64,000 nt of DNA from Actinomycetes bacterium. Lineage in GTDB: Bacteria > Actinomycetota > Acidimicrobiia > Acidimicrobiales > JABEUL01. The position numbers and the translations under genes were made by a program. How positions within the stretch are numbered: position 1 is the stretch's first letter; each line of letters starts with the position of its first letter. The stretch spans positions 27,777 through 91,776 of the forward strand of contig JAJYFT010000001.1 of NCBI GenBank assembly GCA_021790815.1, written 5' to 3'. The notes beneath the pieces were generated by a model. It worked only from the letters and a program-made list of their open reading frames with translations, was not told the DNA's origin and did not search any database. Below, piece by piece: positions 1 through 64,000 of this stretch.

Positions 1-231
1 TGAAAAATTGGAGGGCTGATACTCTGGCCAACCTGGGTGCCCATCCATTTTGCCTGTCACGATCTTTAGATTTACAGGCGTTGCTCCCTGAGACGAAAGT
101 ACACCCCCATTCGCAATTTGCGAAGAGGGTGTACTACTCGAACACGAGCCAAGAGCTGCACCAAATATAACTGCTATCAGTCCTAAAAGCGCACGTCCCA
201 GCAAAATGTTAAACCGAATACTACGAGACAA
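1..231 (-). CDS. lipoprotein, N-terminal part only (gene runs off the window start)
   Basis: Not in the ORF track. The minus-strand frame is open down to position 1. TTG at 231..229 lies 8 nt after GGAGGG and gives MSRSIRFNILLGRALLGLIAVIFGAALGSCSSSTPSS..., i.e. basic n-region, hydrophobic core and lipobox LGSC. The C-terminus is outside the window. Confidence 0.45.
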   Translation of the reverse strand, partial: MSRSIRFNILLGRALLGLIAVIFGAALGSCSSSTPSSQIANGGVLSSQGATPVNLKIVTGKMDGHPGWPEYQPSNFS

Positions 232-817
232 CGAAGTTGCCCTCCATGTCTCCCATAGTTGCCATAGGTCCTTCCATCCCATCAGAACCGCTTCCACATG
301 GCGCAAAACACTTCCATACGTAACTACCAGCTTTTGTAGCTGTAAATGTATAGACCACTTTTACAGTTGACTGACCAGTTGGAACTGTTGGAATTACCAC
401 ATTTAGGCCAAGTGCGGCGACGGTAAAGGTGTGACTTACGTTTGAGTTTGGTTCTGAGGTTACAGATTGCCCGTCAACCGTCTCAGTGCCTCCTTGAACA
501 TTGTCATACTGAGTCATTCCAGCTGGAAGGGGGGCACTTCCATCATCATTGCTAATTATTGTAAGAGTTACCGTCGCACCTTTCTTCACCGTTACGTCAG
601 ATGGGCTATAACTCGGTGTAGCTTTATCCAGCGTTAGGCTGATTGCTTGCGCGGGAGGGGTGGTTGAAGCAGGACTTGATGTCGTTGCAGCAGTATTGTT
701 TGACGAACATGCAGCAAGAATTAATCCGAGTGCAAGCGACGACCCACCGCCTAAGGCTATTTTTTTGAACTTCTTAACTTTCATTTCTGATCCTTTCTCG
801 GAATGCTTTTTTTGCAA
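221..817 (-). CDS. cupredoxin-fold lipoprotein with COX2/CuA-like C-terminal motif
   Basis: The likelier start is ATG 784 (AAGGA 7 nt upstream), giving MKVKKFKKIALGGGSSLALGLILAAC (signal peptide plus lipobox) and a Ser/Thr/Pro linker. The beta-rich domain ends HTFTV...YVWKCFAPCGSGSDGM. This fits the CuA pattern H..C-x3-C-x3-H-x2-M except that the second His is Ser. Confidence 0.6.
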   Translation of the reverse strand: MQKKHSEKGSEMKVKKFKKIALGGGSSLALGLILAACSSNNTAATTSSPASTTPPAQAISLTLDKATPSYSPSDVTVKKGATVTLTIISNDDGSAPLPAGMTQYDNVQGGTETVDGQSVTSEPNSNVSHTFTVAALGLNVVIPTVPTGQSTVKVVYTFTATKAGSYVWKCFAPCGSGSDGMEGPMATMGDMEGNFVVS

Positions 818-1000
818 ACCTTCAATAGACCTAAGTATTAATTATTTTTGTTCTGCGTGATAGCCGAAAACTACGCTATTTTAAGTGTGAATTCTACGGA
901 GCGTATTACCGTAATGTTCGAACTCAAATTTACTTAACAATCCGTGCAATAAGTAATTTGACCGCTACGAACACTTAGTTTTATCTATTTACCTGGTATT

Positions 1001-2407
1001 TCAAATTGGAACTGAAAGCCTAATGGAAGTCCCTAATCCTTCTTTCCCAGTCAACTTTAAGGTACCGCCTAAAATATTTGCTCTTTCTCGCATCCCTCGG
1101 AGTCCTAAATGAGATGACCCAGCATCAATAGTAGGGTTAAACCCAATACCATTGTCTTCAATTAACACTGAAATCATCCCTATCTGAAATTCAATTACTA
1201 CAGTTATCTTCGAAGGGCTTGCATGAAGTAGCGAGTTTCTTATGCCCTCCTGACAAATCCTAAAAAGTCCCAATTCTATTTCACGATCCAACCGTTTAAC
1301 TTCACCTGAAATTGACAGCGATATTGGGATATCAAATGCACTTTCTGAATCGACAATTAGGCCCTTTAACGCTGGAATATAGCCTAGTGTTTCTAATGAT
1401 GGAGGTCTAAGACCTTGCGAGAGATTTCGTATACTTCTAGCGGCTGTTAAGAGTTGTTTCGTTACCTCTTCAATATCCCTAGTGACTTCCGCACCTCTAT
1501 CAACGTTAGAACATATCGCTGCAAGATTTTCCTTTATGGTGTCCAACTGTCTTGCAATATGCAAGATTGACTGGAGTGGGTCGTCGTGAAGTTCTCTTGC
1601 AATACGCTGTCTCTCATCCTCTTGAGCAAGCATTAGTGAAGAAGCAAATCCTCGTACATCTCTATACGCCCTTCTCTCCTCAGTTATATCTTGTAGAAGT
1701 ATCTGCATTAGTTGACTCTCTCCTGAGCCAACTGTGCTAACGAGGCACCTAAATTCATACTCTTTCCCATCGACCTTTATTTCCAGGGCATTTGAAGGTG
1801 CTACGTAGCTAAGTTCTAAAGTTGACAGAGACAGTATACTTCTAATATCTTTATCTAGAACCGATTTTCCAAATACACCCCATGCCGCAGGATTTGCATC
1901 TACAACTTTCCCATAACTATCAACCAAAAGAATAGGAGCACGAGTTTGCGCAAATAAATGTCTGAACCTAGATTCGCTTTCAACGTATGAAATTTCTGCC
2001 TGTTCTAGGTAAAGTTTTACCAGTTCTTCTTTTTCAATTCTATGGCCAACAATAATTCCCACAACGTCAACTACTACTAATGCAATGAATTCCATCAAAA
2101 GGCTGTCATGGTGATGTGACAAAAATATGTCTGGAATCCATAAAATAGTTGACCAGAAGGCAGTTGCTGCAGAACCGTGAAGCCCAAAGCGAAGCGCTGC
2201 GTAACCAACTGGAATTAAAAGCAAGAAAATAGGCAGCGTTGCAATAACGTCACCAATTGCTTTGTAATCAATATCAAGAATAAAGTGAACAACTGTAAGA
2301 AGTCCGACGCTTACTTGCACAATCCAAAATCTCGGATCTCTTAAAGGAGGATGAAGAGCTCGTTTTAAGACTTCAGTCCCTTTTAAAAGTGTGCTGTTTT
2401 CAGACAC
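1001..2407 (-). CDS. membrane sensor histidine kinase (TM region + PAS-like + HisKA_3 + HATPase_c)
   Basis: 468 aa with a hydrophobic N-terminal ~130 aa. PAS-like segment SRFRHLFAQTRAPILLVDSYGKVVDANPAAW, H-box ERQRIARELHDDPLQ, and ATPase motifs DNGIGF and GLRGMRERA. The GTG start overlaps the stop of the regulator gene by 1 nt. Confidence 0.85.
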   Translation of the reverse strand: MSENSTLLKGTEVLKRALHPPLRDPRFWIVQVSVGLLTVVHFILDIDYKAIGDVIATLPIFLLLIPVGYAALRFGLHGSAATAFWSTILWIPDIFLSHHHDSLLMEFIALVVVDVVGIIVGHRIEKEELVKLYLEQAEISYVESESRFRHLFAQTRAPILLVDSYGKVVDANPAAWGVFGKSVLDKDIRSILSLSTLELSYVAPSNALEIKVDGKEYEFRCLVSTVGSGESQLMQILLQDITEERRAYRDVRGFASSLMLAQEDERQRIARELHDDPLQSILHIARQLDTIKENLAAICSNVDRGAEVTRDIEEVTKQLLTAARSIRNLSQGLRPPSLETLGYIPALKGLIVDSESAFDIPISLSISGEVKRLDREIELGLFRICQEGIRNSLLHASPSKITVVIEFQIGMISVLIEDNGIGFNPTIDAGSSHLGLRGMRERANILGGTLKLTGKEGLGTSIRLSVPI

Positions 2408-3075
2408 TAGTCAACAATTGTTCCGCTGTCAATCAAGTGATGGTCAAGAGCCCAGATTGCTGCTTCAGTTCTTGATGAAACTCCAAGTTTTGACAGTACA
2501 TTACTTACGTATCCTTCTACGGTTCTTGTTCCAAGACTCAGTTTTGAAGCAATCTGCTTGTTAGATAGTCCTTTTGCTATCGCACAAAGTACGTCAGCCT
2601 CTCGTGAAGTAAGCTCTATGAATGGGTGCTCTTCATGATGCCAACGTCTATTAAGTCTCGCTGTAACTTCCTTATCTAAGACTGTATTGCCATTCGCCAC
2701 CGACACTATTGCGCTACAAAGCTCATTCTTATTTGCTGTCTTTAATAAGTAACCACTTGCCCCTGCATCCAATGCTGCAGTTATATAAGCATAATCATCA
2801 TAAGCACTAACTACTAATGCTTTTGTATCCGCTGAATCCTTTTGAATTGCTTCAATTACTGCCACCCCGCCAGCGCCAGGTAATTGGAGATCAATTAAAG
2901 CTACATTTGGCTTGAGAGCCTTAATGACTTCTATCGCTTCATCAGTTTCACTCGCCTCACCAATCACTTCGAGATTAAGGTCTGTTTCTAGTAGTTTCTT
3001 TACGCCATCTCTTACCAACGCGTGATCTTCAACCACGACAACTGTAGTTCTGATATTGCTGCTGTTTTCAGTCAC
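2407..3075 (-). CDS. response regulator, NarL/LuxR family (REC + HTH)
   Basis: 222 aa. Receiver domain (VVVVEDH, IDLQLPG, LLKT) and C-terminal LuxR-type HTH LTSREADVLCAIAKGLSNKQIASKLSLGTRTVEGYVSNVLSKLG. Confidence 0.9.
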   Translation of the reverse strand: MTENSSNIRTTVVVVEDHALVRDGVKKLLETDLNLEVIGEASETDEAIEVIKALKPNVALIDLQLPGAGGVAVIEAIQKDSADTKALVVSAYDDYAYITAALDAGASGYLLKTANKNELCSAIVSVANGNTVLDKEVTARLNRRWHHEEHPFIELTSREADVLCAIAKGLSNKQIASKLSLGTRTVEGYVSNVLSKLGVSSRTEAAIWALDHHLIDSGTIVD

Positions 3076-3078
3076 CTT

Positions 3079-5844
3079 CTAATATAATTTTACTACCTTT
3101 TCAACACCAACCTTAAATAACCTATCTGATTGGGTCGGTTGCCACTGCATCGGCGTATAAATTAAGTGACCATATCCTTGTATCAAGTGCAGCCACTTTA
3201 CTATTCCAGGTTCTACAAACGTTGCATCTTTCCAATTCGCAAATAAGTGGGGTTCAAAAGAAGCATAGATGATTAGCTGCTTGGGTCTCACTGCTGAAGT
3301 AACCCTTGCCATAAGTTCAAGTTCGCCAAAATCATTGAAAACTCTGACACTGTTAGCATCTTCAATCCCTAATTCGAGAGCGTCTCGGTCATTAATGTGA
3401 ACGACTGGGCGACCACGAGTTGTCTCCAACATAGTCGCATTTGTTGTATTTGTCGCATGGATACTCCACCTTGGATGTCCACCCGTAATTTGAAACTCAA
3501 AATTCCCTCCAATATCAGGTGGTTCTTTATGGCAGGGTAACTCTTCATTGACATCTATAAACCACGGATGATCCATATAAAATTGAGCACGACCCGTAAG
3601 TGTCTCATAAGGAACGTTTTCTTCAGTATGAATCTTATACGCTACAAATGGCTCAGTTAAGCTTATAGACCCTCCTCCAATAAGTGACATTGCCTGAGGA
3701 AGTTTGACAGGAGAAACTAGCCCCTTTTCTCTTAAAGTCTCAAGGTTTGTGCGTGGAGACAAATTTCCAGTCAACACTGAATCTCTTATTACCTCATCCA
3801 GTGCATACTCTTCACCGCCTGAATCTAGATGAGTAATTTGCTTTAACAGGTGTTCATAGGTCCTAACGTTGCCATCAAATCCAACAAACTCCGTAACCCC
3901 CCTTTCACTAGCTACTTTTGCAATTTCTTTTGAAAGTCTGTTGAATAGTTCAAACTCAGATAGGACTCCATCAACTGGATCGAATGCTTTATCGGAAAAC
4001 ATCCTGTCAAAAGCGTGTGAATTCGCAGCATGAAGTTCAACTCTTTCGCCTTCAACTGCAATTGGCAAGAAAATGTCAGAAAACATTGCCGCTGTATTCA
4101 TTCTGAAGTCAACGGTAACAATTAGATCCAACTTAGGCCAAAGGCTATTTAGCAGATTTCTTTGACCTCCACGTGTTCGTCTTAATATATTAGTACCAGC
4201 CTGAATCATGACTTTAGGTGTTACGCCAACTTTAGGTTTATCTAATACCCCCCACTGCTCCAGTGATTCTTCAAACATCTGGGAGAGTGGCTTTGGTGCA
4301 TCACCAGACATATCTTTCTCCCATTCATCTTTAAAGCCACAGTGGTGATAGTAAAATAAAGCAGGTGGAACCCCACCTTGAATTGTTGCTCCTATCCTCA
4401 TGAGTTCAGTAAAAGCTTTGCCTCTCGTCATTGCCTCATCAGAATCATAAAGGGACTCTAAAAACATTTCAACGGTTTCTATTGCCTTATCGCCTGCAGT
4501 AGCGCCGGCACCGTCCTTAAACATTGCAAGTACTTCACCCTCTAAAAGTGCAATGATGTAAGTGTCCAATCCAGTCCCAGGCTTTCCAAAATTTCCAGTG
4601 ATTGCTAATACTAGGTCTAAAGATCTTTCCATTAAATCACCGTGATAGTGTTTGCACGAGCCTAACCCATTAGACACTTTTGTTTTTAGTGAATAGATCC
4701 AGTTTGCAAGAGTTTCAATGATATCTTCGCTCAGTCCACATATTTTGGCTACATTTTCTTTTGTGTACTCCTCAAGTTTTGACCTTAAGATGTTAAAAAC
4801 TGACTCTGTTTGTGTACTGGTTCCATCTTTTAACGTAACTTCCAGTTCACCCGATAGATCTATGTCCGGCGAGGATCCAATTGGATCAAGCTGCCCAAGT
4901 TTAACTTCGCAAAGTGCACCAGCTTTAGACACATAAAACTTGTCCTCTCTTCCGCCTTCTTTTAAGTCAGACTCCCTTAAAAATCTTCTATCTGAAACTT
5001 TTACAAGAAGTGGCATATCGGTTTGTGAAATCAAGAACTCACGATCAATCCTTTTAGTATCAATTAGTTCTTTGGCAATTCCAAGCATTAACGCTGCATC
5101 AGTACCCGGCTTAATTGGAACAAATAAGTCTGCATGCATTGTCGCAGGTGAGTAGTCTGGAGCAATTACAACAACTTTTGCTCCATGGTATCTTGCTTCA
5201 GTTAAATAGTGATAGTAGGGAATGCGTGTAAAAGCAGGATTTCCATTCCATATAATTATTAATTGAGCTCTGAAAGTATCATCGGCCGAACTCCCTCCCA
5301 ATAGGTTTCCAAAAGTTAACCAGTGCCCAGCATGTATGTCACTTACTGATGCATTAGCATCTAGATATATTGAACTAAGTCCCCTCGAAAGTCTTGATCG
5401 AGCCATCGATGCAAGCACACCACACTCGGCACCTGATTCGAGGATGATAGATTCAGGACCTTCTGTCTCAATTGCCTCAACAACATGCTCAGCCACTGTT
5501 CTCAATGCTTCTTCAAGTGAGATCTCTTCCCATTGCGCACTGCCGCGTTCTCCGACCCTCCTCAAGGGTTTTGTGATCCTATCCTTAGAGTCACGCTGCT
5601 TCTGCCAGACACTTCCCTTTTGGCACCCTAACGGATTCATGTCTGGAATTCCATCAAACCCTTGCAAGACACCTGACTGTTCCTCAAATACTGATTTTGA
5701 GTCTCGAGAGTAGAGGCGGTAGGTACAGTTGGCTATACAGTTTCCGCAGTGACTTGACCAAGTTACCTTCTCCCAAGAAAATCGTTGGCGGTAATTATCC
5801 TCAGATGAACATCCGTTAATAGTTAGATTTTCGTATAATGTCAT
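3079..5844 (-). CDS. molybdopterin oxidoreductase catalytic subunit, type II DMSO-reductase family (NarG/EbdA-like), paralog alpha-1, no Tat signal
   Basis: 921 aa. FS0 motif H-CGN-C-IAN-C followed by MNPLGCQKG (H-x3-C-x3-C-xn-C as in NarG-type enzymes). Conserved blocks are shared with the three other paralogs. The N-terminus MTLYENLTINGCSSEDNYRQRF has no twin-arginine motif. No beta or gamma gene is adjacent. Confidence 0.85.
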   Translation of the reverse strand: MTLYENLTINGCSSEDNYRQRFSWEKVTWSSHCGNCIANCTYRLYSRDSKSVFEEQSGVLQGFDGIPDMNPLGCQKGSVWQKQRDSKDRITKPLRRVGERGSAQWEEISLEEALRTVAEHVVEAIETEGPESIILESGAECGVLASMARSRLSRGLSSIYLDANASVSDIHAGHWLTFGNLLGGSSADDTFRAQLIIIWNGNPAFTRIPYYHYLTEARYHGAKVVVIAPDYSPATMHADLFVPIKPGTDAALMLGIAKELIDTKRIDREFLISQTDMPLLVKVSDRRFLRESDLKEGGREDKFYVSKAGALCEVKLGQLDPIGSSPDIDLSGELEVTLKDGTSTQTESVFNILRSKLEEYTKENVAKICGLSEDIIETLANWIYSLKTKVSNGLGSCKHYHGDLMERSLDLVLAITGNFGKPGTGLDTYIIALLEGEVLAMFKDGAGATAGDKAIETVEMFLESLYDSDEAMTRGKAFTELMRIGATIQGGVPPALFYYHHCGFKDEWEKDMSGDAPKPLSQMFEESLEQWGVLDKPKVGVTPKVMIQAGTNILRRTRGGQRNLLNSLWPKLDLIVTVDFRMNTAAMFSDIFLPIAVEGERVELHAANSHAFDRMFSDKAFDPVDGVLSEFELFNRLSKEIAKVASERGVTEFVGFDGNVRTYEHLLKQITHLDSGGEEYALDEVIRDSVLTGNLSPRTNLETLREKGLVSPVKLPQAMSLIGGGSISLTEPFVAYKIHTEENVPYETLTGRAQFYMDHPWFIDVNEELPCHKEPPDIGGNFEFQITGGHPRWSIHATNTTNATMLETTRGRPVVHINDRDALELGIEDANSVRVFNDFGELELMARVTSAVRPKQLIIYASFEPHLFANWKDATFVEPGIVKWLHLIQGYGHLIYTPMQWQPTQSDRLFKVGVEKVVKLY

Positions 5845-5846
5845 GC

Positions 5847-6440
5847 TTATCTCCTGTATTTTTTATAAACATAGGATCCTATAATTACAAGTAATACTAC
5901 ACCAGTCACTTTCAAAGTTTTCCTTGAAATTAAATTTTGATTCCTAAACTCTCTAATACTGTTTTCACTGTCGATCTCACTTATTTGAGTGAGTTCATAG
6001 AACGATTTTGGAACTGATAGTACAAAGCCAGTTCCTAAAACGGTTATTAAATTTTTTGACTTTGAACTACCAAGACTTAAGCTTATATTTTTTTCACGGA
6101 ACGCTTTAATTGGTGAACTTCTGCCACTTACAACTTTTGCCATGTTTAACCACTCACCTTCCATGACAGGTGACCGATCTATTATTGGTTCGGGAACATC
6201 AACAGCATCTCTTACTGTTACCAAACCCCTATCAAATGTAAGTACAACTGCATAGTCGCGATCTTTCGCCTTTAAAGTGACGTCACCCTTAATTAAGCGT
6301 GTTGCGAAACTTCTAGACCTAAAACCACCTAAGTTTTCTACAAGTAACCCCGCGACCATATTAGCCATACCAGAAGCATTTTCTTCATCCTGAAGTATTA
6401 CCCTGACGTTACTTTCACTGGTCACACTTCGCGCCACCAA
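5847..6440 (-). CDS. SCP2-like lipid-binding domain protein with C-terminal membrane anchor
   Basis: 197 aa. The central region has an SCP2-like pattern (VTLKAKDRDYAVVLTFDRGLVTV ... EWLNMAKVVSGRSSPIKAF). The C-terminus VTGVVLLVIIGSYVYKKYRR is a TM helix. An alternative GTG start at 6425 would give a GTGA overlap with the upstream stop. Confidence 0.45.
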   Translation of the reverse strand: MVARSVTSESNVRVILQDEENASGMANMVAGLLVENLGGFRSRSFATRLIKGDVTLKAKDRDYAVVLTFDRGLVTVRDAVDVPEPIIDRSPVMEGEWLNMAKVVSGRSSPIKAFREKNISLSLGSSKSKNLITVLGTGFVLSVPKSFYELTQISEIDSENSIREFRNQNLISRKTLKVTGVVLLVIIGSYVYKKYRR

Positions 6441-8038
6441 CTTTCAATCCCAATATCCTCCGCAATAATTGAAAGAGCATTATATGCTGGTGCAAACGTA
6501 ATAAATCCATGGGGGTGTTGAGTGGAACCAGCCATATAGAGACTTTCAATAGGTGTTCTGTACTGACCAAGTTCCGGTGTAGGCCTTACATCAAGCATAT
6601 TCTCCAACGTAATTTCACCCATCATCCAGTCGCCTTTAACCATGTTTGGTAGTTTTTCAGTTATATCATGTGGGGAGTAAGTCGCAAACTCTATGATCGA
6701 GTCTTCGACATTCGGAGCAAACTTATTCCAAGTTCTTATGCACGATTCACCATAGTGACGAGATTCAACGTTCCACTCTGCTGAGCCACCATTTGAGTTA
6801 TTCCCAGTTTTCACCTCATAAGGTGCAAACTGACGCAACAGACCAGTATAGAATCCTTCAGGAGCATCCGTTGGATCGTATAATGAGTTGACAGCTGCAT
6901 TTGGATGAGGAGTGGGAAGCCTACCCTCTTTTATAAGTCGCCAGTCATTATTCAAGTCACCAAGTGAGCCGTAGCCAAGATTTACTACCCAAGCTCTGTT
7001 TACATCTGGATTAAATGACGAAGCAACGTAATTTGGCAACTCTTTCATCGCTAGATGTACTGAAAAGAGACTGTACTCTTGATGTTTTACATTTTTTACT
7101 TTCTCAACAAATTCATTTCCCAGAATTTCATTTTTCTCATTTTCATTTAAGAACTCTAAAAATGTCTGTTCTACTGAAACTGTTGAAGCAACTAACTTAC
7201 GCGCAACGATCTCATTGCCATCACTTAGCCGAACTCCTACTGCTTTTTTATTGTCAACTACAATTCCTTGCACTTCTGCATCAGTTATTAGGACTCCACC
7301 ATGAAATGCAAAATCACGCCAAAGGCCATGTGCTAAGCGGTGTGAACCTCCTACTGAAAGGTGCCAATTATTAATCTTCCCAACAAGTAGCGGAAACCCT
7401 ATTGCAAGACCGACTTTATCGTTACTGTATCCACATATAGCACCATGGAAAGCTAAGTGAGCTTTGACTTTGTCACTTTCAAAGTGTTCATTTAGGAAGT
7501 CATTTATTGTCTCTCTTCTTAGCTTAACCGATAAGAATTCAGACCTCTTATTAACACCAAAAACGCTTAATGCCTTTGTTAAATCTTTAACAGACATCGG
7601 CGGTTCAAACATTAAAGTACTTAAAAGAAGGTTTACATAACCGTGTGCTTCGGTAAAGAGCTTCTTGAATGTCTCCGCATCCTTCTTTGAAAATTGTGAT
7701 ATGGATTCGACCGTTTTATCAATATCTTCATAGACAACAAGTGCGCTACCATCCTCATATATGCTAGCCATCTGCACTTCAGGTCTCACATATTTTACGC
7801 CATGGCCTCTCAGGTCAAGATCTCCAACCGGAGGACTTAGGTCGACAAAAGTATGGTAGTTGGCATGGACATTGTGCAAGAACCCAGGAAGAGTTAGCTC
7901 TTCAGTAGTTAAGCCACCACCTTCTTCATGTCTGCGTTCTAAGATAACAACTTCAAGGCCCGATCTTTGTAGATAACAGCCAAGTGCAAGACCATTATGA
8001 CCTGCTCCAATTATGATTACATCAGCTTCTTTTAACAT
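6422..8038 (-). CDS. FAD-dependent oxidoreductase, phytoene desaturase (CrtI/CrtO)-like family, paralog 4 of 4
   Basis: 538 aa. N-terminal DVIIIGAGHNGLALGCYLQRSGLEVVILERRHEEGGG dinucleotide-binding motif and C-terminal MAGSTQHPHG motif. The gene abuts the next gene with no gap. Confidence 0.8.
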   Translation of the reverse strand: MLKEADVIIIGAGHNGLALGCYLQRSGLEVVILERRHEEGGGLTTEELTLPGFLHNVHANYHTFVDLSPPVGDLDLRGHGVKYVRPEVQMASIYEDGSALVVYEDIDKTVESISQFSKKDAETFKKLFTEAHGYVNLLLSTLMFEPPMSVKDLTKALSVFGVNKRSEFLSVKLRRETINDFLNEHFESDKVKAHLAFHGAICGYSNDKVGLAIGFPLLVGKINNWHLSVGGSHRLAHGLWRDFAFHGGVLITDAEVQGIVVDNKKAVGVRLSDGNEIVARKLVASTVSVEQTFLEFLNENEKNEILGNEFVEKVKNVKHQEYSLFSVHLAMKELPNYVASSFNPDVNRAWVVNLGYGSLGDLNNDWRLIKEGRLPTPHPNAAVNSLYDPTDAPEGFYTGLLRQFAPYEVKTGNNSNGGSAEWNVESRHYGESCIRTWNKFAPNVEDSIIEFATYSPHDITEKLPNMVKGDWMMGEITLENMLDVRPTPELGQYRTPIESLYMAGSTQHPHGFITFAPAYNALSIIAEDIGIESWWREV

Positions 8039-8503
8039 CTAACTATCAGCCTTTCGCACGTAGGGAGGTTTCCCAAGCGGCCACTCAGTTTCCACATTTT
8101 TCGTGTATGCAAGTAGCAAAGTTTGTACCTGATCAGCTTGACGAAGCAGGAACCTCATATCACCTTTAACCTTGATATCACCACCTAAAGCTGCATCAAT
8201 TGGGTCAAGTGTACCAGCGGCTATTGAGTCAAATACTTCAGCATTTCCTCTAAAACGATAATTTAGCTTTACGTCAAGTGACTTTCCTAGTTCAATCTCT
8301 TCATACCACATACACTTCCCATCCTCAATTGAAACTAAAAAGTGTCTTTCAGATCCTTCATCAACATATGGTGAGACTCCATCCCCAACAATCTCAATTA
8401 CGAGAATCCACTTCCCTTTCGGTACTTCTTTTAAGGTAGAAGCACTTTTATTGATAGCATCTTTGACGCTTTCGTACCACTCATCTGTATAAATTTTTGA
8501 CAA
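8039..8503 (-). CDS. SCP2 sterol/lipid-carrier domain protein
   Basis: 154 aa. Classic SCP2 C-terminal pattern NAEVFDSIAAGTLDPIDAALGGDIKVKGDMRFLLR. Confidence 0.75.
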   Translation of the reverse strand: MSKIYTDEWYESVKDAINKSASTLKEVPKGKWILVIEIVGDGVSPYVDEGSERHFLVSIEDGKCMWYEEIELGKSLDVKLNYRFRGNAEVFDSIAAGTLDPIDAALGGDIKVKGDMRFLLRQADQVQTLLLAYTKNVETEWPLGKPPYVRKADS

Positions 8504-8516
8504 TTAACACTCCTTA

Positions 8517-10130
8517 TTAATACCCTCGACTAGCCACAACGGGGGTGTCGAGTGAAAAATCGTTAGCAATTACCTTAAAAGAATTGTATCCACATGCGGC
8601 ATGAACACCACCTCCTGGATAAGCTGACGGTCCACAGAGGTAAAGCCCTTCTACTTCAGTTCTGTATGAAGATGCTTCAGGGAAAGGTCTGTTTGGCCCC
8701 ATCTGATCTGGAGAAAACTCACCATTTGAAAAATCTCCTTCCATCATCATGTTCTTTCTCTCCATCTGATCGGGAGTATAGACTCGTTCTGCAATAATAT
8801 TGTCAGACGTCATGTTTGGTGCAAATCTTTGCCACACATCAATAAACTTCTTATTATAGGTTCTTCTAACTTCTTCCCATTCTTCTTTTGATAGCGCACT
8901 TTTTGGGGGCATAAAGTACCACCCTGTTGCACTGTGCCGTGATGGAGGTGCTTGCGACTGATCCCAAATGCTGTTTACCCAGGTTCCTGCTGCTGGTTTC
9001 GGAAGGTGTCCGTTATAGGCATCCCTAATATACTGAGCCATGTCCAACTCATTTTCAAACCCAACTAAGGTGTAAAAGCACTTATTAATCTCCTCGTCAT
9101 ACTTAGCTGACTTGTAGTTTGGCGCTTCATATAGGCACATAGTCAAAGTACCTAATACATGACTTGGTCCGTATCTAAATGCCTTTGCTCGCTTAACCCA
9201 CTTAGGTGACAAGTTATCTTGCCCTACCATATCTAAAAGAGTCTGTCTTAAGTCCGCATTCGAAGCTACTAGTTTTGAAGCATTGAAAGTATCTCCATTT
9301 GCTACCTTTACCCCAGTAGCTCTACCATTTTCTACAATAATCTCTTTTACTTCAGAGCTTTCAACTAAATCAACGCCAGCACTGTAACAAGCTTGAGTCA
9401 TTGCTTTTGCCAATGAATGGGTACCACCTTTACACATCTTCCAATTACCCATCGTCCACATTATGAATGTCAAGAACGCAGCTCCTGTGCAAGCTGTATC
9501 AACAGGAAAACCCCATTCGACTGTAGAGCGGTAGAGAAGTGCCCTTAGTTCAGTGGATTCAAAAAGTTCGTCTATCACTACTTTTGGTGTCTTCATAACA
9601 AAATCAGCAGTTATTCCTAGATCACCAAGCAAAGCATCGATAAGCTGACCCTGCAGTTGCGTATCTCCTTCAAGTGGCGGAGAGTACAAATTTACTGCCA
9701 AAAGGTTTTCCATGCTCATTACTCGTTTTTTCAATTCAACATACATATCTGCATCACTTTTTGAATATACAGATATAGATTTATGAGTTCGATCCAACAA
9801 ATCAGGACGATGAATAATTACTGGTGGCCTTCCATCTTCAAAAGCAATACCGGCCTGAGCTTCAGGCATAATTGTCCTAAGGCCAATTCTTTCTAGCTCA
9901 AAGTCTTTAAACATCGGCATAATGTCAAAAAACTCCATGTATTGAGCGTGCATGTTATGCCTGTACCCTGGCAAAAGTGGCTCTTCGGTATTTACTCCAC
10001 CACCTTCTTCATGCCGTCTTTCTAAAATCGCTGTTTTAAGTCCGGCTCTCGCCAAATAAGCACCCAAACAGAGACCGTTGTGACCTGCGCCAATTACAAT
10101 AGCGTCATAATTAAATGTTTCAGGCATCAA
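8517..10130 (-). CDS. FAD-dependent oxidoreductase, phytoene desaturase (CrtI/CrtO)-like family, paralog 3 of 4
   Basis: 537 aa. DAIVIGAGHNGLCLGAYLARAGLKTAILERRHEEGGG and C-terminal LCGPSAYPGGGVHAACGYN. Confidence 0.8.
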   Translation of the reverse strand: MMPETFNYDAIVIGAGHNGLCLGAYLARAGLKTAILERRHEEGGGVNTEEPLLPGYRHNMHAQYMEFFDIMPMFKDFELERIGLRTIMPEAQAGIAFEDGRPPVIIHRPDLLDRTHKSISVYSKSDADMYVELKKRVMSMENLLAVNLYSPPLEGDTQLQGQLIDALLGDLGITADFVMKTPKVVIDELFESTELRALLYRSTVEWGFPVDTACTGAAFLTFIMWTMGNWKMCKGGTHSLAKAMTQACYSAGVDLVESSEVKEIIVENGRATGVKVANGDTFNASKLVASNADLRQTLLDMVGQDNLSPKWVKRAKAFRYGPSHVLGTLTMCLYEAPNYKSAKYDEEINKCFYTLVGFENELDMAQYIRDAYNGHLPKPAAGTWVNSIWDQSQAPPSRHSATGWYFMPPKSALSKEEWEEVRRTYNKKFIDVWQRFAPNMTSDNIIAERVYTPDQMERKNMMMEGDFSNGEFSPDQMGPNRPFPEASSYRTEVEGLYLCGPSAYPGGGVHAACGYNSFKVIANDFSLDTPVVASRGY

Positions 10131-10473
10131 CTACCTCTTTTTGAGGCTCAGTCATTGCACGGAGACGCGGAACACGTTTTTCCACTACTTGAACTTCTGG
10201 TTCTAGTTCAACTGATTTATTCTTCAAATGGAAAAACCACCTAAAACCCAGCTTCCAGACTTTAGGTCTCATAGCGACCTTTAACATTCCAGGTATATCA
10301 TCTTGTGACACTCTTATAGAGAACTCCCATGTTACAGGGCGTTGAACTGTACCAGATAGTACCAGCTCGCCATTTTCAGATTTAATTTCACAATCTTTTA
10401 GATCTATTACCAGCTCTCTTTTACCGAGCCCTCTCGACTTAAGCTTCAAGATAAGCCTCCTTGTACTTCTCAA
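10120..10473 (-). CDS. small hypothetical protein embedded in the CrtI-like operon
   Basis: 117 aa ORF that overlaps both neighbours (35 nt upstream, 11 nt downstream). I recognise no motif. Support comes only from position inside a tightly packed operon. Confidence 0.4.
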
Positions 10474-12103
10474 TATACTTAGGTGTTTTCCACCATTTAT
10501 CTATCTCAAAATCTTCAGCAACTGTATTAGCGGCTATATACCCAGGGCCACCAATTATTAACCCACCCGGATAACTAGATGCACCACACAGATAAAGACC
10601 ATCGATTGGACTTCTTCCTGCTATAACTGAATCATGAGGGCGGAACACACCCATTTGAAGTGGGTTATAATCGCCGTGCTTTATTGAACCACCAACCATA
10701 GTTTTTATCCTTGTTTCGATATCTAGTGGAGACTCGTGAGATGATGCCACAATTGAATCTTTCGTAATGTTTGGTGCATACTCACTCCACTTTGAAATTA
10801 GCCGATCTCTTAGGTTTGCCCCAACTTCTTCATAGTTAATTTTGGTTGAAAGTGGAACATGACTCTGCAAGAATGCAACTTCATGCCCTGGAATTCTTGG
10901 AAGAGTTGGGTCATAACGAGTTTCAGTGGTTGCGTGTCCTCCTACTTCATCACTATCAGAAATCTTGCCACTCAAAACAGCATCAAAATGCGTTGCCAAC
11001 TCGTTATAAGTTTCAAAACCTAAAATAGTCATTAGCGCATCATTAACCCACGGATCTTCAGAAATATATCTCGGGGCTTCTTTAAGTGCAAGTGAGACAG
11101 TGAAAAAAGACCACTGATCCCATTCCCAATTTTCAGCTGTTTGAACTAACTCACTTGGAACTAAGTCCCTATCGATAAGCTTTCCAAAAGTCTGAGGTGG
11201 TGGAAGACTAGAAATTATTGCCGATGCATTAATAACTCTTCCATCGTCTAAGATGACTCTTTTTGCTTGGTTGTTCTCTACGTCTATTTTTACGACTTCA
11301 GCATTATCAAGGATTATCCCTCCTGCCTGGTGAATCGCCCGTGAAAGTGAACCCGCTAATTTATGGGAGCCTCCATAACACTGTGCTTTATTTAGGTTTC
11401 TAGTTACAAGCAGTGGGACCAAAAATCCGAGACCACTATCTCTTGGATTCAAGCCCCACATGGTAGACATGTAGAGAAGTGCCATTCTTAACTTATCGTT
11501 TTCAAAGTTTTCTTCAATGATTTCCATTGGTGACATTTCTGTAAGACGAAGTGCTTCTTGACCCGATTCACCCCGATTAAGTGCTTCAATCATATCAATT
11601 GGCGACATTGGTGGCACATACGTCCCTGGAGCTAGTACATCATCAACAATTTTCTGCCACTGTCTCATTAGGTGGCCAAACCTTCTTGCATCTTTATCAG
11701 AAAACAGCGCTATTGAGTCTTTTGAGTCTTCAATCTGCTGACAAAGTACAAGTGAACTACCATCTTTAAATACAGCTGCAGTTTGGATATTTGGTTTTAT
11801 AAAAGTTAAACCGTGAACTCCTAAATCAAAATCCTGGAAAAGCGGCATATAGTCAACCATTAGATGATAAATGGCATGAGGGTTGGTATAAAAACCTGGG
11901 AATAACGTCTCTTCAGTTGCTAACCCCCCTCCAATTTCTTGTCTTCTCTCAATGACGACAGTCTTTAAGCCCGCTTTTGCCAAATATGCTGCCGTAATTA
12001 ATCCATTAGGACCCGCACCAATTACTGCCACATCAAAGCTTGATTCTTGTGGAAACTGTGCGAGTAAATTTACATCTGGAGTTGCTTCGTAACTTTGCCT
12101 CAT
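10439..12103 (-). CDS. FAD-dependent oxidoreductase, phytoene desaturase (CrtI/CrtO)-like family, paralog 2 of 4
   Basis: The track ORF extends to 12157. The ATG at 12103..12101 shares one base with the upstream TGA (sequence CTGATG), giving [10 protein letters not shown].... Rossmann motif [37 protein letters not shown] and C-terminal [10 protein letters not shown]. Confidence 0.8.
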
Positions 12104-13806
12104 CAGTTTTGACTCCCTTTCTTTGTATCGGCCACATAGTATGGTGATGGGTACCACCAGTTTCCTGGACTTGCTATTTTGTCTTCTATCAAAACGTGCA
12201 TCAAATTATATGGAACAGCCATAAGACAAAGCCCCCCCGGGTGAGAAGTATGGTTACAAAGATAGAGGTTTTCTATCGGAGTCTTATATCGACCAAGCTC
12301 TTTGATCGGTCTCGATCCAAACCATTGATCTTCAGACTGCCTGGCTCCGTACCAGTTTCCACCTGACATTCCAGCGTTCCTAAACTCCGAGTCATAAGGT
12401 GTGTTCAAAAATACCTCAACTATATTATTGCTATTCATATTTGGGGCGAGTGACTCAAGAAGGTCGAGCGCAGCCTTGGTTATTTCATCTTTATGGCGAT
12501 TTATGCCTTCTGGACCTTCAACATCGTATTGAGGAGGAGGAACCTCCAAGTAAATTGGAGATAAGACGTGATATCCCTCTGGACAACGAGTCCTATCGTA
12601 TACATCATGTTGACAGATCATCATGGTGAGATGCTCTTTAGTAAGAACTGGCGCCTTTTTCTTTGAGTAAGCGTCTTTAGTTTGAGTATGAAAGAAGTCA
12701 ATCGAATCAACCGGAGCAGCAACACAAGATGGGTAAACCTCTTCTGGAAACGCATCCTCTCTGCCGTGATATTTGGGAAGTTCTCTGCATAATACTGACA
12801 ACACGTACAAGCTTCCACCTTTAAGTGAAACGTCTCGTACCTTTTGAACAAATGAAGCATCAAGATGAGTTTGGCCGATTAACTTCAAGAATGTCTGCTT
12901 GACGTCAACTGCCGAGATAACTGCTTTGTCAGCCCAAATTGTTTTTTCTGGGTAGGAAGCTTTATCGTCAAGTTTTACTCCAACCGCCCGACCATCTTTA
13001 ACAAGGATCTCTCCAACCGATGCGTTAGTAATAACGCGAGCTCCATTTGCAATAGCTGATCTTATAATTGCGTGTGCATAGGAGTGCATTCCACCTCTTG
13101 GTGACCCTGAACTATACCCTACCAACAGCGTCCCACCGAGTGAAGGAAGCAACATCCCGTCCCAACCAGGGTGAGCTCCGCAGTACCATGCAGCAAATGC
13201 TTGAAAGGTGCGAAGCGGTTCCCAGGGAACGAACTCATCGAGGAAATCCAAAAAGCTCATTTCGACGAGGCGCTCACTCCAAAGACCTGGAAGCTGCTTT
13301 CTGAACTCTTGCCACATTGGAGCATCCTTAGGCTCAATTTCAACCGAATCTGGAAGTGGTGGTGTCCAAAATATTGACCTCAAGAGATCCCGTAAACCAT
13401 CATCTCCCATCGATCCTAAAAATACCTCTTCGGCCCCAACTGCATCTTGTCCCGTGTAATAGCTCACACTTTTCTGTGCTACTTCACGATTCCAACGACC
13501 TCCTAAGTTGGCCGCTACCCCGTCAGTAGTAACCAAACCAGCCATCGACTGATAGTAAACCATTCTGAATCCGTACTTAGCTAGATCCAACTGCTCAAAC
13601 CCTGGCGCGGCACCTCCATAAAGGTACGTAGCATGTGGATCAATCCTGAAACCAGGACGTGGTTCGGTATTTTCTTGACCTCCACCACATTCAGGTCTTT
13701 CTTCAAGTATGCAGACTGAGAGACCGCACTTAGCCAAATAGGCAGCTATCGTTGTGCCGTTATGACCTCCCCCAACTACAACAATGTCAAAGTGCTCTTC
13801 TCGCAC
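12103..13806 (-). CDS. FAD-dependent oxidoreductase, phytoene desaturase (CrtI/CrtO)-like family, paralog 1 of 4 (first gene of operon)
   Basis: 567 aa. GTG start preceded by [44 protein letters not shown] and C-terminal NHTSHPGG. Confidence 0.8.
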
Positions 13807-13920
13807 TTAAACCTCCTTACCTACACGATTTAAAATGAAACATGTCACGCCGCCAAAATCGACTGCTAAACTTTGTTTACAAAACCTCAATAAAAGTAAA
13901 CTCTTTTGAGGTAAAATGTG

Positions 13921-13940
13921 ATAGGGACTAAAGTCCCTAT
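13921..13940. promoter_or_regulatory. DosR/DevR-type box (perfect 14-bp core), candidate operator of the 13806..1001 operon
   Basis: ATAGGGACTAAAGTCCCTAT has perfect 9-bp inverted arms around AA. The core GGGACTAAAGTCCC equals the M. tuberculosis Dos box core GGGACTWWAGTCCC. It lies 115 nt upstream of the GTG at 13806, in the region divergent from a TetR gene. Confidence 0.7.
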
Positions 13941-14227
13941 TATGCAAAAAATTGTGAGGCATGGTGAGTTCTAGAGGGATCAAAATTACTGCAAAGATAG
14001 CTCTAATTAATAAAGCTGTGATACGTTGAATCTACACATGAAAATGGTTACCCTCGGACCACCAACTACCAACCACAAGATCAATACAATTGTAACCAGG
14101 GATTTCCCATCACAAATAGATTTGCTTATGCTTAGTCGCAAGTCAATATTATTATTTAGAGAACTTTCTTTAACTGGAAATTTATGCCAAGAAATACGAG
14201 TTCATAATAGGAAAGATTTACACAAAT

Positions 14228-14863
14228 ATGTCAAATAATCCTGCTAGTAAAAAACTTGTTCTTCCTGCAAATGAAATAGAACTTCAATTAAAAATTGAAT
14301 CGCTTACCCAGGTAAATAAGAGCTGGTCGAAAATGTTGAACGCAGCACTAATCCTATTTTCTGAATACGGCATTGCCCAGACCACAATGGAACAAATCGC
14401 TGAAAGAGCTGACGTATCTAGAATGTGGCTTTACAAGACATTCGGGAACAAAAGCGGTTTGGTTAGAGCAGTTGTAGACATGGAAATGAACAACTTTTTC
14501 TTTAATCTCAACTCCCACCTCGCACAGATCCCGAATGGAACAGAACTAATACTTGAAGCTTTTGCGCTAACAGTCAAATTCTTAAGAGGCCATGCATTGC
14601 TTCAGAGATTACTGGACTCTGAACCTGAAACTCTGCTGCCAATGCTTACGATCGACGCCAAAGAGATGGTTGCTAGAGGAATTGAACTTATGACGCCTTG
14701 GTTAGTGGTACGCGGAGACGTAAAGAAAGAAAAAGCACAATTAGTAGCCGAGGTTCTGGTAAGACTACTAACCACAACTGTAATCATGCCAAAAGGTGAA
14801 ATAGATTTAGATGATACTAATGAAATCAAGAATTGGCTTCGAAACTCAATAAACTTTAGCTAA
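14228..14863 (+). CDS. TetR/AcrR family transcriptional regulator
   Basis: 211 aa. N-terminal HTH ILFSEYGIAQTTMEQIAERADVSRMWLYKTFGNKSGLV. Confidence 0.85.
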   Translation: MSNNPASKKLVLPANEIELQLKIESLTQVNKSWSKMLNAALILFSEYGIAQTTMEQIAERADVSRMWLYKTFGNKSGLVRAVVDMEMNNFFFNLNSHLAQIPNGTELILEAFALTVKFLRGHALLQRLLDSEPETLLPMLTIDAKEMVARGIELMTPWLVVRGDVKKEKAQLVAEVLVRLLTTTVIMPKGEIDLDDTNEIKNWLRNSINFS

Positions 14864-14919
14864 TTTTGACGTTCTATTTCTTCTGGTGCTTAGATAACTT
14901 AAGCTTTTAGAGTACAATA

Positions 14920-16221
14920 ATGAGTCGCAATCTAAAAATAATTTACATCTCCAGAATAACAATGAGCGCTTCAAGAGCATTGGCAGCCGTCTTGGTACCT
15001 ATTTACTTTGCACTTCTTGGGTTAAAAGGAACACAACTCGGATTGATATTTTTTGGAGTTGCTATAGTTTCAACTCTAATTTCAACTTTAAGTGGTATGA
15101 CATCAGATCGCATCGGCCGCAAACCTTTTCTAATTTTTATACCACTTCTAGCTTCAATTGCAGCAGTTGCATTCATTTTAACCACCAACATCTATTTGCT
15201 GGCACTATTTTCTATGCTCGGAAGCTTCGGCCGAGGTGCTGGTGCTGGTGCTGGCCAAATTGGTCCTTACCAACCTGTTGAATCTGCATTAGCAGTTGAA
15301 AGCGTCGAGAGTTCTAAGAGAAACCAGGTTTTCGGAAGACTTGCATTTGCTTCATCAATTGGAGCCTTAATTGGATCTGCCATCGCCATCACTTTCCCAA
15401 CACAAAATCATTTAGTACTACATTCACTTGGAATGTTTAAAATTGGTTTTCTTACTACAGCAATTGGCCCACTATTTAGCTCAACACTTGCTGTGTTCAT
15501 AAAAGAAACCCACCAAACAAACAAGCAGGCATCAACTGAAACTGCTAGACGAAGTTTGAACGGATCGAACAAACCTAAATTTCAACTTCCCAAGAATTCG
15601 ATGTGGTTACTCAAAAGATTATTTATAACAAATGGAATTAACGGTCTTGCAGTTGGAATGTTTGGACCATTTGTCACCTACTGGCTATATGTAAAGTTTG
15701 GTGCCTCAGTTTCTTCAATTGGTGTTCTATATACGCTTGTCAATATCGCAACACTTCCATCAACTCTTTCTGCCGCCCCAATAGCGAAGAAACTTGGTCT
15801 TGTTAAAACTGTTACATTGGTTCGTACCATCCAGGCTCTGCTACTTATCCCAATGGTTCTTGCCCCAACATATGCTATTGCAGGTGGTATTTATCTTGTT
15901 CGGATGGTCTTCCAGAGAATTGGCATGCCACTTAGACAGTCTTATGTTGTAGCAATGGCAGATAAAGATGAGCGGGCGACTGTAACTGCATTGTCGAATA
16001 TTCCAAGCCAAACAGCTAATGCAATCGGTCCAGCTTTTGCTGGTTACTTATTCGATAACGTGAGCCTTGATCTCCCATTTATGTTAGCCGCAATTTTTCA
16101 GCTTTTAAACAGTGGACTTTACTGGATCTTCTTTCACAAGATCCCTCCTCAAGATGAAATAGACTACAACGTGAAGTTAGATAAAACTAGCACAGAAAAT
16201 AAAAATTCTCGACAAGATTAA
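14920..16221 (+). CDS. MFS transporter
   Basis: 433 aa, about 12 hydrophobic segments, MFS motif A-like GMTSDRIGRKPFL. Confidence 0.8.
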   Translation: MSRNLKIIYISRITMSASRALAAVLVPIYFALLGLKGTQLGLIFFGVAIVSTLISTLSGMTSDRIGRKPFLIFIPLLASIAAVAFILTTNIYLLALFSMLGSFGRGAGAGAGQIGPYQPVESALAVESVESSKRNQVFGRLAFASSIGALIGSAIAITFPTQNHLVLHSLGMFKIGFLTTAIGPLFSSTLAVFIKETHQTNKQASTETARRSLNGSNKPKFQLPKNSMWLLKRLFITNGINGLAVGMFGPFVTYWLYVKFGASVSSIGVLYTLVNIATLPSTLSAAPIAKKLGLVKTVTLVRTIQALLLIPMVLAPTYAIAGGIYLVRMVFQRIGMPLRQSYVVAMADKDERATVTALSNIPSQTANAIGPAFAGYLFDNVSLDLPFMLAAIFQLLNSGLYWIFFHKIPPQDEIDYNVKLDKTSTENKNSRQD

Positions 16222-16344
16222 ATTTCTCGTTGTAACACTTTGGTTTTTCTACGATCGCTTAAGAAAACTTTACCTAAATGGCAACTTTCACAATTAATTT
16301 TAATTTCGTCTCACTCTTTAATCATGAGATGTTAGTATTTCAAT

Positions 16345-16563
16345 ATGTCAAAAACTGTACAAGAATGGCTCAATGCCTATGCTGAGAAAATTGGCGGTGA
16401 GGCTCCGAATGAGGCAGAAGTAAACGATCTACTTTCAATCGCTGGAATCGCTGCCCACAGCTCAGAAAGAACTGCTGCTCCACTTACATGCTACATGATC
16501 GGGAAGTATGGCCTAAGTCCAAATGATGCTCTTAGTTTCGCGAAAGAACTTGAATCTGAGTAA
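16345..16563 (+). CDS. DUF6457-like small protein (family I recall as often next to mobA in actinobacteria)
   Basis: 72 aa. The pattern EWL..........EVNDLLSIAGIAAHSSERTAAPLTCYMIGK resembles DUF6457 as I remember it (..W....lG......v..lLdlAr..AH.v.RpAAPlT.fl.G). Confidence 0.5.
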   Translation: MSKTVQEWLNAYAEKIGGEAPNEAEVNDLLSIAGIAAHSSERTAAPLTCYMIGKYGLSPNDALSFAKELESE

Positions 16564-17325
16564 TTAAGAAATACTCAAAGCCAGAGTTGCTTGCTTGCTA
16601 ACGTATAAAATCGTTCTCATCTAATTAGCAACTTATCTAAAAAGCGTTTCTTTTGGCTTAAGATATTTTGGCTCTAATGCAAATCAAAATAGAGTCTTCA
16701 ATTGGCCAGAAAGACAAGCTGCAAATGTGACATTTCGGCTTCCAATCAAAGAGTGACATCAAATATTAGAAGATTTAACACTGGCTTATGCAATTTTGAC
16801 AAATCACCCAGAATATAGTGTTTTGGACAAGTTAAACCAATGACCACTAAAGACCGTGTTCTTCTACACTACGTTTGATTTACTGTTGTACTGAAGTGCA
16901 ATAGGCCTATAAAGATCAAAAAGTATTACTAGTAGGGTAAATGTAGTTTCAACAGACGCTGCGCGCAGAGGGTTAAAACATAATTACGATTTTTTAAAGA
17001 TTGGCGAGAGGTAGATTCTATTTCGAGCTTCACAAATTTATAACTAAAACTATGTTTTGCGTGTGATCCATTTTAACTAGGTTGATTCACAATTCACAAA
17101 CTATAGATTTAAATTAGAGAATCAATGAGAAAAATAAAAAAGTGAGTACCGATTGGCACTTGCTGAGATTTACTTATTTAAACCCAAATAAGATTGGCAG
17201 ATTTCACGGGAAAAAGCGCAGAACTGATTTGTCACTATCCGTAAAACGGTACAACTATTCCCTGGTTAACACATATATTTGCATTATTCGTGCAGTTTGT
17301 TCTCGTATAGTATATTATTATATGA

Positions 17326-19062
17326 ATGTCTACCGCTGATGGCTCCTTGAAGTTTGAATATGTTGCAGTTCACAAGAGGGGAAATTTGCACATCTTTAGT
17401 AGAAAGCTTGAGTTATATCCAACAAGACCTTCAAGATACCTATTTTTAATTGTTGTCGTTTTATCAACAATCATCCTTTACTACCAGCAATACGTTGCTG
17501 GAGCAGTTGGCCCATCGATCATTGCCTACTACCACATCTCTTTTAAGTTCTATGTAAATATAACTGTAGTTGCAAGTATTGCTGGAGCAGTTGCTTCACT
17601 AATAGCGGGGCTCGCAGATAGATGGGGTCGTGCAAATATAGTTGTCTTTGGTTTGCTTGCAGCAAGTCTGGTAACTTTTTTCGGGGTTCCCCACGCAACT
17701 AACTCAATTGAGTTCGGCTCATTTGCAGCAATTGTCGGTTTTATAGAGGGACTCGTGCTAGTTGCAACTCCAGCTCTTGTCCGTGATTTCTCTCCACAGA
17801 CTGGGAGAGGGGCAGCCGTTGGGTTCTGGACTCTTGGGCCAGTTATGGCTTCTTTAGTAGTATCAGAAGTATCTTCACATACATTAAACCATCTCCATGC
17901 ATGGCAAGACCAGTACACGATAGCAGGAAGTGTTGGTTTGTTTATATTCATTATTGCACTTTTTGGTTTAAGGGAACTTAAACCCGAGTTGAGAGATCAA
18001 CTCATGGTTTCATTGAAGAGTCGAAAACTTATTGAACTGAAAGTAAACAATATCGATGTAGCTACAGCACTCAAACATCCTTGGAAACAGATGACTCAAC
18101 TTAACATTGCACTTCCAGCGCTCGCGGTGAGCGTTTTTCTTTTAATCTACTATGCCGCAGTCGGGTTTTTTGTAGTCTACTTCGTCTCTGTGTTTGGGTT
18201 TAGTGAAGCTCAGGGAAACGGTCTTGGAAATTGGTTCTGGGCAGTAGATGCAATAGGTGTAGTTGTCATAGGAATAATTTCGGACAGAATTAGGGTCAGA
18301 AAACCACTAATGCTGATAGGTGCTCTGGTGGCGATAGTGATGACAATTATATTTCTCTCGAAAGCGACAGAGCCAAATACTACTTATTCTACTTTCGTAG
18401 TGATAATTTCAATTCTTTCTGGATCAAGGGCTGTTGCCTACTCTCCTTGGATGACTGCGTTTAGTGAAACCATAGAATCAAGAAACCCAGCTCTAGTTGC
18501 TACTGGCTTAGCAATTTGGGGTTGGATACTTCGTGTCGTCGTTGCCGTTTCTTTCCTAATAGTTCCTTACGTTGTGACATCAGCAACTACACTTGTAACT
18601 TACGGCCAAACCGCTAAACTGTATCTCAACGAGTATCCTAGTCAAATTAAAACGGCTCAGGCTATCGATACTACAACACGTGCTGAATTAAGAGCTAACA
18701 GCAAGAATACTGTAGCTATCTTTAAAGCAATTAGTGAAATTAAAAGTAATGAACACGTATCGTCCGCAATAGCCATAAAAGATTTGATTGCACTTCGCAA
18801 TGTGCCAAAGCCCGTACTTACTTTCTTAGATGCACATGGGACTGCAGTTCAAAATGCGAGCAAAGCCGCACCACATGAATGGCAGCGATGGTGGTGGGTA
18901 TGTGTTGGAGGTGAAATATTCTTTGTTCCTACAATATTTCTTCTTAAAGGGAGATGGAGACCAAAGACAGCAAAACAAGATATTGTAAACTACGAAGCTG
19001 CACTAGAAAAAGAACTTACCGCTATGGCTTTTAATCGAACACCAGAAATTGGTTCTTTATAA
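17326..19062 (+). CDS. MFS transporter with C-terminal extension
   Basis: 578 aa with many TM segments. Motif GLADRWGRANIVVFG, plus a ~150 aa partly soluble C-terminal tail ending in one more TM. Confidence 0.75.
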   Translation: MSTADGSLKFEYVAVHKRGNLHIFSRKLELYPTRPSRYLFLIVVVLSTIILYYQQYVAGAVGPSIIAYYHISFKFYVNITVVASIAGAVASLIAGLADRWGRANIVVFGLLAASLVTFFGVPHATNSIEFGSFAAIVGFIEGLVLVATPALVRDFSPQTGRGAAVGFWTLGPVMASLVVSEVSSHTLNHLHAWQDQYTIAGSVGLFIFIIALFGLRELKPELRDQLMVSLKSRKLIELKVNNIDVATALKHPWKQMTQLNIALPALAVSVFLLIYYAAVGFFVVYFVSVFGFSEAQGNGLGNWFWAVDAIGVVVIGIISDRIRVRKPLMLIGALVAIVMTIIFLSKATEPNTTYSTFVVIISILSGSRAVAYSPWMTAFSETIESRNPALVATGLAIWGWILRVVVAVSFLIVPYVVTSATTLVTYGQTAKLYLNEYPSQIKTAQAIDTTTRAELRANSKNTVAIFKAISEIKSNEHVSSAIAIKDLIALRNVPKPVLTFLDAHGTAVQNASKAAPHEWQRWWWVCVGGEIFFVPTIFLLKGRWRPKTAKQDIVNYEAALEKELTAMAFNRTPEIGSL

Positions 19063-19381
19063 CGCAACGAGTAAAAACTAGCGTGAATTGCCTTCCTTCT
19101 ATCAGACCTGTTTAACATAGTAGGAGTCATAACACGCATTCGGTCGACGATAGACTGCTTTAAACACGTTGACATATACTGAATTTTATTCTTTGCAAAA
19201 CAATTAACTTATCTTGCTCGTATTAAACTTGTCTTAGAGTCAAGCAACATTTATATTCCGAATTAAAACACAACGGTTCACTGCGGACTGTAAGCAGTCT
19301 CGTTCTAAAGGCCGCACCTCTCTCAAATTAACTATCGTTAAAACACCTTTTTATCTTTTAAATTTCTTTTGATCAAGTCAC

Positions 19382-20851
19382 CTAGGCTGTCATATAGTCA
19401 ATAACATCTTTGGCGGAGTAATCTAATCCATACTTTGACACGATTGGTTTAAGAAATGACATATCCTGACCCATCGTCACAATTGGAGGTTCTTCCCTCC
19501 AAATTCTTTCAGAAAGATTTTCATTGTCATACTCTGTCTTGGATCTGCGACCAACGAGAGATTTTATAGGTCTTCTCTGTCCAAGTCCAATTGTTGCAAG
19601 TAAACCATTGCAAAGACATCGCCTTTCAGATGTTTCATCCATGTTCCCACCTTTTCTGACGAATGCTTTTTCTGGCTCAGCTGAACATCGATAGGTGATT
19701 TCATTGTTTTCATCTAAAACTGGAACCCTCAAGTACCCTGCATCGCAAACTCGTTTTCGCTCTTTGTAGACCACCTCATCTGAAACCGTTTTGTCGAGTT
19801 TCGCCACTTTAAATGGAAATCCAGTCGGTGATGATACTGGATCGTTGAATACCTCTAAGGTTCCGTCCAATGATTTATTTATGATCTCATGTTTGATATC
19901 ATCGTTCATTGCAGACTCTTTACAAAGAGCGAAAGCTGATCCCACTTGAACACCGCTTGCACCAAGCTCTTTTGCACTTTGAAGTCCTTCTTTGCTAGCC
20001 ATAGATCCAGCTATATAGAAAGGTAAGCCAATTTCTTTCATCTTGGAAAAATCTACTACATCTCTTTCGCCATAGATTGGTTGACCAGCATCATCTAAAA
20101 CAAGGTGTCCCCTAGGTGGCGCACTGTGTCCTCCCGCAATTGGACTTTCAACCACAAAACCATCAGGTTTTGTGCGATCACTCCTTGCTAAAAAATTGGC
20201 TAGAACATGGCTTGCTACAATTGCGAAAAACTTAGGTCTCTTTATTTTGTCTTTGAGCTTTGGAATTATGCCAATGCTAAACTTTCGATCTTTGGCTCCA
20301 ATAACATCAACTGAGATGTGGCTTTCCTTCCCATAAGAAAGATCTTCGATCAGCGATGGAAACTCAGCTGGTATACCGGCACCTGCAACAACATAGTCAA
20401 CACCTGCCAACATCGCTCCGTACAACGCTGACGGAGTAGCCATTTGAATCTTTTCTAAGTAGTTGATCCCAACTGGATTGCTGTGACCTTCCTTAGCAAG
20501 ATGAACCTCAACAAAATTTCCTGCAATTGTAACTCCTTCTGCAAATTCGGTTTGATCTAAACTTGGCAACAAAACTGGCTTGAAAGCCTTTGTTTCATCG
20601 ATCCCACCTTCAACAAAATACCTTTCAACTATCTGATTTGCTAGTTTTTTTAATGGGAAGTGTGAAAGTGCTTGTCGAATATGCCCATTTATATCACCTA
20701 ACTGCAGTTTCCTTATGAGTTGGGCATCAAGAGCTACTCCCGAAATGATTCCCAATCCTCCAGCGATTGAAACTGCTTTAGCCAGTTCCCATCCGGAAAC
20801 TCCTACTCCCATTCCACCTTGAATTATCTCTGGTAATGCATCTGCCGTCAT
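19382..20851 (-). CDS. nitronate monooxygenase / 2-nitropropane dioxygenase-like FMN oxidoreductase
   Basis: 489 aa. N-terminal IQGGMGVGVSGWELAKAVSIAGGLGIISG is typical of the NMO/enoyl reductase II fold. Internal GASGVQVGSAF. Confidence 0.7.
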   Translation of the reverse strand: MTADALPEIIQGGMGVGVSGWELAKAVSIAGGLGIISGVALDAQLIRKLQLGDINGHIRQALSHFPLKKLANQIVERYFVEGGIDETKAFKPVLLPSLDQTEFAEGVTIAGNFVEVHLAKEGHSNPVGINYLEKIQMATPSALYGAMLAGVDYVVAGAGIPAEFPSLIEDLSYGKESHISVDVIGAKDRKFSIGIIPKLKDKIKRPKFFAIVASHVLANFLARSDRTKPDGFVVESPIAGGHSAPPRGHLVLDDAGQPIYGERDVVDFSKMKEIGLPFYIAGSMASKEGLQSAKELGASGVQVGSAFALCKESAMNDDIKHEIINKSLDGTLEVFNDPVSSPTGFPFKVAKLDKTVSDEVVYKERKRVCDAGYLRVPVLDENNEITYRCSAEPEKAFVRKGGNMDETSERRCLCNGLLATIGLGQRRPIKSLVGRRSKTEYDNENLSERIWREEPPIVTMGQDMSFLKPIVSKYGLDYSAKDVIDYMTA

Positions 20852-20905
20852 ATATTTTCTTTCTCTAGTTGTTAATAATTTTTCAAATCCAAAAGCAATG
20901 GAAGT

Positions 20906-21685
20906 TTAAACTACCGCTTCAACTTCTTTCGTCACTTTTGAATTTACAATATGCCCAGGTTTAAGTCTTAAATCAAACTCCATATATGCAGTTGCAAGCA
21001 TAGTGCCTACTTTAAGTCTACTTACTGGATCTTGGGGAGACTCAAATGGGTATGTAACACTTCCTGGACCCATGAACTGGATCTGATCACCAAAAGCATC
21101 TTTATGAAATGCCATTTCTGACTTCCAAGCAACAAGCTCGCTTACCGTTGTGCCCCCGGGAGGACCCGGAAGGTAGCGCAATGAATAGAAGTATGCATCT
21201 TTTGGAAGTAGAGCATCTAGTAAAATTGGATCAACTCTATCGACTGGAGATGTTGTAACCTTTACAAGCGGAAGGTTCGAAGGTCGATTTAATTCTCCAA
21301 CAATGACGTTCGTTGACTTATCAATTGAAATGTCCGCCATTTTTTTTGGAGCTCCTAACACTTCTCTCCCCGAGGCAAGTGCTACATCATTCGTAACATA
21401 TATATAAGGTATGTACAAACCAATATTGTCCTTATCATCTTTAACCTGGATGAAAGAGACAAACTCTTTGTATGGCCCTAATGTTGAAGCTCCATAGTCG
21501 GCTACAAATACCATTCCTACACTCGGAGTCGAGGCAACCATTAGTCCTTCAGGAATTAAGTCAGTTACATCGCCTTCAACAGTGAAAATACCAGCAACTG
21601 CACTACAGTTCCAATACTCAGCTCCCCTTTCAGCGTTAATCTGATACAAAGGTGCATCTAATGGGATGCTTCTCGCAGTTACCAC
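20906..21685 (-). CDS. acetoacetate decarboxylase (ADC)-family protein
   Basis: 259 aa. GPYKEFVSFIQV ... SGREVLGAPKKMADISI matches the ADC-family block GPY.E...GRE.wG.PKK. Confidence 0.65.
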   Translation of the reverse strand: MVTARSIPLDAPLYQINAERGAEYWNCSAVAGIFTVEGDVTDLIPEGLMVASTPSVGMVFVADYGASTLGPYKEFVSFIQVKDDKDNIGLYIPYIYVTNDVALASGREVLGAPKKMADISIDKSTNVIVGELNRPSNLPLVKVTTSPVDRVDPILLDALLPKDAYFYSLRYLPGPPGGTTVSELVAWKSEMAFHKDAFGDQIQFMGPGSVTYPFESPQDPVSRLKVGTMLATAYMEFDLRLKPGHIVNSKVTKEVEAVV

Positions 21686-23025
21686 TGTGCCATTACCTCC
21701 TCAAGTTGGTATGAAGAATTTTCATAGTTGCTCAATACGTCTCCTACCGCGTCAAAGGCAAGAATTTCAAGAGTACCGTCTTCGATAAGTAAGCATCTTG
21801 CATCTCTAAAGAGTTTTTCCGCAATTGACTCTCTGCTTAACCCGAATGCTCCAAGAACCTGAATTGCGTCATGAGCGACTTCAAATGCAATCCTCTTCGC
21901 ATATATTTGAGCAGTTCTTGTGTGTCTTGGAGAAGCTCCAGTAGATCCACCTTGGAATCCGAGCAAAGCGTGATTTCTTACGTGATAGTTTGCTTTTCTA
22001 GCATATGCTCGAGCAGTTTCAATCTTTTCAAACATAGAGTATAGGGTTAATTTAATGTTTTTGTGGTCCGAAATGGGCCCCCCACCTTGCATTCTTGTCC
22101 TCGAGTGATTCAGCGCTTCTTCAAATGCTGCCCGTGCCAACCCAACAGCAACATTAGCTATCGATGCACTAGTAACACATAGTAGTTGATCACCAAAAAC
22201 AGGATAAATAGGACTTGGCGCCACAAGGATATTTTCAGCTGGGACGAAAACCTCATCAAAGAATATTTCACCTTGTGGATCGTCTTTTACTCCAAGCATG
22301 TCTTGAACTTTTCCTTTTCTAACCCCCTCGCTGCTTAGATCAACAATTGCAAAAAAGCTATGATGGAGATCTCCATCTGCGCCTGCTTGAGCATGGACTG
22401 CTGCATGAGTTGCAACTGGCCCTGAGCTAACCCAAGCCGATTTTTGACCAGTTAATATCCATCCACTATTTGCCTGTGTCGCAATTAACTGACCTTTAGG
22501 GGAGTACTTTTCTTTTTGACCTCTTACAGTTAAGTAGTCGCTGCCATGATCTGGTTCTGTTATAGCCCAACAACCGTGATATGCGCCAACTTCGTCGTCA
22601 ATCCATGGTTTCAAATACTTTTCCTTTAGGTCATCATTACCAAAGTACGCAATCGTCAAAAAGGGCATCATGTCTACCAAAAAACTAGTGGCCAGACCTA
22701 ATGAACCCCACCCTAACTCCTCTAACACGACGGCAAGTGTAATGGGAGTTACCTCACCTTCTCCCCCTCCATACTCTGGAGGAAGAAAGAGCTTATGATA
22801 ACCCAGCGATTTTAATCGGTTCATTACTGCATAATATGGTGACCCTTCGAGAATTCTCTCTCCTGGTGCCATCCGGTCTAGCTGGACCGATGCAGGTCTT
22901 ACAACCTCAAAAGCAATTTTATGTACTTGCTCTTTTATAAATTGATCTTCATCGCTAAGATCATCTAGATCCAGAAACGTGACTCCGAGGTCATGCCCGC
23001 TGTGATCCATAGCAATACTATACAA
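21679..23025 (-). CDS. acyl-CoA dehydrogenase family protein
   Basis: 448 aa ACAD-like throughout (CWAITEPDHGSD, LIEDGTLEILA). The track start is a TTG. ATG at 23010 (MDHSGHDLG...) lies 6 nt after TATAGT with no SD, suggesting a leaderless start. EDGT replaces the usual YEGT. Confidence 0.8.
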   Translation of the reverse strand: MYSIAMDHSGHDLGVTFLDLDDLSDEDQFIKEQVHKIAFEVVRPASVQLDRMAPGERILEGSPYYAVMNRLKSLGYHKLFLPPEYGGGEGEVTPITLAVVLEELGWGSLGLATSFLVDMMPFLTIAYFGNDDLKEKYLKPWIDDEVGAYHGCWAITEPDHGSDYLTVRGQKEKYSPKGQLIATQANSGWILTGQKSAWVSSGPVATHAAVHAQAGADGDLHHSFFAIVDLSSEGVRKGKVQDMLGVKDDPQGEIFFDEVFVPAENILVAPSPIYPVFGDQLLCVTSASIANVAVGLARAAFEEALNHSRTRMQGGGPISDHKNIKLTLYSMFEKIETARAYARKANYHVRNHALLGFQGGSTGASPRHTRTAQIYAKRIAFEVAHDAIQVLGAFGLSRESIAEKLFRDARCLLIEDGTLEILAFDAVGDVLSNYENSSYQLEEVMAQW

Positions 23026-23042
23026 AAGCGAGCCTACTTTAA

Positions 23043-23062
23043 GTAGGGTCTAAAGTCCCAAT
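23043..23062. promoter_or_regulatory. DosR-type box (1 core mismatch) upstream of the ACAD/ADC/NMO operon
   Basis: GTAGGGTCTAAAGTCCCAAT. The core GGGTCTAAAGTCCC differs from GGGACTWWAGTCCC at one position. It lies 20-40 nt upstream of a TATAGT -10-like hexamer. Confidence 0.6.
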
Positions 23063-23148
23063 TTGTTGCAAAGTTTAAGCTGAAAGCAGTTCGAGGCATT
23101 CTACTTCTTGCTTTATTAGGGAGGTTGAAAACTATTTTCTTGAAAGAA

Positions 23149-23360
23149 CTAAGAATCCAGAACTCCTAACCCACGGTTATATATCCTCAGGTCAAGTAGT
23201 TGGTCAGAGAATCGACTCTGAGATATTCAATGCAGAGGCGAGCCAGCTGTTTCAGACTTACTCACCTTGATAACAAGCTACTTTATACAAAACGGTGAGC
23301 AAAGAAAAGAATTGACTTTGCACTATTTTTGCCACTATGTCAGGAGTTCTGGAATCTTAG
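23149..23360. mobile_element. MITE-like element or long structured RNA bounded by 19-bp inverted repeats
   Basis: CTAAGAATCCAGAACTCCT (23149..23167) and its reverse complement with one mismatch (23342..23360) enclose 174 bp of non-coding sequence. AGAA is present on both outer flanks (23145..23148 and 23361..23364). Confidence 0.35.
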
Positions 23361-23450
23361 AGAACGTTTTCCCAATTACGAGCATAACTAATTCTTGAAC
23401 TATCTTGGATTGCTTAACTCAGAATGCGTTCCTCTGTTAAAACTGTGAAT

Positions 23451-24656
23451 TTATGGAAGAGATACATAACCGTGTTTTGCCTTCCACATAAAGTACTTCT
23501 CAAATGCTAGTTTCATTGAGTGTGCTTGAGGGCCAGGGATTAAAATTCCATGTTTTCTAGGTGGCAACATTTTATCAGCGAACATTATGACTCCGTTATT
23601 GCCAGCGTCCATTACACATACGGCTGGAATATCTCCAAATGCTTCGTGCGATGTCAGAGATTCTCCCTTGATCGATGAGGCAATATTTTTTGCGGCAACA
23701 TGTGCCATCTTTTCTGTCGGAAATCCAGTCTTAGGAATTCCAACAGGATTCGAAGTATGCCACGGTACTGGAACTTGTGCAGCTACTCCAACACAATATA
23801 CATCGTCATATTTTTGACTTTGATACGTATCTCTTACTATTACATAACCCTTTTCGTCTGCAATTTCATTGGTTCTTTTTACAAAGTCCTGCCCAACAAA
23901 AGGAGGAATTATCATTGCGTACTTAAAGTCAATTTTCCTGCCATCACTTAAGGTAAGCATGTTTTTCTCTACTCTTTCCATACCAGTATCGACAACCGCC
24001 TCAATACCCTCTTTCTTGAAAAACATTTTTAATAGGCTCTCACCGTGGGGAAGCCCACCAATACCAAAATGACCTAAAAACGGCTCTGGAGATACAAATG
24101 TAAGCTTTACCTGCTTTTTTAATCCAGCTTTCCGCAGTTGGTGCGCTGTATTAAATAGGTACTCGTAAGCCGCTCCAAAACAACCTGCTCCTTGCGTAGC
24201 ACCAATGACAATATTGCCAGGATCATTCAAAAACTTGCGCCAACCTTCTCCAGCTTGCATTGCATCTTTAAGAGTAGTTATGGTATAAGCAAAACCATCT
24301 GGCCCCAGTCCTTCAATAACGTTAAAATTGTTTCTATAACCAGTTGCGATGACAAGATAGTCGTAGCTGTAGTTGCCGTTGCTAGTTCTTACTTCTTTTT
24401 TCAAACAGTCCATAGAAACAACCTCTTCGTGGATGAAATCTATTCCGTGTCTATCAAAAGTCGGAGCTAATGGAAATGTAATATCTGAGGCTTTACGCTT
24501 TCCAAAGGGGAGCCAGATGAGTGAGGGATTAAACAAGAAGTGATCAGATGCTGAAATCACTTTTATGTCTGCATCACCCTTTAACTCATGATGGAGAGCA
24601 AGTGAAGCAGTGAGCCCTCCGAAATTACCACCTAGTACGAGAACTTTTGAAACCAT
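23451..24656 (-). CDS. sqr: sulfide:quinone oxidoreductase-like flavoprotein (NDH-2/SQR fold)
   Basis: 401 aa. N-terminal KVLVLGGNFGGLTAS. Cys residues in GAGCFGAAYEY and PAVCVMDAG sit where I recall the SQR redox cysteines. Confidence 0.65.
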   Translation of the reverse strand: MVSKVLVLGGNFGGLTASLALHHELKGDADIKVISASDHFLFNPSLIWLPFGKRKASDITFPLAPTFDRHGIDFIHEEVVSMDCLKKEVRTSNGNYSYDYLVIATGYRNNFNVIEGLGPDGFAYTITTLKDAMQAGEGWRKFLNDPGNIVIGATQGAGCFGAAYEYLFNTAHQLRKAGLKKQVKLTFVSPEPFLGHFGIGGLPHGESLLKMFFKKEGIEAVVDTGMERVEKNMLTLSDGRKIDFKYAMIIPPFVGQDFVKRTNEIADEKGYVIVRDTYQSQKYDDVYCVGVAAQVPVPWHTSNPVGIPKTGFPTEKMAHVAAKNIASSIKGESLTSHEAFGDIPAVCVMDAGNNGVIMFADKMLPPRKHGILIPGPQAHSMKLAFEKYFMWKAKHGYVSLP

Positions 24657-24708
24657 AAAGTACTCCTTTCCTCTTGTTTAAAGAGTACAAATTGTTTATG
24701 ACACTTTA

Positions 24709-24728
24709 AAAGGGACTTAAGACACTTT
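24709..24728. promoter_or_regulatory. weaker DosR-like box in the SQR / Ehr divergent region
   Basis: AAAGGGACTTAAGACACTTT has a perfect left half-site GGGACT plus TA spacer. The right half AGACAC differs from AGTCCC at 2 positions. It lies 52 nt upstream of the SQR start. Confidence 0.35.
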
Positions 24729-24950
24729 CAACGTTTATCAGTCGACAAAAACGTCAACTGAGCACTGCGTGTTCATTCAAGTACAACTTCCATCCAACCG
24801 AGTACAGTTTTCGTCGCTCATTCCAAGAATTTATGGTCCTGCAGCATTCGCATCTTCATTCCTACTTCTAAAGTTGTGGATTGAAATCAAGTTGACCGTG
24901 CGCCTAACGTCAATTGCACTTCTATATTAACAGCAGTAATCATAAATCTA

Positions 24951-24984
24951 TATATATGACAAGATGATAAGATTGTCATATATG
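24951..24984. promoter_or_regulatory. 11-bp inverted repeat ending on a start codon of the Ehr operon
   Basis: ATATATGACAA (24952..24962) / TTGTCATATAT (24973..24983) with a 10-nt spacer. It covers the first annotated ATG (24964) and ends at the second ATG (24982). Confidence 0.4.
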
Positions 24985-25458
24985 AAAATAGTCAGCATGC
25001 TGAATAATATAATATCTAAGCCTGTTTCAAAAGGGTTTTCTAAAGGTAGGAACTCTTCTTCATCGCAATCCCCAAATAGATCTGTTGCATTTCGCCATGT
25101 CGATGTAGGTTCTTGCAATGCTTGCGAAATAGAAATTTCATCCGCATTTGGTCCAGTCTATGATGCATCGCGCTTTGGTATGTCTCTAGTTGCAAGTCCT
25201 AGACACGCTGATGGGCTGCTTGTGACAGGAGTAGTTACGCAAAACATGTACGGCCCTTTGATGAAAACATATGAAGCAACTCCAAAGCCCAAAATTATTA
25301 TTGCATGCGGTGACTGCGCTATAAACGGTGGAATATTTAAAGATAGCTACGGGGTCAAAGGTATTTTAAGTGATGTACTTGAAGTTAGCTATTCAATCCC
25401 GGGATGTCCACCACACCCACAACAAATAGTCGAAACTTTTAGAAATATTAATAGATAG
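24964..25458 (+). CDS. NuoB/HycG-like small subunit (4Fe-4S) of an Ehr/group-4-hydrogenase-like complex
   Basis: 164 aa. Cluster ligands are kept: GSCNACEIE, ACGDCA, GCPPHP. The start may be ATG 24982 or later. Confidence 0.85.
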   Translation: MIRLSYMKIVSMLNNIISKPVSKGFSKGRNSSSSQSPNRSVAFRHVDVGSCNACEIEISSAFGPVYDASRFGMSLVASPRHADGLLVTGVVTQNMYGPLMKTYEATPKPKIIIACGDCAINGGIFKDSYGVKGILSDVLEVSYSIPGCPPHPQQIVETFRNINR

Positions 25459-25460
25459 AA

Positions 25461-27461
25461 GTGCATCTACTTTTTTATTCATTTCTCGTAGGCTCTATTG
25501 GTTCATTCGCATCATTAGTGCTAACAAAAAAGTACAGAAATAAATTCGCATCATTCTGCGTAGTTCTTGAAGGGCTTATATGTTCATATGAAAGTCTTTC
25601 CATAATATCAAGCGGGAAAACAACTACCTTCAATTCAAATCAACTTCTTCCTTTTTTTGGAATTAGACTCTCCTTAGATCCGCTGAGCGCTTATTTTATT
25701 CTTATTACGTCGTTGCTAGCAATAGCAGTAGGGATATATCAACTTGGGTACATCAGACACTCAACTAAAGCAAAGACTCCTACTTTTATTTATCCATTTT
25801 TTTTCACTTCTATGGTCCTAGTGCCAATCTCTAATTCGGTTGCTACATTCATGGCTTCTTGGGAGATAATGGCAATAACATCGATACTTTTGGTGTTGAC
25901 AGACCACGCTAAAAACAATAACTCTGGGCATGCAACGCAGTGGTATGCACTCATGACTCATCTAGGGGCTGCGTCAATATTCATTGGCTTCTTAATTCTG
26001 TCACTTGGGACGAAGCACCAACAATTTTCATCTATAGTTATGTCTTCATCAAGTTTGTCAACAATTGAGAAGTCATTAGCTTTCTTTCTTCTATTTATAG
26101 GCTTTGCGTCCAAAGCAGGTGCTACCCCATTTCACGTTTGGTTACCACGAGCTCACCCACAGGCCCCTAGCCCAGTCTCAGCAATGATGTCTGGAGCTAT
26201 GGTCAACCTTGGAATCTACGGAATTATTAAAACTGGCATGACCCTGATTAAAGTCAGTGAAGGTTGGTGGTGGATAGTTGTAATTGCCATTGGAACGATA
26301 TCTGCAATTTACGGGGCGCTCCAATGCGTAACTAACTCAGACATAAAGAAACTTCTTGCTTATTCTACAATTGACAACGTTGGACTTATGATTATCGGTA
26401 TAGGCGCATCAGGGCTTCTAGCGACTGCGAAAGACGAAAAGTTTGCGTTGTTCATGATATCCGGAGTTCTATTTCAGATGTTAGCCCACTCAATTTTCAA
26501 AGGTTTGCTCTTTTTAAGTGCTGGCTCAATCCAATACTCTACTGGAAGTTTAAACCTTGACCAACTGGGAGGATTACTTAAAAAAATCCCGCTGACATCA
26601 ACATGTCTATTGATTGGAGCATTTTCAATCAGTGCACTGCCGCCTTTTTCGGGATTCTCAAGTGAGTGGGTTTTGTTCGAAGGGCTGTTTCGCTCAATTC
26701 TTCATTTATCGGGAGTAAATCGTCTGGCCGTCCTTTTTGGCCTATCTGGATTTGCTCTGGCAAGCGGTTTAACTGCTACTGCTTTTGTAAAAACTACGGG
26801 TATTGGATTACTCGGAGTAGCTCGATCAAGTCATGCGGAAACTGCCAAAGAAGTCCCTCCGACAATGCTGTTTTCAACGTTTCTATTAGCCCTATCTTGT
26901 TTAGTCATCGGAATAGTGCCTGGTTATTTCCTCAAACTAACTATGAAATCTTCACAGCTCCTATTCCCTGCTAAAAAACTATCTCCAAACTTTAAGTATG
27001 GAAGTATAGATCTTCCCAACCTCGCTACAAACATTGACCCATTGTTGCTACTAGTCCTCTTCACAATTGCACTTCTAATGATCCTTCTCCTTCTTAAGGC
27101 TGCGATCAAACGCAAAGTTAGAATCACCAATTCTTGGGGATGTGGGAATGAGTACAGTAATTCAAAAACTCAGTATACTGCGACATCTTTTGCTGAACCT
27201 CTACAAAGAGTTTTTGCTGATGTAATTAGACCAGATCAAGATTTAGTTGTTTCACACGTCGAAGAATCCCGTTTTTACGTAAACAATATTACTTATAGCA
27301 ACTTATCCCAAGATAGTATTGAACGTTTTGTCTATGTTCCGATTAAACGTGCAGTGACCACTTGGGGCAAGTTCGCCTCTCAGATGCAAAATGGGAGTAC
27401 ACATCGCTATCTAAGTCTAGGGTTTATAGTCCTCCTAATAGTTATACTGGTTCTTTCTTGA
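25461..27461 (+). CDS. NuoL/HyfB-like antiporter-type membrane subunit
   Basis: 666 aa, polytopic, GTG start. Contains the Mrp/NuoL block FASKAGATPFHVWLPRAHPQAPSPVSAMMSG. Confidence 0.85.
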   Translation: MHLLFYSFLVGSIGSFASLVLTKKYRNKFASFCVVLEGLICSYESLSIISSGKTTTFNSNQLLPFFGIRLSLDPLSAYFILITSLLAIAVGIYQLGYIRHSTKAKTPTFIYPFFFTSMVLVPISNSVATFMASWEIMAITSILLVLTDHAKNNNSGHATQWYALMTHLGAASIFIGFLILSLGTKHQQFSSIVMSSSSLSTIEKSLAFFLLFIGFASKAGATPFHVWLPRAHPQAPSPVSAMMSGAMVNLGIYGIIKTGMTLIKVSEGWWWIVVIAIGTISAIYGALQCVTNSDIKKLLAYSTIDNVGLMIIGIGASGLLATAKDEKFALFMISGVLFQMLAHSIFKGLLFLSAGSIQYSTGSLNLDQLGGLLKKIPLTSTCLLIGAFSISALPPFSGFSSEWVLFEGLFRSILHLSGVNRLAVLFGLSGFALASGLTATAFVKTTGIGLLGVARSSHAETAKEVPPTMLFSTFLLALSCLVIGIVPGYFLKLTMKSSQLLFPAKKLSPNFKYGSIDLPNLATNIDPLLLLVLFTIALLMILLLLKAAIKRKVRITNSWGCGNEYSNSKTQYTATSFAEPLQRVFADVIRPDQDLVVSHVEESRFYVNNITYSNLSQDSIERFVYVPIKRAVTTWGKFASQMQNGSTHRYLSLGFIVLLIVILVLS

Positions 27462-27481
27462 TATGACGAGAAAAGAGTAGC

Positions 27482-28426
27482 ATGACCGTCTTTAGTTTTA
27501 CAACATCTTTACTTCAATTAATTTTTATTCTCGCTTGCGCACCGCTACTAAACGGCATAATGTTAAAGCTCAAAGCACGTGCGGAACGAAGAGTTGGTCC
27601 GCCAATCTTTCAAACCTTCTTTGACCTAGCTAAGCTTTTCAAAAAAGAAAGACTCCGTTCACAAAATGCTAGTATCTTTTCAGCCCTTGCTCCTGTAGTG
27701 CTCATTTCATCAACAGTCGTAGTAATCATTGTTTCGCCAATACTTTCAACTCAAGAACTCTTTAAAACTTCAGGGGATCTCTTCGCAATAGTTTTCATAC
27801 TATTAGTTGGATCTCTAATGATCGCTCTATTAGGACTTGATCCGGGAACTCCTTTTGGTGGCTTAGGCTCAAGTCGCGCTATGACTATCTCTTCTCTTTC
27901 TGAACCGGCACTACTCGTCTCAATTGTAGCTATTTCAATTCAAGCAAAATCGACTAACCTTTCAACTATCGTTTCTGCCAACCTTTCCCATCCCATTTGG
28001 CTGGTTAGCCCACCGCATCTTTTAGCGATTTTCGCTCTTTTGATTGTAATCTTTGCTGAAGCAGGACGAATACCTGTTGACAATCCTGCGACCCACTTAG
28101 AACTGACCATGATTTACGAAGCCATGATTCTTGAAAGCTCTGGGGAAGACTTGGCATTAATTAAGCTTGGGGAATTTATGAGATTTACTCTTCTCTTATT
28201 GATTGTTGCAAACCTCTTCTTCCCATTTGGCATTGATACCCAAGCAAACTGGATTCAGCTAATTTTAAGTAGCGGAATTAGCCTTATAAAATTAACAATA
28301 CTAGGAAGCTTAGTAACGCTACTCGAGGTGACTCAAGCAAAGCTCCGCCTGTTTCGTGTACCTGAACTTCTTGCTGGAGCATTCGTACTAGCAGTTCTCG
28401 CTGTCATCTCGGAGTTCGTGGCCTAA
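27482..28426 (+). CDS. hycD: NuoH/HycD-like membrane subunit
   Basis: 314 aa, 8 TM-like segments. AEAGRIPVDNPATHLEL resembles the NuoH/HycD loop (E..R.PFD..E.E.EL). Size and position match mycobacterial hycD as I recall it. Confidence 0.75.
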   Translation: MTVFSFTTSLLQLIFILACAPLLNGIMLKLKARAERRVGPPIFQTFFDLAKLFKKERLRSQNASIFSALAPVVLISSTVVVIIVSPILSTQELFKTSGDLFAIVFILLVGSLMIALLGLDPGTPFGGLGSSRAMTISSLSEPALLVSIVAISIQAKSTNLSTIVSANLSHPIWLVSPPHLLAIFALLIVIFAEAGRIPVDNPATHLELTMIYEAMILESSGEDLALIKLGEFMRFTLLLLIVANLFFPFGIDTQANWIQLILSSGISLIKLTILGSLVTLLEVTQAKLRLFRVPELLAGAFVLAVLAVISEFVA

Positions 28427-28427
28427 A

Positions 28428-29084
28428 ATGACGACTAACTATTTTTCGATGACCTACCTTTTTTCAGGAACTGTCTTAGTTTGCGCCATTATCGCATTGT
28501 GGAGAAAAGACATTAAAGCAATAATATATTCCGTTGCTTTTCATGGTGTAGCTCTCGGAATTGTTGGATTTTCAGAGGGACTTAGTCGACATGACTTAGC
28601 CTTAGTTCAAGCTGGAATTGAAACATTCATCCTAAAAGGAATTGTATTCCCAATCTTAATTTTTAGAATATTTAATAGATCAGGGGGGCAGAGAGACGTT
28701 GAGCCACTCATTAATACGACTGCCTCAATGCTTTATACGTCCTTATTTATTGGAATTCCGTTTTTTAGCATTGGACGTCTTCCATATATTGCAAGTAGCC
28801 CACAATCAAAATTAGTTCCAATTGGATTTGCCACGTTATTAGTTGGGTTTTATATTTTAATAACAAGGCGACGCATAATTTCTCAAATAGTAGGTCTTAT
28901 TATTTTTGAAAATGGAATATCTCTTATCGCTTTTCTGCTTATTTCTGGGCTTCCTCTTTTGGTTGAACTAGGCGAATCATTAGATGTCTTGCTTGTGGTA
29001 ATAGTTTTGCGAGTACTTGCAATTACAATTCAAAGTCGAATTGGCAATGTTGATCTAGCTGAAATGAAGGAATTACACGACTAA
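28428..29084 (+). CDS. hycP: HyfE/HycP-like small membrane subunit
   Basis: 218 aa, about 6-7 TM. Its position between the HycD-like and NuoN-like genes matches hyf and mycobacterial hyc clusters. Confidence 0.65.
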   Translation: MTTNYFSMTYLFSGTVLVCAIIALWRKDIKAIIYSVAFHGVALGIVGFSEGLSRHDLALVQAGIETFILKGIVFPILIFRIFNRSGGQRDVEPLINTTASMLYTSLFIGIPFFSIGRLPYIASSPQSKLVPIGFATLLVGFYILITRRRIISQIVGLIIFENGISLIAFLLISGLPLLVELGESLDVLLVVIVLRVLAITIQSRIGNVDLAEMKELHD

Positions 29085-30580
29085 TGCTTATTGATTTGAT
29101 CCTAATTCTCCCACTAACTTCCATATTACTGAGCTTACTATTCAGATGGTCAGTTGTATTAGGTGCTACCTTGGCCTTTTTTAATCTAGCACTTTTAATT
29201 TTTGGGATAGTTCTCGCTTTCAATATTGAGACAACAGGTCCTGTAACTGCAATTGATGCGACTTTCTACGCAGATTCTTTAAGTTCGTTCATGGTGATTG
29301 TGATAGGCCTAATTTCATTTCTTTCATCCCTATTTTCAATTCGTTTTTCGATCAAGGAACTTGCTAAAAACCAATCTACACTTTTGGAAATATCTAGATA
29401 CACTCTTTTAACTCAGATATTCATCTTCACAATGCTTTTTGCAGTTGTCTCCTCTAGTGTTGCGATGATATGGGTTGCTGTTGAAGCAACAACAATTGCA
29501 ACAACGTTTTTGGTAGGATTTCGAAAAAATAAGAAAGCCCTTGAAGCCTCTTGGAAGTACATAATTATTTGTTCGGTTGGTGTTGGGCTTGCTTTCGTTG
29601 GAACCCTTTTCTTTTATTTTGCTTCTGCTCACATAGGTGGCCCCATCTCAAGTAGCAGACCGGTCTCTTTAGATTGGACATTTTTAATAAAGAATTCAAA
29701 AAAACTGAATCCGCAAATAATCAAGTTTGGATTCGGATTCATTCTCCTTGGTTACGGAACTAAAACGGGGCTAGCCCCGATGCACAGTTGGCTTCCAGAC
29801 GCTCATAGCCAAGCACCTGCTCCAGTTTCGGCATTAATGTCTGGTGTTCTAATCACTGTTGCCTTTTATACAATTCTACGATTTAAGGCAATAACTGACA
29901 TCGCAGTAGGGAGATGGTTTTCTCAAGATCTCTTGATAGCAGTAGGTCTTCTCTCTCTTCTTTTAGCTACATCACTTTTAATAACTCAAAAAGAAATTAA
30001 ACGAATGCTCGCTTATCACAGCATTGAACACATGGCTCTAATCGCACTTGGAGCTGCTGCAGGTTCTGAAATTGCAATTGCTGCTGTACTGCTCCACATT
30101 TTAGGTCACGGGCTTGTTAAAGCAATTCTATTCATTGCTTCAGGTGAAATGCTCATAACAGAAGGAAGCACAGAAATAGCAAAACTCAAGTCATTATTAA
30201 CCCATAAGCCTCTACTAGGTGGCATTTTTGGTGTTGGGCTGTTGGCACTTTTAGGGTTACCACCTTTTAGTCTTTTTACAAGTGAGTTCGCAATGATGAA
30301 ATCAGAGATTTCAGTAGGTCTAGGTTGGGTGGTAGGAATATCCCTTGTGTTAATGGCAGTAATCTTCGGAGTCGTTGTAAGTCATGCTAGACATATTCTC
30401 GTTGGTGAAAGTTCAGGTAGACAAACGTTGAAAACTAGCAAACTGTCTAATCCAATACGAGCATCTCGTCTCACTACAACTCCTTTAGTTTTGGGTTTAA
30501 TACTAAGCGCAGCAATTGGCGTTGTGTCTTGGCCATTGCAAACCCTTCTTTTGTCTGCTGCAAAAGTGATCTCAGGATGA
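29084..30580 (+). CDS. hycQ: NuoN/NuoM/HyfF-like antiporter-type membrane subunit
   Basis: 498 aa. Block GYGTKTGLAPMHSWLPDAHSQAPAPVSALMSG. Confidence 0.8.
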   Translation: MLIDLILILPLTSILLSLLFRWSVVLGATLAFFNLALLIFGIVLAFNIETTGPVTAIDATFYADSLSSFMVIVIGLISFLSSLFSIRFSIKELAKNQSTLLEISRYTLLTQIFIFTMLFAVVSSSVAMIWVAVEATTIATTFLVGFRKNKKALEASWKYIIICSVGVGLAFVGTLFFYFASAHIGGPISSSRPVSLDWTFLIKNSKKLNPQIIKFGFGFILLGYGTKTGLAPMHSWLPDAHSQAPAPVSALMSGVLITVAFYTILRFKAITDIAVGRWFSQDLLIAVGLLSLLLATSLLITQKEIKRMLAYHSIEHMALIALGAAAGSEIAIAAVLLHILGHGLVKAILFIASGEMLITEGSTEIAKLKSLLTHKPLLGGIFGVGLLALLGLPPFSLFTSEFAMMKSEISVGLGWVVGISLVLMAVIFGVVVSHARHILVGESSGRQTLKTSKLSNPIRASRLTTTPLVLGLILSAAIGVVSWPLQTLLLSAAKVISG

Positions 30581-30587
30581 TCTGCAA

Positions 30588-32120
30588 ATGACAAATAACA
30601 AAGGATGTCGGGAACTAAATGTAGACCCACAACATTCAAGCTACACATTTGAGCAAAAATTAGTTCCACCAAATAATCTCGTCGTAGAAAGTGAAGAACT
30701 TCTCAAGAACGGGTACCGCCTCGGGTTAGTATCAGCTCAAGATTATGGTGAAATAAAGTATATATCATACGTATTCTTGGCTGGGAATCCTGATCGAAGA
30801 GTGGAGATCATAGTGGAACTGAATCCCAAAAAGTCTGAGGTTCCATCATTAGGCTCCCTATCTTTTAGCGCCGGTAGATTTGAACGAGAATTTTTTGATC
30901 TTTTTGGCATAGTGCCATTAACTCATCCATTTTTACGACCTCTTGTATTCCATGGAAATTGGCCGATTAATTGGCATCCAATGGCATACAATGCAACTCA
31001 GCCGAAATTTGACGATGAAGGTACATACGAATTTCCATTTGTTGAGGTCAGTGGGGATGGCATATTTGAAATTCCAGTAGGTCCAGTTCATGCCGGACTC
31101 ATCGAGCCTGGTCATTTCAGATTTTCTGTGGTCGGTGAAACTATCGTAAAGATGAAAGCAAGACTTTGGTTTCTTCACAGAGGAATTGAAAAATCTTTTG
31201 AAGGCAAAACAATCGAAGGAGCACTTGAACTTTCTGAAAGAATTTCAGGTGACAGTGCGGTAGGTCACTCTCTTGCATTTTCATTGGCAGTTGAAGATTA
31301 CCTCAACATTAAGGTTGATGAAAATGAACAACTTCAACGAGCGCGTCTTCTTGAGCTTGAACGAATATATAACCATGTTAGTGATATTGGTGCCCTCTGC
31401 AATGACGTCGGTTACGGTGTTGCGAACGCATATGCTCAAATACTCAAAGAAGATCTTTTGAACTTTAATGCCAGCCTTACCGGTCATCGCTTGCTTCGCA
31501 ACTGTGCTGACTACTGCCGAAATAACAGACTTGATGACTTTAACATTAGTCAAATCAAGGATTTCACCGATAAGTTTGAAGATCTTATAAATCTAATTGA
31601 AAACAACTCAAGCGTCTTAGATCGCTTCGTTGGAACCGCAACTCTTTCACTAGATGATACAAAGACGCTAGGTGTATTAGGAGTCGTTGCAAAAGGTTCA
31701 TCTCTCCCATCTGATGCAAGGTACTCTCATCCCTTCGCTTTCAAAACCCCTGGCGTTACACCAACCACTGAAGAATCAGGGGACGTATTTTCGCGATACC
31801 GAGTAAGAGTCAACGAGGTTCGAGAATCATTTCAATTTGTCAAAGACCCTCATCAAGGTTTCGCTCTAGATTCAAATAGTAACTTTAAGAACAACAAAAA
31901 CATAAAACAATGCGGTATCGGGATTGTTGAAGGTTGGAGGGGGACAATTGTTTCACGAGTTGAACTAAATAGCGATAACACTATTAAGCGTTACAAAATT
32001 GTTGATCCATCATTTCTAAATTGGCCTGCACTATCAGTTGCTCTTAAAGACACCATTGTGCCCGACTTTCCTCTCGCAAACAAGAGTTTTAACCTTTCGT
32101 ACTCTGGAAATGATTTGTAG
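30588..32120 (+). CDS. hycE: NuoC-NuoD/HycE-like large subunit lacking all four Ni-Fe cysteine ligands
   Basis: 510 aa. NuoC-like N-domain (FEREFFDLFGI), then VGPVHAGLIEPGHFRF. The expected RxCGxCxxxH site reads ERISGDSAVGHS. The expected C-terminal DPCxxC reads FNLSYSGNDL at the protein end. Confidence 0.8.
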   Translation: MTNNKGCRELNVDPQHSSYTFEQKLVPPNNLVVESEELLKNGYRLGLVSAQDYGEIKYISYVFLAGNPDRRVEIIVELNPKKSEVPSLGSLSFSAGRFEREFFDLFGIVPLTHPFLRPLVFHGNWPINWHPMAYNATQPKFDDEGTYEFPFVEVSGDGIFEIPVGPVHAGLIEPGHFRFSVVGETIVKMKARLWFLHRGIEKSFEGKTIEGALELSERISGDSAVGHSLAFSLAVEDYLNIKVDENEQLQRARLLELERIYNHVSDIGALCNDVGYGVANAYAQILKEDLLNFNASLTGHRLLRNCADYCRNNRLDDFNISQIKDFTDKFEDLINLIENNSSVLDRFVGTATLSLDDTKTLGVLGVVAKGSSLPSDARYSHPFAFKTPGVTPTTEESGDVFSRYRVRVNEVRESFQFVKDPHQGFALDSNSNFKNNKNIKQCGIGIVEGWRGTIVSRVELNSDNTIKRYKIVDPSFLNWPALSVALKDTIVPDFPLANKSFNLSYSGNDL

Positions 32121-32185
32121 TTAAAATTCGCGTCTGCTTTTTTGATTACACCTTAACTAACTTGACTCATTAGTATTTGTTAATA

Positions 32186-32210
32186 CTAGATTGAGACACT
32201 AGATTAGACA
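32186..32210. repeat. short tandem direct repeat downstream of the Ehr operon
   Basis: ACTAGATTGAGAC followed directly by ACTAGATTAGAC. It is preceded by the inverted repeat TAGTATT-tgtt-AATACTA (32171..32188). Confidence 0.5.
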
Positions 32211-32293
32211 AACAATTTGATAGCGATGGTTTTAAAATCCAATAATTTAGTGATTACAATAAATTAGAACCACAGATTTGAGAAGTTCTAGGT

Positions 32294-32334
32294 GGGGAAT
32301 TTCAGTTAGCAGGTCTGGGGATTTTCAGTTAGCA
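32294..32334. repeat. two copies of an 18-nt direct repeat, 23-nt period
   Basis: GGGGAATTTCAGTTAGCA (32294..32311) and GGGGATTTTCAGTTAGCA (32317..32334), each preceded by GGT. Confidence 0.6.
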
Positions 32335-32339
32335 TCACC

Positions 32340-32700
32340 ATGACCTGCAATTTACTTCAACTCGAGGTGTGAATCTAGATCATGAACAATTTCAAACAGA
32401 CTTTGCTGTTCGTCCGATTTTGCCTAATGAGAGTGATTCTTTTAATGAGGTGCTTAGAACTTCTCACTGGCTTGATAGTGGTCTTGTTGGTGAGGCCATG
32501 CGCTATGTAGTAATAGAGAATGAGTAGAGGTGGCCACTTGCAGGTTTTGGTTCTTCTGGGCTTTAAGTTAAGCTCCTGCAATGAGCTTACCAATTGGAGT
32601 GGCTCCTAGTTATATAGGCATTTACACTACACAACTAAAAGCCAACTGTTATGTATCCGTGAGAAACGAGGCGGGATCATAGGTAATTCATCTTTCTAGA
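32340..32700 (+). pseudogene. decayed DUF4338-like gene fragment (frameshift plus in-frame stops)
   Basis: Plus-strand translation gives FAVRPILPNESDSFNEVLRTSHWLDSGLVGEAMRYVVIENE*RWPLAGFGSSGL. After a frameshift it gives GFKLSSCNELTNWSGS*...IIGNSSF*. This tracks the DUF4338 pattern I recall (VRPI...W..LM..HYLG...LVG..LRY......PLALLGF..AAWK...RD.WIGW....NN.RFLILP). Confidence 0.45.
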
Positions 32701-33023
32701 CATATCGTTTAGAAACTCCCAAAAGAAAGACCTTTTTCGCTCTTACTCCTCTCAGCGGTGATCTAAGTCTCTTCAATTTTGCATTAAATGACTGAATGAT
32801 GTTTTGAACAATCTTTTCATACAAACATCAAATTTCCTTTTTTCCTATCCAATAGGTTTACTGTTTTCATAACAGTCTAAAAACATCATTGAAAGTTCAG
32901 TATTTTGCAGGAGCAACGCTCAAATTTATACTCAACTTTTCAAAACCTTCGATTTCTCAAGTTTAGAAGTTTTCTTTACGTACACTTTCCTAAACCGTTG
33001 CGAAAAGTAGTTGGTTCGTGAAT

Positions 33024-33404
33024 CTATCTTTTAATACCTGGAGCACTTTCCTGATTTATGTCGTAAGAACTTCCAAAATCCATACTATTTAGCTCTATTA
33101 ACAACTGAGAGAACTCTTTTAAAGATGACGACAGAATATTTTTTGATACCGCTAAAAGATCAAAAATCTTACTGTCAACGACAGAATAGTAGACGGTAGA
33201 ACCAACTTTTCTAGTTTGAAGTATATTTGCCTTTCGAAGAATCGCAAGTTGATGTGATAGATGGGACGCTTCTATGCCAACTTTTGGAATTAACTCGCTT
33301 ACGGAAAATTCACCTTCTTGCAACACTTCAAGTATCCTTACGCGAGCGGGGTGTGCAAGAGTCTTAAAAAAATCTGCCTTGACCTGGTATATCGGCAAAG
33401 TCAC
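33024..33404 (-). CDS. ArsR/SmtB family transcriptional regulator (Rv0081-like)
   Basis: 126 aa, GTG start. KADFFKTLAHPARVRILEVLQEGEFSVSELIPKVGIEASHLSHQLAILRKANIL is a winged HTH of the ArsR type. The N-terminal block closely resembles what I recall of M. tuberculosis Rv0081 (KAEFFKTLAHPARIRILELL). Confidence 0.85.
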   Translation of the reverse strand: MTLPIYQVKADFFKTLAHPARVRILEVLQEGEFSVSELIPKVGIEASHLSHQLAILRKANILQTRKVGSTVYYSVVDSKIFDLLAVSKNILSSSLKEFSQLLIELNSMDFGSSYDINQESAPGIKR

Positions 33405-33702
33405 ATCAACACCATATCAGCAATCTATGACTCAAATTTGTATTTTGGAAAATACTTATAAGTGCACAACACATGCCTTTAATTTTAACATTTGAACGCT
33501 CTAGAAGTTTTCAATTAATAATGGTTATTTTCACTTCTATTTAATATTAAAATTATTTGCTATGCGACTTTAACTTCTTTCAAATAAACTCATTCAACTT
33601 AGGTCAAAATCACAGATAAGTGTAGGGTGCCTAGCATTTGAACCGACGCCTTGTCGTTTTCGAAAGCAAGACCGGTTTTAATGAATATTTCTCTATGGCT
33701 AC

Positions 33703-36474
33703 TCAGCCAGCTTTTTTAATCGAAACATAGATTGGCCGATCAACTGGAGCAGGCTGCCACTCCATAGGTGCATACCTAAGATGGCCGTATCCGCCTGCCA
33801 TATTTAACCATTTAACCATTCCAGGTTCAACTTCATTTGATCCGTCATGATTCTTAAACATGTGAGAGTCCCAACCATTGTAGATTGTTAGACCACTCGG
33901 ACGTTGAGAACTTGAAAGTTTCACTCTTACCTTATACTCTCCAACGTCATTAGATACCTCAATAAAGTCATTATCACTTATACCTAGTTCTTTTGCATCA
34001 TTTGGGTGCATGACTGCATGAGGTTCACCTCTATGGGTCTCTAACAACCACTTATTTCCCATATTCATTGCGTGAATTGACCACCTGTTATGACCGCCTG
34101 ACATTTTGAAGTAGTGATCGCCACCCATTAGAGGTGGAGACTTATGCACTGGGATATCTTCTCCAGCATCAAAAAACCAGTCATGTTCTATTAAAAATTG
34201 TGCTCTTCTAGTTAACGTCGGATAAGGTGTACCTCTCTCAATATGGTCACGAAATGGAGAGTGTGTTTCATTTTCTGGAAATGGCGAGGACTGTCCTTTA
34301 GCCATTGGCGAAATGCCCCATTCTTTGAACTTTATCCATCCATCTTTTCTTAGAGTTTCAAGTGTAGTAGCTTCTGGAAGCGTACCCGAATAAGCAGTGT
34401 CTCTCACCATCTCATTTCCAACGTCTTCATAGTTAAGTAAGTAACCATTTAATGTAAAGTTATCCCATAGCTTCGCATATGACTTGGAAATTTCTTGGCC
34501 AAACAGATCCTTCCCTTCATCAAACTTTTCAAGACCTCTCTCTGCTGCCACTTGCGATATCTTAAGTGATAGCGCTGCAAAAATCTCCCACTCATCTTTT
34601 GCCTCGCCAGGAGGTTCTGCTGCCTTATCGCTTAGCTGAAGAATTAACATAGATGGACTCGGCAGGTGAAAGTTAACCTTTTCGTAGTGCTGAGCTGCTG
34701 GAAGAAGAATGTCTGAGTTAAGACCGGTAACCGACATTCTCACGTCTACTGTAACGATAAGCTTAAGCTTGTTAAAAAGTGAGTCAATGACTACCCTTCG
34801 TCCACCTCTTGTTCTTCTAAGCATATTGCTTCCACATTCAATCAGCACTCTTAGATTTGTTTCAGGCCCAGGTTTTACTAAGCCGTCATACCAACCCTTC
34901 CCAATTGCTTCGTTTAGATAGTCATCAAAACTCTTTATCATCTTAGGATCATTAAAAGTTTTATTGTTCCAACGCTCCCGGTGTCCCTCGTGGAAGTACC
35001 ACAAGAAAAATGCGGGGAACATCGCTCTTCCACCGCTAGCAGCCATCTGCCTCCAGAGTTCAATGCTAGCTAAGACTTCATCCAGAGAAGGATCCTGATC
35101 CATCATTGCTTTTTCAACTTCTGCCATTGAGGTAAAAACATCATCAGCGCCTGCTACTCCAGGTCTCTCCTTTACCATCGTAGAAGTCTGTCCATCAAAA
35201 AGTCCTATTGCCCAGCAGTTTATCCCTGTACCTTTCTTGCCCCAATTTCCCGATATGCCAAGCAATAGATTCATCGTTCTTTGATACAGATCGGAGTGGT
35301 AGGCTTTGCAAGCTCCCATACCCATGAGAATCTTTGTTTTTTTGGTGGCAACTTTCCTGCTAAGTTGTCTTAAAAGGTCAGGATTCACCGTAGTGATGCT
35401 TTGAGTCATTTCGGGCGTGTACTCTTCATTAAGTGTTCTCTTAATCTTCTCATATAGTGGCTCAACTTCAACCTCTGAACCATCGATAAGCTTAACTTTA
35501 TAAGATCCAGTTAACTCTGCAACTTTAGAAGTTAACAGTTCAGTTTTGCTCGCCTCTTTTAACTCAAAACCAGAATTTAATTTAACTAAATGATAAAAAA
35601 GTTCCTTATCACCACCTTCTCTTAATTCAGACTCTCTCAAAAAAGTCCCTCTGTCTTTTCTGATCAAAAGGCTTAAGTCGGTCTGCGTCTTAATGAAATC
35701 TTCATCAGCTAGTCCCTCTTCTAAAATTACCTGACACATCGAAAGAGCAAGTGCTGGATCCGAACCCCATTCAACTGGAACATGATAGTCAACATGAGAA
35801 TGCGAAGGAGAAACGTCAGGTGAAAACAGTACGATCTCTCCACCATGATACCTTGACTCACTTAGATAATGAAAAAATGGTATACACGTATAGGCAGGGT
35901 TAGTGTGCCAGAGTATCAGCAGTTCTGAGTGAAATATATCATCATTAGATCCGATTGGATAAAATCTTCCGAAAGTTAAATGGTGACCAAGCGCAAGGTC
36001 GTTAATGGAGCCATTAATATCTGTTATTACGCCTCCAATTGTTCTCATGAATCTGTGAACAGCTGGAGCTACTACAACTTCAGGTGTACCTTCATGGATT
36101 ATAGATTCTGGCCCATCTTCTTCTATCGCGTCTACTATTGAATTTGCAATCTCACCAAGTGCCTCATCCCAAGTAATTCTCTCCCACTGTCCACTTCCTC
36201 TTTCTCCAACTCTCCTCATTGGGTGCAAGAGCCTGTCTTCACTGTCAAGCTGTTGTGACCATGCTGCACCTTTCTGGCACCCTAAAGGATTCATGTCAGG
36301 CACGCCTTCTTCAAAAGTTGGAAGAGTTCCAGTAACCTCTTCTCTTATGATTTTCCCGTCTTTTACATATACCCTATATGGGCAAGCTCCTGGATAGCAA
36401 TCAACACAGTGTGAACCGTGCGCAACTGAATCAAACTCAATTCGCTTTCTATATGAATCTTCTACTGTAGTCAT
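33703..36474 (-). CDS. molybdopterin oxidoreductase catalytic subunit, NarG/EbdA-like, paralog alpha-2, no Tat signal
   Basis: 923 aa. HCVDCYPGACPYRVYVKDGKIIREE ... MNPLGCQKG (H-x3-C-x4-C-xn-C). It shares many identical blocks with alpha-4. The N-terminus MTTVEDSYRKRIEFDS has no signal. Its ATG overlaps the rSAM stop (ATGA at 36471..36474). Confidence 0.85.
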   Translation of the reverse strand: MTTVEDSYRKRIEFDSVAHGSHCVDCYPGACPYRVYVKDGKIIREEVTGTLPTFEEGVPDMNPLGCQKGAAWSQQLDSEDRLLHPMRRVGERGSGQWERITWDEALGEIANSIVDAIEEDGPESIIHEGTPEVVVAPAVHRFMRTIGGVITDINGSINDLALGHHLTFGRFYPIGSNDDIFHSELLILWHTNPAYTCIPFFHYLSESRYHGGEIVLFSPDVSPSHSHVDYHVPVEWGSDPALALSMCQVILEEGLADEDFIKTQTDLSLLIRKDRGTFLRESELREGGDKELFYHLVKLNSGFELKEASKTELLTSKVAELTGSYKVKLIDGSEVEVEPLYEKIKRTLNEEYTPEMTQSITTVNPDLLRQLSRKVATKKTKILMGMGACKAYHSDLYQRTMNLLLGISGNWGKKGTGINCWAIGLFDGQTSTMVKERPGVAGADDVFTSMAEVEKAMMDQDPSLDEVLASIELWRQMAASGGRAMFPAFFLWYFHEGHRERWNNKTFNDPKMIKSFDDYLNEAIGKGWYDGLVKPGPETNLRVLIECGSNMLRRTRGGRRVVIDSLFNKLKLIVTVDVRMSVTGLNSDILLPAAQHYEKVNFHLPSPSMLILQLSDKAAEPPGEAKDEWEIFAALSLKISQVAAERGLEKFDEGKDLFGQEISKSYAKLWDNFTLNGYLLNYEDVGNEMVRDTAYSGTLPEATTLETLRKDGWIKFKEWGISPMAKGQSSPFPENETHSPFRDHIERGTPYPTLTRRAQFLIEHDWFFDAGEDIPVHKSPPLMGGDHYFKMSGGHNRWSIHAMNMGNKWLLETHRGEPHAVMHPNDAKELGISDNDFIEVSNDVGEYKVRVKLSSSQRPSGLTIYNGWDSHMFKNHDGSNEVEPGMVKWLNMAGGYGHLRYAPMEWQPAPVDRPIYVSIKKAG

Positions 36475-37760
36475 TTCTGCCTCCTTTTGGCTTTAACTTC
36501 TTTACTGAGAGCACTTTCGCTCCCCTTGAGTTCTTTTGAAACTGTACTTACTGGGAGGTTTAACTTAGCAAGCTCAACCATCCGCTTGAAAATAGGACCA
36601 GTATGCACAAAATACTGTTTGAGACCAATGCACAATTCGTGAACACCGTCACGGGCTCCGTTACGACCAACTTCATGAACAATTACATAACTGCTGCCTA
36701 ATTTCTTTCTATCTTTAGGACATCCTCCTCGACACAGATTTAGAAACTCACAAGACAAGCAATCATCACTTAATCTATCTTTCTTTGCATTTCCAAATTC
36801 CTCTTGAAAATCGGACTGAATCATGTCAATTAACTTATCGTTGGAGATATTTCCTAATAGATGCTCGTTGTTTACAAAGTGATCACATGAATACACCGAA
36901 CCATCATGTTCAACAACAAGCGCATTCCCACAAGTCTCTGCATTAATACAAAGACTCGCAGGTTTGTTTGAATGTGCTAACAGTGACTCAACAAAAGCCT
37001 GAACTATGATTGTTTCAACATCGTTTCTTACCCAAATATCAAATACAGTATTTAAAAAGTATCCGTACTGCTCAGGTTTGACTGATTCTTTTTTTAAGCT
37101 ACCATTTGAATCCCGGGCAACTATTGGAAGAAACTGTAACCAATTTGCTCCTAGACTTTTGAAGTAGTTGTATATTTCAGCCGGGTGATCAGCGTTAGTA
37201 GAATTTAAAGTACATAAAATATCAGGATTTATGCCAACTTCTAACAAGTTTTTAAACCCTTTAATTACATCTCGATGCGTTGAATACCCGTTTTTATAAC
37301 GCCTCGAAGCATCGTGTAACAATTTTGGTCCATCTAAACTCAATCCAACCCAGAACTTATTTTCGTAGAGAAACTTACACCACTCGTCATCTAACAAAAC
37401 ACCGTTAGTTTGAATAATATTTACAATCTTTTTCTCTACATCTTGCTCTTCAGCAATTCGTTTTTGAATCTCAAGTACTTCTTTAAAGAACTTAATGCCC
37501 ATTAAAGTTGGCTCACCACCATGCCAAACAAACTGAACTAATTCAAAATCTGAGGATTCAATTACATTTTTTACATAAGAATGCAAAACATCCTTTTGCA
37601 TTCTAAAATGTTCGCCTTTTTTAAAAAGGGATTTTTTTTCTAGGTAATAGCAGTATGTACAGTCCAAGTTGCATATCGGACCGCATGGCTTAACCATAGT
37701 AATAAACTCACGACTTCTGTCCTTTTTAATCTCGTTACTAAGATCTTGTGCCGTGGTCAT
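36471..37760 (-). CDS. radical SAM / SPASM-domain enzyme, anaerobic sulfatase-maturase (anSME)/QhpD-like
   Basis: 429 aa. CNLDCTYCYY radical SAM cluster motif near the N-terminus, GGEPTL, and C-terminal auxiliary-cluster motifs CGNALVVEHDGSVYSCDHF and CLSCEFLNLCRGGCPKDR. Confidence 0.85.
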   Translation of the reverse strand: MTTAQDLSNEIKKDRSREFITMVKPCGPICNLDCTYCYYLEKKSLFKKGEHFRMQKDVLHSYVKNVIESSDFELVQFVWHGGEPTLMGIKFFKEVLEIQKRIAEEQDVEKKIVNIIQTNGVLLDDEWCKFLYENKFWVGLSLDGPKLLHDASRRYKNGYSTHRDVIKGFKNLLEVGINPDILCTLNSTNADHPAEIYNYFKSLGANWLQFLPIVARDSNGSLKKESVKPEQYGYFLNTVFDIWVRNDVETIIVQAFVESLLAHSNKPASLCINAETCGNALVVEHDGSVYSCDHFVNNEHLLGNISNDKLIDMIQSDFQEEFGNAKKDRLSDDCLSCEFLNLCRGGCPKDRKKLGSSYVIVHEVGRNGARDGVHELCIGLKQYFVHTGPIFKRMVELAKLNLPVSTVSKELKGSESALSKEVKAKRRQK

Positions 37761-37771
37761 TTTCTCACCGT

Positions 37772-37870
37772 TTACGTCGCCAATTCTTCAGAATTACAAT
37801 TCTTACTATTTATCAACACCGAGTTGCACTTCTTTCCAGCGAAAACTCCCGTGTAGTAAAAGTCCGTCAT
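37772..37870 (-). CDS. candidate 32-aa Cys-containing peptide upstream of the radical SAM gene
   Basis: Below the ORF-track cutoff. ATG 37870..37868 overlaps the upstream TGA (ATGA). It encodes MTDFYYTGVFAGKKCNSVLINSKNCNSEELAT with a repeated K-x-C-N-S motif. TAA lies 11 nt before the rSAM ATG, with GGTGAG in between. A chance ORF is not excluded. Confidence 0.4.
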   Translation of the reverse strand: MTDFYYTGVFAGKKCNSVLINSKNCNSEELAT

Positions 37871-40302
37871 GTTTTCATTTCTAACTTAACTAAACCTAAC
37901 TTTGAATCTATTTCGTCTCTTTCGGGACAAAAGCTTCCGCCTAGATGCTCTGTAGATAATGATGCTGCAACGTTTGCCACCATAATTGCACGATCAATCG
38001 AATCCCCTTTTGAAAGTGCAGCTAAAAGCGCACCTGTATGAATGTCGCCTGCGCCTGTTGTGTCTACCACAACACTCGTTATTGTCTTTACATGAAACAC
38101 TTTCCCAGAACTGTCGTTATAGTAACATCCGTCATCCCCATGTCTTAATACCACTAGACCATCTTTCTTAATAAACCCAGAAAGTGTTTTTACTTGGTCA
38201 AATGGATCGTCTTGCCCAGTTAGGATATTCGCCTCAGTTTCATTCAGAGTCAGAATGTCAGTATGCTTAAGTGCTTTCCTCAACTCTTCTGTTCCAGGTG
38301 AGATAGGGCCTGGATCAATTACTATCGTACGGTCAATCGAATTATCTTCAATGAAGGATTTAATAGTAGGACCGCTAACGTCATAGAGTAGGTCGTAACC
38401 TGACACATATATAAAGTCTCCACTTCTGACGTGAACTTTCTCCAAGTCACTAGCCAACAGTTTCGATTCAATCCCAGGAGAAGTTATAAAAGTCTTTTCC
38501 CCATCTTTTTCTACAATACCAACGGTAAAACCTGAATCACCTTGTTTCGAAATACCAAGTGGTGCTTCGACCCCTTTAAATTCAAGATCTCGTGCTACAG
38601 TAAGCCCGAAAGGTCCATTCCCAACGTTACCTACGTACTGACTCTTTAGGCCCAACTTACTAGCAGCAGATAGAACGTTGTAGCCACCCCCAGATGATAT
38701 CTGCTTTCCTGTTGCGAATATATCTTTCCCTCTTACTGGCAGCGTGTCAGAATAAAGCAAAACATCTACCAAAATCGATCCCACTACCAACAACCTTGAT
38801 GGGGTGTCTATTTCATTACGCACTTTGCTTCTAAGATATTTTTCAACAGCTTCACTTGCGCCAACTTCACTTGCGCCGACTTCACTCAGGCCAGTCTCTT
38901 CTAGTTGCCTAATTAAAGTATCTGAATTAAAATGCGTTTTTCTCTTTATGATCAAAGACATCACAATATAGACGAAAGAGGAAATTAGAAATGCCACTAC
39001 GAAACCAAAACTTCCACTTCCTATAAATCCTACTGCTAAAGGTCCTTTAAACCAGGGGCACGTAGTCGCAAGAAGTCCAATACTTGAGCCCACAAAAAGT
39101 GCAGCTAGCCCACTCATATTTGCATGGAAGAGATCAGATGAATTCGATAACATATATTGTGTCGTTCGTTTCAAATATCTCTTCAATAAGTAGTCAGCAA
39201 TTACAACTCCACCAAACGCAGCTAGAAAGGCTGCCAAAAGAAGCAGGAAATTTTCAAAATCTTGCGTAATGGATGAACTCACAAATATTAAATAACTCGA
39301 AACTCCAAGTACGATTGCTGCATCAACAAATACAGTGAAAGTTCTTTTAATCGGAACCCTTAAAGCAAGAAGATTAAGTCCCGATGAGTAGCAAGCTAGA
39401 TCAGTTTCTAATATCATGCCTCCGCATGCAGATAGAAATAAAGGTACTGCAAAAAGTAGCGGAACCCCTACCCCTAAAACCGCTACTGGGTTCAAGGTTG
39501 CATCAAGACTGCCGTACTTAGAACTCAATAAATATCCTGCGAGAACTAGAACACTCACAGGGACTGATGATGCAACTACAACTGAAGTAAAGAGTTTCTT
39601 TGAACTTAAACTGCGTGGAAGATACCTGCTGTAGTCGCCAGCTAAATTGATCCAGCTAATTCCCGTTCCAGCCGCAATGATACTTATTGCAATTAATACA
39701 TCATTGAAACTTGATGGCTTAGCATTAGGCAACGAAGTATGTTTTATGAGAATGTAAACAACTACCAACACAGTAAGTAATCCAAAAATATAAGATGCAA
39801 CTTTTTGAAACTTTAAAATTACCCTGTGACCGAAATACCCTAATGCCAACGAAACAGATACTACGACTATTACGCAGATTATTTCACTTGTCTTACTGAC
39901 AGGAATCTTAAATATATCGTTTAAGAGTGCAGATAGCGACCATGCAGCAAGAACTGTTGTGATAGCCTCCCAGCCAAGAATGTTCACCCAACTAACAATT
40001 GTTGGAACAAAGTTTCCCGACTTACCGAACGCAACCTTTGAAGATGTGAGAGTTGGCAAGCCAGAGTTCTTCCCAATGACAGAGACCATCCCAACTAAAA
40101 TGAATGACCCAAACGATCCAATTACTGTAGCTGCGATTGCCTGGGAAAGATTTAGTCCAAGTTGAGCGATTATTACGCCAAAAACTAGTGAAAGTATCCC
40201 AATATTTGCCCCAAACCAAACCCACGCCACAGAACTAATGTTCCCAGCTCTCTCGCTATCTTCTACTATCTCTATACCTTTTATCTCTTTAATCATGGAC
40301 AA
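37867..40302 (-). CDS. fusion protein: NCS1 (purine-cytosine/vitamin permease-like) transporter + PfkB/ribokinase-family kinase
   Basis: 811 aa. Residues ~1-455 are polytopic (about 12 TM, NCS1/CodB-like start ...VAWVWFGANIGILSL). A linker holds SEVGASEVGASE. The C-terminal ~320 aa has PfkB motifs SSGGGYNVLSAASKLG and DTTGAGDIHTGALLAAL. Confidence 0.75.
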   Translation of the reverse strand: MSMIKEIKGIEIVEDSERAGNISSVAWVWFGANIGILSLVFGVIIAQLGLNLSQAIAATVIGSFGSFILVGMVSVIGKNSGLPTLTSSKVAFGKSGNFVPTIVSWVNILGWEAITTVLAAWSLSALLNDIFKIPVSKTSEIICVIVVVSVSLALGYFGHRVILKFQKVASYIFGLLTVLVVVYILIKHTSLPNAKPSSFNDVLIAISIIAAGTGISWINLAGDYSRYLPRSLSSKKLFTSVVVASSVPVSVLVLAGYLLSSKYGSLDATLNPVAVLGVGVPLLFAVPLFLSACGGMILETDLACYSSGLNLLALRVPIKRTFTVFVDAAIVLGVSSYLIFVSSSITQDFENFLLLLAAFLAAFGGVVIADYLLKRYLKRTTQYMLSNSSDLFHANMSGLAALFVGSSIGLLATTCPWFKGPLAVGFIGSGSFGFVVAFLISSFVYIVMSLIIKRKTHFNSDTLIRQLEETGLSEVGASEVGASEAVEKYLRSKVRNEIDTPSRLLVVGSILVDVLLYSDTLPVRGKDIFATGKQISSGGGYNVLSAASKLGLKSQYVGNVGNGPFGLTVARDLEFKGVEAPLGISKQGDSGFTVGIVEKDGEKTFITSPGIESKLLASDLEKVHVRSGDFIYVSGYDLLYDVSGPTIKSFIEDNSIDRTIVIDPGPISPGTEELRKALKHTDILTLNETEANILTGQDDPFDQVKTLSGFIKKDGLVVLRHGDDGCYYNDSSGKVFHVKTITSVVVDTTGAGDIHTGALLAALSKGDSIDRAIMVANVAASLSTEHLGGSFCPERDEIDSKLGLVKLEMKT
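38851..38890. repeat. 15-bp in-frame tandem repeat in the inter-domain linker
   Basis: TTCACTTGCGCCAAC / TTCACTTGCGCCGAC / TTCACTCAGG... encodes (SEVGA)x2 SE on the minus strand. Confidence 0.8.
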
Positions 40303-40331
40303 AGTCTACCTAAGTTTAACGAACTCTTTTA

Positions 40332-41519
40332 TCAAACTTCATCCAATATATAAAGCATCCCATTTGGATCTGACGCAGCAAGCGCGCCTGTTACTAAATG
40401 ATTTCCAACGTAGTTTGAACTATCACTCTGCGGAATAGCTAAAGATGGCGAGTAAGCTAAAATCATCGCCTGATCTAGAAACTCCCATAACGCGTCAATT
40501 ATTTCATTCGTATCTGGATCCGCAGGGTTAAGGTTCATATTTGGTAAAGGAATTCCAGTTGCTTCATCTAAGAACCAAGTCGGATGAGAAGCTAACATGG
40601 GTCCAGATTCCGCCATTCCATAGAGTGTGAGCGCTTGGCCAACGAATCCTGAAATCTCTCTTCTTAAATCAGGAGAGAATACTCCTTCAACTCCAATTAC
40701 CGCTGTTTTGAACGTTGATGGTCTTCCCTTTCGCCCTAGTGACAGGATATGTGATTCCGCCGTTTCAATCGGGAGAATCAACCAACCTAAAGATGGATCT
40801 TTGAAGTTCTCAACAAAGTGATCTTGAGTATCACTAAGTGTGTAGACACTCTTTGAATACAAAGCTGACACCAACGAAGTAAAACCCTGCCACGTGCCGG
40901 GAGAATAAGTACTAAGCCAGCCACTTCCTTCGCTTTGAGAGAAAAATGCTGCAAATGAAAGTCCTGAAGCAAGCAGCGATCTATTTGAATGCCAAGCATC
41001 TCCAAACTTGCCACTAAAACAGATATGCGGGAACCTGAGTTTTCCAATATTGATTAACCCGTCCTCACTGCTTTGACTTTCATTACCCACAATTTCATCC
41101 AGGCTCACAACTTTTCCTGCATCAAACCCTGACCCTAACGAACCTAGATCGTCAGTTAAAACTAGAGAGGGATTAATCTGGTTAGCTTTATAAGCCTCGT
41201 TCTTAGGGTAGAGATAGACATTACAGTTCGACTCTACTGCTCCTAGAGCAAGGATCGCACCCTGAGGAGTTGCACCGATTACAATTGCAACTTTTCCGTT
41301 TTCACTTGCTGCCGAGTTTATATAACATTTGACTTTTTCGACGAGATCCCGGACCTCTTTATACGTATAATTGACGCCTTGACCTCGTAGTGCAATCTGA
41401 TCACTATTTATCCATCTATCAACACCAAGTTCAATAATTGAATAAGGTGGAACTCCGATAACTCGACTAAGTCCTTCCGGCCAATACCAACTTGGGGTAG
41501 TAGCAATTGTTTTTGGCAT
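40332..41519 (-). CDS. ANL (acyl/aryl-CoA synthetase)-like N-domain protein with degenerate motifs, C-terminal subdomain absent
   Basis: 395 aa. YTYKEVRDLVEKV substrate-paragraph-like start. The P-loop position reads FSGKFGDAWHS instead of SGTTGxPKG. LYGMAESGP stands for YGxTE. The protein ends ...TGALAASDPNGMLYILDEV, where the hinge and C-domain would begin. Confidence 0.55.
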   Translation of the reverse strand: MPKTIATTPSWYWPEGLSRVIGVPPYSIIELGVDRWINSDQIALRGQGVNYTYKEVRDLVEKVKCYINSAASENGKVAIVIGATPQGAILALGAVESNCNVYLYPKNEAYKANQINPSLVLTDDLGSLGSGFDAGKVVSLDEIVGNESQSSEDGLINIGKLRFPHICFSGKFGDAWHSNRSLLASGLSFAAFFSQSEGSGWLSTYSPGTWQGFTSLVSALYSKSVYTLSDTQDHFVENFKDPSLGWLILPIETAESHILSLGRKGRPSTFKTAVIGVEGVFSPDLRREISGFVGQALTLYGMAESGPMLASHPTWFLDEATGIPLPNMNLNPADPDTNEIIDALWEFLDQAMILAYSPSLAIPQSDSSNYVGNHLVTGALAASDPNGMLYILDEV

Positions 41520-41530
41520 TTAATACCTCC

Positions 41531-42067
41531 TTATTTCGATATCGCTTGTGACCATGCAAGTGTAAATACTGCAATTAACGCAATACTCAATTCAGCTTTT
41601 AGCAACAGGTCCATTTTCTTGATGCTTTTGCGCCTTCTCAGTTTCATCTCTTCTAATGATAACTCTGCATCTTTTAACGAAGCTCTTTTATGAGAATTAG
41701 GATGAAGTTTCACACCCATTAGCATTACAACTACAACCAGACCTACCCAACAAACTGCACCAATTGCACCTTGAAGATAGGTAACTCCCTTTATGCCAAG
41801 ACTTCCAGAGCGAAAAAACTCATGGTCAGATAGGCCAAGCAAAATCCAGCTAATCCCAATAACACTCAAACTAGATAAAGCAACCCACTTATACTTCTCA
41901 CCCATCTTTTCACACAAAACAGCTGTTTGCTGTGGAGCTAATCCCTTTTGAAGAGGTTTCCAAACTATTGCCATAATAAGTGCACCGCCAATGTAAATAG
42001 CCCAAGAGGCGCTAAAAAGAAAATTAAATATAGTTTGAGCGCTACTGGATATTGCTATAACTTTCAC
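41531..42067 (-). CDS. 4-TM membrane protein, paralog B (CopD/DUF-like)
   Basis: 178 aa. Same topology and GG-containing first helix (SASWAIYIGGALIMA) as the upstream paralog, but without the His. Basic amphipathic insert before the last TM. Confidence 0.55.
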   Translation of the reverse strand: MKVIAISSSAQTIFNFLFSASWAIYIGGALIMAIVWKPLQKGLAPQQTAVLCEKMGEKYKWVALSSLSVIGISWILLGLSDHEFFRSGSLGIKGVTYLQGAIGAVCWVGLVVVVMLMGVKLHPNSHKRASLKDAELSLEEMKLRRRKSIKKMDLLLKAELSIALIAVFTLAWSQAISK

Positions 42068-42600
42068 TAAAGTATACCGTTTCCGTAAACCATTGAGGCA
42101 CCGAGCAGTACAATAAACAGAGCAACTCCAAGATCTATTCTTGTAATTAGCGACACTTTTTTAGCAGCCTGGATTTGTGCTTCTAAGTTTGCCTGAACGC
42201 CTGCCCCTCCTCCTTTAGAAGAAGCCTTCTGATTTAGTCTCGGCCTATATATAAATGTAATAATTGCACCATTTATAACCAATACCAACCATAAAAACAT
42301 CATTGCAAACAGTGTTCTACCATAGGTTGTCGTAAAAAATTGTGTCCCACTAACTACACTCTGATCCTGGATACCAAAAAACAGTAGCATGCCACTTATG
42401 GGGAATACAACAAGTGCACTCCAAACTAAAATCAAAAATTTATCAGCTGATTTTTGACCTATTACTTGCGCCTGGGCAGGAGGAATAAACTTTTGTGCTG
42501 GGCCCATTATGAACTCCATGGCAACCGATCCTCCCAGATACACTGCAACTGCTAAAAGGTGCAAATAGGAAGCCACAATTCTAATCCAAGTCGCTGTCAT
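42067..42600 (-). CDS. 4-TM membrane protein, paralog A (CopD/DUF-like, His in TM1)
   Basis: 177 aa. First helix IVASYLHLLAVAVYLGGSVAM resembles CopD/HemJ-type helices. Its stop overlaps the start of paralog B. Confidence 0.55.
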   Translation of the reverse strand: MTATWIRIVASYLHLLAVAVYLGGSVAMEFIMGPAQKFIPPAQAQVIGQKSADKFLILVWSALVVFPISGMLLFFGIQDQSVVSGTQFFTTTYGRTLFAMMFLWLVLVINGAIITFIYRPRLNQKASSKGGGAGVQANLEAQIQAAKKVSLITRIDLGVALFIVLLGASMVYGNGIL

Positions 42601-42609
42601 AATTATTTT

Positions 42610-44088
42610 CTATCCTTTCTTATAGGGATCAACACTTCCTTCGTGGAAGTCATTAAAGTGGCTTAGAATCTGCGGTGTAATTGCGTAGCCGTCTCCATTT
42701 TCTGTGTAGTACTGACGATAAAAATCAACATCAATGTGATGCACTTGAGCTGAAATTTTTGCTCTGACAGGGTTTATATGTGAAGGTGCACAGCCATACT
42801 TATTAACTATGTATTCGACCGTTTTTGTAGCAGCCTCAATTGCCCAATCTGAGACGTATGACTTAGGATTTTTTAGTATTTCTTCTAAAACATCTTTTTT
42901 GTACGGACCGCCAACGTGATCCAAAAAGTTGTCTTCCCTTGAGAATGCTGACCCTTTCTTGTTCTTAAGGTCCACTACATATTCAACTGCTGACCGTGCA
43001 TCTTTGAACTTAGTGCAAGGCACCATGACTGATTCTTTAAAACCTTCTAAACCTTGACAAGTTTGAGTGGTCGAAGGATTGGTCTTTGGGTCCCTAGTCA
43101 AAAATGAAAAACCTAAGCCTTGAGTAATCTCTGGATAGGCACCGAGAACTAAATCATCTGCATAGCTTCCCGTCATCCAAGCTCCTAGCCCAAGTGCTTC
43201 AGAGGCAAGGCGAATATTTTGAACTATCGCGCCAACTTGACCAGCGTGAAGCATAAGTGCAAGTTCGTCAAACGCTGGGATTGGAAATCCAACCTCTAAA
43301 AACCCTGGCTTAATCCATTCTTGACAACCTGCAGGTTCATTGGTGTCAGGATCCAAAAGGTAAAATCCAGACCATTCGTAAGAGATTAAAAGTTGGTTGA
43401 ACCACTCAACCCCAACATCACCAATAGGCAAGAACCATGTACTTCCAGGCCGATTTAGATTATACTGACCAGGACCAGTTGCATTTACTATCTTGGTTCC
43501 TTCGGGCGATGAAGGCCAGCTAATTTTTGGTCGTTCTTTTGAAACTACAACTTTGCCAGAGCGGTAGTAATCAAGAATCTTATGAAAATCCTCTTCACCT
43601 TTTATCTCAACAAGACTTAAATCTTCGCTTGGAGGACGATAGATTGACACACCGTCATCATTTATTATAAATAGTTCAACACTCAAATCATTCGAAGAGG
43701 ATGGAACTGTTCGTCCAACGTACGATAAAAGACCTGAAAGTGCTCCATTAACAGGAATATCACCGAGTATTAGCCCATTAGGCCCTAGCGCAGCCCAACA
43801 AATTAAAGCCTCCTCAAGTTCACTTAAGGGTACTGGTTCTCTAGTCGAAACATAGTTAAGCGGACCTTTTGCCTGCGTTGCAGGTTTTTCACTTGACCAT
43901 TCGAAGTTCTCTTGCTCTCCTGACTCAATTTGATAACCTAGCCCGACTCGACGAGTTCTAAGAGTAGTAAGTAGATTGAAAAAACTACCAGTTCCATTAA
44001 ACGCTTTCTTAATCTGGCTAAGTTGAGACTCTGTTATCTCATCAGAGACACTGTCATTTGATAACGAGTCTTTTTTCTTGAAAATCAT
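42610..44088 (-). CDS. large nitroreductase-superfamily (SagB/ThcOx-like) flavoprotein
   Basis: 492 aa. LRTRRVG ... PLSELEEALICWAALGPNG and HAGQVGAIVQNIRLASEALGLGAWMTG fit nitroreductase-fold signatures. Its start overlaps the stop of alpha-3. Confidence 0.55.
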   Translation of the reverse strand: MIFKKKDSLSNDSVSDEITESQLSQIKKAFNGTGSFFNLLTTLRTRRVGLGYQIESGEQENFEWSSEKPATQAKGPLNYVSTREPVPLSELEEALICWAALGPNGLILGDIPVNGALSGLLSYVGRTVPSSSNDLSVELFIINDDGVSIYRPPSEDLSLVEIKGEEDFHKILDYYRSGKVVVSKERPKISWPSSPEGTKIVNATGPGQYNLNRPGSTWFLPIGDVGVEWFNQLLISYEWSGFYLLDPDTNEPAGCQEWIKPGFLEVGFPIPAFDELALMLHAGQVGAIVQNIRLASEALGLGAWMTGSYADDLVLGAYPEITQGLGFSFLTRDPKTNPSTTQTCQGLEGFKESVMVPCTKFKDARSAVEYVVDLKNKKGSAFSREDNFLDHVGGPYKKDVLEEILKNPKSYVSDWAIEAATKTVEYIVNKYGCAPSHINPVRAKISAQVHHIDVDFYRQYYTENGDGYAITPQILSHFNDFHEGSVDPYKKG

Positions 44089-46838
44089 CAGGCTTCCTCT
44101 CTAACTTTTTCAATACTTACCGCAATTGCCCTGTCGACAGGGACAGGCTGCCATCCAAATGGCAAATAACGTAGATGACCGTACTTGCCAACTAAGTGAA
44201 GCCATTTCACCATCCCTGGTTCAACTTCATTTGCGCCTTGCCAGTCTTTAAAAGCATGCGGCTCAAATCCATTGTAGACAATTAATTGCTTGGGTCTAAC
44301 CCTAGCTGAAACTCGAACAACTCCTTTAAATCCACCGTGATCATTAAATACCCTAGCCTCGTCGGTATCTCCAATCCCGCAAGCTTTCGCATCACTTACA
44401 CTCATTACTATGATTGGCTGGCCTCTGTGAGTTCCGAGTAAGTCTTTATTCCCCATGCTGACTGCGTGGACAGTCCAACGGGAGTGTCCACTCGTTAGAA
44501 CAAAATCTCCAGTTCCCCCCATGGAAGGATTTTCTTTGTGTCTTGGCAGGTGTTCGTCAGCGTCAATAAACCACTGGTGGTCAATGTAAAACTGGGCTCT
44601 TCTTGTAAGAGTTGGGAATGGAAGTAGCTTTTCAGTATGCCAGGTGAATGCAGTCATTACCTTATCTTTTTTAACGTCAGTTGCAACAGCTAGTCCTGGA
44701 GCGAACATCCCAAGAGAAGTGAATCGAAGACCGCCAACACTTTTAAGCGTTTCAATAGAGCTACCAATTGGCAAAGTTCCTGCATCTGCTGAATCACGAA
44801 TCCATTCGTCGATTATTGCTTCTTCATTTGAAAATGCACCATCTAAATCAAACTGTTCTCTTAGATTATCTAAACGCCTCTCTTGTCGACGTCCATCCAT
44901 AAACTCTACGACACCTTTTTCTTTAGCAATTTTGCTTACCCTTTCACAAAGCAGAGTAAATATTTCCCACTCCGTTTTTGATTCACCTCTCGGTTTTACT
45001 GCTTCTTCACTGTATTGGACTCTTAAGGTATGCGTTATTGGGTACTGTACATTAGGTCTTTCATACTGCATCGCGGCAGGCAAGACAATGTCTGCATTTA
45101 GTGCAGTTGAAGACATTCTGATATCAATTGCAACTATTTTCTCAAGCTTAGGCCAGAGCTTTTCGATTAATATTTTTCTTCCTCCACGAGCTCTTCTGAT
45201 TGGATTTGTCCCAACTGCAAAGAATAGCTTGGGTGGATTATTAGACTGGGGCCGTGAAATTCCTCCCCACCAACCTCGCCTGATCGCGTCATCAAAGTAA
45301 GCACTAAACGGCTTTGTCATTGCAGGATCTGACCAAGATTGGTTGTTCCAAGAATCTTTGTACCCTGCGTGATAGTAGTTAAAAAAGAGCGGGGGTGAGG
45401 AAGTACCCTTTGTTGTTGAAAGCTGAAGCATCTGATTACCAAGCATTTCGTCAGTTGCATCTGGTTCCTTCTGTCTCATCTGATCCATCCCCATGTCTAT
45501 GCCATCCAACAATCTTGCAGTCTCTTCGACACCCTTTTTCGTCTTCATTGAAAACAGCATGTAACCATCTAGTCCCGCTAGTGCGAGACCTTGGATGCCC
45601 GTACCAGGTTTGCCCCAGTTTCCACTTAGGCCTAGTATCAAACACATTGCCCTCTCCATAAGGTCGCCGTGGTAGTACTTGGGAGCATTAAATCCCTCAA
45701 GTATTTTTGTCTTGCTCGTCGAAACCATATTAGCTAGCGTTCTGATGGAATCCGGTGAGACTCCACAGATCTTAGAAGCCATTTCAGGTGAGTAATCAGC
45801 TACTCGTCTTCTTAAAGAATCAAATACAGTCTCAACTTCAACCTCTTTGCCATCTTGAAGTTTTACTGAAGAAATTGCTGAAAGTTCAGGAACTATGTCA
45901 CCTAGATTGAGCGTAGCTTTTGGAGCTAAAACTAATTCCTTATCTTTATTCATGAAGTAAAACTGCTCTTCACTGCCGCCCTTAACGACATCACGTTCTC
46001 TTAAAAATCTATCTGTATCTTTACGGATCAGGAGTGGTAGGTCAGTTTGGGTTAAAACAAATGATTTGTCAAACTTTTCTTCCTCAATTAGAACGTAAGC
46101 GATAGATAGAGCTAGTGCAGCATCAGTTCCAGGAGTAATCGGAAAGTAAAAATCAGAGTTCACTGCAGATGCATTGAAATCAGGCGCAATTGTCACGACT
46201 CTTGCACCATTATATCTTGCCTCAGTAATAAAGTGATGATAAGGGATCGACGTATAAGCTGGATTTGAATGCCAAAGCAAAAGCAGATCTGATTTAAAAG
46301 TATCATCAACTGTACTAGCACATGCAAACTTTCCAAAGGTGATGTGATGACCAATTGGAAGGTCATTTACTAGCCCTTGAGCATCTAAGGTTATTGCACC
46401 GATTAGAGAAGCAAATCGCAGAAAGGAAAGTTGGCCCATCAACCCACCTTCAACACTTTCCTCAAAGACTATTGATTCTGGACCATATTCGTCAATTGTT
46501 TCTACTATTGAAGTTGCAATTTCGTCAAGTGCTTCATCCCAAGTGATCCTTTCGAACGCACCATCGCCTCTTTCCTTTGTTCGGCGCAAGGGATAAAGAA
46601 CCCTATCTTCACTTTTTAGCTGTTGCGACCAAGCGCTTCCTTTTTGACAACCTAATGGATTTAGATCTGGAACGCCTTTCTCAATTAGATCAATCGAGCC
46701 GGACTGCTCTTCGAATAACACTTCACCGTTGCGAGTATACACACGATAAGAGCAATTTGCTAGACAGTTAAGACAGTGGGTTCCCCATGTAGTGCGGTCC
46801 CATGTCCACTTCGACCTATATTGATCGACACTTTCCAT
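44088..46838 (-). CDS. molybdopterin oxidoreductase catalytic subunit, NarG/EbdA-like, paralog alpha-3, no Tat signal
   Basis: 916 aa. HCLNCLANCSYRVYTRNGEVLFEEQSG ... LNPLGCQKG (H-x3-C-x3-C). Closest in motif style to alpha-1. The N-terminus MESVDQYRSKWTWDRT has no signal. Confidence 0.85.
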   Translation of the reverse strand: MESVDQYRSKWTWDRTTWGTHCLNCLANCSYRVYTRNGEVLFEEQSGSIDLIEKGVPDLNPLGCQKGSAWSQQLKSEDRVLYPLRRTKERGDGAFERITWDEALDEIATSIVETIDEYGPESIVFEESVEGGLMGQLSFLRFASLIGAITLDAQGLVNDLPIGHHITFGKFACASTVDDTFKSDLLLLWHSNPAYTSIPYHHFITEARYNGARVVTIAPDFNASAVNSDFYFPITPGTDAALALSIAYVLIEEEKFDKSFVLTQTDLPLLIRKDTDRFLRERDVVKGGSEEQFYFMNKDKELVLAPKATLNLGDIVPELSAISSVKLQDGKEVEVETVFDSLRRRVADYSPEMASKICGVSPDSIRTLANMVSTSKTKILEGFNAPKYYHGDLMERAMCLILGLSGNWGKPGTGIQGLALAGLDGYMLFSMKTKKGVEETARLLDGIDMGMDQMRQKEPDATDEMLGNQMLQLSTTKGTSSPPLFFNYYHAGYKDSWNNQSWSDPAMTKPFSAYFDDAIRRGWWGGISRPQSNNPPKLFFAVGTNPIRRARGGRKILIEKLWPKLEKIVAIDIRMSSTALNADIVLPAAMQYERPNVQYPITHTLRVQYSEEAVKPRGESKTEWEIFTLLCERVSKIAKEKGVVEFMDGRRQERRLDNLREQFDLDGAFSNEEAIIDEWIRDSADAGTLPIGSSIETLKSVGGLRFTSLGMFAPGLAVATDVKKDKVMTAFTWHTEKLLPFPTLTRRAQFYIDHQWFIDADEHLPRHKENPSMGGTGDFVLTSGHSRWTVHAVSMGNKDLLGTHRGQPIIVMSVSDAKACGIGDTDEARVFNDHGGFKGVVRVSARVRPKQLIVYNGFEPHAFKDWQGANEVEPGMVKWLHLVGKYGHLRYLPFGWQPVPVDRAIAVSIEKVREEA

Positions 46839-46851
46839 GTAAAACCTTTCA

Positions 46852-47508
46852 TTAGCCGAGAAGCGACGTTATATATTTAAAATCTGCTTCGACAAATGCA
46901 TTAAGTCTGGTAAGGCCCCAATTGAAGGGGTCAGCAGGATTAAGTGCGACTGCCTTGTCAACTATATTCGGTATTTTATTAACTAAATTCTGCTCTAAAA
47001 AGTCGCGCTGAGCTCGTCTGTAGGAACCTTTAAGTCTTGGAGAAGGAGACGCAGCTTCTTTAAAACACACGTACTGCATAAAATCAAGCGCAGTTGATAG
47101 ATGATCGAGTTTTTTGTCCTCTCCAACCCCTAAGCCAAAGTACTCATAGTCACGTTTTAGCTGTGCAATTACATTTTCATCATCACCAGCTAATAGAAGT
47201 GAGCCAGCACCTAATTCATCACCAAAAACTCTTACATACTCGCCCTTGTAGTCATCGAACGTTGAGCCTTCTTTGATAGAAGGAACACCAGTATCAAATT
47301 CAAAGGGTAGCAAAGAGGCTGACTCTTTCATCTCTTTATCAAGGTGATCATTGATTGCCTTGTCATACTGCTCCTGACACACTGGCTGGAAGAAACTTCC
47401 AAGAACCATATAAACTGCAGATCTTGCTGTAGTTTCGTTCTCTTCAACTTCAAGCGGACCACCGTCTTGAGTCTTAATCTCTAATCCTGATAGTGAAAAT
47501 GTAAACAT
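46852..47508 (-). CDS. TorD/NarJ/EbdD-like assembly chaperone (delta subunit)
   Basis: 218 aa. EYVRVFG and DHLSTALDFMQY match the family blocks (E..rLF, DHi..eLeFm..L). Position is after the beta subunit. Confidence 0.7.
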   Translation of the reverse strand: MFTFSLSGLEIKTQDGGPLEVEENETTARSAVYMVLGSFFQPVCQEQYDKAINDHLDKEMKESASLLPFEFDTGVPSIKEGSTFDDYKGEYVRVFGDELGAGSLLLAGDDENVIAQLKRDYEYFGLGVGEDKKLDHLSTALDFMQYVCFKEAASPSPRLKGSYRRAQRDFLEQNLVNKIPNIVDKAVALNPADPFNWGLTRLNAFVEADFKYITSLLG

Positions 47509-47519
47509 ATTCTCTCCTT

Positions 47520-48632
47520 TTAATTCTTGCGAGTAGCACCTAGCGTGACTGCTACCTTTTCTGGACTTCTATCCAGCGTTCCAGGGTCAACAGTATATTT
47601 GCCAAATAGGTCTAGCCAGTTGTAAACAATAAGCGTATCTAAAATTTCCGAACTATTTCCTTCTCGCACACCTTTAAGTTCAGATTGAATCTTGCCAAGT
47701 GCTGAGTGGACTTGAGGACCAAAAAGGTACTCTAGGTATTCGGGTGGAATCCTTGGAGTTTCATAGTCTATCGACATGTCTTCCTTTAGGCTGTAAGGCG
47801 ACATCGGTGGAATATAGAAAATATTGGGTTCAGTTCCGAATTCTGGATGAAGCGGAAGTGCGACCTTCCATTCATTGACTAGTTTATAAATGGGTCCTGA
47901 CTTGTCCTCTGGGTCTCCAACAAAAACCAGTCTTCCAGGACACTGCCTGGCACAAGCTGGTGCAACATTTTCTTCAAGGCGGGGGAAGCACATTATGCAG
48001 TGTTGGGCAACGTCTCTAACGTAGTTAAAGTAGATCTTCTTGTATGGACAGGCTTCCATGCAGAACCTTGCACCTTGGCACTTTGACTCATCTCGCAATA
48101 CAACCCCATCTTCGTGTCTTTTGTACATCGCTCCAGATGGGCACGCTGTAACACAAACTGGGTTGGTACAATGGTTGCATAGCCTTGGTAGGTAGAAGTA
48201 GTAGGAGTTTGGATATTCACCAGCACCCTGGTCCTCATCCCAGTTCATACCCCATTCGGTAGTCTTGTCTCCCTTGTCTATTGGATGCAAGTGGGTTGAA
48301 CGGCCTTTCCCGCCGTAAAAAACCTCTTCGTAGTTAAAGTCCCATCCTCCACCAAACTCGGCGCGCGTGGGCTGATGCCCTTTTGCTGGTTGACCGTCAA
48401 TAATACCTCCTCCCATCTGTTCCCAGTCTTTGGGAGTCCCTTTGCCAGGTTGCGTATTACACGTCATCCACCATTGGTGTTCTTCACCTTGTTCTTGCGT
48501 CCAAAGTACTTTACACGCTATTGAACAGGTCTGGCATCCCATACACTTATTGAGATCAAAGACCATAGCAACTTGACCCCTCTTTGATGACTTGTCCGCC
48601 TCGTTTGTAGCTGTTTCATTTGTAATTGTCAT
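47520..48632 (-). CDS. iron-sulfur beta subunit (NarH/EbdB-like, four Fe-S cluster motifs)
   Basis: 370 aa. CMGCQTCSIACK, CNHCTNPVCVTACP, CQGARFCMEACP, CIMCFPRLEENVAPACARQCP. Confidence 0.9.
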   Translation of the reverse strand: MTITNETATNEADKSSKRGQVAMVFDLNKCMGCQTCSIACKVLWTQEQGEEHQWWMTCNTQPGKGTPKDWEQMGGGIIDGQPAKGHQPTRAEFGGGWDFNYEEVFYGGKGRSTHLHPIDKGDKTTEWGMNWDEDQGAGEYPNSYYFYLPRLCNHCTNPVCVTACPSGAMYKRHEDGVVLRDESKCQGARFCMEACPYKKIYFNYVRDVAQHCIMCFPRLEENVAPACARQCPGRLVFVGDPEDKSGPIYKLVNEWKVALPLHPEFGTEPNIFYIPPMSPYSLKEDMSIDYETPRIPPEYLEYLFGPQVHSALGKIQSELKGVREGNSSEILDTLIVYNWLDLFGKYTVDPGTLDRSPEKVAVTLGATRKN

Positions 48633-48653
48633 TTGTTTATTGCTCCTTTTGAC

Positions 48654-49259
48654 TTAGATTTCGATCCAATTTGACGATACTGCACCTATCCCGGCCCTCT
48701 CATTGTTTGAGCCATCCCAAACAACAATGCCAAGCTTTCTTGATCCTTCAACAATGTTCTTGCCTCCAGAAATTACAACACTCCATTTGCCATTCGATAG
48801 GCTAGCTTCGGCATTAACTGATTGTGATCCTTCAACCGGATGGAATACACCTGGACCGCTTGAAATTAAATCCGTAGAGTTTGACAAACCTGACTGAAGC
48901 TCAGTTCTGTTCTTCCACATCCAAAGTCTGACTGGATTTGATTTTGTCCCAATTGTTTCTGGAGATTCTGAAGATCCTGACTCAGGGAAAAATACTCCAG
49001 CCGCATCTTGAAATTCAATGTTTGGCTCATTTGAATCATCCCATTCAAGCCTAACAAAAACCTGGTTGTCATGTTCAGCTACGGATAACGATACTTCTCC
49101 TACGTTGCCGTAAGGAGTGTCTTTATAAGCATTCCTAATATACTGATTTGGCTGGGCATCCACTGGCACAGGTTTAAGTTTTATAACTTCTTTACTGACC
49201 TCTGACCACACTGAAGAGCTCGGGTTTAGCGGACTCTCACCTACTGTTTTTAATTCCAT
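48654..49259 (-). CDS. EB_dh/DOMON-like gamma subunit (EbdC/SerC/DdhC type) without signal peptide
   Basis: 201 aa. VSLSVAEHDNQVFVRLEWDDSNEPN ... DAAGVFFP ... NPVRLWMWK ... VVWDGSNNERAGIGAVSSNW follows the ethylbenzene-dehydrogenase gamma pattern. The N-terminus MELKTVGESPLNPSS is not a signal peptide. Confidence 0.65.
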   Translation of the reverse strand: MELKTVGESPLNPSSSVWSEVSKEVIKLKPVPVDAQPNQYIRNAYKDTPYGNVGEVSLSVAEHDNQVFVRLEWDDSNEPNIEFQDAAGVFFPESGSSESPETIGTKSNPVRLWMWKNRTELQSGLSNSTDLISSGPGVFHPVEGSQSVNAEASLSNGKWSVVISGGKNIVEGSRKLGIVVWDGSNNERAGIGAVSSNWIEI

Positions 49260-49269
49260 TCTTATTTCC

Positions 49270-52086
49270 TCACTTTCCAGTTTTCTTAAAATTACAAGGG
49301 ACTCCTCTATCTGTAGGGATCGGCTGCCATTCAGCTAACGAGTAGTTGATGTGACCGTATCCACCTGCAAATGCAATCCACTTGACCATCCCTGCTTCAA
49401 TCTCATTTGCGCCTTCCCAGTTTTCATACTGGTGACCATCCCAGCCGTTATATGAAATTATTTGTCCAGGCATTACTCCAGGTGAAACTTTGGCACGGGC
49501 TGTAAACGAAGTTATGTCGTTAAAAATGGTAATCAACTCATCGTCAGAGACACCTCTTTCGTCAGCATCATTAACAGAAATCTCAACCAGTGGTTCACCT
49601 CTGTGGGTTTGAAGTATAACTTTGTTTGCCTGATTCATTGAGTGAATAGACCACCTGTTGTGACCTGACGTCATTCGCAGTGGGTGATCTCCACCTGCCA
49701 AAGGATTTGGCTTATGTACAGGGAGGTGTTCATTTGCCTCAATCCACCATGGGTGGTCGATGTAGAACTGTGCACGCCGAGAGTACGTAGGAAATGGTGC
49801 GCCTCTTTCAACGTGATCCCTAAACGGAGTATGTGTTTTATCTGGGAATATCGGAGAAGCTTGCGCTAGCGCAAACGGACTTGATCCCCATCCGATGAAT
49901 CGCTTGTAGCCATCTTTTCTAAGGCTTGAAAGATCTGTTTTTTCAGGAAGTGTTCCAGAGTAAACAGAGTCACGAATAATTTCATCTGCCCATTTGTCCT
50001 CCTCAGCAATGTAACCATTTATGGTGTAATCATCCCACATGGTCTCTGGCCTGAAGGTAGCCCCGTGACGATTCTGATATTCGATTACTCCTCGCTCTTT
50101 CGCTCTTTCTGCCAATTTCTTGAGTATTAACTGGTAGATTTCCCACTCTGCCTTGGCTTCTCCAGCAGGTTCAGCATTCTTATCAGAAAGAGTAAGATTC
50201 ATCACATGTGACGTCGGAATATGGAAGTTTACTTTTTCATAGTGTTGCGCAGCCGGCAAAACTATGTCTGAATTTAGTCCAGTAAAATTGAGACGAAAAT
50301 CTATGGAAACTATAGTATCAAGTTTATCCCAGAGGTTACTTCCAAGCTGAGTAAAACCACCTCTAGTCCGCCGAAGCATGTTTCCACCACACTCAATTAA
50401 CATATGAGGGGGGTTCTCCGGTCTTGGACCATCAAGTCCTTTCCACCAACCTTTTTCTAGAGCCTCATCAAAGTACTCTTCAAACTTCCTCGGAAGTGAT
50501 GTATCACCCCATTCGAACTTTTCCCATCGCTCTTTGTAGCCACCTTGCCAGTACCACCAAAAAGCTGGCGGAGATCCCGTAAGACGAGGTGCATCGGCAC
50601 CCATTGGTCCTAACTGAGCTAGAAGTCTTGCAACTTCTCTTACAGCAAGTTCGTCTGTAGTTAACGTTGGGTCATTAGCTCTTAGCGCTTCAATAGCCAT
50701 CTCTTGAGCACCAAATAGCTGCTCAGCTCCTTCAACTCCTGGCACTGTTTTTACCATCATCGAAAACATGCCATCAGCCATGCCTATCATCCATGACCTG
50801 ATTCCGGTTCCAGCCTTGCCCCAGTTTCCAGTAACACCAAGAAGAAGACACATAGCTCTTTCGATTAAGTCACCGTGGTAGTACTTACAAGAGTTCCAAC
50901 CAAGCATAATGTCAGTCTTCTTCGCAGCGGCTTTTCTTGCGATCATCCTTACTACTTCTGGGTTTATGCTAGTTATCTCTTCTTGCATTTCAGGGGTATA
51001 TTTTTCATTTACATGACGCTTGAGAAGTTCCATAACTGGAGCAACCATGACTTTCGTCCCATCGTGAAGCGTTACTTCAAACTCGCCATATAGTTCGACT
51101 TCTTTGCCATTTAGCAAAAGATTTCCTTTGTCTGCTTTGATAGGTTCTCCGTTATACCAATGGTAAAGTTGATCTTCTTTCGCACTATACACATTTCCTT
51201 CTAGATCAATCTGTCTTAAAAATCTTTGTGTGTCTAATCTAACCAAACATGGCAAATCAGTTTGTTCTCTAACAAATGTTTTGTCTTCAATTCCTTCTTC
51301 GATGATTACCTGTACCATAGCTAAAGCAAATGCAGCGTCTGCACCAGTTTTAACTGGAACATGATAGTCGGAATGCATGTGAGATGCATTTAGGTCAGGT
51401 GATATCGAAATAACTTCTGCTCCCTTATACCTTGCTTCTAGCATGAAGTGATAAAAGGGAATCCTTGTAAATGCAGGGTTCATGTGCCATATCAAGATGA
51501 GTTCGGAGTGAAACCAATCATCAGCTGATGAAACTGGATTCCACTTTCCAAAGGTTTCATGTAGCCCAATTGAAAAATCATTGAATGAAGGGTGAAGGTC
51601 GAGCATTCTTCCACCAAACATGTTAAAGAACCTGTCGGTAGGAATTACTGCTGCAACTTCAGGAGTTCCTTCACGTACAACTGACTCAGGTCCTCCTTTT
51701 TCAATCGCGTCAAGCATCCCATCAGCCACTAAGGTAAGAGCTTCGTCCCAACTAATCTGCTCCCACTCTCCACCCCCACGCGGGCCTTTCCTCTTTAGAG
51801 GATGAAGTAACCGGTCTCCATCATATAGTTGCTGACTCCAACACGCCCCTTTGTTGCAACCCATTGGGTTAAAATCAGGCACACCTTCTTCCACAGTTGC
51901 AAAGGTTGCAGCAGGCTCTTCTCTAATTATCTTCCCGTCTTTTACGTAAACACGAAATGGACAGTTTCCAGGGTAACAGTCAACACAGTGTGTTCCCCAT
52001 CCAACCTTGTCCCAACTCCAACGACTTTCGTAGTTAGCAGCTCCTGTTCCAGTTACTTTTGATTCTTGATCGTACTCTATGACCAC
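49270..52086 (-). CDS. molybdopterin oxidoreductase catalytic subunit, NarG/EbdA-like, paralog alpha-4 (with cognate gamma/beta/delta), no Tat signal
   Basis: 938 aa. GTG start after GGGAGG. HCVDCYPGNCPFRVYVKDGKIIREE ... FNPMGCNKG. The N-terminus MVIEYDQESKVTGTGAANYESRW has no RR motif or hydrophobic stretch. Confidence 0.85.
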   Translation of the reverse strand: MVIEYDQESKVTGTGAANYESRWSWDKVGWGTHCVDCYPGNCPFRVYVKDGKIIREEPAATFATVEEGVPDFNPMGCNKGACWSQQLYDGDRLLHPLKRKGPRGGGEWEQISWDEALTLVADGMLDAIEKGGPESVVREGTPEVAAVIPTDRFFNMFGGRMLDLHPSFNDFSIGLHETFGKWNPVSSADDWFHSELILIWHMNPAFTRIPFYHFMLEARYKGAEVISISPDLNASHMHSDYHVPVKTGADAAFALAMVQVIIEEGIEDKTFVREQTDLPCLVRLDTQRFLRQIDLEGNVYSAKEDQLYHWYNGEPIKADKGNLLLNGKEVELYGEFEVTLHDGTKVMVAPVMELLKRHVNEKYTPEMQEEITSINPEVVRMIARKAAAKKTDIMLGWNSCKYYHGDLIERAMCLLLGVTGNWGKAGTGIRSWMIGMADGMFSMMVKTVPGVEGAEQLFGAQEMAIEALRANDPTLTTDELAVREVARLLAQLGPMGADAPRLTGSPPAFWWYWQGGYKERWEKFEWGDTSLPRKFEEYFDEALEKGWWKGLDGPRPENPPHMLIECGGNMLRRTRGGFTQLGSNLWDKLDTIVSIDFRLNFTGLNSDIVLPAAQHYEKVNFHIPTSHVMNLTLSDKNAEPAGEAKAEWEIYQLILKKLAERAKERGVIEYQNRHGATFRPETMWDDYTINGYIAEEDKWADEIIRDSVYSGTLPEKTDLSSLRKDGYKRFIGWGSSPFALAQASPIFPDKTHTPFRDHVERGAPFPTYSRRAQFYIDHPWWIEANEHLPVHKPNPLAGGDHPLRMTSGHNRWSIHSMNQANKVILQTHRGEPLVEISVNDADERGVSDDELITIFNDITSFTARAKVSPGVMPGQIISYNGWDGHQYENWEGANEIEAGMVKWIAFAGGYGHINYSLAEWQPIPTDRGVPCNFKKTGK

Positions 52087-52223
52087 ATGGCCTCCCGATT
52101 TAAACAGATTTAATTACTTATACACAATGAGACATATATTGCTACATTGTCTCACTTTATGTAACAAAACAAAGGTTTGTTACTGTAGGTAACGTTTATT
52201 TTGCTATAAATTAGACTAAACGT

Positions 52224-52243
52224 ATAGGGTCTAAAGTCCCTAT
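52224..52243. promoter_or_regulatory. DosR-type box (1 core mismatch) upstream of the alpha-4 operon
   Basis: ATAGGGTCTAAAGTCCCTAT lies 138 nt upstream of the GTG at 52086. Its flanks are identical to the 13921 box. Confidence 0.65.
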
Positions 52244-52343
52244 TTTTCTTACTGACAGTGATTTTGGAAACCACTCCACTTTACGAAGGGTACTTAAAAA
52301 TGAAATAACCAGCATAGCCAACAAGTTTCTGCACTACATACAT

Positions 52344-52384
52344 ATAGGCGCTAAAGGACTATCTATTTGGACTAAAGCCCTAAA
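52344..52384. promoter_or_regulatory. two degenerate DosR-like boxes in tandem
   Basis: ATAGGCGCTAAAGGACTAT (52344..52362) and ATTTGGACTAAAGCCCTAAA (52365..52384). Both keep the CTAAAG centre and partial arms. Confidence 0.35.
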
Positions 52385-52633
52385 CTGTATCTAAAGGCAG
52401 AATTTTTTAAATTGCATTGATTTAGGCCATATTATTTAGACAACTTGATGGCACCTGAAACTATAATGAATCGACTAGAACAAGTACGTCGCACAGGTAG
52501 ACAATAATCGATTGATAATGGAGAACTCAGCCGAAAGTATCAAAGTATTTTGGAACAATAAACTTATCAACAAAACCAATTAACCTTAAGCGGTGCTTTT
52601 CGCACATGCGACAATAAATTGAAACTCGACAAC

Positions 52634-52663
52634 TAGGTGAATAGCAGTTAAACTATTCACCTA
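52634..52663. promoter_or_regulatory. perfect 11-bp inverted repeat abutting the start codon of the 52663 gene
   Basis: TAGGTGAATAG (52634..52644) - cagttaaa - CTATTCACCTA (52653..52663). The last base is the A of the ATG. The left arm contains the SD-like AGGTGA and the right arm its complement. Confidence 0.45.
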
Positions 52664-53307
52664 TGTTAGCCACCCTTACACACGCGACAATTATTGCTCG
52701 AGCTATGCTCCGCAACTCTTCTAGCTTTAGTTGGTCAACAATTCCTCTTCTAGGAATTGTTCTTTACATCTACTCTGTTGAAATTGAAAGCAAAAGATGG
52801 TCAGTAGTTTTTGCAGGTTTAGCTCTTTGGCTTATGGACTGGTTTAACGAACTTATTAATTCAATAGTCCTTCACGTCTCTAACCATGCCGCTTTATGGA
52901 CAGTTACAGGACACACAAGCTACTTGATACTTATCGGCCTATCAATTGAGATCTCATTCTATTTTGCAGTTGCTGGAATAGCTTTTGTCAAAGCACTACC
53001 TTCCGACCCGAAACAAAAAATACTGGGCATCCCAAACAGAACTGTTTATGTAACAATCTTTTCATTGCTGTCAGTAGGAGTTGAGATTATGCTCCACGCC
53101 ATTGGTGTGCTTAACTGGGCATACTGGTGGTGGAATGTGCCCTTTATTCCTCTCATCGTTATCCTTGGATACGGGACTTTCTACGCAATAGCGGCGTGGG
53201 TATTCGACATGGGGGAAAACCACCGTAAACAAATAATTGTCGTTGGTGGCCTTGCTGCAGTCGATGCTATCCTTGCCGTATGTCTCGGATTTGCTGGTTG
53301 GCTTTAA
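52663..53307 (+). CDS. integral membrane protein, unknown family
   Basis: 214 aa, about 6 TM, Trp-rich loops (NWAYWWWNVPF). I recognise no motif. Confidence 0.5.
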   Translation: MLATLTHATIIARAMLRNSSSFSWSTIPLLGIVLYIYSVEIESKRWSVVFAGLALWLMDWFNELINSIVLHVSNHAALWTVTGHTSYLILIGLSIEISFYFAVAGIAFVKALPSDPKQKILGIPNRTVYVTIFSLLSVGVEIMLHAIGVLNWAYWWWNVPFIPLIVILGYGTFYAIAAWVFDMGENHRKQIIVVGGLAAVDAILAVCLGFAGWL

Positions 53308-53443
53308 GAGATTTACAAAAATATTAACTTCAATATTAAAATGAGAAATTTTAATAAAATATACAGGCTGAACACATTTTAACCGTCTCTTATAAATCTT
53401 ATAGCTAGTTTCATAAAAGACTTAGCACACAAAATTTATGAAG

Positions 53444-54052
53444 TTACGAAACTCTTTTACTTAGTTTTTCCCTAACTGCACAAAGTTGTTCTTCACTAAT
53501 TGGATAATTAGCGGGATAGCTACCCCTTACTGCCTTCTTAAGTTTGCTCGAATTTGTTGGATAGTTTAAAGTTGAGACAGTTTCTAGTACTCCGAGAACT
53601 AAATAAGTAAACTCTACTTCACTTACACATTCATCATTCAAGTATTCGGCGGCGAATTTAACGCCTTGTGCAATTGAAGCCTGATGTGCTTTCCATAACA
53701 AAGATTGTACTTTTGATTCATGTGCTTCTTCATCCTTAAAAACCTTTAAAAATTCAACCCACAATCGAGATGAACTTTTGTGACCAGAATTAACCTGTGA
53801 AGTAGTCAGAGAGCCGTCATAAAGACTTAAACCTGAATTCAAATCACGTGTGAGAAATCCATTAACTACTTTCCACCAATTTGAACCTGAATCGTCACTT
53901 ATTCTTCCCGAATCTACTTCCCACTCATAAAAGTCCAAAATAGCCTCACCATAATTTAGGCTCAAAGAGATGCCTACGTTTATTCTGCCAAAAAAGTCTG
54001 CGATGGAATCTCTTCTTTGTTTAACCGTAATTGCTATTAGTTCTTCTACCAT
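53444..54052 (-). CDS. hypothetical soluble protein
   Basis: 202 aa ORF with coding-like composition and no recognisable motif. Confidence 0.4.
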   Translation of the reverse strand: MVEELIAITVKQRRDSIADFFGRINVGISLSLNYGEAILDFYEWEVDSGRISDDSGSNWWKVVNGFLTRDLNSGLSLYDGSLTTSQVNSGHKSSSRLWVEFLKVFKDEEAHESKVQSLLWKAHQASIAQGVKFAAEYLNDECVSEVEFTYLVLGVLETVSTLNYPTNSSKLKKAVRGSYPANYPISEEQLCAVREKLSKRVS

Positions 54053-54188
54053 TTAGACTTAATCATAACCAAACATCCACCAATAGTTTATCCAAATTAC
54101 ACCTGATGCCAATAGAAGTAGGCAATGCAACCCACTGATGCGACATAACATAAGTAGGTGAGAAGTTTACTTCATCTCCGCTGGATTT

Positions 54189-55013
54189 TTATAACTTTCG
54201 CAACCTCTCATCGTATGAAGACCTTTTATTGATATCCAAATCCGTCAGGACTCGGTCGTCGTCAAGTATCTTACGGATAGAGCGCATGAACCGGCTTGGC
54301 GTTAGTCTGCTACCAATATCGACTGCTTTCATCCAACTCGGAATATAAACATCCAAATCTTTTTGCAACTCGAGCACATCGCATATCCTTCTAGCGACAT
54401 CTTCAGGCTTAATAGACATAAATCCTTTACCTTTGGGTACTCCAGAGCCAAGTTCAGTGTCAACCAAGGTAGGTAGTATGAGAGAAACATTTACGCCGCT
54501 GCCTCTAAGTTCGCTCCTAACCGCTTCAGTAAGACCAATTACCGCAAATTTAGTGCCAGTGTAAACAGCAGCTCCGGGTAGAGCAACTCTTCCCCCCATT
54601 GAAGCTACGTTAACTATCTTACCCTGTCTTCTTTCAATAAACTTTTCTAGGGCAATTTGCATACCGTAGATCACGCCTATTAGGTTGACATCAATTGTTG
54701 CCTTAGTAGATACGTCATCCATGCTCACAAAAGGACCCAAAGGCATAATGCCTGCGTTATTCACAAACCCAGTTAACAATCCAATACGCTTTTCAGCTTC
54801 TTCGAAAAATGTTAATATCGATTGGCGATCTCTAACATCTACTTGAATACCAACTGCCATCGGACCAATGGTACTGGCCACTCGCTCTGCAAGCTCACCG
54901 TCAATGTCTCCAACCGCCACCATCGCACCTTTTCTTGCGAGACGTTCCGCAGTAGCGCGGCCAATTCCCCTAGCAGCACCTGTTATTGCCACGATCGACT
55001 TTTCTGGTCGCAC
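54189..55013 (-). CDS. short-chain dehydrogenase/reductase (SDR)
   Basis: 274 aa. TGAARGIGRA cofactor motif, NNAG, and catalytic YTGTKFAV (YxxxK). Confidence 0.9.
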   Translation of the reverse strand: MRPEKSIVAITGAARGIGRATAERLARKGAMVAVGDIDGELAERVASTIGPMAVGIQVDVRDRQSILTFFEEAEKRIGLLTGFVNNAGIMPLGPFVSMDDVSTKATIDVNLIGVIYGMQIALEKFIERRQGKIVNVASMGGRVALPGAAVYTGTKFAVIGLTEAVRSELRGSGVNVSLILPTLVDTELGSGVPKGKGFMSIKPEDVARRICDVLELQKDLDVYIPSWMKAVDIGSRLTPSRFMRSIRKILDDDRVLTDLDINKRSSYDERLRKL

Positions 55014-55014
55014 A

Positions 55015-55620
55015 CTAAGACGCCATTCCGGTTAGCATTAGCTTAACTATCGCCTCAATCCATCTATTACGTTCAATTTCAGGTTCTTGAAGGCTAAACG
55101 TTCTTAATGCTCCGGCAAAAATCATCCCATTGATCGCCCTGGCAGTAATCTCTACGTCGAGACCATTTCTCAAGAACCCCTTTGTCTGGCCATTTACCAA
55201 GTATTGCTCGACGAAGTCTCCAAAAAGCTCTAGTGCCGATTGCATTCGAGCGGTAAGCTCCTTGTCTACGCCGTAGGCCTCGAAAAAAAATACCGAAGCT
55301 AAGTCACGGTTTTCAATAAAAAAGTCAAAAAGACGATTTCCTATTTCTCGGAGTTGGTTCTCATATTCTAAAAGCGTGTCAGCAGCTTCTGGATCAACAT
55401 CAACGACAAGCAGTGTTATTTGATCGACTATATACCCAACAACATTTTCGGCGATGTCCCTCTTGTTCTCGAAGTATCGGTAAAATGTACCGTGGCCGAT
55501 ACCAAGTTCACTAGCAATATCGGCAATATTCGACTCTCTATATCCTCGATTTGCAATAATCTTGCTCGCTGCCGCAAGTATCTCGCCGCGCCGTCGCGAG
55601 ACAAGGTCTGACTTAGGCAT
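55015..55620 (-). CDS. TetR/AcrR family transcriptional regulator
   Basis: 201 aa. HTH IIANRGYRESNIADIASELGIGHGTFYRYFENKRDI. Confidence 0.9.
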   Translation of the reverse strand: MPKSDLVSRRRGEILAAASKIIANRGYRESNIADIASELGIGHGTFYRYFENKRDIAENVVGYIVDQITLLVVDVDPEAADTLLEYENQLREIGNRLFDFFIENRDLASVFFFEAYGVDKELTARMQSALELFGDFVEQYLVNGQTKGFLRNGLDVEITARAINGMIFAGALRTFSLQEPEIERNRWIEAIVKLMLTGMAS

Positions 55621-55623
55621 AGC

Positions 55624-56340
55624 CTATTTGACCAGGTCGCTCTTGAGAGCAAAGTATGCTAAAAGTGTATGTCGTTCCTGAGAACCTTTCTGCGATCGCC
55701 AAAGCATCTTTCCAAGGTAAACCCCAGGCACTAGCTGAACTAATTCATCGCGAATCGAACGTATTAAGAACTTTGGATTAGACGGCACGGATTTATAATC
55801 AATAACCAGTACCTCGGTTGAAGGATCGAGTTTCCCTGGTTCAGTCCATGTCTTAAATCCAAATCCAGAAGTTTTATCACCGTACGACTTAAATTTATAA
55901 ATGGGCCAAACCAGCCGTCCCAATACACGTACAACACCCTCCATTAGATTATCCCCAGAATTGTCTTGGGCATCGAATCGTTTTCCGACCCATGGAAGCC
56001 ATAACGATGTTATCGTTGACATTGCTCGGTCTGCAATCGGTTGAGCAGTCCATCCAACCAGAGCCCCAACGGTGGGCCCATCCAGTCCTGAGGGCTTGTC
56101 GCCGTGTGCGAAAAGCTCAGCGAGTGAATTCATTGCGGTATCACGATCTTTACTCAGTTGCGATCCTAGGTTTTTGATCAATGTCCATGCCCTTTGCTGT
56201 GCCCCTTCTGGGTCTGTGGGCGCAGTCTTCCGCAATTCATCGACAATATCTTTGACGTTTCCTTTTCCACCATCACCTTCATCCAAAGAAACTAACTTTT
56301 GAACTCCCTCTCGTGAAACTTCCATTTTCAATACCTCCAA
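55624..56340 (-). CDS. GXWXG/DUF4334-like protein
   Basis: 238 aa. WLPWVGKRFD and VLVIDYKSVPSNPKFLIRSIRDELVQLVPGVYLGKMLW resemble the GXWXG plus DUF4334 pair as I recall it (..YD..Pi.D.fR.v.....lG.m..). Confidence 0.45.
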   Translation of the reverse strand: MEVLKMEVSREGVQKLVSLDEGDGGKGNVKDIVDELRKTAPTDPEGAQQRAWTLIKNLGSQLSKDRDTAMNSLAELFAHGDKPSGLDGPTVGALVGWTAQPIADRAMSTITSLWLPWVGKRFDAQDNSGDNLMEGVVRVLGRLVWPIYKFKSYGDKTSGFGFKTWTEPGKLDPSTEVLVIDYKSVPSNPKFLIRSIRDELVQLVPGVYLGKMLWRSQKGSQERHTLLAYFALKSDLVK

Positions 56341-56362
56341 GCGTTCGATTCTGTAACAAAAC

Positions 56363-56379
56363 GGAATGATATGTCATTC
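56363..56379. promoter_or_regulatory. candidate TetR operator upstream of the 56340..54189 operon
   Basis: GGAATGATATGTCATTC is an imperfect palindrome (GAATGA-n4-TCATTC) about 25 nt upstream of the first start codon. The adjacent TGTAACAAAAC 11-mer recurs at 52160. Confidence 0.4.
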
Positions 56380-56581
56380 TACTTTAAACAGACGCCTTTG
56401 TCAACTTTTATATCTAGAATTTTTGAAAATTTACTTTTACCTTTCCACTGGTTTTCATCAAATATGTGTCTATCGGCCCGTTCTAGCGATTCAAACTACG
56501 GGATTCCTTGTGGCAACAACTCACACTAATTTAGAAGTTGTCGCTACCATTTTTAGCCTAGACGTTAAAGAAGGTGTTTAG

Positions 56582-57472
56582 TTAAGGACCGTGAATACCA
56601 AGAACCCCCGCTGCTTTCGCTACTCCTGAAGACGTACAAACCGAAGTAGGTTGAAAATTGTCGGTAGAACATATTGCTGCCGTTAGAAAGTTAGCACTTC
56701 CAAGTATCGCCTTTGTCTGGGGTAACGAAGCGTTTGAAAGGGAATTTGCAACTTCTGTTGAGGTCATACCCATAATGGCTTGTGGTGAGTAGCTCGCGGC
56801 TGATTCCCACCTATTACCTATATCTACGAATGGAATAGCGCCTTGCTTGTCATACATTGAGAATATGGATTCTTGAAACGGCGTGGGGATTTTTAGTGAC
56901 TGGTGATTTCTGCCTTGAATCTCGACAGAGACAAAGGTAATATATCGCGAACTATATGAGACAGACGTCATGAAGAGTGTCGGAGTATTTGGATACATAT
57001 CAGTTGAGCTTGACTTCCCTAACACAAGACCTGAAAGGGTTCCAAAGCGCGAAAGTGCTACAGCTATAGCCCATCTTTCAGATGCGCAATATGGACACCA
57101 CTCGGTACCCATATAGAGTAACTCTGGCTTTCCACTCTTTGTCAAAGGGGTTCCAGCAATTGCTTCGGGTAGTCCAGCCACTTTGCCATTGCCAGTGCCA
57201 ACGGCATTGTAGACCGAATTTGGAATAGACTTAATTTGTGCCGTGATCGCCATAGCCTCAACCTCAGAGAAATTTGAGAATATGAAATGCGGGGCATTAT
57301 TTCTCGGATTTGTGGTACTCGCAATTGTTGGCATTGAAACAGTACTAGCAGAACGATTAATCTCCACAAAAATACCGGCAATTACAAGCAACGCAACCAC
57401 AATTGAAATTATGAAGAAAAGTGGTGCTTTCCGTCTTCTCTTCGGAGGCATGTCGGACAACTGATATGTCAA
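56582..57472 (-). CDS. DUF929 thioredoxin-like membrane-anchored protein
   Basis: 296 aa. Basic N-terminus plus one TM (KRRRKAPLFFIISIVVALLVIAGIF). GTEWCPYCASERWAIAVALSRFGT is the DUF929 signature as I recall it. Confidence 0.75.
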   Translation of the reverse strand: MTYQLSDMPPKRRRKAPLFFIISIVVALLVIAGIFVEINRSASTVSMPTIASTTNPRNNAPHFIFSNFSEVEAMAITAQIKSIPNSVYNAVGTGNGKVAGLPEAIAGTPLTKSGKPELLYMGTEWCPYCASERWAIAVALSRFGTLSGLVLGKSSSTDMYPNTPTLFMTSVSYSSRYITFVSVEIQGRNHQSLKIPTPFQESIFSMYDKQGAIPFVDIGNRWESAASYSPQAIMGMTSTEVANSLSNASLPQTKAILGSANFLTAAICSTDNFQPTSVCTSSGVAKAAGVLGIHGP

Positions 57473-57699
57473 CGAGTTTCCAGGCTGATCTGGGACTGAT
57501 ACTGGAACTGTTGACCTGGGTAGGGAGTGTTATACTGCGACTGGACATATTGGTTTTGAGGTAGTGATAAATATGGTCCTTGGCCTGGCGGCGAATAGCC
57601 TGCTCCTTTTACATCTGGAGCGTTCACATAATTGGGATGCGGAGTGGAGTAGGCACCAAATGCACCTTGTGGGTTGATGTTTCTCGATTCTTCGTTCAC
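57469..57699 (-). CDS. Pro/Gln/Tyr-rich low-complexity small protein (or detached N-terminal region of the DUF929 gene)
   Basis: 76 aa with YSPPGQGPYLSLPQNQYVQSQYNTPYPGQQFQYQ. Its stop overlaps the DUF929 ATG (ATGA). Confidence 0.35.
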   Translation of the reverse strand: MNEESRNINPQGAFGAYSTPHPNYVNAPDVKGAGYSPPGQGPYLSLPQNQYVQSQYNTPYPGQQFQYQSQISLETR

Positions 57700-57893
57700 A
57701 GTGAAATATTACTTGTCAAAGTTAAATTGTGCCTTCTCCATTTGAAAGTTTCTTGCCAAAGTCCCTCGATTAAATCTCCAGTCCCAGAAGATCAATTGCA
57801 AATTAAATCTATCACACCGCAACTAACAATAATTAAAGCCTCAAGGACAATTTTAAATCGCTACTTATTTTTTATCAATGTTACTAACAATTA

Positions 57894-58514
57894 ATGTACT
57901 TAAATCGATTTTCACCGCTTAGAATAATCTATGTGATAGAAAGTAACGAATTTTGGGATGAGAGATATAAAAGTGTGGATTGGCCGATTCATCCAGATGC
58001 TTCTTTGGTTGAGTTGGCTGGTGACCTGACTCCTGGCAAAGTTCTAGACGTTGGGTGCGGTCCTGCAAGAAATTCGATATGGTTAGCAGAAAAGGGCTGG
58101 GAAGTAACTGGAATTGATGCTTCAAAGATTGGCCTTGAATTAGCTTCTGTGCGAGCAGAACGTGTAGGGGTAAATCTGAATCTAATTCACGATGATATCC
58201 TCGCTTACGATTACGGAAAAGAACTTTTTGATCTAGCTATAATTGCAAACATTCACATGGCAACTGAAGTTAGCAACTCTTTATTTGATAAAGTCGTTGA
58301 CAGCCTAAAGCCTCAAGGACATTTATTTGTCGTTGGACATCACGTAAAATCATTAGGTGTTGCAGGCCCACCGGATCCCGATCTGCTCTACACATTAGAT
58401 AAGTTTGACAATTCCTTTACAGCTTTATCATTCGTCCACATAAGCGAAGTGGTTAGAAACAACGACAATGATGAGCCGAATCTTTATGATGTAGTCATAT
58501 GGGGATCAAAATAA
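57894..58514 (+). CDS. class I SAM-dependent methyltransferase
   Basis: 206 aa. Motif I VLDVGCGPARNSIWLAEKGWEVTGIDAS, TehB/TPMT-like size. Confidence 0.8.
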   Translation: MYLNRFSPLRIIYVIESNEFWDERYKSVDWPIHPDASLVELAGDLTPGKVLDVGCGPARNSIWLAEKGWEVTGIDASKIGLELASVRAERVGVNLNLIHDDILAYDYGKELFDLAIIANIHMATEVSNSLFDKVVDSLKPQGHLFVVGHHVKSLGVAGPPDPDLLYTLDKFDNSFTALSFVHISEVVRNNDNDEPNLYDVVIWGSK

Positions 58515-58594
58515 AGTTTAAAACTTTATTGCATATTTTTTGAATTAAATGGCCTGTTGCTAAAGTTGCTTAAAATCGAAAATTCGCCGAAAAG

Positions 58595-58996
58595 TCATCT
58601 CTTTAACAACGTTTCTTTATGTCTAACTTTCGGACAACTTGCACCGTGGCCGGATTCGCCATTTCTACATTTTGCGCAGATCCATGCAGATTCAGTGTTT
58701 TCACGCCATAAAACAGAACCACACTGTTGACAGTGTTCTTCACCCACCGAACACTCCCAGCCACCATAGCGCTTTGATGAAAGAGGACATCCTCTGCCGT
58801 AACACTGTGCCCATTCTAAATCGAGTTTTATCGCATCGGTCGGGCAAAGTGGCACACAGCGGATACAGTCATCACAATTTAGAGGATCGATAACGTATAG
58901 AACTGGATAAGAATCTGCTTGAAAAATAGCTGAGTGTGGGCACGCTGACTCACAAACCCCGCATCCAATACAGTCAGAGTTTATAGCGTAAGCCAT
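58595..58996 (-). CDS. 2x[4Fe-4S] ferredoxin with Cys-rich C-terminal extension
   Basis: 133 aa. CIGCGVCESACP and CDDCIRCVPLCP, then further pairs CYGRGC, CQQC, CAKC. Confidence 0.85.
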   Translation of the reverse strand: MAYAINSDCIGCGVCESACPHSAIFQADSYPVLYVIDPLNCDDCIRCVPLCPTDAIKLDLEWAQCYGRGCPLSSKRYGGWECSVGEEHCQQCGSVLWRENTESAWICAKCRNGESGHGASCPKVRHKETLLKR

Positions 58997-59004
58997 ACTA
59001 ACTA

Positions 59005-59457
59005 TTATCCCGATTTGGCTGCTTCAAGCCCGAGAGAATCAAATATAACCTGGAGTGTCTCCGCATACCTATAAAATTTATCGCGTCCAATAGGGTCATC
59101 AGAACTTATTCTAAGTGGAAATTCTGCCAGACTTAACGTATTTAAGGTATGAAATTTATCGGCTCCTCTATTTTCAACAATATTGTCAAACATTTCTTTA
59201 AATGCATCGAAACTGCCTGACAGCGTCGCTTCAGGCTTGAACGAATCAATTCCGGATATTTCACCTTGAGAATCAACATCATATCCATCCAAAACAAGGC
59301 CAAAGATCTTGTTGCTTCCATCTTCAAATTCAACCTTTATTGCAAGTCTAAAATCAGCGATACCTAAGTCTTTCAAACGATCAGGATCCCTTTTTACTAA
59401 TCCAACTAAATAGTCCAACCATTTTGGATTGGGAAATAGGCTTTCGTTTTCCATCAT
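59005..59457 (-). CDS. small soluble protein, possibly SCP2-like
   Basis: 150 aa. FRLAIKVEFEDGSNKIFGLVLDGYDV ... ATLSGSFDAFKEMF has the alternating pattern of SCP2-type carriers. The assignment is weak. Confidence 0.3.
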   Translation of the reverse strand: MMENESLFPNPKWLDYLVGLVKRDPDRLKDLGIADFRLAIKVEFEDGSNKIFGLVLDGYDVDSQGEISGIDSFKPEATLSGSFDAFKEMFDNIVENRGADKFHTLNTLSLAEFPLRISSDDPIGRDKFYRYAETLQVIFDSLGLEAAKSG

Positions 59458-60560
59458 CCAACCACCATTTGAGGAGGATTCTTTGACACATCATTTGCAC
59501 TAGTCCCTTCGAGAATCTGCTCAGGAAGTTTCATCCGTCCTCGTCTTGGAATCCCGGCTCTATCGCAACGCTGTAGGTACTCTTCAATCATCCTTATTCT
59601 AAGTATGTTCGATGCCTCGTCCCCAATACTTTCAGCTGCCTTTACGCTTCCAGTTGCCAATATCGCAGCTGGCTCAACGACTTGGGGAGTTGTGACGATC
59701 ATTGATATAAGATCTTCACCCCTATCTAAAAATGCATGGAAATCTTCAGCTAACAATGGGTCTCTTTCAAGCCGGTAGCGTAAATGCATCGTTCCATACG
59801 CAACATGCCGAGCTTCGTCTTGCATGCAAAGTCTAAATATCTTTTTTTCGACATGTGTAGGAGCTATTAATTCCCCAGCTCGAAAAACAGAGAGAACTAA
59901 ACCTTCACCTAACAGGTGCATCAAAGCTGAACCTTCATCGTAGTTCTTTGCATCTAGAACAAGTTTCAAAAACTCTTCACCAACAGGAGATGCTTTACCT
60001 AAACCGCCGCCGTTCGAAAGTGCTCTTTTCCGAAACACTTCCGAATGCCTCGCTTCATCCATAATTTGAGTACATAAGAACATCTTTGCTTCCAAAAAAT
60101 CATGGTTAATACGCCACATCCACTTTGCCGGGAAATCAGACGCTACCATCTCAACTTCAGATAAAAAAGTTGCCAGTTGACACATAGCGTGTTCAACATC
60201 TGGATCAAGCTCTTGTAGCTCATTCCAAGGAATATCTCGCGTTGCGCTCCACTGCCGACTTACCGCTTCTTCATAAAGATCTAGCAAGTTGTCCGCCCAG
60301 ACTTCAGATTTTGAGTTTATTGTGTAACCCATGTCTGGCAACTCTGAATCTATATCGCAACCCCTCGGGGCCATCGTGCGTCTTGGAGCAGTTTCGGGAA
60401 TGTCACCATAACTACCTACAAAAATATCACGTAAAGTCAAGCCAATCTTGCTGGGTTTAGGCTTAATGCCCCACTCTGAGGTTACGTTATTGAGCCAACC
60501 CAGATCGAACTGACCTGACCTGACTTTTTCCAAATAGCTAAGATCAATGTCACTTTTCAT
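59454..60560 (-). CDS. ferritin-like diiron-carboxylate oxygenase (AurF-like)
   Basis: 368 aa. Two E-x-x-H motifs (MDEARHSEVF and QDEARHVAYG), each preceded by a helix with a conserved Glu (FLSEVEMV, LLGEGLVL). Confidence 0.65.
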   Translation of the reverse strand: MKSDIDLSYLEKVRSGQFDLGWLNNVTSEWGIKPKPSKIGLTLRDIFVGSYGDIPETAPRRTMAPRGCDIDSELPDMGYTINSKSEVWADNLLDLYEEAVSRQWSATRDIPWNELQELDPDVEHAMCQLATFLSEVEMVASDFPAKWMWRINHDFLEAKMFLCTQIMDEARHSEVFRKRALSNGGGLGKASPVGEEFLKLVLDAKNYDEGSALMHLLGEGLVLSVFRAGELIAPTHVEKKIFRLCMQDEARHVAYGTMHLRYRLERDPLLAEDFHAFLDRGEDLISMIVTTPQVVEPAAILATGSVKAAESIGDEASNILRIRMIEEYLQRCDRAGIPRRGRMKLPEQILEGTSANDVSKNPPQMVVG

Positions 60561-60716
60561 TGCTCCTCCTTATTTTATTGTCTTAAGGCGTACGACTTAC
60601 AAATTTAAAATCTATACTCTCCGAATCTACATCTTAGGTAACAATATTTGCAAATCACAAGATTTCCTTTTATTTTCTAAATAATGAGCCATGCACCTAC
60701 AAAACTAATTTAAGGT

Positions 60717-62927
60717 TTAGCGAGTTGTAACTTTAGCCGCACCTTTCTTCTGGCCTGTTATTGAAGACGCAAAGTTGTCGATTCCACTTAGGTCAACTGT
60801 ACCACCAAGAGTTGTCTTAAAAGCTTCTTTCGACTGAATCTTAGCTCCTTTACCTTCAAGCTCTTTAGCTAGATTACCTAATACGTCTTTCGGATTGAAG
60901 CTGTAGGTTACATAAATCGAAGTCGGCAAACCACCAAGTGGCGGAAGAGTTTTTAGCCAAGCTTTTGTGAATTTTGGAAGACCAACTTTAGCTACTACAA
61001 AGCCTTCAACCCAAGTACCTAAAATCAGGTGGTCTGCCCATGCAATATCTTCCATGGTTATGGTATTGAGTTTTTGAACCCTAACTTCTACATCACTTGA
61101 TGAAATTCTCTTTTGAATAGCTTCACCAATTTTAAGCGTAGTACCTCCCCTGCTTTCAACTGCTATGAGAACTTTCGCTGTCTTTGTTGCATACAGACCT
61201 ACCTCAGAGCCTCCACTCTTACTTGGCTTATGTGTGATAATTGCGCGAGCTGCATCACGACCATGTGCCATTGCCTCAACAACAGTGGCTGGCCCGATTA
61301 AAGCATCGCCGACAACCCACATCCTCGGTCTTCTTGGAATCATACTTAATTGATTCGCAATTTCACGAGAAAGGCTGATCACTCCAACATTTTGTCCTCG
61401 AGCAAATTCAGGAGCTGGGTTAGCAAATATTCCACTTGCAATCCACCTTCTGTCAACTTTTTCTGCAGGCTTTTTTCTAATTGGAGCACCATTCAAGGCT
61501 TTCTGGATATCTGGATCTACTCTGTAACCCATCGCCATAACAACTAAGTCCACTTTTTCATCAGAAGTTGATCCCGATTGAACTTTAGGAAGCTCTTTAG
61601 CTGACGTCTGGGTTGTCTTAGCAATTTTTGCAGTTGATACCCTACCGTTGTTTCCAGTTAGAGATACGAGAGTAGAGCTAAACGTAATTTCTACACCTTC
61701 AGACTTTGCTTCAGCAAGTTCATCTGGCCTAACTGGAGCAAACTTTTGATCCATCCAGTCAATGGCTCGAACTGATGCTCCCAATCTTCTGGCAGTTCTT
61801 GCGACATCCATTGCAGTGTTTCCAGCACCCAATACTAAGATATGAGGCGAACTAACTCCTTTAAGTCCAAGTACTTCAATCTCTGAAATACTTGATCCGT
61901 TATTTATTGCTTCTTGCCCATTTTTTAAGAAAGTTGTCGCATCAACAACTCCTTTAAGGTCACCACCTTCAACAGGAAGCTTAATTGGCTGACTTGCGCC
62001 ACAAGCAATAATAAGAGCATCGTAATTCCCCAAAAGATCGTTTACTTCAGCCTCTTTTATCTCTGTGTTAACCTTTAGATTCACACCTTCGTTGATGAGT
62101 CTATCCCACGGCCTTTTTGCCACTTCATGTGGAAGTGTGAAGTCTGGAATCCCCCAAGTTATAAGTCCACCAGGAGTCGAGTCTTTTTCAAAGACTGTCA
62201 CTTTTGCACCTTGTTTTACAAGCTCAGTTGCGGCAGCAATTCCTGCCGGTCCAGAGCCAATAATAGCAACTTCAAGACCTGTCGCCTTGTTTCCCTTTTC
62301 AAGCGGAAGAAAGTCTGCGTTTTCAGTTATAAAGCGCTCCAATAGCCCAATTGCTACAGGTTGCTTTCCAGCCAAAGACCACGAACAAGACCCTTCACAT
62401 TGAGTTGCTTGGTCGCACACTCTTGAACACACATCTGGCAGTACAGAAGTTCTCGAAAGCACACTATGAGCTTCTTGCAGGTTTCCTTCTCTAACTGCTC
62501 TGATAAATGATGGAATGTCATTATGGGCAGGACAACCCCTGAGACAAGTTGGGTCTGGACAGTCAAGACACCTCATAGCTTCCTTCTTTGCGTCTTCAAA
62601 AGATTTGATTGGCAAACGAAGTTCGTCAGCATTGTGATCAATGCTCATTGGCTTGAAATGTTCTTGCTTTATTCGAACATCAACCATTACTGGTCCATTT
62701 ATTTTTATGGCCGTAAACGGGCACGTTCTTTCACACTGCCTACATCCAACACACAGCTCATCCTCAGCGACTACTGTCCACGATAATGAATCCATCTTAA
62801 GTGCATTGGTTGGACACCTTACGACACACTCCTGGCAACCTGCACAGCGATCTGAAAAGATATGTATATCCATCTTCTCCATTTGATCTCCTTCAGAGCT
62901 TTTAGTTTTTTCACTAATTAAAGTCAT
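60717..62927 (-). CDS. multidomain redox protein: 2x[4Fe-4S] ferredoxin + GltD-like NAD(P)H flavin oxidoreductase + flavodoxin-like domain
   Basis: 736 aa. CAGCQECVVRCP, CVGCRQCERTCP, GltD-type CLDCPDPTCLRGCPAHNDIPSFI, VAIIGSGPAGIAAATEL and LVLGAGNTAMDVA. The C-terminal ~150 aa (KVLIAVESRGGTT...ADHLILGTWVEGF) is flavodoxin-like. Confidence 0.75.
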   Translation of the reverse strand: MTLISEKTKSSEGDQMEKMDIHIFSDRCAGCQECVVRCPTNALKMDSLSWTVVAEDELCVGCRQCERTCPFTAIKINGPVMVDVRIKQEHFKPMSIDHNADELRLPIKSFEDAKKEAMRCLDCPDPTCLRGCPAHNDIPSFIRAVREGNLQEAHSVLSRTSVLPDVCSRVCDQATQCEGSCSWSLAGKQPVAIGLLERFITENADFLPLEKGNKATGLEVAIIGSGPAGIAAATELVKQGAKVTVFEKDSTPGGLITWGIPDFTLPHEVAKRPWDRLINEGVNLKVNTEIKEAEVNDLLGNYDALIIACGASQPIKLPVEGGDLKGVVDATTFLKNGQEAINNGSSISEIEVLGLKGVSSPHILVLGAGNTAMDVARTARRLGASVRAIDWMDQKFAPVRPDELAEAKSEGVEITFSSTLVSLTGNNGRVSTAKIAKTTQTSAKELPKVQSGSTSDEKVDLVVMAMGYRVDPDIQKALNGAPIRKKPAEKVDRRWIASGIFANPAPEFARGQNVGVISLSREIANQLSMIPRRPRMWVVGDALIGPATVVEAMAHGRDAARAIITHKPSKSGGSEVGLYATKTAKVLIAVESRGGTTLKIGEAIQKRISSSDVEVRVQKLNTITMEDIAWADHLILGTWVEGFVVAKVGLPKFTKAWLKTLPPLGGLPTSIYVTYSFNPKDVLGNLAKELEGKGAKIQSKEAFKTTLGGTVDLSGIDNFASSITGQKKGAAKVTTR

Positions 62928-62949
62928 TAAATTCTCCTTTTAAATATTT

Positions 62950-64000
62950 CTAGGTTGCGGCGTGCATCATTACGTAAAGCCAAGATGCACCTACTCCACA
63001 AGCAAGCACTGTGCCATATGCAACTAACTTGGTAGCAAATGGACTCGTTGCAAATGGAACAATATCTCTTTTAATAATTTTTCTCATTGCATAGAGAGAG
63101 GCCAACATTCCAACAATTATTACGCCTACCTGAACAGCAACAATTTGATTTCCGCTTAATATCTCAGCGTTAAATAGTTTTGCGTTAGTTCCACCTCCTA
63201 TACCGAACCAAGCTCCTACGTCAGGGACTAGCTTTAGAACGTTCAAGAAAAACTTAGGTAGCTGTCGTGCAAAGTAGTCTGCTCCAACTACGGGAATTAA
63301 GCCATATGAAAGAGGAAGCATAAATGACCTAAACTGACTCTTCTTATCTACAAAAGAGTGCTTAATTGTCTTGCTGCTTGCCTTTGCACCTGCAAAGTTC
63401 ACTGGTGATCCACTTAGGTCAAGTTGAACTGCATCTTTTTTCATTGCTTTGCTTCCAACCCACGCAATTCCAGCCATAATTAAAGTGACTAGAAAAATGA
63501 TGCCAATATAGTCAACTGGGTTTGGGTACTGTGGAAAGTGCATCTTTGTGTTTAACCAGTTGTCAATAGTTCCATAGAGACTAACAGCATTAAACTGCTG
63601 GAAAACAACGAGACCCCAAAGTAACAGCACTGACCAAGCAACGTCTGCTCTTCTCCTAAGAGGAGCTATCATTGAAGTAAGAGGTTTTTGAATAAAAAAC
63701 CCAACGTTGTCAGAAGGACAGGCTTTATAGCACTCACTGCAAAGACCACAAGTTAAGTTGGAGTCTGCACTACCTGGCCATGTATACCACGGACATCCGA
63801 AACCTTCGTCTCCACCTCGCATACACTCTTTCGTCTTGCAGTTTAAGCACTTGTCCCTATCTTTCGTTCTGAATCCTGCAGCAGTCCCAGCTGCTCCAAC
63901 TGAACCAATTAGTGCACTAAGAGGGCAAACGTACCTACAAAATGTCCTTCTTTCAAAGACCATAAAAAACGTAACTGCACTTATAACAATTCCAATAACC
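62950..64000 (-). CDS. NapH/NosR-type membrane polyferredoxin (N-terminus outside the window)
   Basis: The frame stays open to position 64000 (...VIGIVISAVTFFMVFERRTFCRYVCPL). FCRYVCPLSA motif, CLNCKTKEC and CGLCSECYKACP cluster motifs, and several C-terminal TM helices. Confidence 0.7.
   Translation of the reverse strand, partial: VIGIVISAVTFFMVFERRTFCRYVCPLSALIGSVGAAGTAAGFRTKDRDKCLNCKTKECMRGGDEGFGCPWYTWPGSADSNLTCGLCSECYKACPSDNVGFFIQKPLTSMIAPLRRRADVAWSVLLLWGLVVFQQFNAVSLYGTIDNWLNTKMHFPQYPNPVDYIGIIFLVTLIMAGIAWVGSKAMKKDAVQLDLSGSPVNFAGAKASSKTIKHSFVDKKSQFRSFMLPLSYGLIPVVGADYFARQLPKFFLNVLKLVPDVGAWFGIGGGTNAKLFNAEILSGNQIVAVQVGVIIVGMLASLYAMRKIIKRDIVPFATSPFATKLVAYGTVLACGVGASWLYVMMHAAT

Follow-up and report, generated by a model that had tools for sequence, protein, structure and literature searches.

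Three long operons on the minus strand of a 64-kb stretch of Acidimicrobiales DNA (hereafter the window, meaning the whole 64,000-nucleotide stretch that was analyzed) are each preceded by a 20-bp palindromic box of near-identical core, which raises the question of whether the three are controlled as one and, if so, by which protein. An initial annotation had ascribed the boxes to a DosR-type hypoxia regulator. Here, we describe boxes whose sequence and setting support a single DosR-type regulon, probably read by a protein encoded outside the window.

Palindromic boxes and the genes behind them

Box S1 (positions 13921 to 13940) reads ATAGGGACTAAAGTCCCTAT, a perfect 9-2-9 palindrome of 20 bp (ATAGGGACTTTAGTCCCTAT in the operon-facing orientation), with the 14-bp core GGGACTAAAGTCCC. 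A core with one mismatch, GGGTCTAAAGTCCC, recurs at 23046 to 23059 within box S2 (23043 to 23062; operon-facing, ATTGGGACTTTAGACCCTAC) and at 52227 to 52240 within box S3 (52224 to 52243; operon-facing, ATAGGGACTTTAGACCCTAT). For a given 14-mer with up to one mismatch, the chance expectation in 64 kb on both strands is ~0.02, and the probability of three or more is ~1.4e-6; with up to three mismatches to the core, 14 matches were found against 3.46 expected, a count reached by 0 of 100 shuffles. A weight matrix trained solely on boxes of other genomes, and then run on the window, ranked S1, S3, and S2 highest (27.1, 25.3, and 23.2 bits, respectively; highest score over 100 shuffles, 21.0 bits), and its best four matches all fall between genes, even though coding sequence takes up 91% of the window (GC content of the window, ~41%). 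The palindrome and its two one-mismatch copies were thus correctly recognized in the initial annotation, being far above chance and all three intergenic.

The degenerate copies listed with them, at 24709 to 24728 and 52344 to 52384, fared less well, as none is individually significant when its matrix score is set against the shuffles. The site at 24709 to 24728 is marginal (15.0 bits; 95% shuffle threshold, 16.7 bits) and intergenic, lying between a Pyr_redox_2 gene (minus strand) and an Mbh/complex-I-like operon (plus strand). Positions 52365 to 52384 score 9.9 bits, below the median shuffle maximum of 12.1 bits, and positions 52344 to 52363 are absent from the 20 best matrix matches in the window. 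One further copy, at 2364 to 2383 (10.2 bits), lies within coding sequence.

Gene families were assigned with Pfam and NCBIfam scans of the window. The operon behind S1 (1001 to 13806, minus strand; 10 genes with gaps of at most 13 nt, delimited by gene spacing) encodes four CrtI/CrtO-like 60-kDa flavoproteins, the first gene being FAD1, together with an SCP2 protein, two small proteins, an ethylbenzene-dehydrogenase-like alpha subunit (alpha1; 3079 to 5844), a NarL-type response regulator (2407 to 3075), and a 4TM-PAS-HisKA_3 kinase (1001 to 2407). Behind S2 (19382 to 23010, minus strand) are an acyl-CoA dehydrogenase, an acetoacetate-decarboxylase-family protein, and an NMO-family oxidoreductase. 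The array behind S3 (33703 to 52086, minus strand; 12 genes; largest gap, 106 nt) begins with alpha4, gamma (EB_dh), beta (Fe-S), a delta chaperone, and alpha3, continues with four proteins (two without a family match, one CopD-like, and one AMP-binding-like), and ends with a permease-PfkB fusion, a radical SAM/SPASM protein, and alpha2; gene spacing alone suggests that it forms a single transcript. Regulators in the window comprise two TetR proteins, one ArsR protein, and the one NarL-type regulator/kinase pair.

The four alpha subunits (916 to 938 amino acids) are type II DMSO-reductase proteins akin to ethylbenzene dehydrogenase, with Molybdopterin and Molydop_binding domains and matches to TIGR03479 and EbdA, and the window holds one beta, one gamma (EB_dh), and one delta (NarJ-like chaperone) subunit. 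Since alpha4 falls below both cutoffs (792 bits against 985 for TIGR03479; 681 bits against 2000 for EbdA), it is a relative of these families and not an equivalog. The description of these enzymes as O2-independent and molybdenum hydroxylase-like stands insofar as they are oxygen independent and related to water-dependent hydroxylases, but they belong to the type II DMSO-reductase family and not to the xanthine-oxidase type. We propose that the regulated pathway would be an oxygen-independent oxidation via ethylbenzene/steroid-C25-dehydrogenase-like molybdoenzymes, together with the CrtI-like flavoproteins and the acyl-CoA dehydrogenase. Among the papers searched, ethylbenzene dehydrogenase and Acidimicrobiia meet in one, which names each a single time.

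Consensus match, conservation, and promoter geometry

The stringent DosR consensus of Mycobacterium smegmatis is GGGACTTNNGNCCCT (PMC6448022), and S1, S2, and S3 all match it perfectly. Among 19 boxes from the window and its relatives, read in the promoter-facing direction, the match is perfect in 12 and has one mismatch in 7. The half-site read by DosR is G4G5G6A7C8T9 (PMC3177182); the invariant columns of our alignment, GGACT..G.CCCT, reproduce GGGACTTNNGNCCCT, and the promoter-distal half-site is better conserved than the proximal one. The boxes also resemble the Streptomyces OsdR consensus AGGGCCGATCGGCCCT, and in high-GC relatives the right half-site is GGCCC, like the OsdR consensus. The palindromes are therefore supported, on sequence grounds, as putative DosR-type boxes, and on this point the fit of S1 to S3 to the stringent mycobacterial consensus bears out the initial assignment. 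Among the papers searched, none names both DosR and Acidimicrobiia.

Every DevR promoter of Mycobacterium tuberculosis has at least two tandem boxes, of which the secondary sites are very poorly conserved (PMC3177182). Upstream of the primary box at 16 promoters, we found no secondary box above background, a result to be read against the poor conservation of the M. tuberculosis secondary sites themselves. Tandem boxes do occur in one relative (locus L014, at 898/920), before a Fer4_5/GltD-like pair; the counterpart of this pair in the genome of the window, a Fer4_5/GltD-like operon past the window end (L086), has no box upstream and only an Rrf2 neighbor.

FAD1 was compared with representative genomes and has counterparts at 63 to 83% identity in Acidimicrobiales/Actinomycetes metagenome-assembled genomes, and at 40 to 51% in Dehalococcoidia and others, which places the source among uncultured, low-GC Actinomycetota (the phylum to which DosR belongs); its sequence is itself a metagenome assembly. 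A box with no or one core mismatch lies upstream of FAD1 orthologues at L005/L023, L006, L007, L008, L009, and L014, and degenerate boxes do so at L011, L012, and L046. The Acidimicrobiales genomes that conserve the box span 40 to 69% GC, and their FAD1 orthologues share 70 to 83% amino acid identity; in loci from other phyla no box was found. Strong boxes in relatives are all intergenic, and they precede similar genes: one box is shared by divergent acyl-CoA dehydrogenase and FAD1 operons (L014), an acyl-CoA dehydrogenase gene follows a perfect box and a radical SAM gene a weaker one (L069/L070), and boxes stand before an acetoacetate-decarboxylase-family/radical SAM operon and before an alpha subunit (L074). 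In L011/L012 a box precedes a MerR gene predicted to be leaderless, and at L011 the alpha4 orthologue lies behind a box that has TATATT at the spacing seen in S3.

A sigma-70 consensus scan of the three intergenic regions was uninformative because actinobacterial promoters lack a -35 consensus, and an offset test was used instead, in which each box was oriented toward its gene (15 promoters). A hexamer of the form nAnnnT (mostly TAnnnT) was found at offset 21 from the box, that is, after a 20-nt gap, in 13 of 15 promoters, and its T6 in all 15; of 58 offsets, no other exceeded 5. No -35 consensus is present at the box promoters. TANNNT is the mycobacterial SigA -10 motif, ~24% of mycobacterial transcripts are leaderless, and leaderless mRNAs are frequent in Actinobacteria (PMC6448022). 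At S1, the predicted -10 hexamer TTTACT (13895 to 13900, minus strand; T1 and T6 invariant in alignment A1) lies exactly 20 nt past the box, with a predicted start at ~13888, a leader of ~82 nt, and an AAGGAGG ribosome-binding site ahead of the GTG at 13806. The predicted hexamers of S2 (TATAGT; 23017 to 23022, minus strand) and S3 (CAAAAT; 52198 to 52203, minus strand; predicted start, ~52191) have the same 20-nt spacing. Because the ATG of S2 (position 23010) sits 6 nt past the predicted -10 and is not preceded by a Shine-Dalgarno sequence, its mRNA is predicted to be leaderless, as are those of the L074 alpha gene and the L011/L012 MerR genes.

With the predicted -10 hexamer placed at -12 to -7, the 20 bp of the box cover roughly -52 to -33. 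The fixed 20-nt gap thus puts the box center at about -42.5, a class II activator position; the DosR box at hspX is centered at -43.5, where DosR touches sigma region 4 and the alpha subunits (PMC13486717). The sites also show the features of NarL/LuxR class II sites, namely an inverted repeat of two 6- to 7-bp half-sites, a fixed distance to the -10, and no -35. The modeled geometry argues for class II activation and against a repressor operator. We infer binding itself, and activation rather than repression. Conservation of the box in relatives and its fixed spacing to the -10 hexamer together support the view that the boxes join three operons of ~25 genes into one conserved regulon, as had been claimed for them at the outset.

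The protein that reads the boxes

DosR reads GGGACT via K179, K182, and N183 (PMC13486717). Public metagenomes were scanned for TAGGGACTTTAGWCCCTA; 101 stretches were returned, of which 80 were examined (27 to 70% GC). On these 80 contigs, 9 of the 11 GerE-type DNA-binding domains within 1 kb of an exact palindrome carry T[VI]KNY, an association spread over at least four unrelated lineages (29 to 56% GC), and the helix RTVEGY is found in none of the 11. This suggests that the K-N-Y helix and the box travel together far beyond mycobacteria. No contig of the present Acidimicrobiales lineage was among those returned by the scan. A T[VI]KN[YH] helix was found neither in the window nor in any fetched Acidimicrobiales locus, and within the 1.2 Mb scanned the one match belongs to a Dehalococcoidia locus. 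Since the helix keeps company with the box elsewhere and T[VI]KNY is lacking from the window and the relatives sampled, the reader of the boxes is probably an unlinked DosR/OsdR-type regulator encoded outside the window; we infer its identity, as we do its signal. A gene for a DosR-type regulator is accordingly predicted in this lineage.

On balance, we favor an unlinked DosR-type class II activator of the three operons as the explanation of the whole. A dimer of a DosR/DevR/OsdR-type response regulator (NarL/LuxR family, with a GerE-type domain) would bind the promoter-proximal palindromes, where the box would replace the -35 element and be followed, after 20 nt, by a -10 hexamer of the actinobacterial TANNNT type. 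Once bound, the dimer would bring in RNA polymerase through class II activation, the mode that structural work has shown for DosR at hspX, and the boxes together would switch on the three long minus-strand operons (~25 genes). The reader would carry the DosR recognition helix T-V-K-N-Y, and the regulator/kinase pair of the S1 operon would be a member of the regulon and not its binder.

The main rival is that same regulator (2407 to 3075), which might bind the boxes by the same class II mechanism and activate its own operon through S1, once phosphorylated by the adjacent 4TM-PAS kinase upon a lipophilic substrate or membrane redox signal. The window encodes no other GerE-type regulator, and this one is specified by the penultimate gene of the operon under the perfect box, an arrangement shared by L008/L009 (a regulator in an S1-type operon). 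Its orthologues lie within 11 kb of boxes in four lineages, and in L069/L070 the orthologous regulator-kinase operon has two degenerate boxes and a TATCAT that is 1 nt off the standard spacing. The solved structures that match it best include DevR (E = 2.6e-35; best, VraR/LiaR, E = 4e-40), and its helix offers an Arg/Glu pair able to read G:C pairs, as in CRP. Its NCBIfam matches are all below the cutoffs. Aligned to 3C3W, however, it reads RTVEGYVSN where DosR reads KTVKNYVSR, which places R, E, and G at the base-contacting K179, K182, and N183, and it was rejected as a DosR orthologue on that account. In DevR, the single change K182G is enough to abolish binding (reference 36 of PMC13486717). 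Box-adjacent regulators elsewhere have T[VI]KNY and never RTVEGY, so that the caveat of the initial annotation, that the true binder may be encoded elsewhere, proved well placed. The RTVEGY helix is identical across orthologues P0001 to P0016, but in five high-GC lineages the orthologues with the identical helix have no box within 10 kb, their own promoter regions included, and their conserved neighbor is instead an NrfD/Fe-S/cupredoxin cluster. In the closest sequenced relative, the regulator-kinase pair lies outside the FAD1 operon. We consider it unlikely that the local regulator reads the boxes.

No palindrome common to the surroundings of the local-regulator orthologues was found across seven lineages. 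One candidate, ACTTACGTAAGT, is a perfect palindrome in the regulator/Fer4_5 intergenic region of L082; it is absent from the window and the other loci, and is thus lineage specific. Exact copies of the window's local regulator protein occur on contigs of GCA_027338785.1 and GCA_027458815.1. No NarL-family regulator other than the local one lies near the boxes, and in three lineages it is part of a box-controlled operon, which resembles classic autoregulation and counts against the unlinked reader.

A TetR-family gene (14228 to 14863, plus strand) diverges from the S1 operon, so that S1 sits in the TetR/FAD1 intergenic region, and a 50%-identical TetR gene diverges from FAD1 beside a box in L005/L023, the only loci where it is conserved next to FAD1. 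TetR regulators such as KstR govern multi-operon steroid regulons via palindromes, and the box could by analogy be the operator of this repressor, acting in trans on the three operons. The box, however, lies on the -35 side of a -10 hexamer that has no -35 element, which is activator geometry, and not over the -10 or the start, as expected of an operator; S1 is 288 bp from the TetR ATG; the sequence is the DosR consensus, which elsewhere co-occurs with T[VI]KNY regulators; and the TetR homologue (TetR1) is absent from most box loci (L006, L007, L011, L012, L014, L069, and L074). The adjacent TetR, once suggested as a possible binder, is therefore a very improbable one. A factor of yet another family, such as CRP/FNR, whose binding would make the likeness to DosR boxes coincidental, seems to us quite unlikely, if less so than TetR: GGGAC-N4-GTCCC has the 5-4-5 layout of FNR-type sites, which are palindromes near -41.5, and the class II position is shared, but conservation extends by one T beyond GGGAC and by one beyond CCC, as the DosR consensus does, the window has no CRP/FNR-type gene, and it is with regulators of the GerE type that the box is associated across lineages. 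That the palindromes are RNA hairpins, terminators, or a dispersed repeat, and not sites for a regulatory protein, is scarcely credible. S1 folds into a hairpin of -11.3 kcal/mol (z = -4.1) and S3 was flagged as terminator-like on the plus strand, yet other copies fold no better than shuffles (z, -1.1 to +0.1), the predicted transcription starts fall downstream of the boxes, and the strong copies are all intergenic and upstream of operons. An Rfam search of the window gave no match, variants break arm complementarity without compensating changes, and box flanks are unrelated, which together point to neither an RNA structure nor a mobile repeat.

Signal, significance, and known systems

The DosR regulon is served by GAF-heme sensor kinases (DosS/DosT) and is induced by hypoxia, NO, or CO. 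The one sensor kinase that the window encodes combines four membrane helices with a PAS domain (one cysteine), HisKA_3, and HATPase. Domain analysis found no GAF domain and no cysteine cluster, so that this kinase is neither DosS/DosT-like nor NreB-like, and both types of sensing by it are ruled out by domain content. Low-oxygen or redox control of the three operons, which the initial annotation had drawn from the boxes, may be plausible. It would follow only if the predicted DosR-type regulator pairs with a heme-GAF kinase, as in other Actinobacteria, which would make sense physiologically. More tentatively, a DosR/OsdR-type low-oxygen/redox switch may have been rewired from dormancy to catabolism, such that on loss of oxygen one regulator would directly call up water-dependent molybdenum hydroxylases and desaturases to replace oxygenases on sterol- or isoprenoid-like substrates, with the second two-component system as a downstream tier; we regard this as possible and no better than that. 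If the signal is oxygen limitation, a single switch would tie the choice between oxygenase-dependent and oxygenase-free catabolism.

To our knowledge, what has been learned about the regulation of ethylbenzene/steroid-C25-dehydrogenase-like pathways comes mostly from Proteobacteria. The boxes offer a concrete promoter model (box, 20 nt, TANNNT) for such pathways in uncultured Gram-positive Actinomycetota, a model under which these genomes should encode a DosR-type regulator that has yet to be seen. Class II activation by the NarL/DosR family is of a known kind; the lineage and the targets are new. A third actinobacterial class would join those known to use the DosR/OsdR box, here for a markedly different regulon, and the box can be used to find more genes of the pathway in metagenome-assembled genomes. 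The catabolic content of the regulon, unlike that of the DosR dormancy regulon, and the lack of detected adjacent secondary boxes count against our main explanation.

Among known systems, KstR and KstR2 place one palindrome before several lipid- or sterol-like catabolic operons, with the TetR gene beside one of them, and the arrangement here is alike. KstR operators are 14-bp sites of the TnnAACnnGTTnnA type and serve a repressor, whereas the sequence and the -42.5 geometry here point to a NarL-family activator. Ethylbenzene dehydrogenase and related anaerobic hydrocarbon operons of Aromatoleum are under two-component control (Tcs/Tcr and TdiSR), in which, as here, a PAS kinase and a NarL/FixJ-type regulator are encoded beside ethylbenzene-dehydrogenase-type genes. 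Those systems are proteobacterial, with FixJ-like helices and substrate sensing; here, the box is of DosR type, and it is probably not read by the local regulator.

OsdR of Streptomyces coelicolor (OsdR/OsdK) is a DosR orthologue from another actinobacterial class with a conserved GGG(C/A)C-N4-G(G/T)CCC palindrome. Its consensus was drawn from sites upstream of osdR itself, whereas no box-preceded DosR-type gene was found here, and its regulon comprises stress and development genes in place of catabolic operons. The DosR (DevR) system of M. tuberculosis and M. smegmatis differs in that M. tuberculosis DevR promoters carry at least two tandem boxes where a single one was detected at those described here, in its targets (dormancy, universal-stress-protein, and hspX genes as against catabolic molybdoenzyme, flavoprotein, and acyl-CoA dehydrogenase operons), and in its proteins, the window being without a DosR, DosS, or DosT gene and its local regulator without K179, K182, and N183. 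What the two have in common is the GGGACT half-site and GGGACTTNNGNCCCT, a 20-bp palindrome as the binding site (the Dev box), a promoter-proximal box ~43 bp upstream of the start and over the -35 region, as is predicted here, and a host in the same phylum, Actinomycetota.

Box palindromes in relatives and metagenomes

At least 101 metagenome stretches (27 to 70% GC) contained the exact 18-bp palindrome TAGGGACTTTAGWCCCTA of the DosR-type box; example sites are on metagenome contigs L136 (2423-2440), L125 (1207-1224), and L098 (1933-1950).

Boxes were also found at other genes in relatives. Two tandem boxes, 22 bp apart, lay upstream of two genes, one for a Fer4_5 membrane protein and one for a GltD-like flavoprotein, at one locus (L014, 898-939). 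In the genome from which the window comes (window 60717-63963; L086, the same genome beyond the window end), the Fer4_5/GltD-like pair had no box and an Rrf2 neighbor. At loci L011 (13557-13612) and L012 (13555-13612), a putative box-dependent promoter served a MerR-family regulator gene, leaderless and starting with GTG, that was inserted within the flavoprotein cluster, which suggests a further regulatory tier in the lineage of these two loci.

Among metagenome contigs L089 to L168, the gene directly adjoining TAGGGACTTTAGWCCCTA often encoded a NarL-type regulator whose recognition helix was T[VI]KNY. Metagenome contigs of approximately 30% GC carried, in order, a kinase, a regulator, the box, and degenerate tandem copies (...ATGACTTTTTTACCTAT...).

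Candidate targets of the local regulator/kinase pair

Across Acidimicrobiales, the local NarL-type regulator and its kinase were syntenic with a cluster encoding, besides two small proteins, an Fe-S protein (Fer4_11), a membrane protein of the NrfD type, and a cupredoxin-like protein (window 221-2407 with L001 12292-17890; also L071, L076, L080, and L084). This cluster may be the real target of the pair or, alternatively, the electron outlet of the molybdoenzymes. At locus L082, a regulator/kinase pair was divergent from the Fer4_5/GltD-like genes, and the intergenic region between the RTVEGY-helix regulator and the Fer4_5 operon (9900-9960) contained the perfect palindromes ACTTACGTAAGT and GGTACGTAAGTAATACC, which may be the adjoining regulator's own operator; a search of the window for the L082 palindrome found no copy.

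FAD1 leaders and other window genes

Predicted 5' leaders of the operon headed by the flavoprotein gene FAD1 contained conserved blocks (alignment columns 63-125), with block GTAAACaaaGTTTAG in the window leader (13820-13890, minus strand). Its TTTGTAAAC was common to L005, where the divergent TetR gene was also retained, and the leaders of L006 to L009 had a different 50-nt block in common. These blocks could be a second operator (possibly for TetR) or a leader element.

A six-gene Mbh/Mrp/complex-I-like membrane module (24964-32120) diverged from the position of the marginal box, 24709. It included Oxidored_q6, NADHdh, and two Proton_antipo_M subunits; a further subunit was a 30-kDa/49-kDa fusion and had a weak NiFe-hydrogenase signature. 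The gene array headed by the third box encoded an 811-aa fusion of a cytosine/purine-type permease and a PfkB-family kinase (37867-40302).

Likeness to steroid-degrading systems

Four paralogous ethylbenzene-dehydrogenase-like alpha subunits were encoded in the window (3079-5844, 33703-36474, 44088-46838, and 49270-52086) but only a single beta/gamma/delta set (46852-49259), recalling the steroid C25 dehydrogenase isoenzymes, which share small subunits. Paired 60-kDa CrtI/CrtO-like flavoproteins (FAD1 with FAD2 and FAD3 with FAD4; 6422-13806) adjoined molybdenum hydroxylase genes. The Sterolibacterium route comprises a two-subunit delta-24 steroid desaturase and a C26 hydroxylase (PMC11061730), and the window's flavoprotein pairs and hydroxylase genes, as possible counterparts, resemble it in outline.

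Follow-up and report, generated by a model that had tools for sequence, protein, structure and literature searches.

The MBS complex of Pyrococcus furiosus is a group 4 descendant that no longer has the Ni-Fe cysteines but retains a membrane arm for ion translocation; its 13 subunits include a NuoI-like subunit and a Mrp module, and it acts on polysulfide. Ehr complexes without the CxxC motifs have also been described, with function unknown (PMC10284858, PMC10432482, PMC6349859). The M. tuberculosis genes Rv0081-Rv0087 (the 'hyc' locus) have been described as homologues of EHR complexes, whose function is undetermined (PMC6728331); the mycobacterial operon is described as hypoxia-induced in M. 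tuberculosis, and its autorepressor, Rv0081, is Cys-free and metal-independent (10.1101/465575). Here, we analysed a six-gene module in a 64-kb stretch of DNA (the window). An earlier note, made from the sequence alone, had read this module as an Ehr-type, non-hydrogenase complex that parallels Rv0082-Rv0087. Both parts of this reading stood up: the Cys-less signature was common to all close relatives, the module shared its clade and gene order with mycobacterial loci, and the literature links those genes to EHR. The implied newness of the module family does not hold, since earlier work has described both this family and the member found in mycobacteria.

Gene content and relatives of the module

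The six genes occupy positions 24964-32120 of the forward strand and look like a single operon, because the gene junctions are only -1 to 20 nt (Table 1). The coordinates and protein lengths in the earlier note were exact for all six. The assigned domains begin with Oxidored_q6 (NuoB) and include Proton_antipo_M in two proteins, NADHdh (NuoH/HycD), a HyfE-like domain and Complex1_30kDa plus Complex1_49kDa/NiFeSe_Hases. The top NCBIfam models of the two Proton_antipo_M proteins were hydrogenase-4 subunits B (666-aa subunit, 542 bits, under the cut-off of 667) and F (498-aa subunit, 368 bits, also under the cut-off). Residues 64-590 of the former aligned with HycC (7z0s_C, 5e-57) and keep motifs that we take to be the TM5 Glu and TM7 Lys; the latter matched MbsH, MbhH and NuoN and keeps the TM7 Lys (TKTGLAPMHSWLPDAH), TM5 Glu and TM12 Lys. 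Judged by these motifs, both antiporter-like subunits keep the putative ion-translocation Glu and Lys residues. The 314-aa subunit aligned with HycD (7z0s_D, 1.6e-30), including the acidic loop residues. The 218-aa subunit matched NCBIfam NF008556 'hydrogenase 4 membrane subunit' (1.1e-18, under the cut-off) and, weakly, a NuoK-type Pfam model, and its gene has the same operon position in most relatives. Collectively, the six proteins map one-to-one onto the core of a Hyf/FHL-type group 4 hydrogenase, with a peripheral arm of a one-cluster small subunit and a fused NuoC-NuoD large subunit, and a membrane arm of a HycD/NuoH-like, a HyfE-like and two antiporter-like subunits.

Table 1. Coordinates of the module genes, large-subunit motifs and regulatory features
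Feature	Position	Strand	Basis or remark
NuoB/HycG/MbhJ-like small subunit, 164 aa	24964..25458	+	PF01058 9.8e-30
HyfB/HycC-like antiporter-type membrane subunit, 666 aa	25461..27461	+	NCBIfam + HycC match
HycD/NuoH-like membrane subunit, 314 aa	27482..28426	+	PF00146 3e-39
HyfE-like small membrane subunit, 218 aa ('HycP' in mycobacterial naming)	28428..29084	+	
HyfF-like antiporter-type membrane subunit, 498 aa ('HycQ')	29084..30580	+	
Fused NuoC + NuoD/HycE-like large subunit without Ni-Fe ligands, 510 aa	30588..32120	+	PF00329 + PF00346 + PF00374
Former N-terminal Ni-Fe motif ERISGDSAVGHS, residues 217-228	31236..31271	+	HycE alignment
Former C-terminal Ni-Fe motif SFNLSYSGNDL-stop, residues 500-510	32085..32117	+	HycE alignment
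Perfect 11-nt inverted repeat ATATATGACAA-N10-TTGTCATATAT	24952..24983	.	Spans the ATG of the first gene
Cys-free ArsR/SmtB-family regulator, 126 aa	33024..33404	-	PF01022, NF033788

The gene order B-L-H-E-F-CD, with the small-subunit gene first (B-first), was common to 46 loci, five of them from Mycobacterium or Mycolicibacter, and the window nests with these in an actinobacterial sub-clade that has this order. In a neighbour-joining tree of 73 large subunits, which was rooted on the three sequences with all four cysteines (CCCC) and is indicative only as it carries no bootstrap, the window lay inside the Cys-less clade, apart from the CCCC sequences. A ferredoxin (2x[4Fe-4S]) gene was found in or within 3 kb of the module in 0 of 47 B-first loci, whereas a ferredoxin domain was present in 7 of 22 loci with the small subunit last (B-last). 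Apart from ArsR, the flanks of the relatives held no recurrent neighbour and no partner gene conserved beside the module.

The former Ni-Fe site and the iron-sulphur cluster

The large subunit aligned with E. coli HycE (7z0s_E) at E=1.4e-44 and 156 bits. At residue level, RISGDSAVGHS lies against RVCGICGFAHS and NLSYSGND against DPCYSCTD, so that the four Ni-Fe cysteines of HycE are replaced, with the register unshifted, by Ser220, Ser223, Ser504 and Gly507. The loss of all four ligands, as claimed beforehand, is thus confirmed. ER[IV]SGD[ST] was kept across the large-subunit relatives, and FNLSY[A/S]GNDL or a one-residue variant was present in all 120 of those listed. Among 69 Cys-less sequences, Ser220 and the Ehr-specific Asp222 reached 90% conservation or more, and none of the three CCCC sequences had either residue; the same comparison marked Ser504, Gly507 and Leu510 as Ehr-specific determinants. 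The protein stops at Leu510, a column occupied by Arg in CCCC sequences, without a C-terminal extension, and this is presumably where mature HycE ends. The AF2 model of the large subunit had 7z0s_E as its top fold match (E=4e-23) and also matched the NuoD fold; as a monomer, it was disordered at both former ligand segments. These alignments show the Ni-Fe site replaced by a conserved oxygen-rich motif of Ser220, Asp222, Asp273, Ser504 and a Gly507-Asn-Asp-Leu C-terminus. With the Ni-Fe site gone and no cleavable C-terminal extension, the predicted complex cannot make or split H2. The cysteines were also missing from the large subunit in 74 of 77 scorable genome loci, which, together with the 120 listed relatives, indicates that their loss is ancient and conserved and not local decay.

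Gly221 of the large subunit aligns with the Tyr of 'drmdY' in the Aquifex NuoCD chain, which we take to be the quinone-ligand Tyr of complex I, suggesting that the pocket is unlike the complex I quinone site. We tentatively raise the possibility, to which we give a minor chance, that the pocket has been re-purposed as an oxygen-donor site for a hard metal ion or a small polar substrate. The donors may be Ser220, Asp222, Asp273, Ser504, Tyr505, Asn508, Asp509 and the free carboxylate of Leu510, and such a pocket may adjoin the [4Fe-4S] cluster. If so, the chemistry of Ehr would be unlike that of hydrogenase, complex I or MBS.

The small subunit aligned with HycG (7z0s_G, 4e-32) and MbhJ (6cfw_J, 1e-31) across the CxxC...C...C pattern, with C51, C54, C118 and C148 at the ligand positions of one [4Fe-4S] cluster. 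These four cysteines, retained as the earlier note had said, were kept in 40-45 of 46 B-first loci and in all 22 B-last loci. In one B-first sub-lineage (L051, L060, L068, L069 and L073) the Fe-S cysteines are lost (TCDD, SEGD, DCGD), with the SGD...SYxGNDL motif and the membrane subunits still kept. This suggests that redox chemistry may not be the essence of the Ehr family. Were the pocket re-purposed, its persistence beyond cluster loss in some lineages would suggest a ligand-gated or ion-binding role.

Neighbouring genes and regulation

The Cys-free ArsR gene lies 904 nt downstream of the operon on the opposite strand, a placement that is atypical compared with relatives. It is convergent with the operon and not co-transcribed with it. 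The protein shares 61-63% identity with the ArsR encoded directly after the large-subunit gene in three Acidimicrobiales loci (L002, L003 and L013); its identity to the ArsR proteins encoded ahead of the mycobacterial modules is 45-51%. ArsR relatives adjoin the module in 32 of 46 B-first loci compared with 0 of 22 B-last loci. The structure paper on Rv0081 names the ELCV(C/G)D box and the alpha5 His/Asp/Glu ligands as metal-binding signatures; the window ArsR has neither of these and no Cys. The presence of an Rv0081-like ArsR about 0.9 kb downstream was therefore corroborated, and this protein is probably the cognate regulator of the Ehr operon. No operator shared between the ArsR gene and the operon was found. 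The inverted repeat at the operon start (Table 1) may serve as an operator or form a hairpin at the start codon. Only three perfect inverted repeats with arms this long (11 nt or more) occur in the 64 kb, where 0.4 would be expected. Relatives do not share the repeat, so any such role is putative.

The divergently transcribed neighbour encodes a genuine sulfide:quinone oxidoreductase (SQR), as had been proposed, with a full-length match to Aquifex SQR (3hyv, 240 bits) and both redox cysteines aligned. A link of the module to sulfide was not borne out, since an SQR was beside the Ehr module in 0 of 80 other loci. The same was true of the link to hypoxia and DosR. The partial Dos-like box cited between the two genes (24709-24728) fits 12 of 20 consensus positions, and sites of this level are at chance, with 263 in the window and 252 +/- 14 in shuffled sequences. 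No Dos-like site was present in the module promoter region, and better Dos-like palindromes sit at other promoters in the window. The DosR box (TTSGGGACTWWAGTCCCSAA) was not found within three mismatches anywhere in the window.

Proposed mechanism and comparison with known systems

The module likely encodes a single-cluster, ion-translocating redox complex and not a hydrogenase. With moderate confidence, we propose a minimal, non-hydrogenase Ehr complex that works as follows. By analogy, the single cluster of the small subunit would be reduced by a soluble one-electron carrier whose gene lies elsewhere and which would dock at the place of HycF/NuoI; the most plausible candidate is a ferredoxin of low potential. 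Charge beside the remodelled pocket would be relayed via the conserved EPGHFRF loop and the HycD-like subunit, and this relay would power the movement of protons or sodium ions by the two antiporter-like subunits. The electron would exit to a membrane acceptor, probably menaquinone. The Cys-free repressor of the ArsR type next door would probably control expression, just as Rv0081 does in the mycobacterial operon. Counting against this scheme are the flanks of the relatives, which hold no conserved partner gene, Gly221 at the quinone-ligand Tyr position, the sub-lineage without Fe-S cysteines, and the separate, convergent ArsR gene with no shared operator.

Electron flow might instead run in reverse, with the membrane potential driving electrons from the quinol pool uphill onto a low-potential carrier, such as ferredoxin, for reductant supply. 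One cluster with two antiporter-like pumps is in principle reversible, and the Cys-less relatives include some from nitrifiers (Nitrospira L048, Thaumarchaeota L057 and Nitrosotenuis L063), which must make low-potential reductant from high-potential donors. However, these relatives have the other, B-last architecture, and the hypoxia-induced operon of M. tuberculosis would be expected to dispose of reductant rather than produce it; we consider reverse flow unlikely. A redox-independent ion transporter, that is, a Mrp-like cation/proton antiporter gated by the remodelled pocket with the peripheral arm as a structural or regulatory remnant, would suit the five B-first loci that keep the large-subunit motif and membrane subunits without the Fe-S cysteines. 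It would also suit the antiporter-like subunits as the best-conserved functional elements, and an electron-donor gene was never linked to the module in the loci examined. Against this, the four cluster cysteines are kept in the window, in the inspected actinobacterial and mycobacterial loci and in most other relatives, which argues that the cluster is functional in the window module and makes a pure transporter quite unlikely.

The neighbouring SQR, together with the precedent of P. furiosus MBS as a Cys-less group 4 relative that reduces polysulfide, brings to mind an Mbs-like sulfane-sulfur (polysulfide) reductase working with that enzyme. This is very improbable given how the SQR is confined to this locus among those compared, the 39 bits of the large subunit to MbsL (6u8y_L) against 156 to HycE, and the missing NuoI-like subunit and Mrp module in the window. 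Genes of this kind often carry annotations as formate hydrogenlyase or [NiFe]-hydrogenase, and the reading as such a functional enzyme has in its favour database names such as 'Ni,Fe-hydrogenase III large subunit' and a weak PF00374 match at the N-terminal motif. It is effectively refuted by the alignment, in which the metal ligands are substituted in register and RxCGxC (L1), DPCxxC (L2) and the extension cleaved by an endopeptidase during maturation are all missing. Searches of the window with Pfam, on essentially all non-nested ORFs of at least 100 aa, and with a CxxCxxCxxxC scan in all frames turned up no Hyp or HycI, no HycF/NuoI and no formate dehydrogenase, in agreement with the earlier note; the four Mo-enzymes present are of the ethylbenzene dehydrogenase type (151-168 bits to the Fdh-alpha model, cut-off 666). 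We therefore give a working hydrogenase next to no credence.

The preferred reading of a minimal, non-hydrogenase Ehr complex can be set against the known systems. Complex I (Nuo) has homologues of the module proteins in NuoB, NuoC, NuoD, NuoH and NuoL/M/N and the same L-shaped core, but no NuoE/F/G, NuoI or NuoA/J homologues were identified in the window; with NuoEFG and NuoI genes missing there and Gly221 at the Tyr site, the module does not fit respiratory complex I. Chains of P. furiosus MBS/MBX (6u8y) match the large, small and membrane subunits, the large subunit being distant. E. coli FHL (HycBCDEFG, 7z0s) gave the top sequence and fold matches for each subunit compared (HycE, HycG, HycC and HycD), and the content of Hyf hydrogenase-4, with two antiporter-like subunits and a HyfE-like one, resembles that of the module. 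Unlike FHL and Hyf, the module has no Ni-Fe ligands, HycF, HycB/FdhF input module or processing extension, and its gene order is different.

The Ehr complexes of Geobacter sulfurreducens (GSU0739-45, compared by description only), Nitrospira, ammonia-oxidising archaea and CPR are group 4-derived and miss both CxxC motifs, as does the window module, all six proteins of which have group 4/complex I core homologues. Relatives from Nitrospira, Thaumarchaeota and Methanomassiliicoccales also share its SGD...SYxGNDL signature. Unlike the window, the retrieved loci of these groups are B-last, have a ferredoxin domain in 7 of 22 cases and lack an adjoining ArsR. Rv0081-Rv0087 was compared through its Mycobacterium and Mycolicibacter orthologues (L008, L009, L012, L024 and L025), as M. 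tuberculosis was not among the loci; gene sizes in M. persicum (ArsR 115, B 159, E 219 and F 488 aa), as in the mycobacterial loci generally, presumably match those of Rv0081-87. The window differs in its low-GC (~41%), uncultured and probably Acidimicrobiia-related host, in the lack of a DosR box at its promoter, in a large-subunit identity of only 48-50%, and in its downstream, convergent ArsR, which comes first in the mycobacterial operon. Shared with the mycobacterial loci are the same six genes in B-first B-L-H-E-F-CD order with similar sizes and no ferredoxin subunit, the Cys-less ER[IV]SGD[ST] and SFN[LQ]SYAGNDL motifs, the small-subunit CxxC...C...C and a nearby Cys-free ArsR. Together, these comparisons identify the module as a minimal actinobacterial-type Ehr complex, the counterpart of M. 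tuberculosis Rv0082-Rv0087.

Subunits of the Ehr module and the replaced Ni-Fe site

The positions and lengths that the earlier note gave for the six genes of the energy-converting hydrogenase-related (Ehr) module were reproduced exactly. Gene junctions of -1 to 20 nt show the packing expected of a single operon. The top solved-structure match of all four subunits compared was E. coli formate hydrogenlyase, 7z0s (E-values of 1.4e-44 to HycE, 4e-32 to HycG, 5e-57 to HycC and 1.6e-30 to HycD). A fold search with the large subunit ranked HycE first and NuoCD next, re-confirming its identity, and no Ehr entry was among the fold matches listed for it. The two antiporter-like subunits have intact motifs that we read as the TM5 Glu, TM7 Lys and TM12 Lys, and the HycD-like subunit retains its acidic loop residues.

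Features of the Ehr module and of the surrounding window
Feature	Position	Strand	Evidence or remark
PAS-HisKA_3 sensor kinase (468 aa) and NarL/DosR-family response regulator (222 aa)	1001-3075	-	Directly downstream of one Mo-enzyme gene
Type-II DMSO-reductase-family alpha subunit	3079-5844	-	EbdA model
18-bp palindromes	13922-13939, 23044-23061, 52225-52242		Precede minus-strand catabolic operons
Dos-like box	24709-24728		
Operon-start inverted repeat	24952-24983		Encloses ATG of first module gene
Ehr module	24964-32120	+	Six genes, as follows
NuoB-type small subunit (B)			Pfam and NCBIfam
HyfB-like antiporter-type subunit (L)			NCBIfam model, 542 bits
NuoH/HycD-type subunit (H)			Pfam and NCBIfam
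HyfE-like subunit (E)			Pfam and NCBIfam
HyfF-like antiporter-type subunit (F)			NCBIfam model, 368 bits
Fused NuoC and NuoD/HycE large subunit (CD)			Pfam and NCBIfam
ArsR-family regulator	33024-33404	-	
Type-II DMSO-reductase-family alpha subunit	33703-36474	-	EbdA model; adjoins ArsR
Radical-SAM/SPASM gene	36471-37760		Follows the Mo-enzyme gene beside ArsR
Inverted repeat	37578-37604		Inside radical-SAM gene
811-aa permease-kinase fusion	37867-40302	-	PF02133, cytosine/purine/allantoin-type (13-415); PF00294, PfkB-family sugar/nucleoside kinase (503-792)
Type-II DMSO-reductase-family alpha subunit	44088-46838	-	EbdA model
Gamma (EB_dh), beta (Fer4_11) and delta (chaperone) genes	46852-49259		
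Type-II DMSO-reductase-family alpha subunit	49270-52086	-	EbdA model
Inverted repeat	52634-52663		Ends at start of the next ORF
Unannotated 214-aa ORF	52663-53307		
2x[4Fe-4S] ferredoxin, 133 aa, 16 Cys	58595-58996	-	
Ferredoxin-domain/GltD-like flavoprotein, 736 aa	60717-62927	-	

The large subunit had been described as lacking every Ni-Fe cysteine, and HMMER alignment to HycE bore this out, with RISGDSAVGHS under RVCGICGFAHS and NLSYSGND under DPCYSCTD. The alignment is in register and places Ser220, Ser223, Ser504 and Gly507 at the former cysteine positions, excluding the case that the cysteines are present but shifted. Leu510 is the last residue and aligns with the terminal Arg of the CCCC sequences, the large subunits that keep four Ni-Fe cysteines. 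Since HycE is presumably processed after Arg537, making that Arg its mature C-terminus, the protein has no C-terminal extension for an endopeptidase. In the AF2 monomer of the large subunit (pLDDT 67), the former ligand segments 144-197 and 476-510 are disordered (<50). When 69 Cys-less sequences were compared with three CCCC ones, few positions proved Ehr-specific: S220, D222, D273, S504, G507 and L510, with three further minor determinants. Cys-less sequences and true hydrogenases have about 90 other positions in common, among them the EPGHFRF loop and E-x-x-R-G. A thiolate site has thus given way to a conserved, oxygen-rich site. In the small subunit, C51, C54, C118 and C148 still occupy the cluster-ligand positions of HycG and MbhJ.

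Distribution of the family and its two architectures

A search of 5.8 billion proteins gave 7,996 relatives among 8,000 scored candidates. FNLSY[A/S]GNDL or a one-residue variant ends all 120 relatives among the matches listed (51-66% identical), and at least 87 of these carry the ER[I/V]SGD... pattern. Among 80 genome loci, 77 have a readable C-terminus and 74 of these are Cys-less; the four cysteines are kept only in L053 (Gemmatimonadales), L075 (Negativicutes) and L077 (Peptococcaceae). Judged from these sequences, the loss of the cysteines characterises the family and is under selection; it is not local decay. The about 8,000 relatives scored are spread over Actinomycetota, Rokubacteria, Nitrospira, ammonia-oxidising archaea and CPR. 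The [4Fe-4S] cysteines of the small subunit are also lost in five loci (L051, L060, L068, L069 and L073; TCDD, SEGD, DCGD), which keep the large-subunit SGD...SYxGNDL. They belong to a sub-lineage that includes CPR (Daviesbacteria, Saccharibacteria), a Bdellovibrionales MAG and a Thermoleophilia MAG, and their complexes would lack any recognisable site for a redox cofactor.

Individual loci vary further. A Nitrospirota MAG (L079) has two Cys-less modules in tandem, a second, more distant group-4-like module adjoins the first in L061 and L055, and the HyfB-like gene is duplicated in L043, L059 and L074. At L039, STRPGSTGPPC replaces the C-terminal motif of the large subunit and full-length versions of the two antiporter-like genes were not detected, pointing to degradation or mis-assembly of this copy.

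The gene order B-L-H-E-F-CD is common to the closer relatives (Actinomycetota, Rokubacteria/Methylomirabilota, some Chloroflexi and a CPR-containing group). The small-subunit gene is last in more distant ones, including Nitrospira, Thaumarchaeota, Methanomassiliicoccales, Firmicutes and Proteobacteria. A 2x[4Fe-4S] ferredoxin gene lies inside the module or within 3 kb of it at 0/47 B-first and 7/22 B-last loci, and an ArsR-family gene is adjacent at 32/46 (24 directly upstream and co-oriented) and 0/22, respectively.

Regulators and neighbouring genes

The window ArsR is free of cysteine and of the named metal-binding motifs, like Rv0081, which is reported to lack both (10.1101/465575). Its identity to the ArsR that immediately follows the module in the closest Acidimicrobiales loci is 61-63%; here the gene is inverted relative to the module and 904 nt away. 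At L001 (GCA_027458815.1, 99.8% identity), a 1.1-kb insertion with a DDE_3 transposase lies between the large-subunit gene and ArsR (~12026-13122, corresponding to window ~32612, where it is absent). Two assemblies of one organism are thus polymorphic for the presence of this IS, which shows that the spacer is prone to rearrangement. Three perfect inverted repeats in the window have arms of 11 nt or more separated by 16 nt or less, against 0.4 expected. A shared ArsR operator was considered and rejected: no counterpart of the repeat at the operon start was seen upstream of ArsR in the window or in relatives. A different palindrome, based on TTAGCAA/TTGCTAA, is common to three actinobacterial loci (two Streptomyces, one Spirillospora).

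The local context, a Dos-like box and a divergent sulfide:quinone oxidoreductase (SQR), suggested links of the module to hypoxia and sulfide. The box matches 12 of 20 consensus positions, which is chance level (263 such sites in the window vs 252 +/- 14 in shuffles), and no site across the window matches the DosR consensus within three mismatches. The neighbour is a genuine SQR (240 bits against the Aquifex SQR), but tblastn of 12 window proteins against the 80 loci found neither it nor the Mo-enzyme adjoining the module in any other locus. Both links are therefore unsupported, and SQR and Mo-enzyme were ruled out as conserved partners. Clustering of flank ORFs revealed no recurring gene besides ArsR; ORF calling is crude in high-GC loci, so the tblastn counts are more reliable.

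An 18-bp palindrome, TAGGG[A/T]CTAAAGTCCC[T/A]A, gave 5 strand-hits against 0.06 expected and shares the DosR-box core GGGACTnnAGTCCC. Its three sites precede operons for an FAD-oxidoreductase (divergent from a TetR gene), ACAD-ADC-NMO and an ethylbenzene-dehydrogenase-like Mo-enzyme; none is at the Ehr promoter. The NarL-family regulator of the window is about equally similar to VraR (141 bits), DevR/DosR (125) and NarL (123). It was rejected as a DosR orthologue acting on these palindromes, being no closer to DevR than to VraR or NarL, and is a possible candidate for binding them.

As the earlier note correctly stated, hyp, endopeptidase, HycF and formate dehydrogenase genes are all absent from the window. 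The four large Mo-enzymes are not formate dehydrogenases: their alpha subunits are paralogous and ethylbenzene-dehydrogenase-like (600-720 bits, EbdA model). All four begin at about profile position 45-48 with no twin-arginine leader and are thus apparently cytoplasmic. Only the 49270-52086 paralogue has recognisable gamma, beta and delta genes. The permease-kinase fusion is an unusual combination.

Putative mechanism and relation to known Ehr complexes

The module encodes a Hyf-like L-shaped core with one conserved [4Fe-4S] site and two antiporter-like subunits, and has no Ni-Fe site, further Fe-S subunit or dedicated dehydrogenase. In the most likely reading, a soluble low-potential carrier, most plausibly ferredoxin, would reduce the cluster directly at the face otherwise covered by HycF/NuoI. 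The EPGHFRF loop and the HycD-like subunit would couple the redox change beside the remodelled pocket to ion translocation, and a membrane acceptor, probably menaquinone, would take the electron. One weak point is Gly221, which occupies the position of a Tyr that we take to be the complex-I quinone ligand. Another is that no partner gene is conserved near the module. The only candidates for a soluble low-potential carrier in the window, the ferredoxin and the GltD-like flavoprotein, lie 26-30 kb away, and nothing within the window connects them to the Ehr genes. The five loci without Fe-S cysteines but with the large-subunit motif bring a redox-independent role into play for the family; such a role is not obviously indicated for the clade of the window, where the cysteines are conserved.

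Ehr complexes were reportedly defined by Marreiros et al. in 2013. Ehr is very widespread, M. tuberculosis included, and the question of its role is important. No study of the function or structure of an Ehr turned up in the literature searched. What Geobacter proteomics gives is a correlation of Ehr abundance with growth on formate. The M. tuberculosis operon is hypoxia-induced. The hyc genes of Rv0081-87 are already described as homologous to EHR complexes (PMC6728331), and reviews covering Nitrospira, ammonia-oxidising archaea, CPR and Margulisbacteria describe their Ehr complexes likewise; the Ehr classification in the earlier note is thus right and equally not new. The window itself does not reveal Ehr function, and makes it no more testable than the existing mycobacterial or Geobacter systems. 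What the comparison defines is a signature of the family, which is compact, and a 'minimal' sub-type that has a single cluster and a linked ArsR but lacks a ferredoxin subunit. Both are useful for annotation, since Ehr genes are routinely given wrong labels (subunits of hydrogenase-3/4 or NADH dehydrogenase), and for picking a tractable model.

A neighbour-joining tree (no bootstrap) placed the window on a long branch within the actinobacterial clade, beside Acidimicrobiia sequences and with Mycobacterium and Mycolicibacter as sister group. The M. persicum gene sizes (ArsR 115, B 159, E 219 and F 488 aa) agree with those of Rv0081-Rv0087. The module belongs to the M. tuberculosis architecture type, and it is a new, divergent, low-GC actinobacterial member of a known family.

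Follow-up and report, generated by a model that had tools for sequence, protein, structure and literature searches.

The window, i.e. the whole 64,000-nucleotide stretch of DNA analysed here, encodes on its reverse strand a single polypeptide in which an NCS1-type permease is fused to a PfkB-family kinase. We propose, with a probability of roughly 0.5, that this protein takes up and 5′-phosphorylates alpha-ribazole or a related lower-ligand riboside, as a non-homologous analogue of CblT/CblS. Genomic context, from which the substrate assignment is drawn entirely, points to an alpha-riboside of a cobamide lower ligand, alpha-ribazole or a related one, as the most likely substrate. No paper that connects either NCS1 or PfkB proteins with cobalamin came to our notice.

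Gene and assembly support

The fusion gene is a single uninterrupted open reading frame (ORF) at window positions 37867–40296 (−), encoding 809 amino acids (aa) and a stop codon. Translation probably starts at the ATG at 40296 and less probably at a TTG lying in frame at 40302; counted from this TTG, the open frame (37867–40302, −) comprises 811 codons. The following features were assigned:

37867–40296 (−): whole gene, NCS1-linker-PfkB fusion, 809 aa plus stop codon (ORF and Pfam; protein identical in locus L095)
38941–40296 (−): NCS1 permease domain, aa 1–452 (Pfam PF02133, hydropathy, AlphaFold2/Foldseek)
38797–38940 (−): cytoplasmic linker, aa about 453–500, some 48 residues (pLDDT and homologue alignment)
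38850–38886 (−): 15-bp tandem repeat, in frame, 2.5 copies (Tandem Repeats Finder score 67, 95% matches)
37870–38796 (−): PfkB-family kinase domain of a YegV-like subfamily, aa 501–809 (Pfam, PDB, Foldseek, YegV)
38677–38691 (−): GGGYN, aa 536–540, putative sugar-hydroxyl-binding Gly-Gly...Asn element (G536, G537, G538 and N540 invariant)
38233–38244 (−): NETE, aa 685–688, NxxE motif, putative Mg/phosphate coordination (E688 invariant; aligns with NETE of RbsK)
38044–38064 (−): DTTGAGD, aa 745–751, putative anion hole and catalytic base Asp751 (alignment)

An earlier note on this DNA had described one polypeptide fusing an NCS1 permease to a PfkB kinase, which is confirmed by the ORF, by Pfam and by independent assemblies. 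It had also called for a check against a frameshift artefact. The same ORF occurs in three assemblies with differences that are almost only synonymous, and the fusion is therefore genuine and not an assembly artefact. In GCA_027410975.1 (L095) the 809-aa ORF shows 11 nucleotide differences, all 11 synonymous, and the protein is identical; GCA_027458815.1 (L001) has three nucleotide differences, two of them synonymous, and its protein (P0001) differs by one residue (V241F); a partial Logan contig (L096) displays nine differences, all synonymous. The fusion is under purifying selection. An assembly or frameshift error joining two separate genes can practically be dismissed: although three loci of the fused clade (L036, L037, L038) appear in two frames, so that the junction is breakable by real or artefactual frameshifts, the uninterrupted ORF recurs in three or four independent assemblies, and about 25 further fused ORFs originate from different studies.

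Permease, linker and kinase

Pfam model PF02133 (Transp_cyt_pur) matches aa 11–413 of the N-terminal half (E 8e-42, 144 bits versus a cut-off of 23.5). TIGR00800 is matched at 6e-32 with 110.8 bits, below its subfamily cut-off of 353 bits, by which the permease is classed as a divergent NCS1 member. Hydropathy displays 12 transmembrane (TM) segments, TM1–6 at about aa 26–44, 53–71, 100–124, 139–157, 166–184 and 200–218, and TM7–12 at about aa 239–257, 271–289, 321–339, 349–367, 392–413 and 432–450. Loops rich in Lys and Arg lie on the side of the N- and C-termini (positive-inside pattern), and both termini are predicted to be cytoplasmic (N-in/C-in). AlphaFold2 models are confident for permease and kinase domains alike; that of the permease (pLDDT 85, pTM 0.87) finds its best Foldseek matches in Mhp1 (4d1a, 2jln, 2x79) and CodB (7qoa), with TM-scores of 0.69–0.83 and E-values of 1.7e-12 to 4e-10, better than those of other LeuT-fold carriers. 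A PDB sequence search with this half gave no match. Family model, hydropathy and the Mhp1/CodB fold bear out the 12-TM NCS1-like transporter described at first reading.

The linker opens with KRK just after TM12 and is predicted to be disordered (pLDDT below 50 for aa 456–496). Across homologues, which carry unrelated linkers, both its length and its sequence are hypervariable (alignment A1, columns about 560–665). The 15-bp repeat, encoding SEVGA-SEVGA-SE(A) at aa about 471–483, had been thought to make up the linker. The repeat is real, with its 2.5 copies, but covers only part of the 48 or so residues. Variation in repeat length, which had been suspected, was not seen: copy number is equal in the three assemblies covering the repeat (the window, L001 and L095), and L095 holds two perfect copies.

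The C-terminal half matches PF00294 (PfkB) at aa 501–790 (E 5.6e-42, 144.6 bits versus a cut-off of 25.8) and PDB ribokinases down to E 3.6e-22, and its model resembles ribokinase, ketohexokinase and YihV in Foldseek (TMt 0.77–0.86). In the 31 fusion homologues of alignment A1, on which motif conservation was judged, the glycine-rich and aspartate motifs vary hardly or not at all; D745, T746, G748, A749, G750 and D751 are invariant, and DTTGAGD aligns with the DTIAAGD motif in RbsK and the DTIGAGD motif in YegV. The kinase had been called complete, with GGGxN and DTTGAGD intact; GGGYN, NETE and DTTGAGD are indeed all present with invariant key residues, and by its motifs the kinase half would be catalytically intact.

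The original label of a ribokinase/PfkB-family kinase holds for the PfkB family but not for ribokinase proper. Ribokinase sensu stricto was rejected, with 125 bits versus 299.65 for TIGR02152 and 92 bits versus 341 for NF008353. The domain is rather YegV-like, a subfamily of our own definition for which there is no curated family model: Escherichia coli YegV matches at 117 bits (E 3e-35, 29% identity) and RbsK at only 63 bits, and the window kinase groups with YegV-like kinases in a tree rooted on RbsK. Alignment to RbsK displays retained equivalents of Asp16, Gly41-Gly42, Asn46, Asp255 and NxxE, while Asn14 is replaced by Leu509, Lys43 is deleted and Glu143 is replaced by Ser641 (Ser/Ala). 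These last three residues presumably contact the anomeric side of ribose in the 1RKD structure, and their loss would therefore suit a riboside substituted at C1 better than free ribose. The conserved Asp511, equivalent to the 2′/3′-OH ligand Asp16 of RbsK, would argue for a ribo- over a deoxyribo-substrate.

Distribution and phylogeny

The fusion is rare, with about five 50%-identity clusters among 1.84 billion representatives. A search for other NCS1-PfkB fusions, proposed in the earlier note, returned about 25 further single-ORF fusions in metagenome-assembled genomes of Acidimicrobiia/Actinomycetota (GTDB species representatives). Many lineages (Actinomycetota, Bacillota/Sulfobacillus, Ktedonobacteraceae, Dormibacterota, Micrococcales) encode the halves as two neighbouring genes, in the order NCS1-PfkB or PfkB-NCS1 or divergently oriented; the functional pairing is thus conserved and the fusion is the derived state. 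In the databases all these proteins carry unspecific names such as "PfkB family carbohydrate kinase" or "sugar kinase". The phylogeny of each half, likewise suggested beforehand, gave congruent trees for the N- and C-terminal domains (neighbour joining, without bootstrap support), in both of which the window protein groups with the CobT-adjacent fusions L010 and L014 inside the fused clade.

Cobalamin context

The context that says most about the gene is found in other genomes and had escaped the first reading. Of 38 loci that are fused or split but closely related, 18 have cob genes in their surroundings, versus none of 44 distant homologues (Fisher p 5.7e-8), where the cob-gene calls at most loci rest on clustering with a few Pfam-annotated members. 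At L010 the fusion lies beside CobT, CobO and CbiA, and cobT is its divergent neighbour at both L010 and L014; at L012 it lies within a CbiC/G/J/CobN cluster. At L037 the NCS1/PfkB pair has a PduX-like kinase on one side and a BluB-CobT fusion on the other. In Ktedonobacteraceae (L050) an operon with gaps of at most 35 nt runs His_Phos_1 (CobC-type)-CobS-CobU-NCS1-PfkB; it contains no cobT, the usual place of which is occupied by the NCS1-PfkB pair.

A cobalamin riboswitch lies upstream on the same strand at seven loci (L017, L042, L043, L044, L045, L047, L048). In five species (L042, L044, L045, L047, L048) RF00174, at 100–109 bits, immediately precedes an NCS1-PfkB bicistron, with candidate start codons 0–40 nt past the aptamer. 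L017 has an AdoCbl riboswitch (RF01482, 51.7 bits) upstream of the fusion, and at L043 the riboswitch is followed by a BtuF-like binding protein, NCS1 and PfkB. The window copy has no riboswitch, either at the Rfam gathering score or at E ≤ 1, and there are no cob genes within the 64 kb; it is one of four fused loci lacking B12 context (with L002, L005 and L008).

Proposed function

Based on this dataset, we hypothesize that a cation-coupled permease of the LeuT fold would import the riboside, while its cytoplasmic C-terminus would hold the YegV-like kinase by way of the disordered linker. At the cytoplasmic face of the membrane, the tethered kinase would phosphorylate the 5′-OH from ATP/Mg; Asp751 would serve as catalytic base, together with the anion hole of DTTGAGD and the NxxE motif. 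The product would be trapped in the cell, and alpha-ribazole-5′-phosphate would pass to CobS for nucleotide-loop assembly of cobalamin. The coupling ion, the 5′-phosphorylation and the same role for the window copy, given its lack of riboswitch and cob neighbours, are what we infer. CobU and PduX account for the remaining kinase steps of the pathway; besides these, alpha-ribazole kinase (CblS) is to our knowledge the sole kinase activity described in cobamide assembly, and we know of no characterised PfkB protein acting as alpha-ribazole kinase. CobT adjoins some of the loci (L010, L014, L037), and there the system is no simple replacement for CobT.

The salvage function first surmised for this protein appears right in kind. 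Trapping of the substrate in the manner of group translocation had also been envisaged. Metabolic trapping remains the natural reading, but the arrangement, with its disordered tether, is not of PTS type. PTS-type group translocation was rejected: there are no PTS domains, and the kinase is an ATP-type PfkB enzyme on a disordered linker. Nothing suggests that phosphoryl transfer drives translocation.

Alternative explanations

It is conceivable, if rather improbable, that the protein serves a generic salvage or catabolism of ribosides or nucleosides as in YegTUV, with no specific role for B12 in the window organism. The 5′-phosphate would then enter central or nucleotide metabolism, and in relatives an ADP-ribosylglycohydrolase (ARH)-like enzyme would free ribose-5-phosphate. 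The kinase is indeed closest to YegV, and ADP_ribosyl_GH genes adjoin split pairs at 16 loci and in K. rubrisoli, the latter with a GntR/UTRA regulator as in yegW-yegTUV. ARH-PfkB fusion proteins exist, an Acidimicrobiaceae clade adjoins thymidine kinase, and the window copy itself is free of any B12 signal. However, the window protein falls in the cob-rich fused clade, outside the ARH and thymidine kinase clades; a PF03747 (YegU-like) gene was found neither beside the window gene nor at any fused locus; and a general catabolic module can hardly account for control by riboswitches or for a place inside cob operons.

At L097 the pair is part of a GntR-ADP-ribosylglycohydrolase operon, yet it shares 73% (NCS1) and 65% (PfkB) identity with that of the cobC-cobS-cobU operon at L050. 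For relatives this close, the shared substrate need not be B12-specific. ARH enzymes are specific for the alpha-anomer. With these identities and the ARH-PfkB fusions, this leads us to a tentative extension of the alpha-ribazole proposal, to which we give only limited credence: a YegV-like kinase, a partner transporter (NCS1, or the MFS carrier YegT in E. coli) and a YegU-like ARH might constitute a widespread module for alpha-ribosides released from cobamides (alpha-ribazole and purinyl or benzimidazolyl analogues). Pairs or fusions in cob operons or under B12 riboswitches would feed alpha-riboside-5′-phosphate to CobS, and an ARH, where present, would cleave the alpha-N-glycosidic bond of the 5′-phosphate into base and ribose-5-phosphate.

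Salvage of another B12-related precursor is doubtful. Candidates are nicotinate or nicotinamide riboside, leading to NaMN as ribosyl-phosphate donor of CobT, and aminoimidazole riboside, leading to AIR as the anaerobic benzimidazole precursor. The neighbourhoods of cobT (L010, L014) and BluB-CobT (L037) would suit this idea. So would the yeast carrier Nrt1, an NCS1-family member transporting nicotinamide riboside, and STM4066 of Salmonella, a PfkB aminoimidazole-riboside kinase. However, NaMN and AIR come from housekeeping pathways, and it would be unusual for the salvage of these two compounds to be under B12-riboswitch control; the L050 pair accompanies cobC-cobS-cobU without cobT; and structures of aminoimidazole-riboside kinase are absent among the 45 PDB matches at E ≤ 1e-5.

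Still less probable is a B12-repressed bypass, in which (deoxy)nucleosides would be imported and phosphorylated under B12 scarcity, making up for an enzyme that depends on B12 (class II ribonucleotide reductase, for instance), comparable to riboswitch-controlled metE and nrdEF. The five riboswitch-led bicistrons stand isolated from cob neighbours, which would agree with a bypass, as would the clade next to thymidine kinase. On the other hand, genes of B12-independent isozymes are not normally found in cob operons, whereas the NCS1/PfkB pair is; we know of no PfkB kinases acting as deoxynucleoside kinases; and Asp511 would speak for a ribo-substrate.

The window gene had been placed inside a Mo-enzyme operon, and the surrounding cluster includes ethylbenzene-dehydrogenase-like Mo enzymes. 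That the protein serves this Mo-enzyme/radical-SAM cluster, e.g. by importing and activating a substrate or cofactor precursor, is very unlikely. The gene does share the strand with its close neighbours, being separated by 29 nt from the gene upstream and by 106 nt from the radical SAM gene downstream; a search for an internal promoter or terminator gave nothing convincing; and the diverged fusion at L008 (43% identity) is followed, with overlapping stop and start codons, by a radical SAM homologue (45% identity). However, membership in the operon is not conserved: the syntenic Mo clusters L093 and L094 lack the gene, and in L093 the 401-aa gene is followed directly by the one for the radical SAM protein. 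L093 belongs to the closest homologue's genome, in which the fusion is encoded elsewhere (L002). Mo-cluster genes occur at none of the other fused loci, and the 270 nt 5′ of the L008 fusion are non-coding.

Implications and comparison with known systems

Confirmation of alpha-ribazole uptake and phosphorylation would establish a second alpha-ribazole salvage system, unrelated to CblTS and by a route not described before, encoded as a fusion in Acidimicrobiia and as two genes in other Actinomycetota, Ktedonobacteria and Bacillota. Exchange of cobamide lower ligands shapes microbial communities, and genome-based predictions of dependence on exogenous lower ligands would change. The fusion also offers a clean natural case of a secondary carrier covalently tethered to its cargo-trapping kinase, useful for studying the coupling of transport and metabolism. 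Should the wider alpha-riboside module exist, it would assign a function to yegTUV, an orphan operon of E. coli, and supply bacterial ARH-like proteins with their first class of small-molecule substrates; kinship with YegV and the alternation of cob and ARH partners make the function of yegTUV directly testable.

Among the single-domain relatives, Mhp1 (hydantoin) and CodB (cytosine) share PF02133 membership and 12 TM segments with the window permease at only 16–20% identity; they lack the C-terminal enzyme domain and carry bases, whereas a riboside is predicted here. Characterised bacterial NCS1 members carry bases or hydantoins rather than ribosides; Fui1 and Nrt1, which do carry ribosides, come from fungi. 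RbsK has the same fold as the window kinase (TMt about 0.8), with GG, NxxE, DTxxAGD and the catalytic Asp conserved; the window kinase differs in being tethered to the membrane and in scoring far under the ribokinase equivalog cut-offs.

YegV of the E. coli yegTUV operon (repressor GgaR/YegW) shares SGY, DGE(R/K)TF, DTxGAGDxH and the Lys43 deletion with the window kinase, and some near relatives of the window protein are encoded in operons of the same logic, with the make-up GntR/UTRA-ARH-transporter-kinase. However, YegT is an MFS (NHS-type) carrier rather than NCS1, and the ARH partner YegU has no counterpart in the fused clade. YegTUV has no known link to B12, and its substrate is unknown (PMC10819704).

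Uptake is likewise made effectively irreversible by phosphorylation of the cargo on the cytoplasmic side in PnuC/NadR (nicotinamide riboside) and in the PTS. PnuC and NadR are separate, unrelated proteins, unlike the fused window protein. The PTS phosphorylates during translocation through PEP-derived relay domains, whereas the ATP-dependent PfkB domain would merely be tethered to a secondary carrier.

CblS is ThiM-like. Family searches with the window protein gave PfkB-type and NCS1-type matches only, with no CblS- or ThiM-type match, and its kinase shows no similarity to E. coli ThiM, which stood in for CblS in this comparison. CblT/CblS (Listeria innocua, Geobacillus, Lactobacillus coryniformis) is the system of which the same function is proposed for the fusion: a transporter and a kinase for one small molecule, encoded in or next to cob clusters and regulated by B12, that deliver alpha-ribazole-5′-phosphate to CobS as an alternative to CobT, which they replace in some Firmicutes (PMC6461909, PMC5064896, PMC6167548). 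CblTS, so far the only alpha-ribazole salvage system known, occurs for the most part in Firmicutes (3.2% of species; PMC6461909). Judged from the above searches, its parts are not homologous to the 12-TM NCS1 and YegV-like PfkB domains, and the NCS1/PfkB family, unlike CblTS, often co-occurs with CobT; in the window protein, both activities would reside in one chain.

The fusion gene and its product

The minus-strand stretch 37867..40302 is one open frame with a likely ATG start at 40296, giving a protein of 809 amino acids. Pfam assigns an NCS1 domain (Transp_cyt_pur) to residues 11–413 (E 8e-42) and a PfkB domain to residues 501–790 (E 5.6e-42), both scoring far over gathering. All NCBIfam matches are sub-threshold (ribokinase TIGR02152 125 vs 299.65 bits, ncs1 TIGR00800 111 vs 353, CytX 89 vs 310), so that neither half belongs to any curated equivalog. 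By hydropathy the permease half has 12 TM segments, and its loops rich in lysine and arginine (N-terminus, TM2-3, 4-5, 6-7 and 10-11, plus KRK after TM12) imply an N-in/C-in topology, which places the kinase domain in the cytoplasm.

The fusion is a real gene. In assembly GCA_027410975.1 (L095) the gene order is that of the window and the 809-aa protein is identical, all 11 nucleotide differences being synonymous; in GCA_027458815.1 (L001) there are 3 differences, 2 synonymous and one giving V241F; a Logan contig (L096) spanning the first 773 nt has 9 differences, 9/9 synonymous. Such near-wholly synonymous variation indicates purifying selection on the entire chain. A frameshift artefact, raised in the earlier note as something to exclude, is contradicted by these differences and by the recurrence of the uninterrupted frame in L095 and L001. 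The single NCS1-PfkB polypeptide described there thus stands, as does the repeat in its linker: TRF finds a 15-bp unit, x2.5, at 38850–38886, coding for SEVGA-SEVGA-SE within a linker of ~48 residues. That the repeat varies in length was not borne out, copy number being equal in all three assemblies that span it (L095 carries two perfect copies; the partial L096 contig stops short of it). Among the 31 aligned fusions, homologous linkers are unrelated in sequence to that of the window and range from ~30 to >100 residues; the tether is thus largely free of constraint, and the repeat in it a local peculiarity.

Kinase residues and predicted structure

Compared with E. coli RbsK (28% identity, E 6e-16), the kinase motifs are intact: counterparts of Asp16, Gly41-Gly42 and Asn46 are retained, together with NxxE and the catalytic Asp255. 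Those of Asn14 (Leu509 here), Lys43 (deleted) and Glu143 (Ser641 here, mostly Ala in homologues) are lost. In the ribokinase-ribose complex these positions lie towards the anomeric carbon of ribose, and their loss fits a C1-substituted riboside. E. coli YegV is far closer (117 bits, E 3e-35) and shares with the kinase SGY, GDxG...VExDGE(R/K)TF, DTxGAGDxH and the same one-residue deletion; ThiM shows no similarity to the kinase. The kinase is thus YegV-like by descent and the carrier a divergent NCS1 member.

An AlphaFold2 model of the full-length protein, with the 31-sequence alignment as input, has a mean pLDDT of 82.6 and two confident domains; across residues 456–496 the score drops under 50, as expected of a flexible tether. 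Foldseek with this model returned kinase matches only, the kinase half resembling ribokinases, ketohexokinase and the sulfofructose kinase YihV (TMt 0.77–0.86). The permease half, which finds 0 matches in the PDB by sequence alone, was modelled separately (pLDDT 85.3, pTM 0.87); for this model Foldseek ranks two NCS1 structures, Mhp1 and CodB, first (E 1.7e-12 to 4e-10, TM 0.69–0.83), above every other LeuT-fold carrier.

Distribution and phylogeny

A search for further NCS1-PfkB fusions and a phylogeny of each half had both been proposed in the earlier note. A word-indexed search returned ~31 full-length fusions (40–48% identity, 804–887 aa) from Acidimicrobiales/Actinomycetota MAGs, whose most specific database name is 'PfkB family carbohydrate kinase'. 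An exhaustive search among 1.84 billion 50%-identity representatives yielded no more than about five fused ones (P0001, P0005 and P0021, plus P0031 and P0272, which are partial). When each half was run by tblastn against GTDB species representatives, ~25 loci had a single-ORF fusion and many other genomes had separate but adjacent halves: in the order NCS1->PfkB in Actinomycetota MAGs, Sulfobacillus/Bacillota and Ktedonobacteraceae, in the order PfkB->NCS1 in Micrococcales and Dormibacterota, and divergent in Acidimicrobiaceae. The two domains give congruent NJ trees; in both, the fusions form one clade and the window protein stands beside those of loci L010/L014 and L002/L025. The transporter-kinase pair is thus conserved, and the fusion is its derived state.

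In L036, L037 and L038, members of the fused clade, the halves lie in different, overlapping open frames, being either real secondary splits or MAG frameshift errors. In the Acidimicrobiaceae clade (L055, L060, L065, L067, L068, L078) the divergent genes for the YegV-like kinase and the NCS1 protein have as neighbours a thymidine kinase gene, one resembling TrmO, and the pst genes for phosphate transport, which suggests a nucleoside-salvage flavour for this branch.

The Mo-enzyme cluster

The earlier note had set the fusion gene inside a Mo-enzyme operon. In the window it does lie within a minus-strand string of such genes.

Genes around the fusion gene, in the order of the minus strand
49270-52086, minus: alpha subunit 1, ethylbenzene-dehydrogenase-like, heading the string
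48654-49259, minus: gamma subunit (EB_dh)
47520-48632, minus: beta subunit
46852-47508, minus: delta subunit (chaperone)
44088-46838, minus: alpha subunit 2
After alpha subunit 2, minus: 492-aa protein, then CopD-like membrane protein, then 178-aa protein
Directly before the fusion gene, minus: 395-aa protein, weakly AMP-binding-like
36471-37760, minus: radical SAM/SPASM gene, anSME-like, directly after the fusion gene
33703-36474, minus: alpha subunit 3, ending the string

Syntenic clusters reached via homologues of the 395-aa protein keep the core order in L093 and L094. In L093 the order alpha-gamma-beta-delta-alpha2-519aa-CopD-176aa-401aa is followed directly by the radical SAM gene, with no fusion between; the same genome (GCA_021777355.1) is the source of P0002, the closest fusion homologue, whose gene sits on a separate contig amid housekeeping genes (L002). 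The fusion gene is likewise absent from the L094 cluster, and Mo-cluster genes were found at 0 other fused loci. Operon membership is therefore peculiar to the window lineage, carries little information on function, and was rejected as a conserved feature. A scan of 33000–52800 gave fewer promoter-like sites than shuffles and no terminator flanking the fusion gene, and is for that reason uninformative. A conserved third partner was also rejected: P0002 and P0003 have housekeeping neighbours, so no neighbour is universal to the fused clade.

Several further observations concern this region. The three ethylbenzene-dehydrogenase-like alpha subunits, of the type II DMSO-reductase kind (33703–52086, minus), stand against one gamma, one beta and one delta subunit; they match family models only from about position 45–66 and may lack the Tat signal region. 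The radical SAM protein scores 405.6 bits against TIGR03942 (anaerobic sulfatase maturase equivalog; trusted cut-off 349.45), and no sulfatase lies near it within the Mo cluster. Its homologue ends the cluster in L093; at L008 a homologue with a SEC-C motif (2795–4066), 45% identical to that of the window, follows a diverged fusion with stop/start overlap, the 270 nt upstream of that fusion being non-coding. Adjoining the cluster, plus-strand genes at 25461–32120 (Proton_antipo_M, Complex1_30kDa/49kDa, a faint NiFeSe_Hases match) resemble a membrane-bound energy-converting hydrogenase or complex-I module. On the NCBI contig of the near-identical strain L001, a DDE_3/HTH transposase gene (16973–17869) lies between an ArsR-like regulator and 510-aa Complex1_49kDa/NiFe-hydrogenase-like genes; it is seemingly missing at window ~32120–33024, with coordinates offset by ~1.1 kb, and would represent an IS insertion polymorphism between strains.

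Cobalamin genes and riboswitches

The informative context of the fusion family is cobalamin. Flanking ORFs of 80-odd loci were clustered, with clusters anchored on Pfam-annotated members (c15, c16, c29, c30, c9, c34, c20, c31, c58 and c26 were set aside as unrelated housekeeping on reading their sequences). Cobalamin-biosynthesis genes (CobN, CbiA/CobQ, CbiJ, CbiG, CbiX, CobT, CobU, CobS and methylases) occur in the fetched flanks of 14/27 loci of the fused clade, 4/11 of the closely related split pairs and 0/44 of the distant homologues (Fisher p 5.7e-8). By Pfam, the P0021 fusion is divergent from CobT (DBI_PRT), with CobO, CbiA, CbiD and precorrin methylases adjoining, and the P0032 fusion lies within a CbiC/CbiG/CbiJ/CobN cluster.

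Orthologues also belong to the B12 regulon. At L017, Rfam places an AdoCbl riboswitch (51.7 bits, GA 50) 281 nt upstream of the fusion, with no gene between. In five species (L042, L044, L045, L047, L048) a cobalamin riboswitch of 100–109 bits directly precedes an otherwise isolated NCS1->PfkB bicistron with candidate GTG starts 0–40 nt past the aptamer, and L043 has the order riboswitch -> BtuF-like binding protein -> NCS1 -> PfkB. Most telling is L050 (Ktedonobacteraceae), a nucleotide-loop-assembly operon of His_Phos_1 (CobC-type phosphatase)-CobS-CobU-NCS1-PfkB with gaps <=35 nt, in which the pair takes the usual place of cobT. In Bacillota (L049/L051) the pair adjoins CbiA, CobU, CbiB, CobD and CobQ, and at L037 it has a PduX-like kinase on one side and a BluB-CobT fusion on the other.

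The L037 riboswitch (8672–8795, plus) was not counted as direct control, since the minus-strand PduX-like GHMP kinase gene (8979–9905) intervenes before NCS1. It points into the antisense strand of that gene, and could belong to a long leader or control antisense transcription.

In the window, Rfam finds no riboswitch at gathering score over all 64 kb or at E<=1 over 33000–53500, and the fusion has no cobalamin neighbours; this copy would share the role of its clade mates.

ADP-ribosylglycohydrolase neighbours

In 16 loci an ADP-ribosylglycohydrolase (ARH) gene (PF03747) is adjacent to related split pairs. Cultured Ktedonosporobacter rubrisoli has the operon GntR/UTRA-ARH-NCS1-PfkB, mirroring the logic of E. 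coli yegW-yegTUV, an orphan locus whose function is still unknown (PMC10819704). Its pair is 73% (NCS1) and 65% (PfkB) identical to that of L050, which suggests that the same substrate is probably handled in the ARH and cobalamin settings. In P0325, P0349, P0385 and P0400 an ARH domain is fused N-terminally to a YegV-like PfkB kinase; such fusions or GntR/UTRA-ARH-NCS1-PfkB operons are represented by L097 (K. rubrisoli, 7487–10987), L039–L041, L070, L074 and L090. The linkages on which ARH enzymes act are ribosyl bonds in the alpha configuration, with the ribose phosphorylated at 5'; more speculatively, alpha-ribazole-5'-phosphate has a linkage of this type and would fit the idea of an alpha-riboside.

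Possible mechanism and comparison with known systems

We consider the fusion to be a riboside importer-kinase, with a probability of roughly 0.85; that its substrate is alpha-ribazole-like has about even odds. Substrate, regiochemistry and coupling ion are what we infer in the following model. The NCS1 half, as a secondary carrier, would import alpha-ribazole or a related lower-ligand riboside. Alternatively, the base might be imported and ribosylated afterwards, as discussed for CblT (PMC6167548). With riboside import, the tethered YegV-like kinase would form the 5'-phosphate at the membrane, and the trapped product would pass to CobS, covalent fusion ensuring 1:1 stoichiometry and proximity. 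The group-translocation-like coupling of the earlier note finds no backing, as nothing points to phosphorylation mechanically driving translocation.

A full-text search found no literature linking NCS1 or PfkB with cobalamin, riboswitch or ribazole, and the database names of these proteins are all generic. The closest system in function is CblT/CblS, the alpha-ribazole transporter and kinase of Firmicutes (PMC6461909, PMC5064896, PMC6167548), whose parts are non-homologous to NCS1-PfkB. We therefore rate NCS1-PfkB as a candidate for a new, partly fused lower-ligand salvage system.
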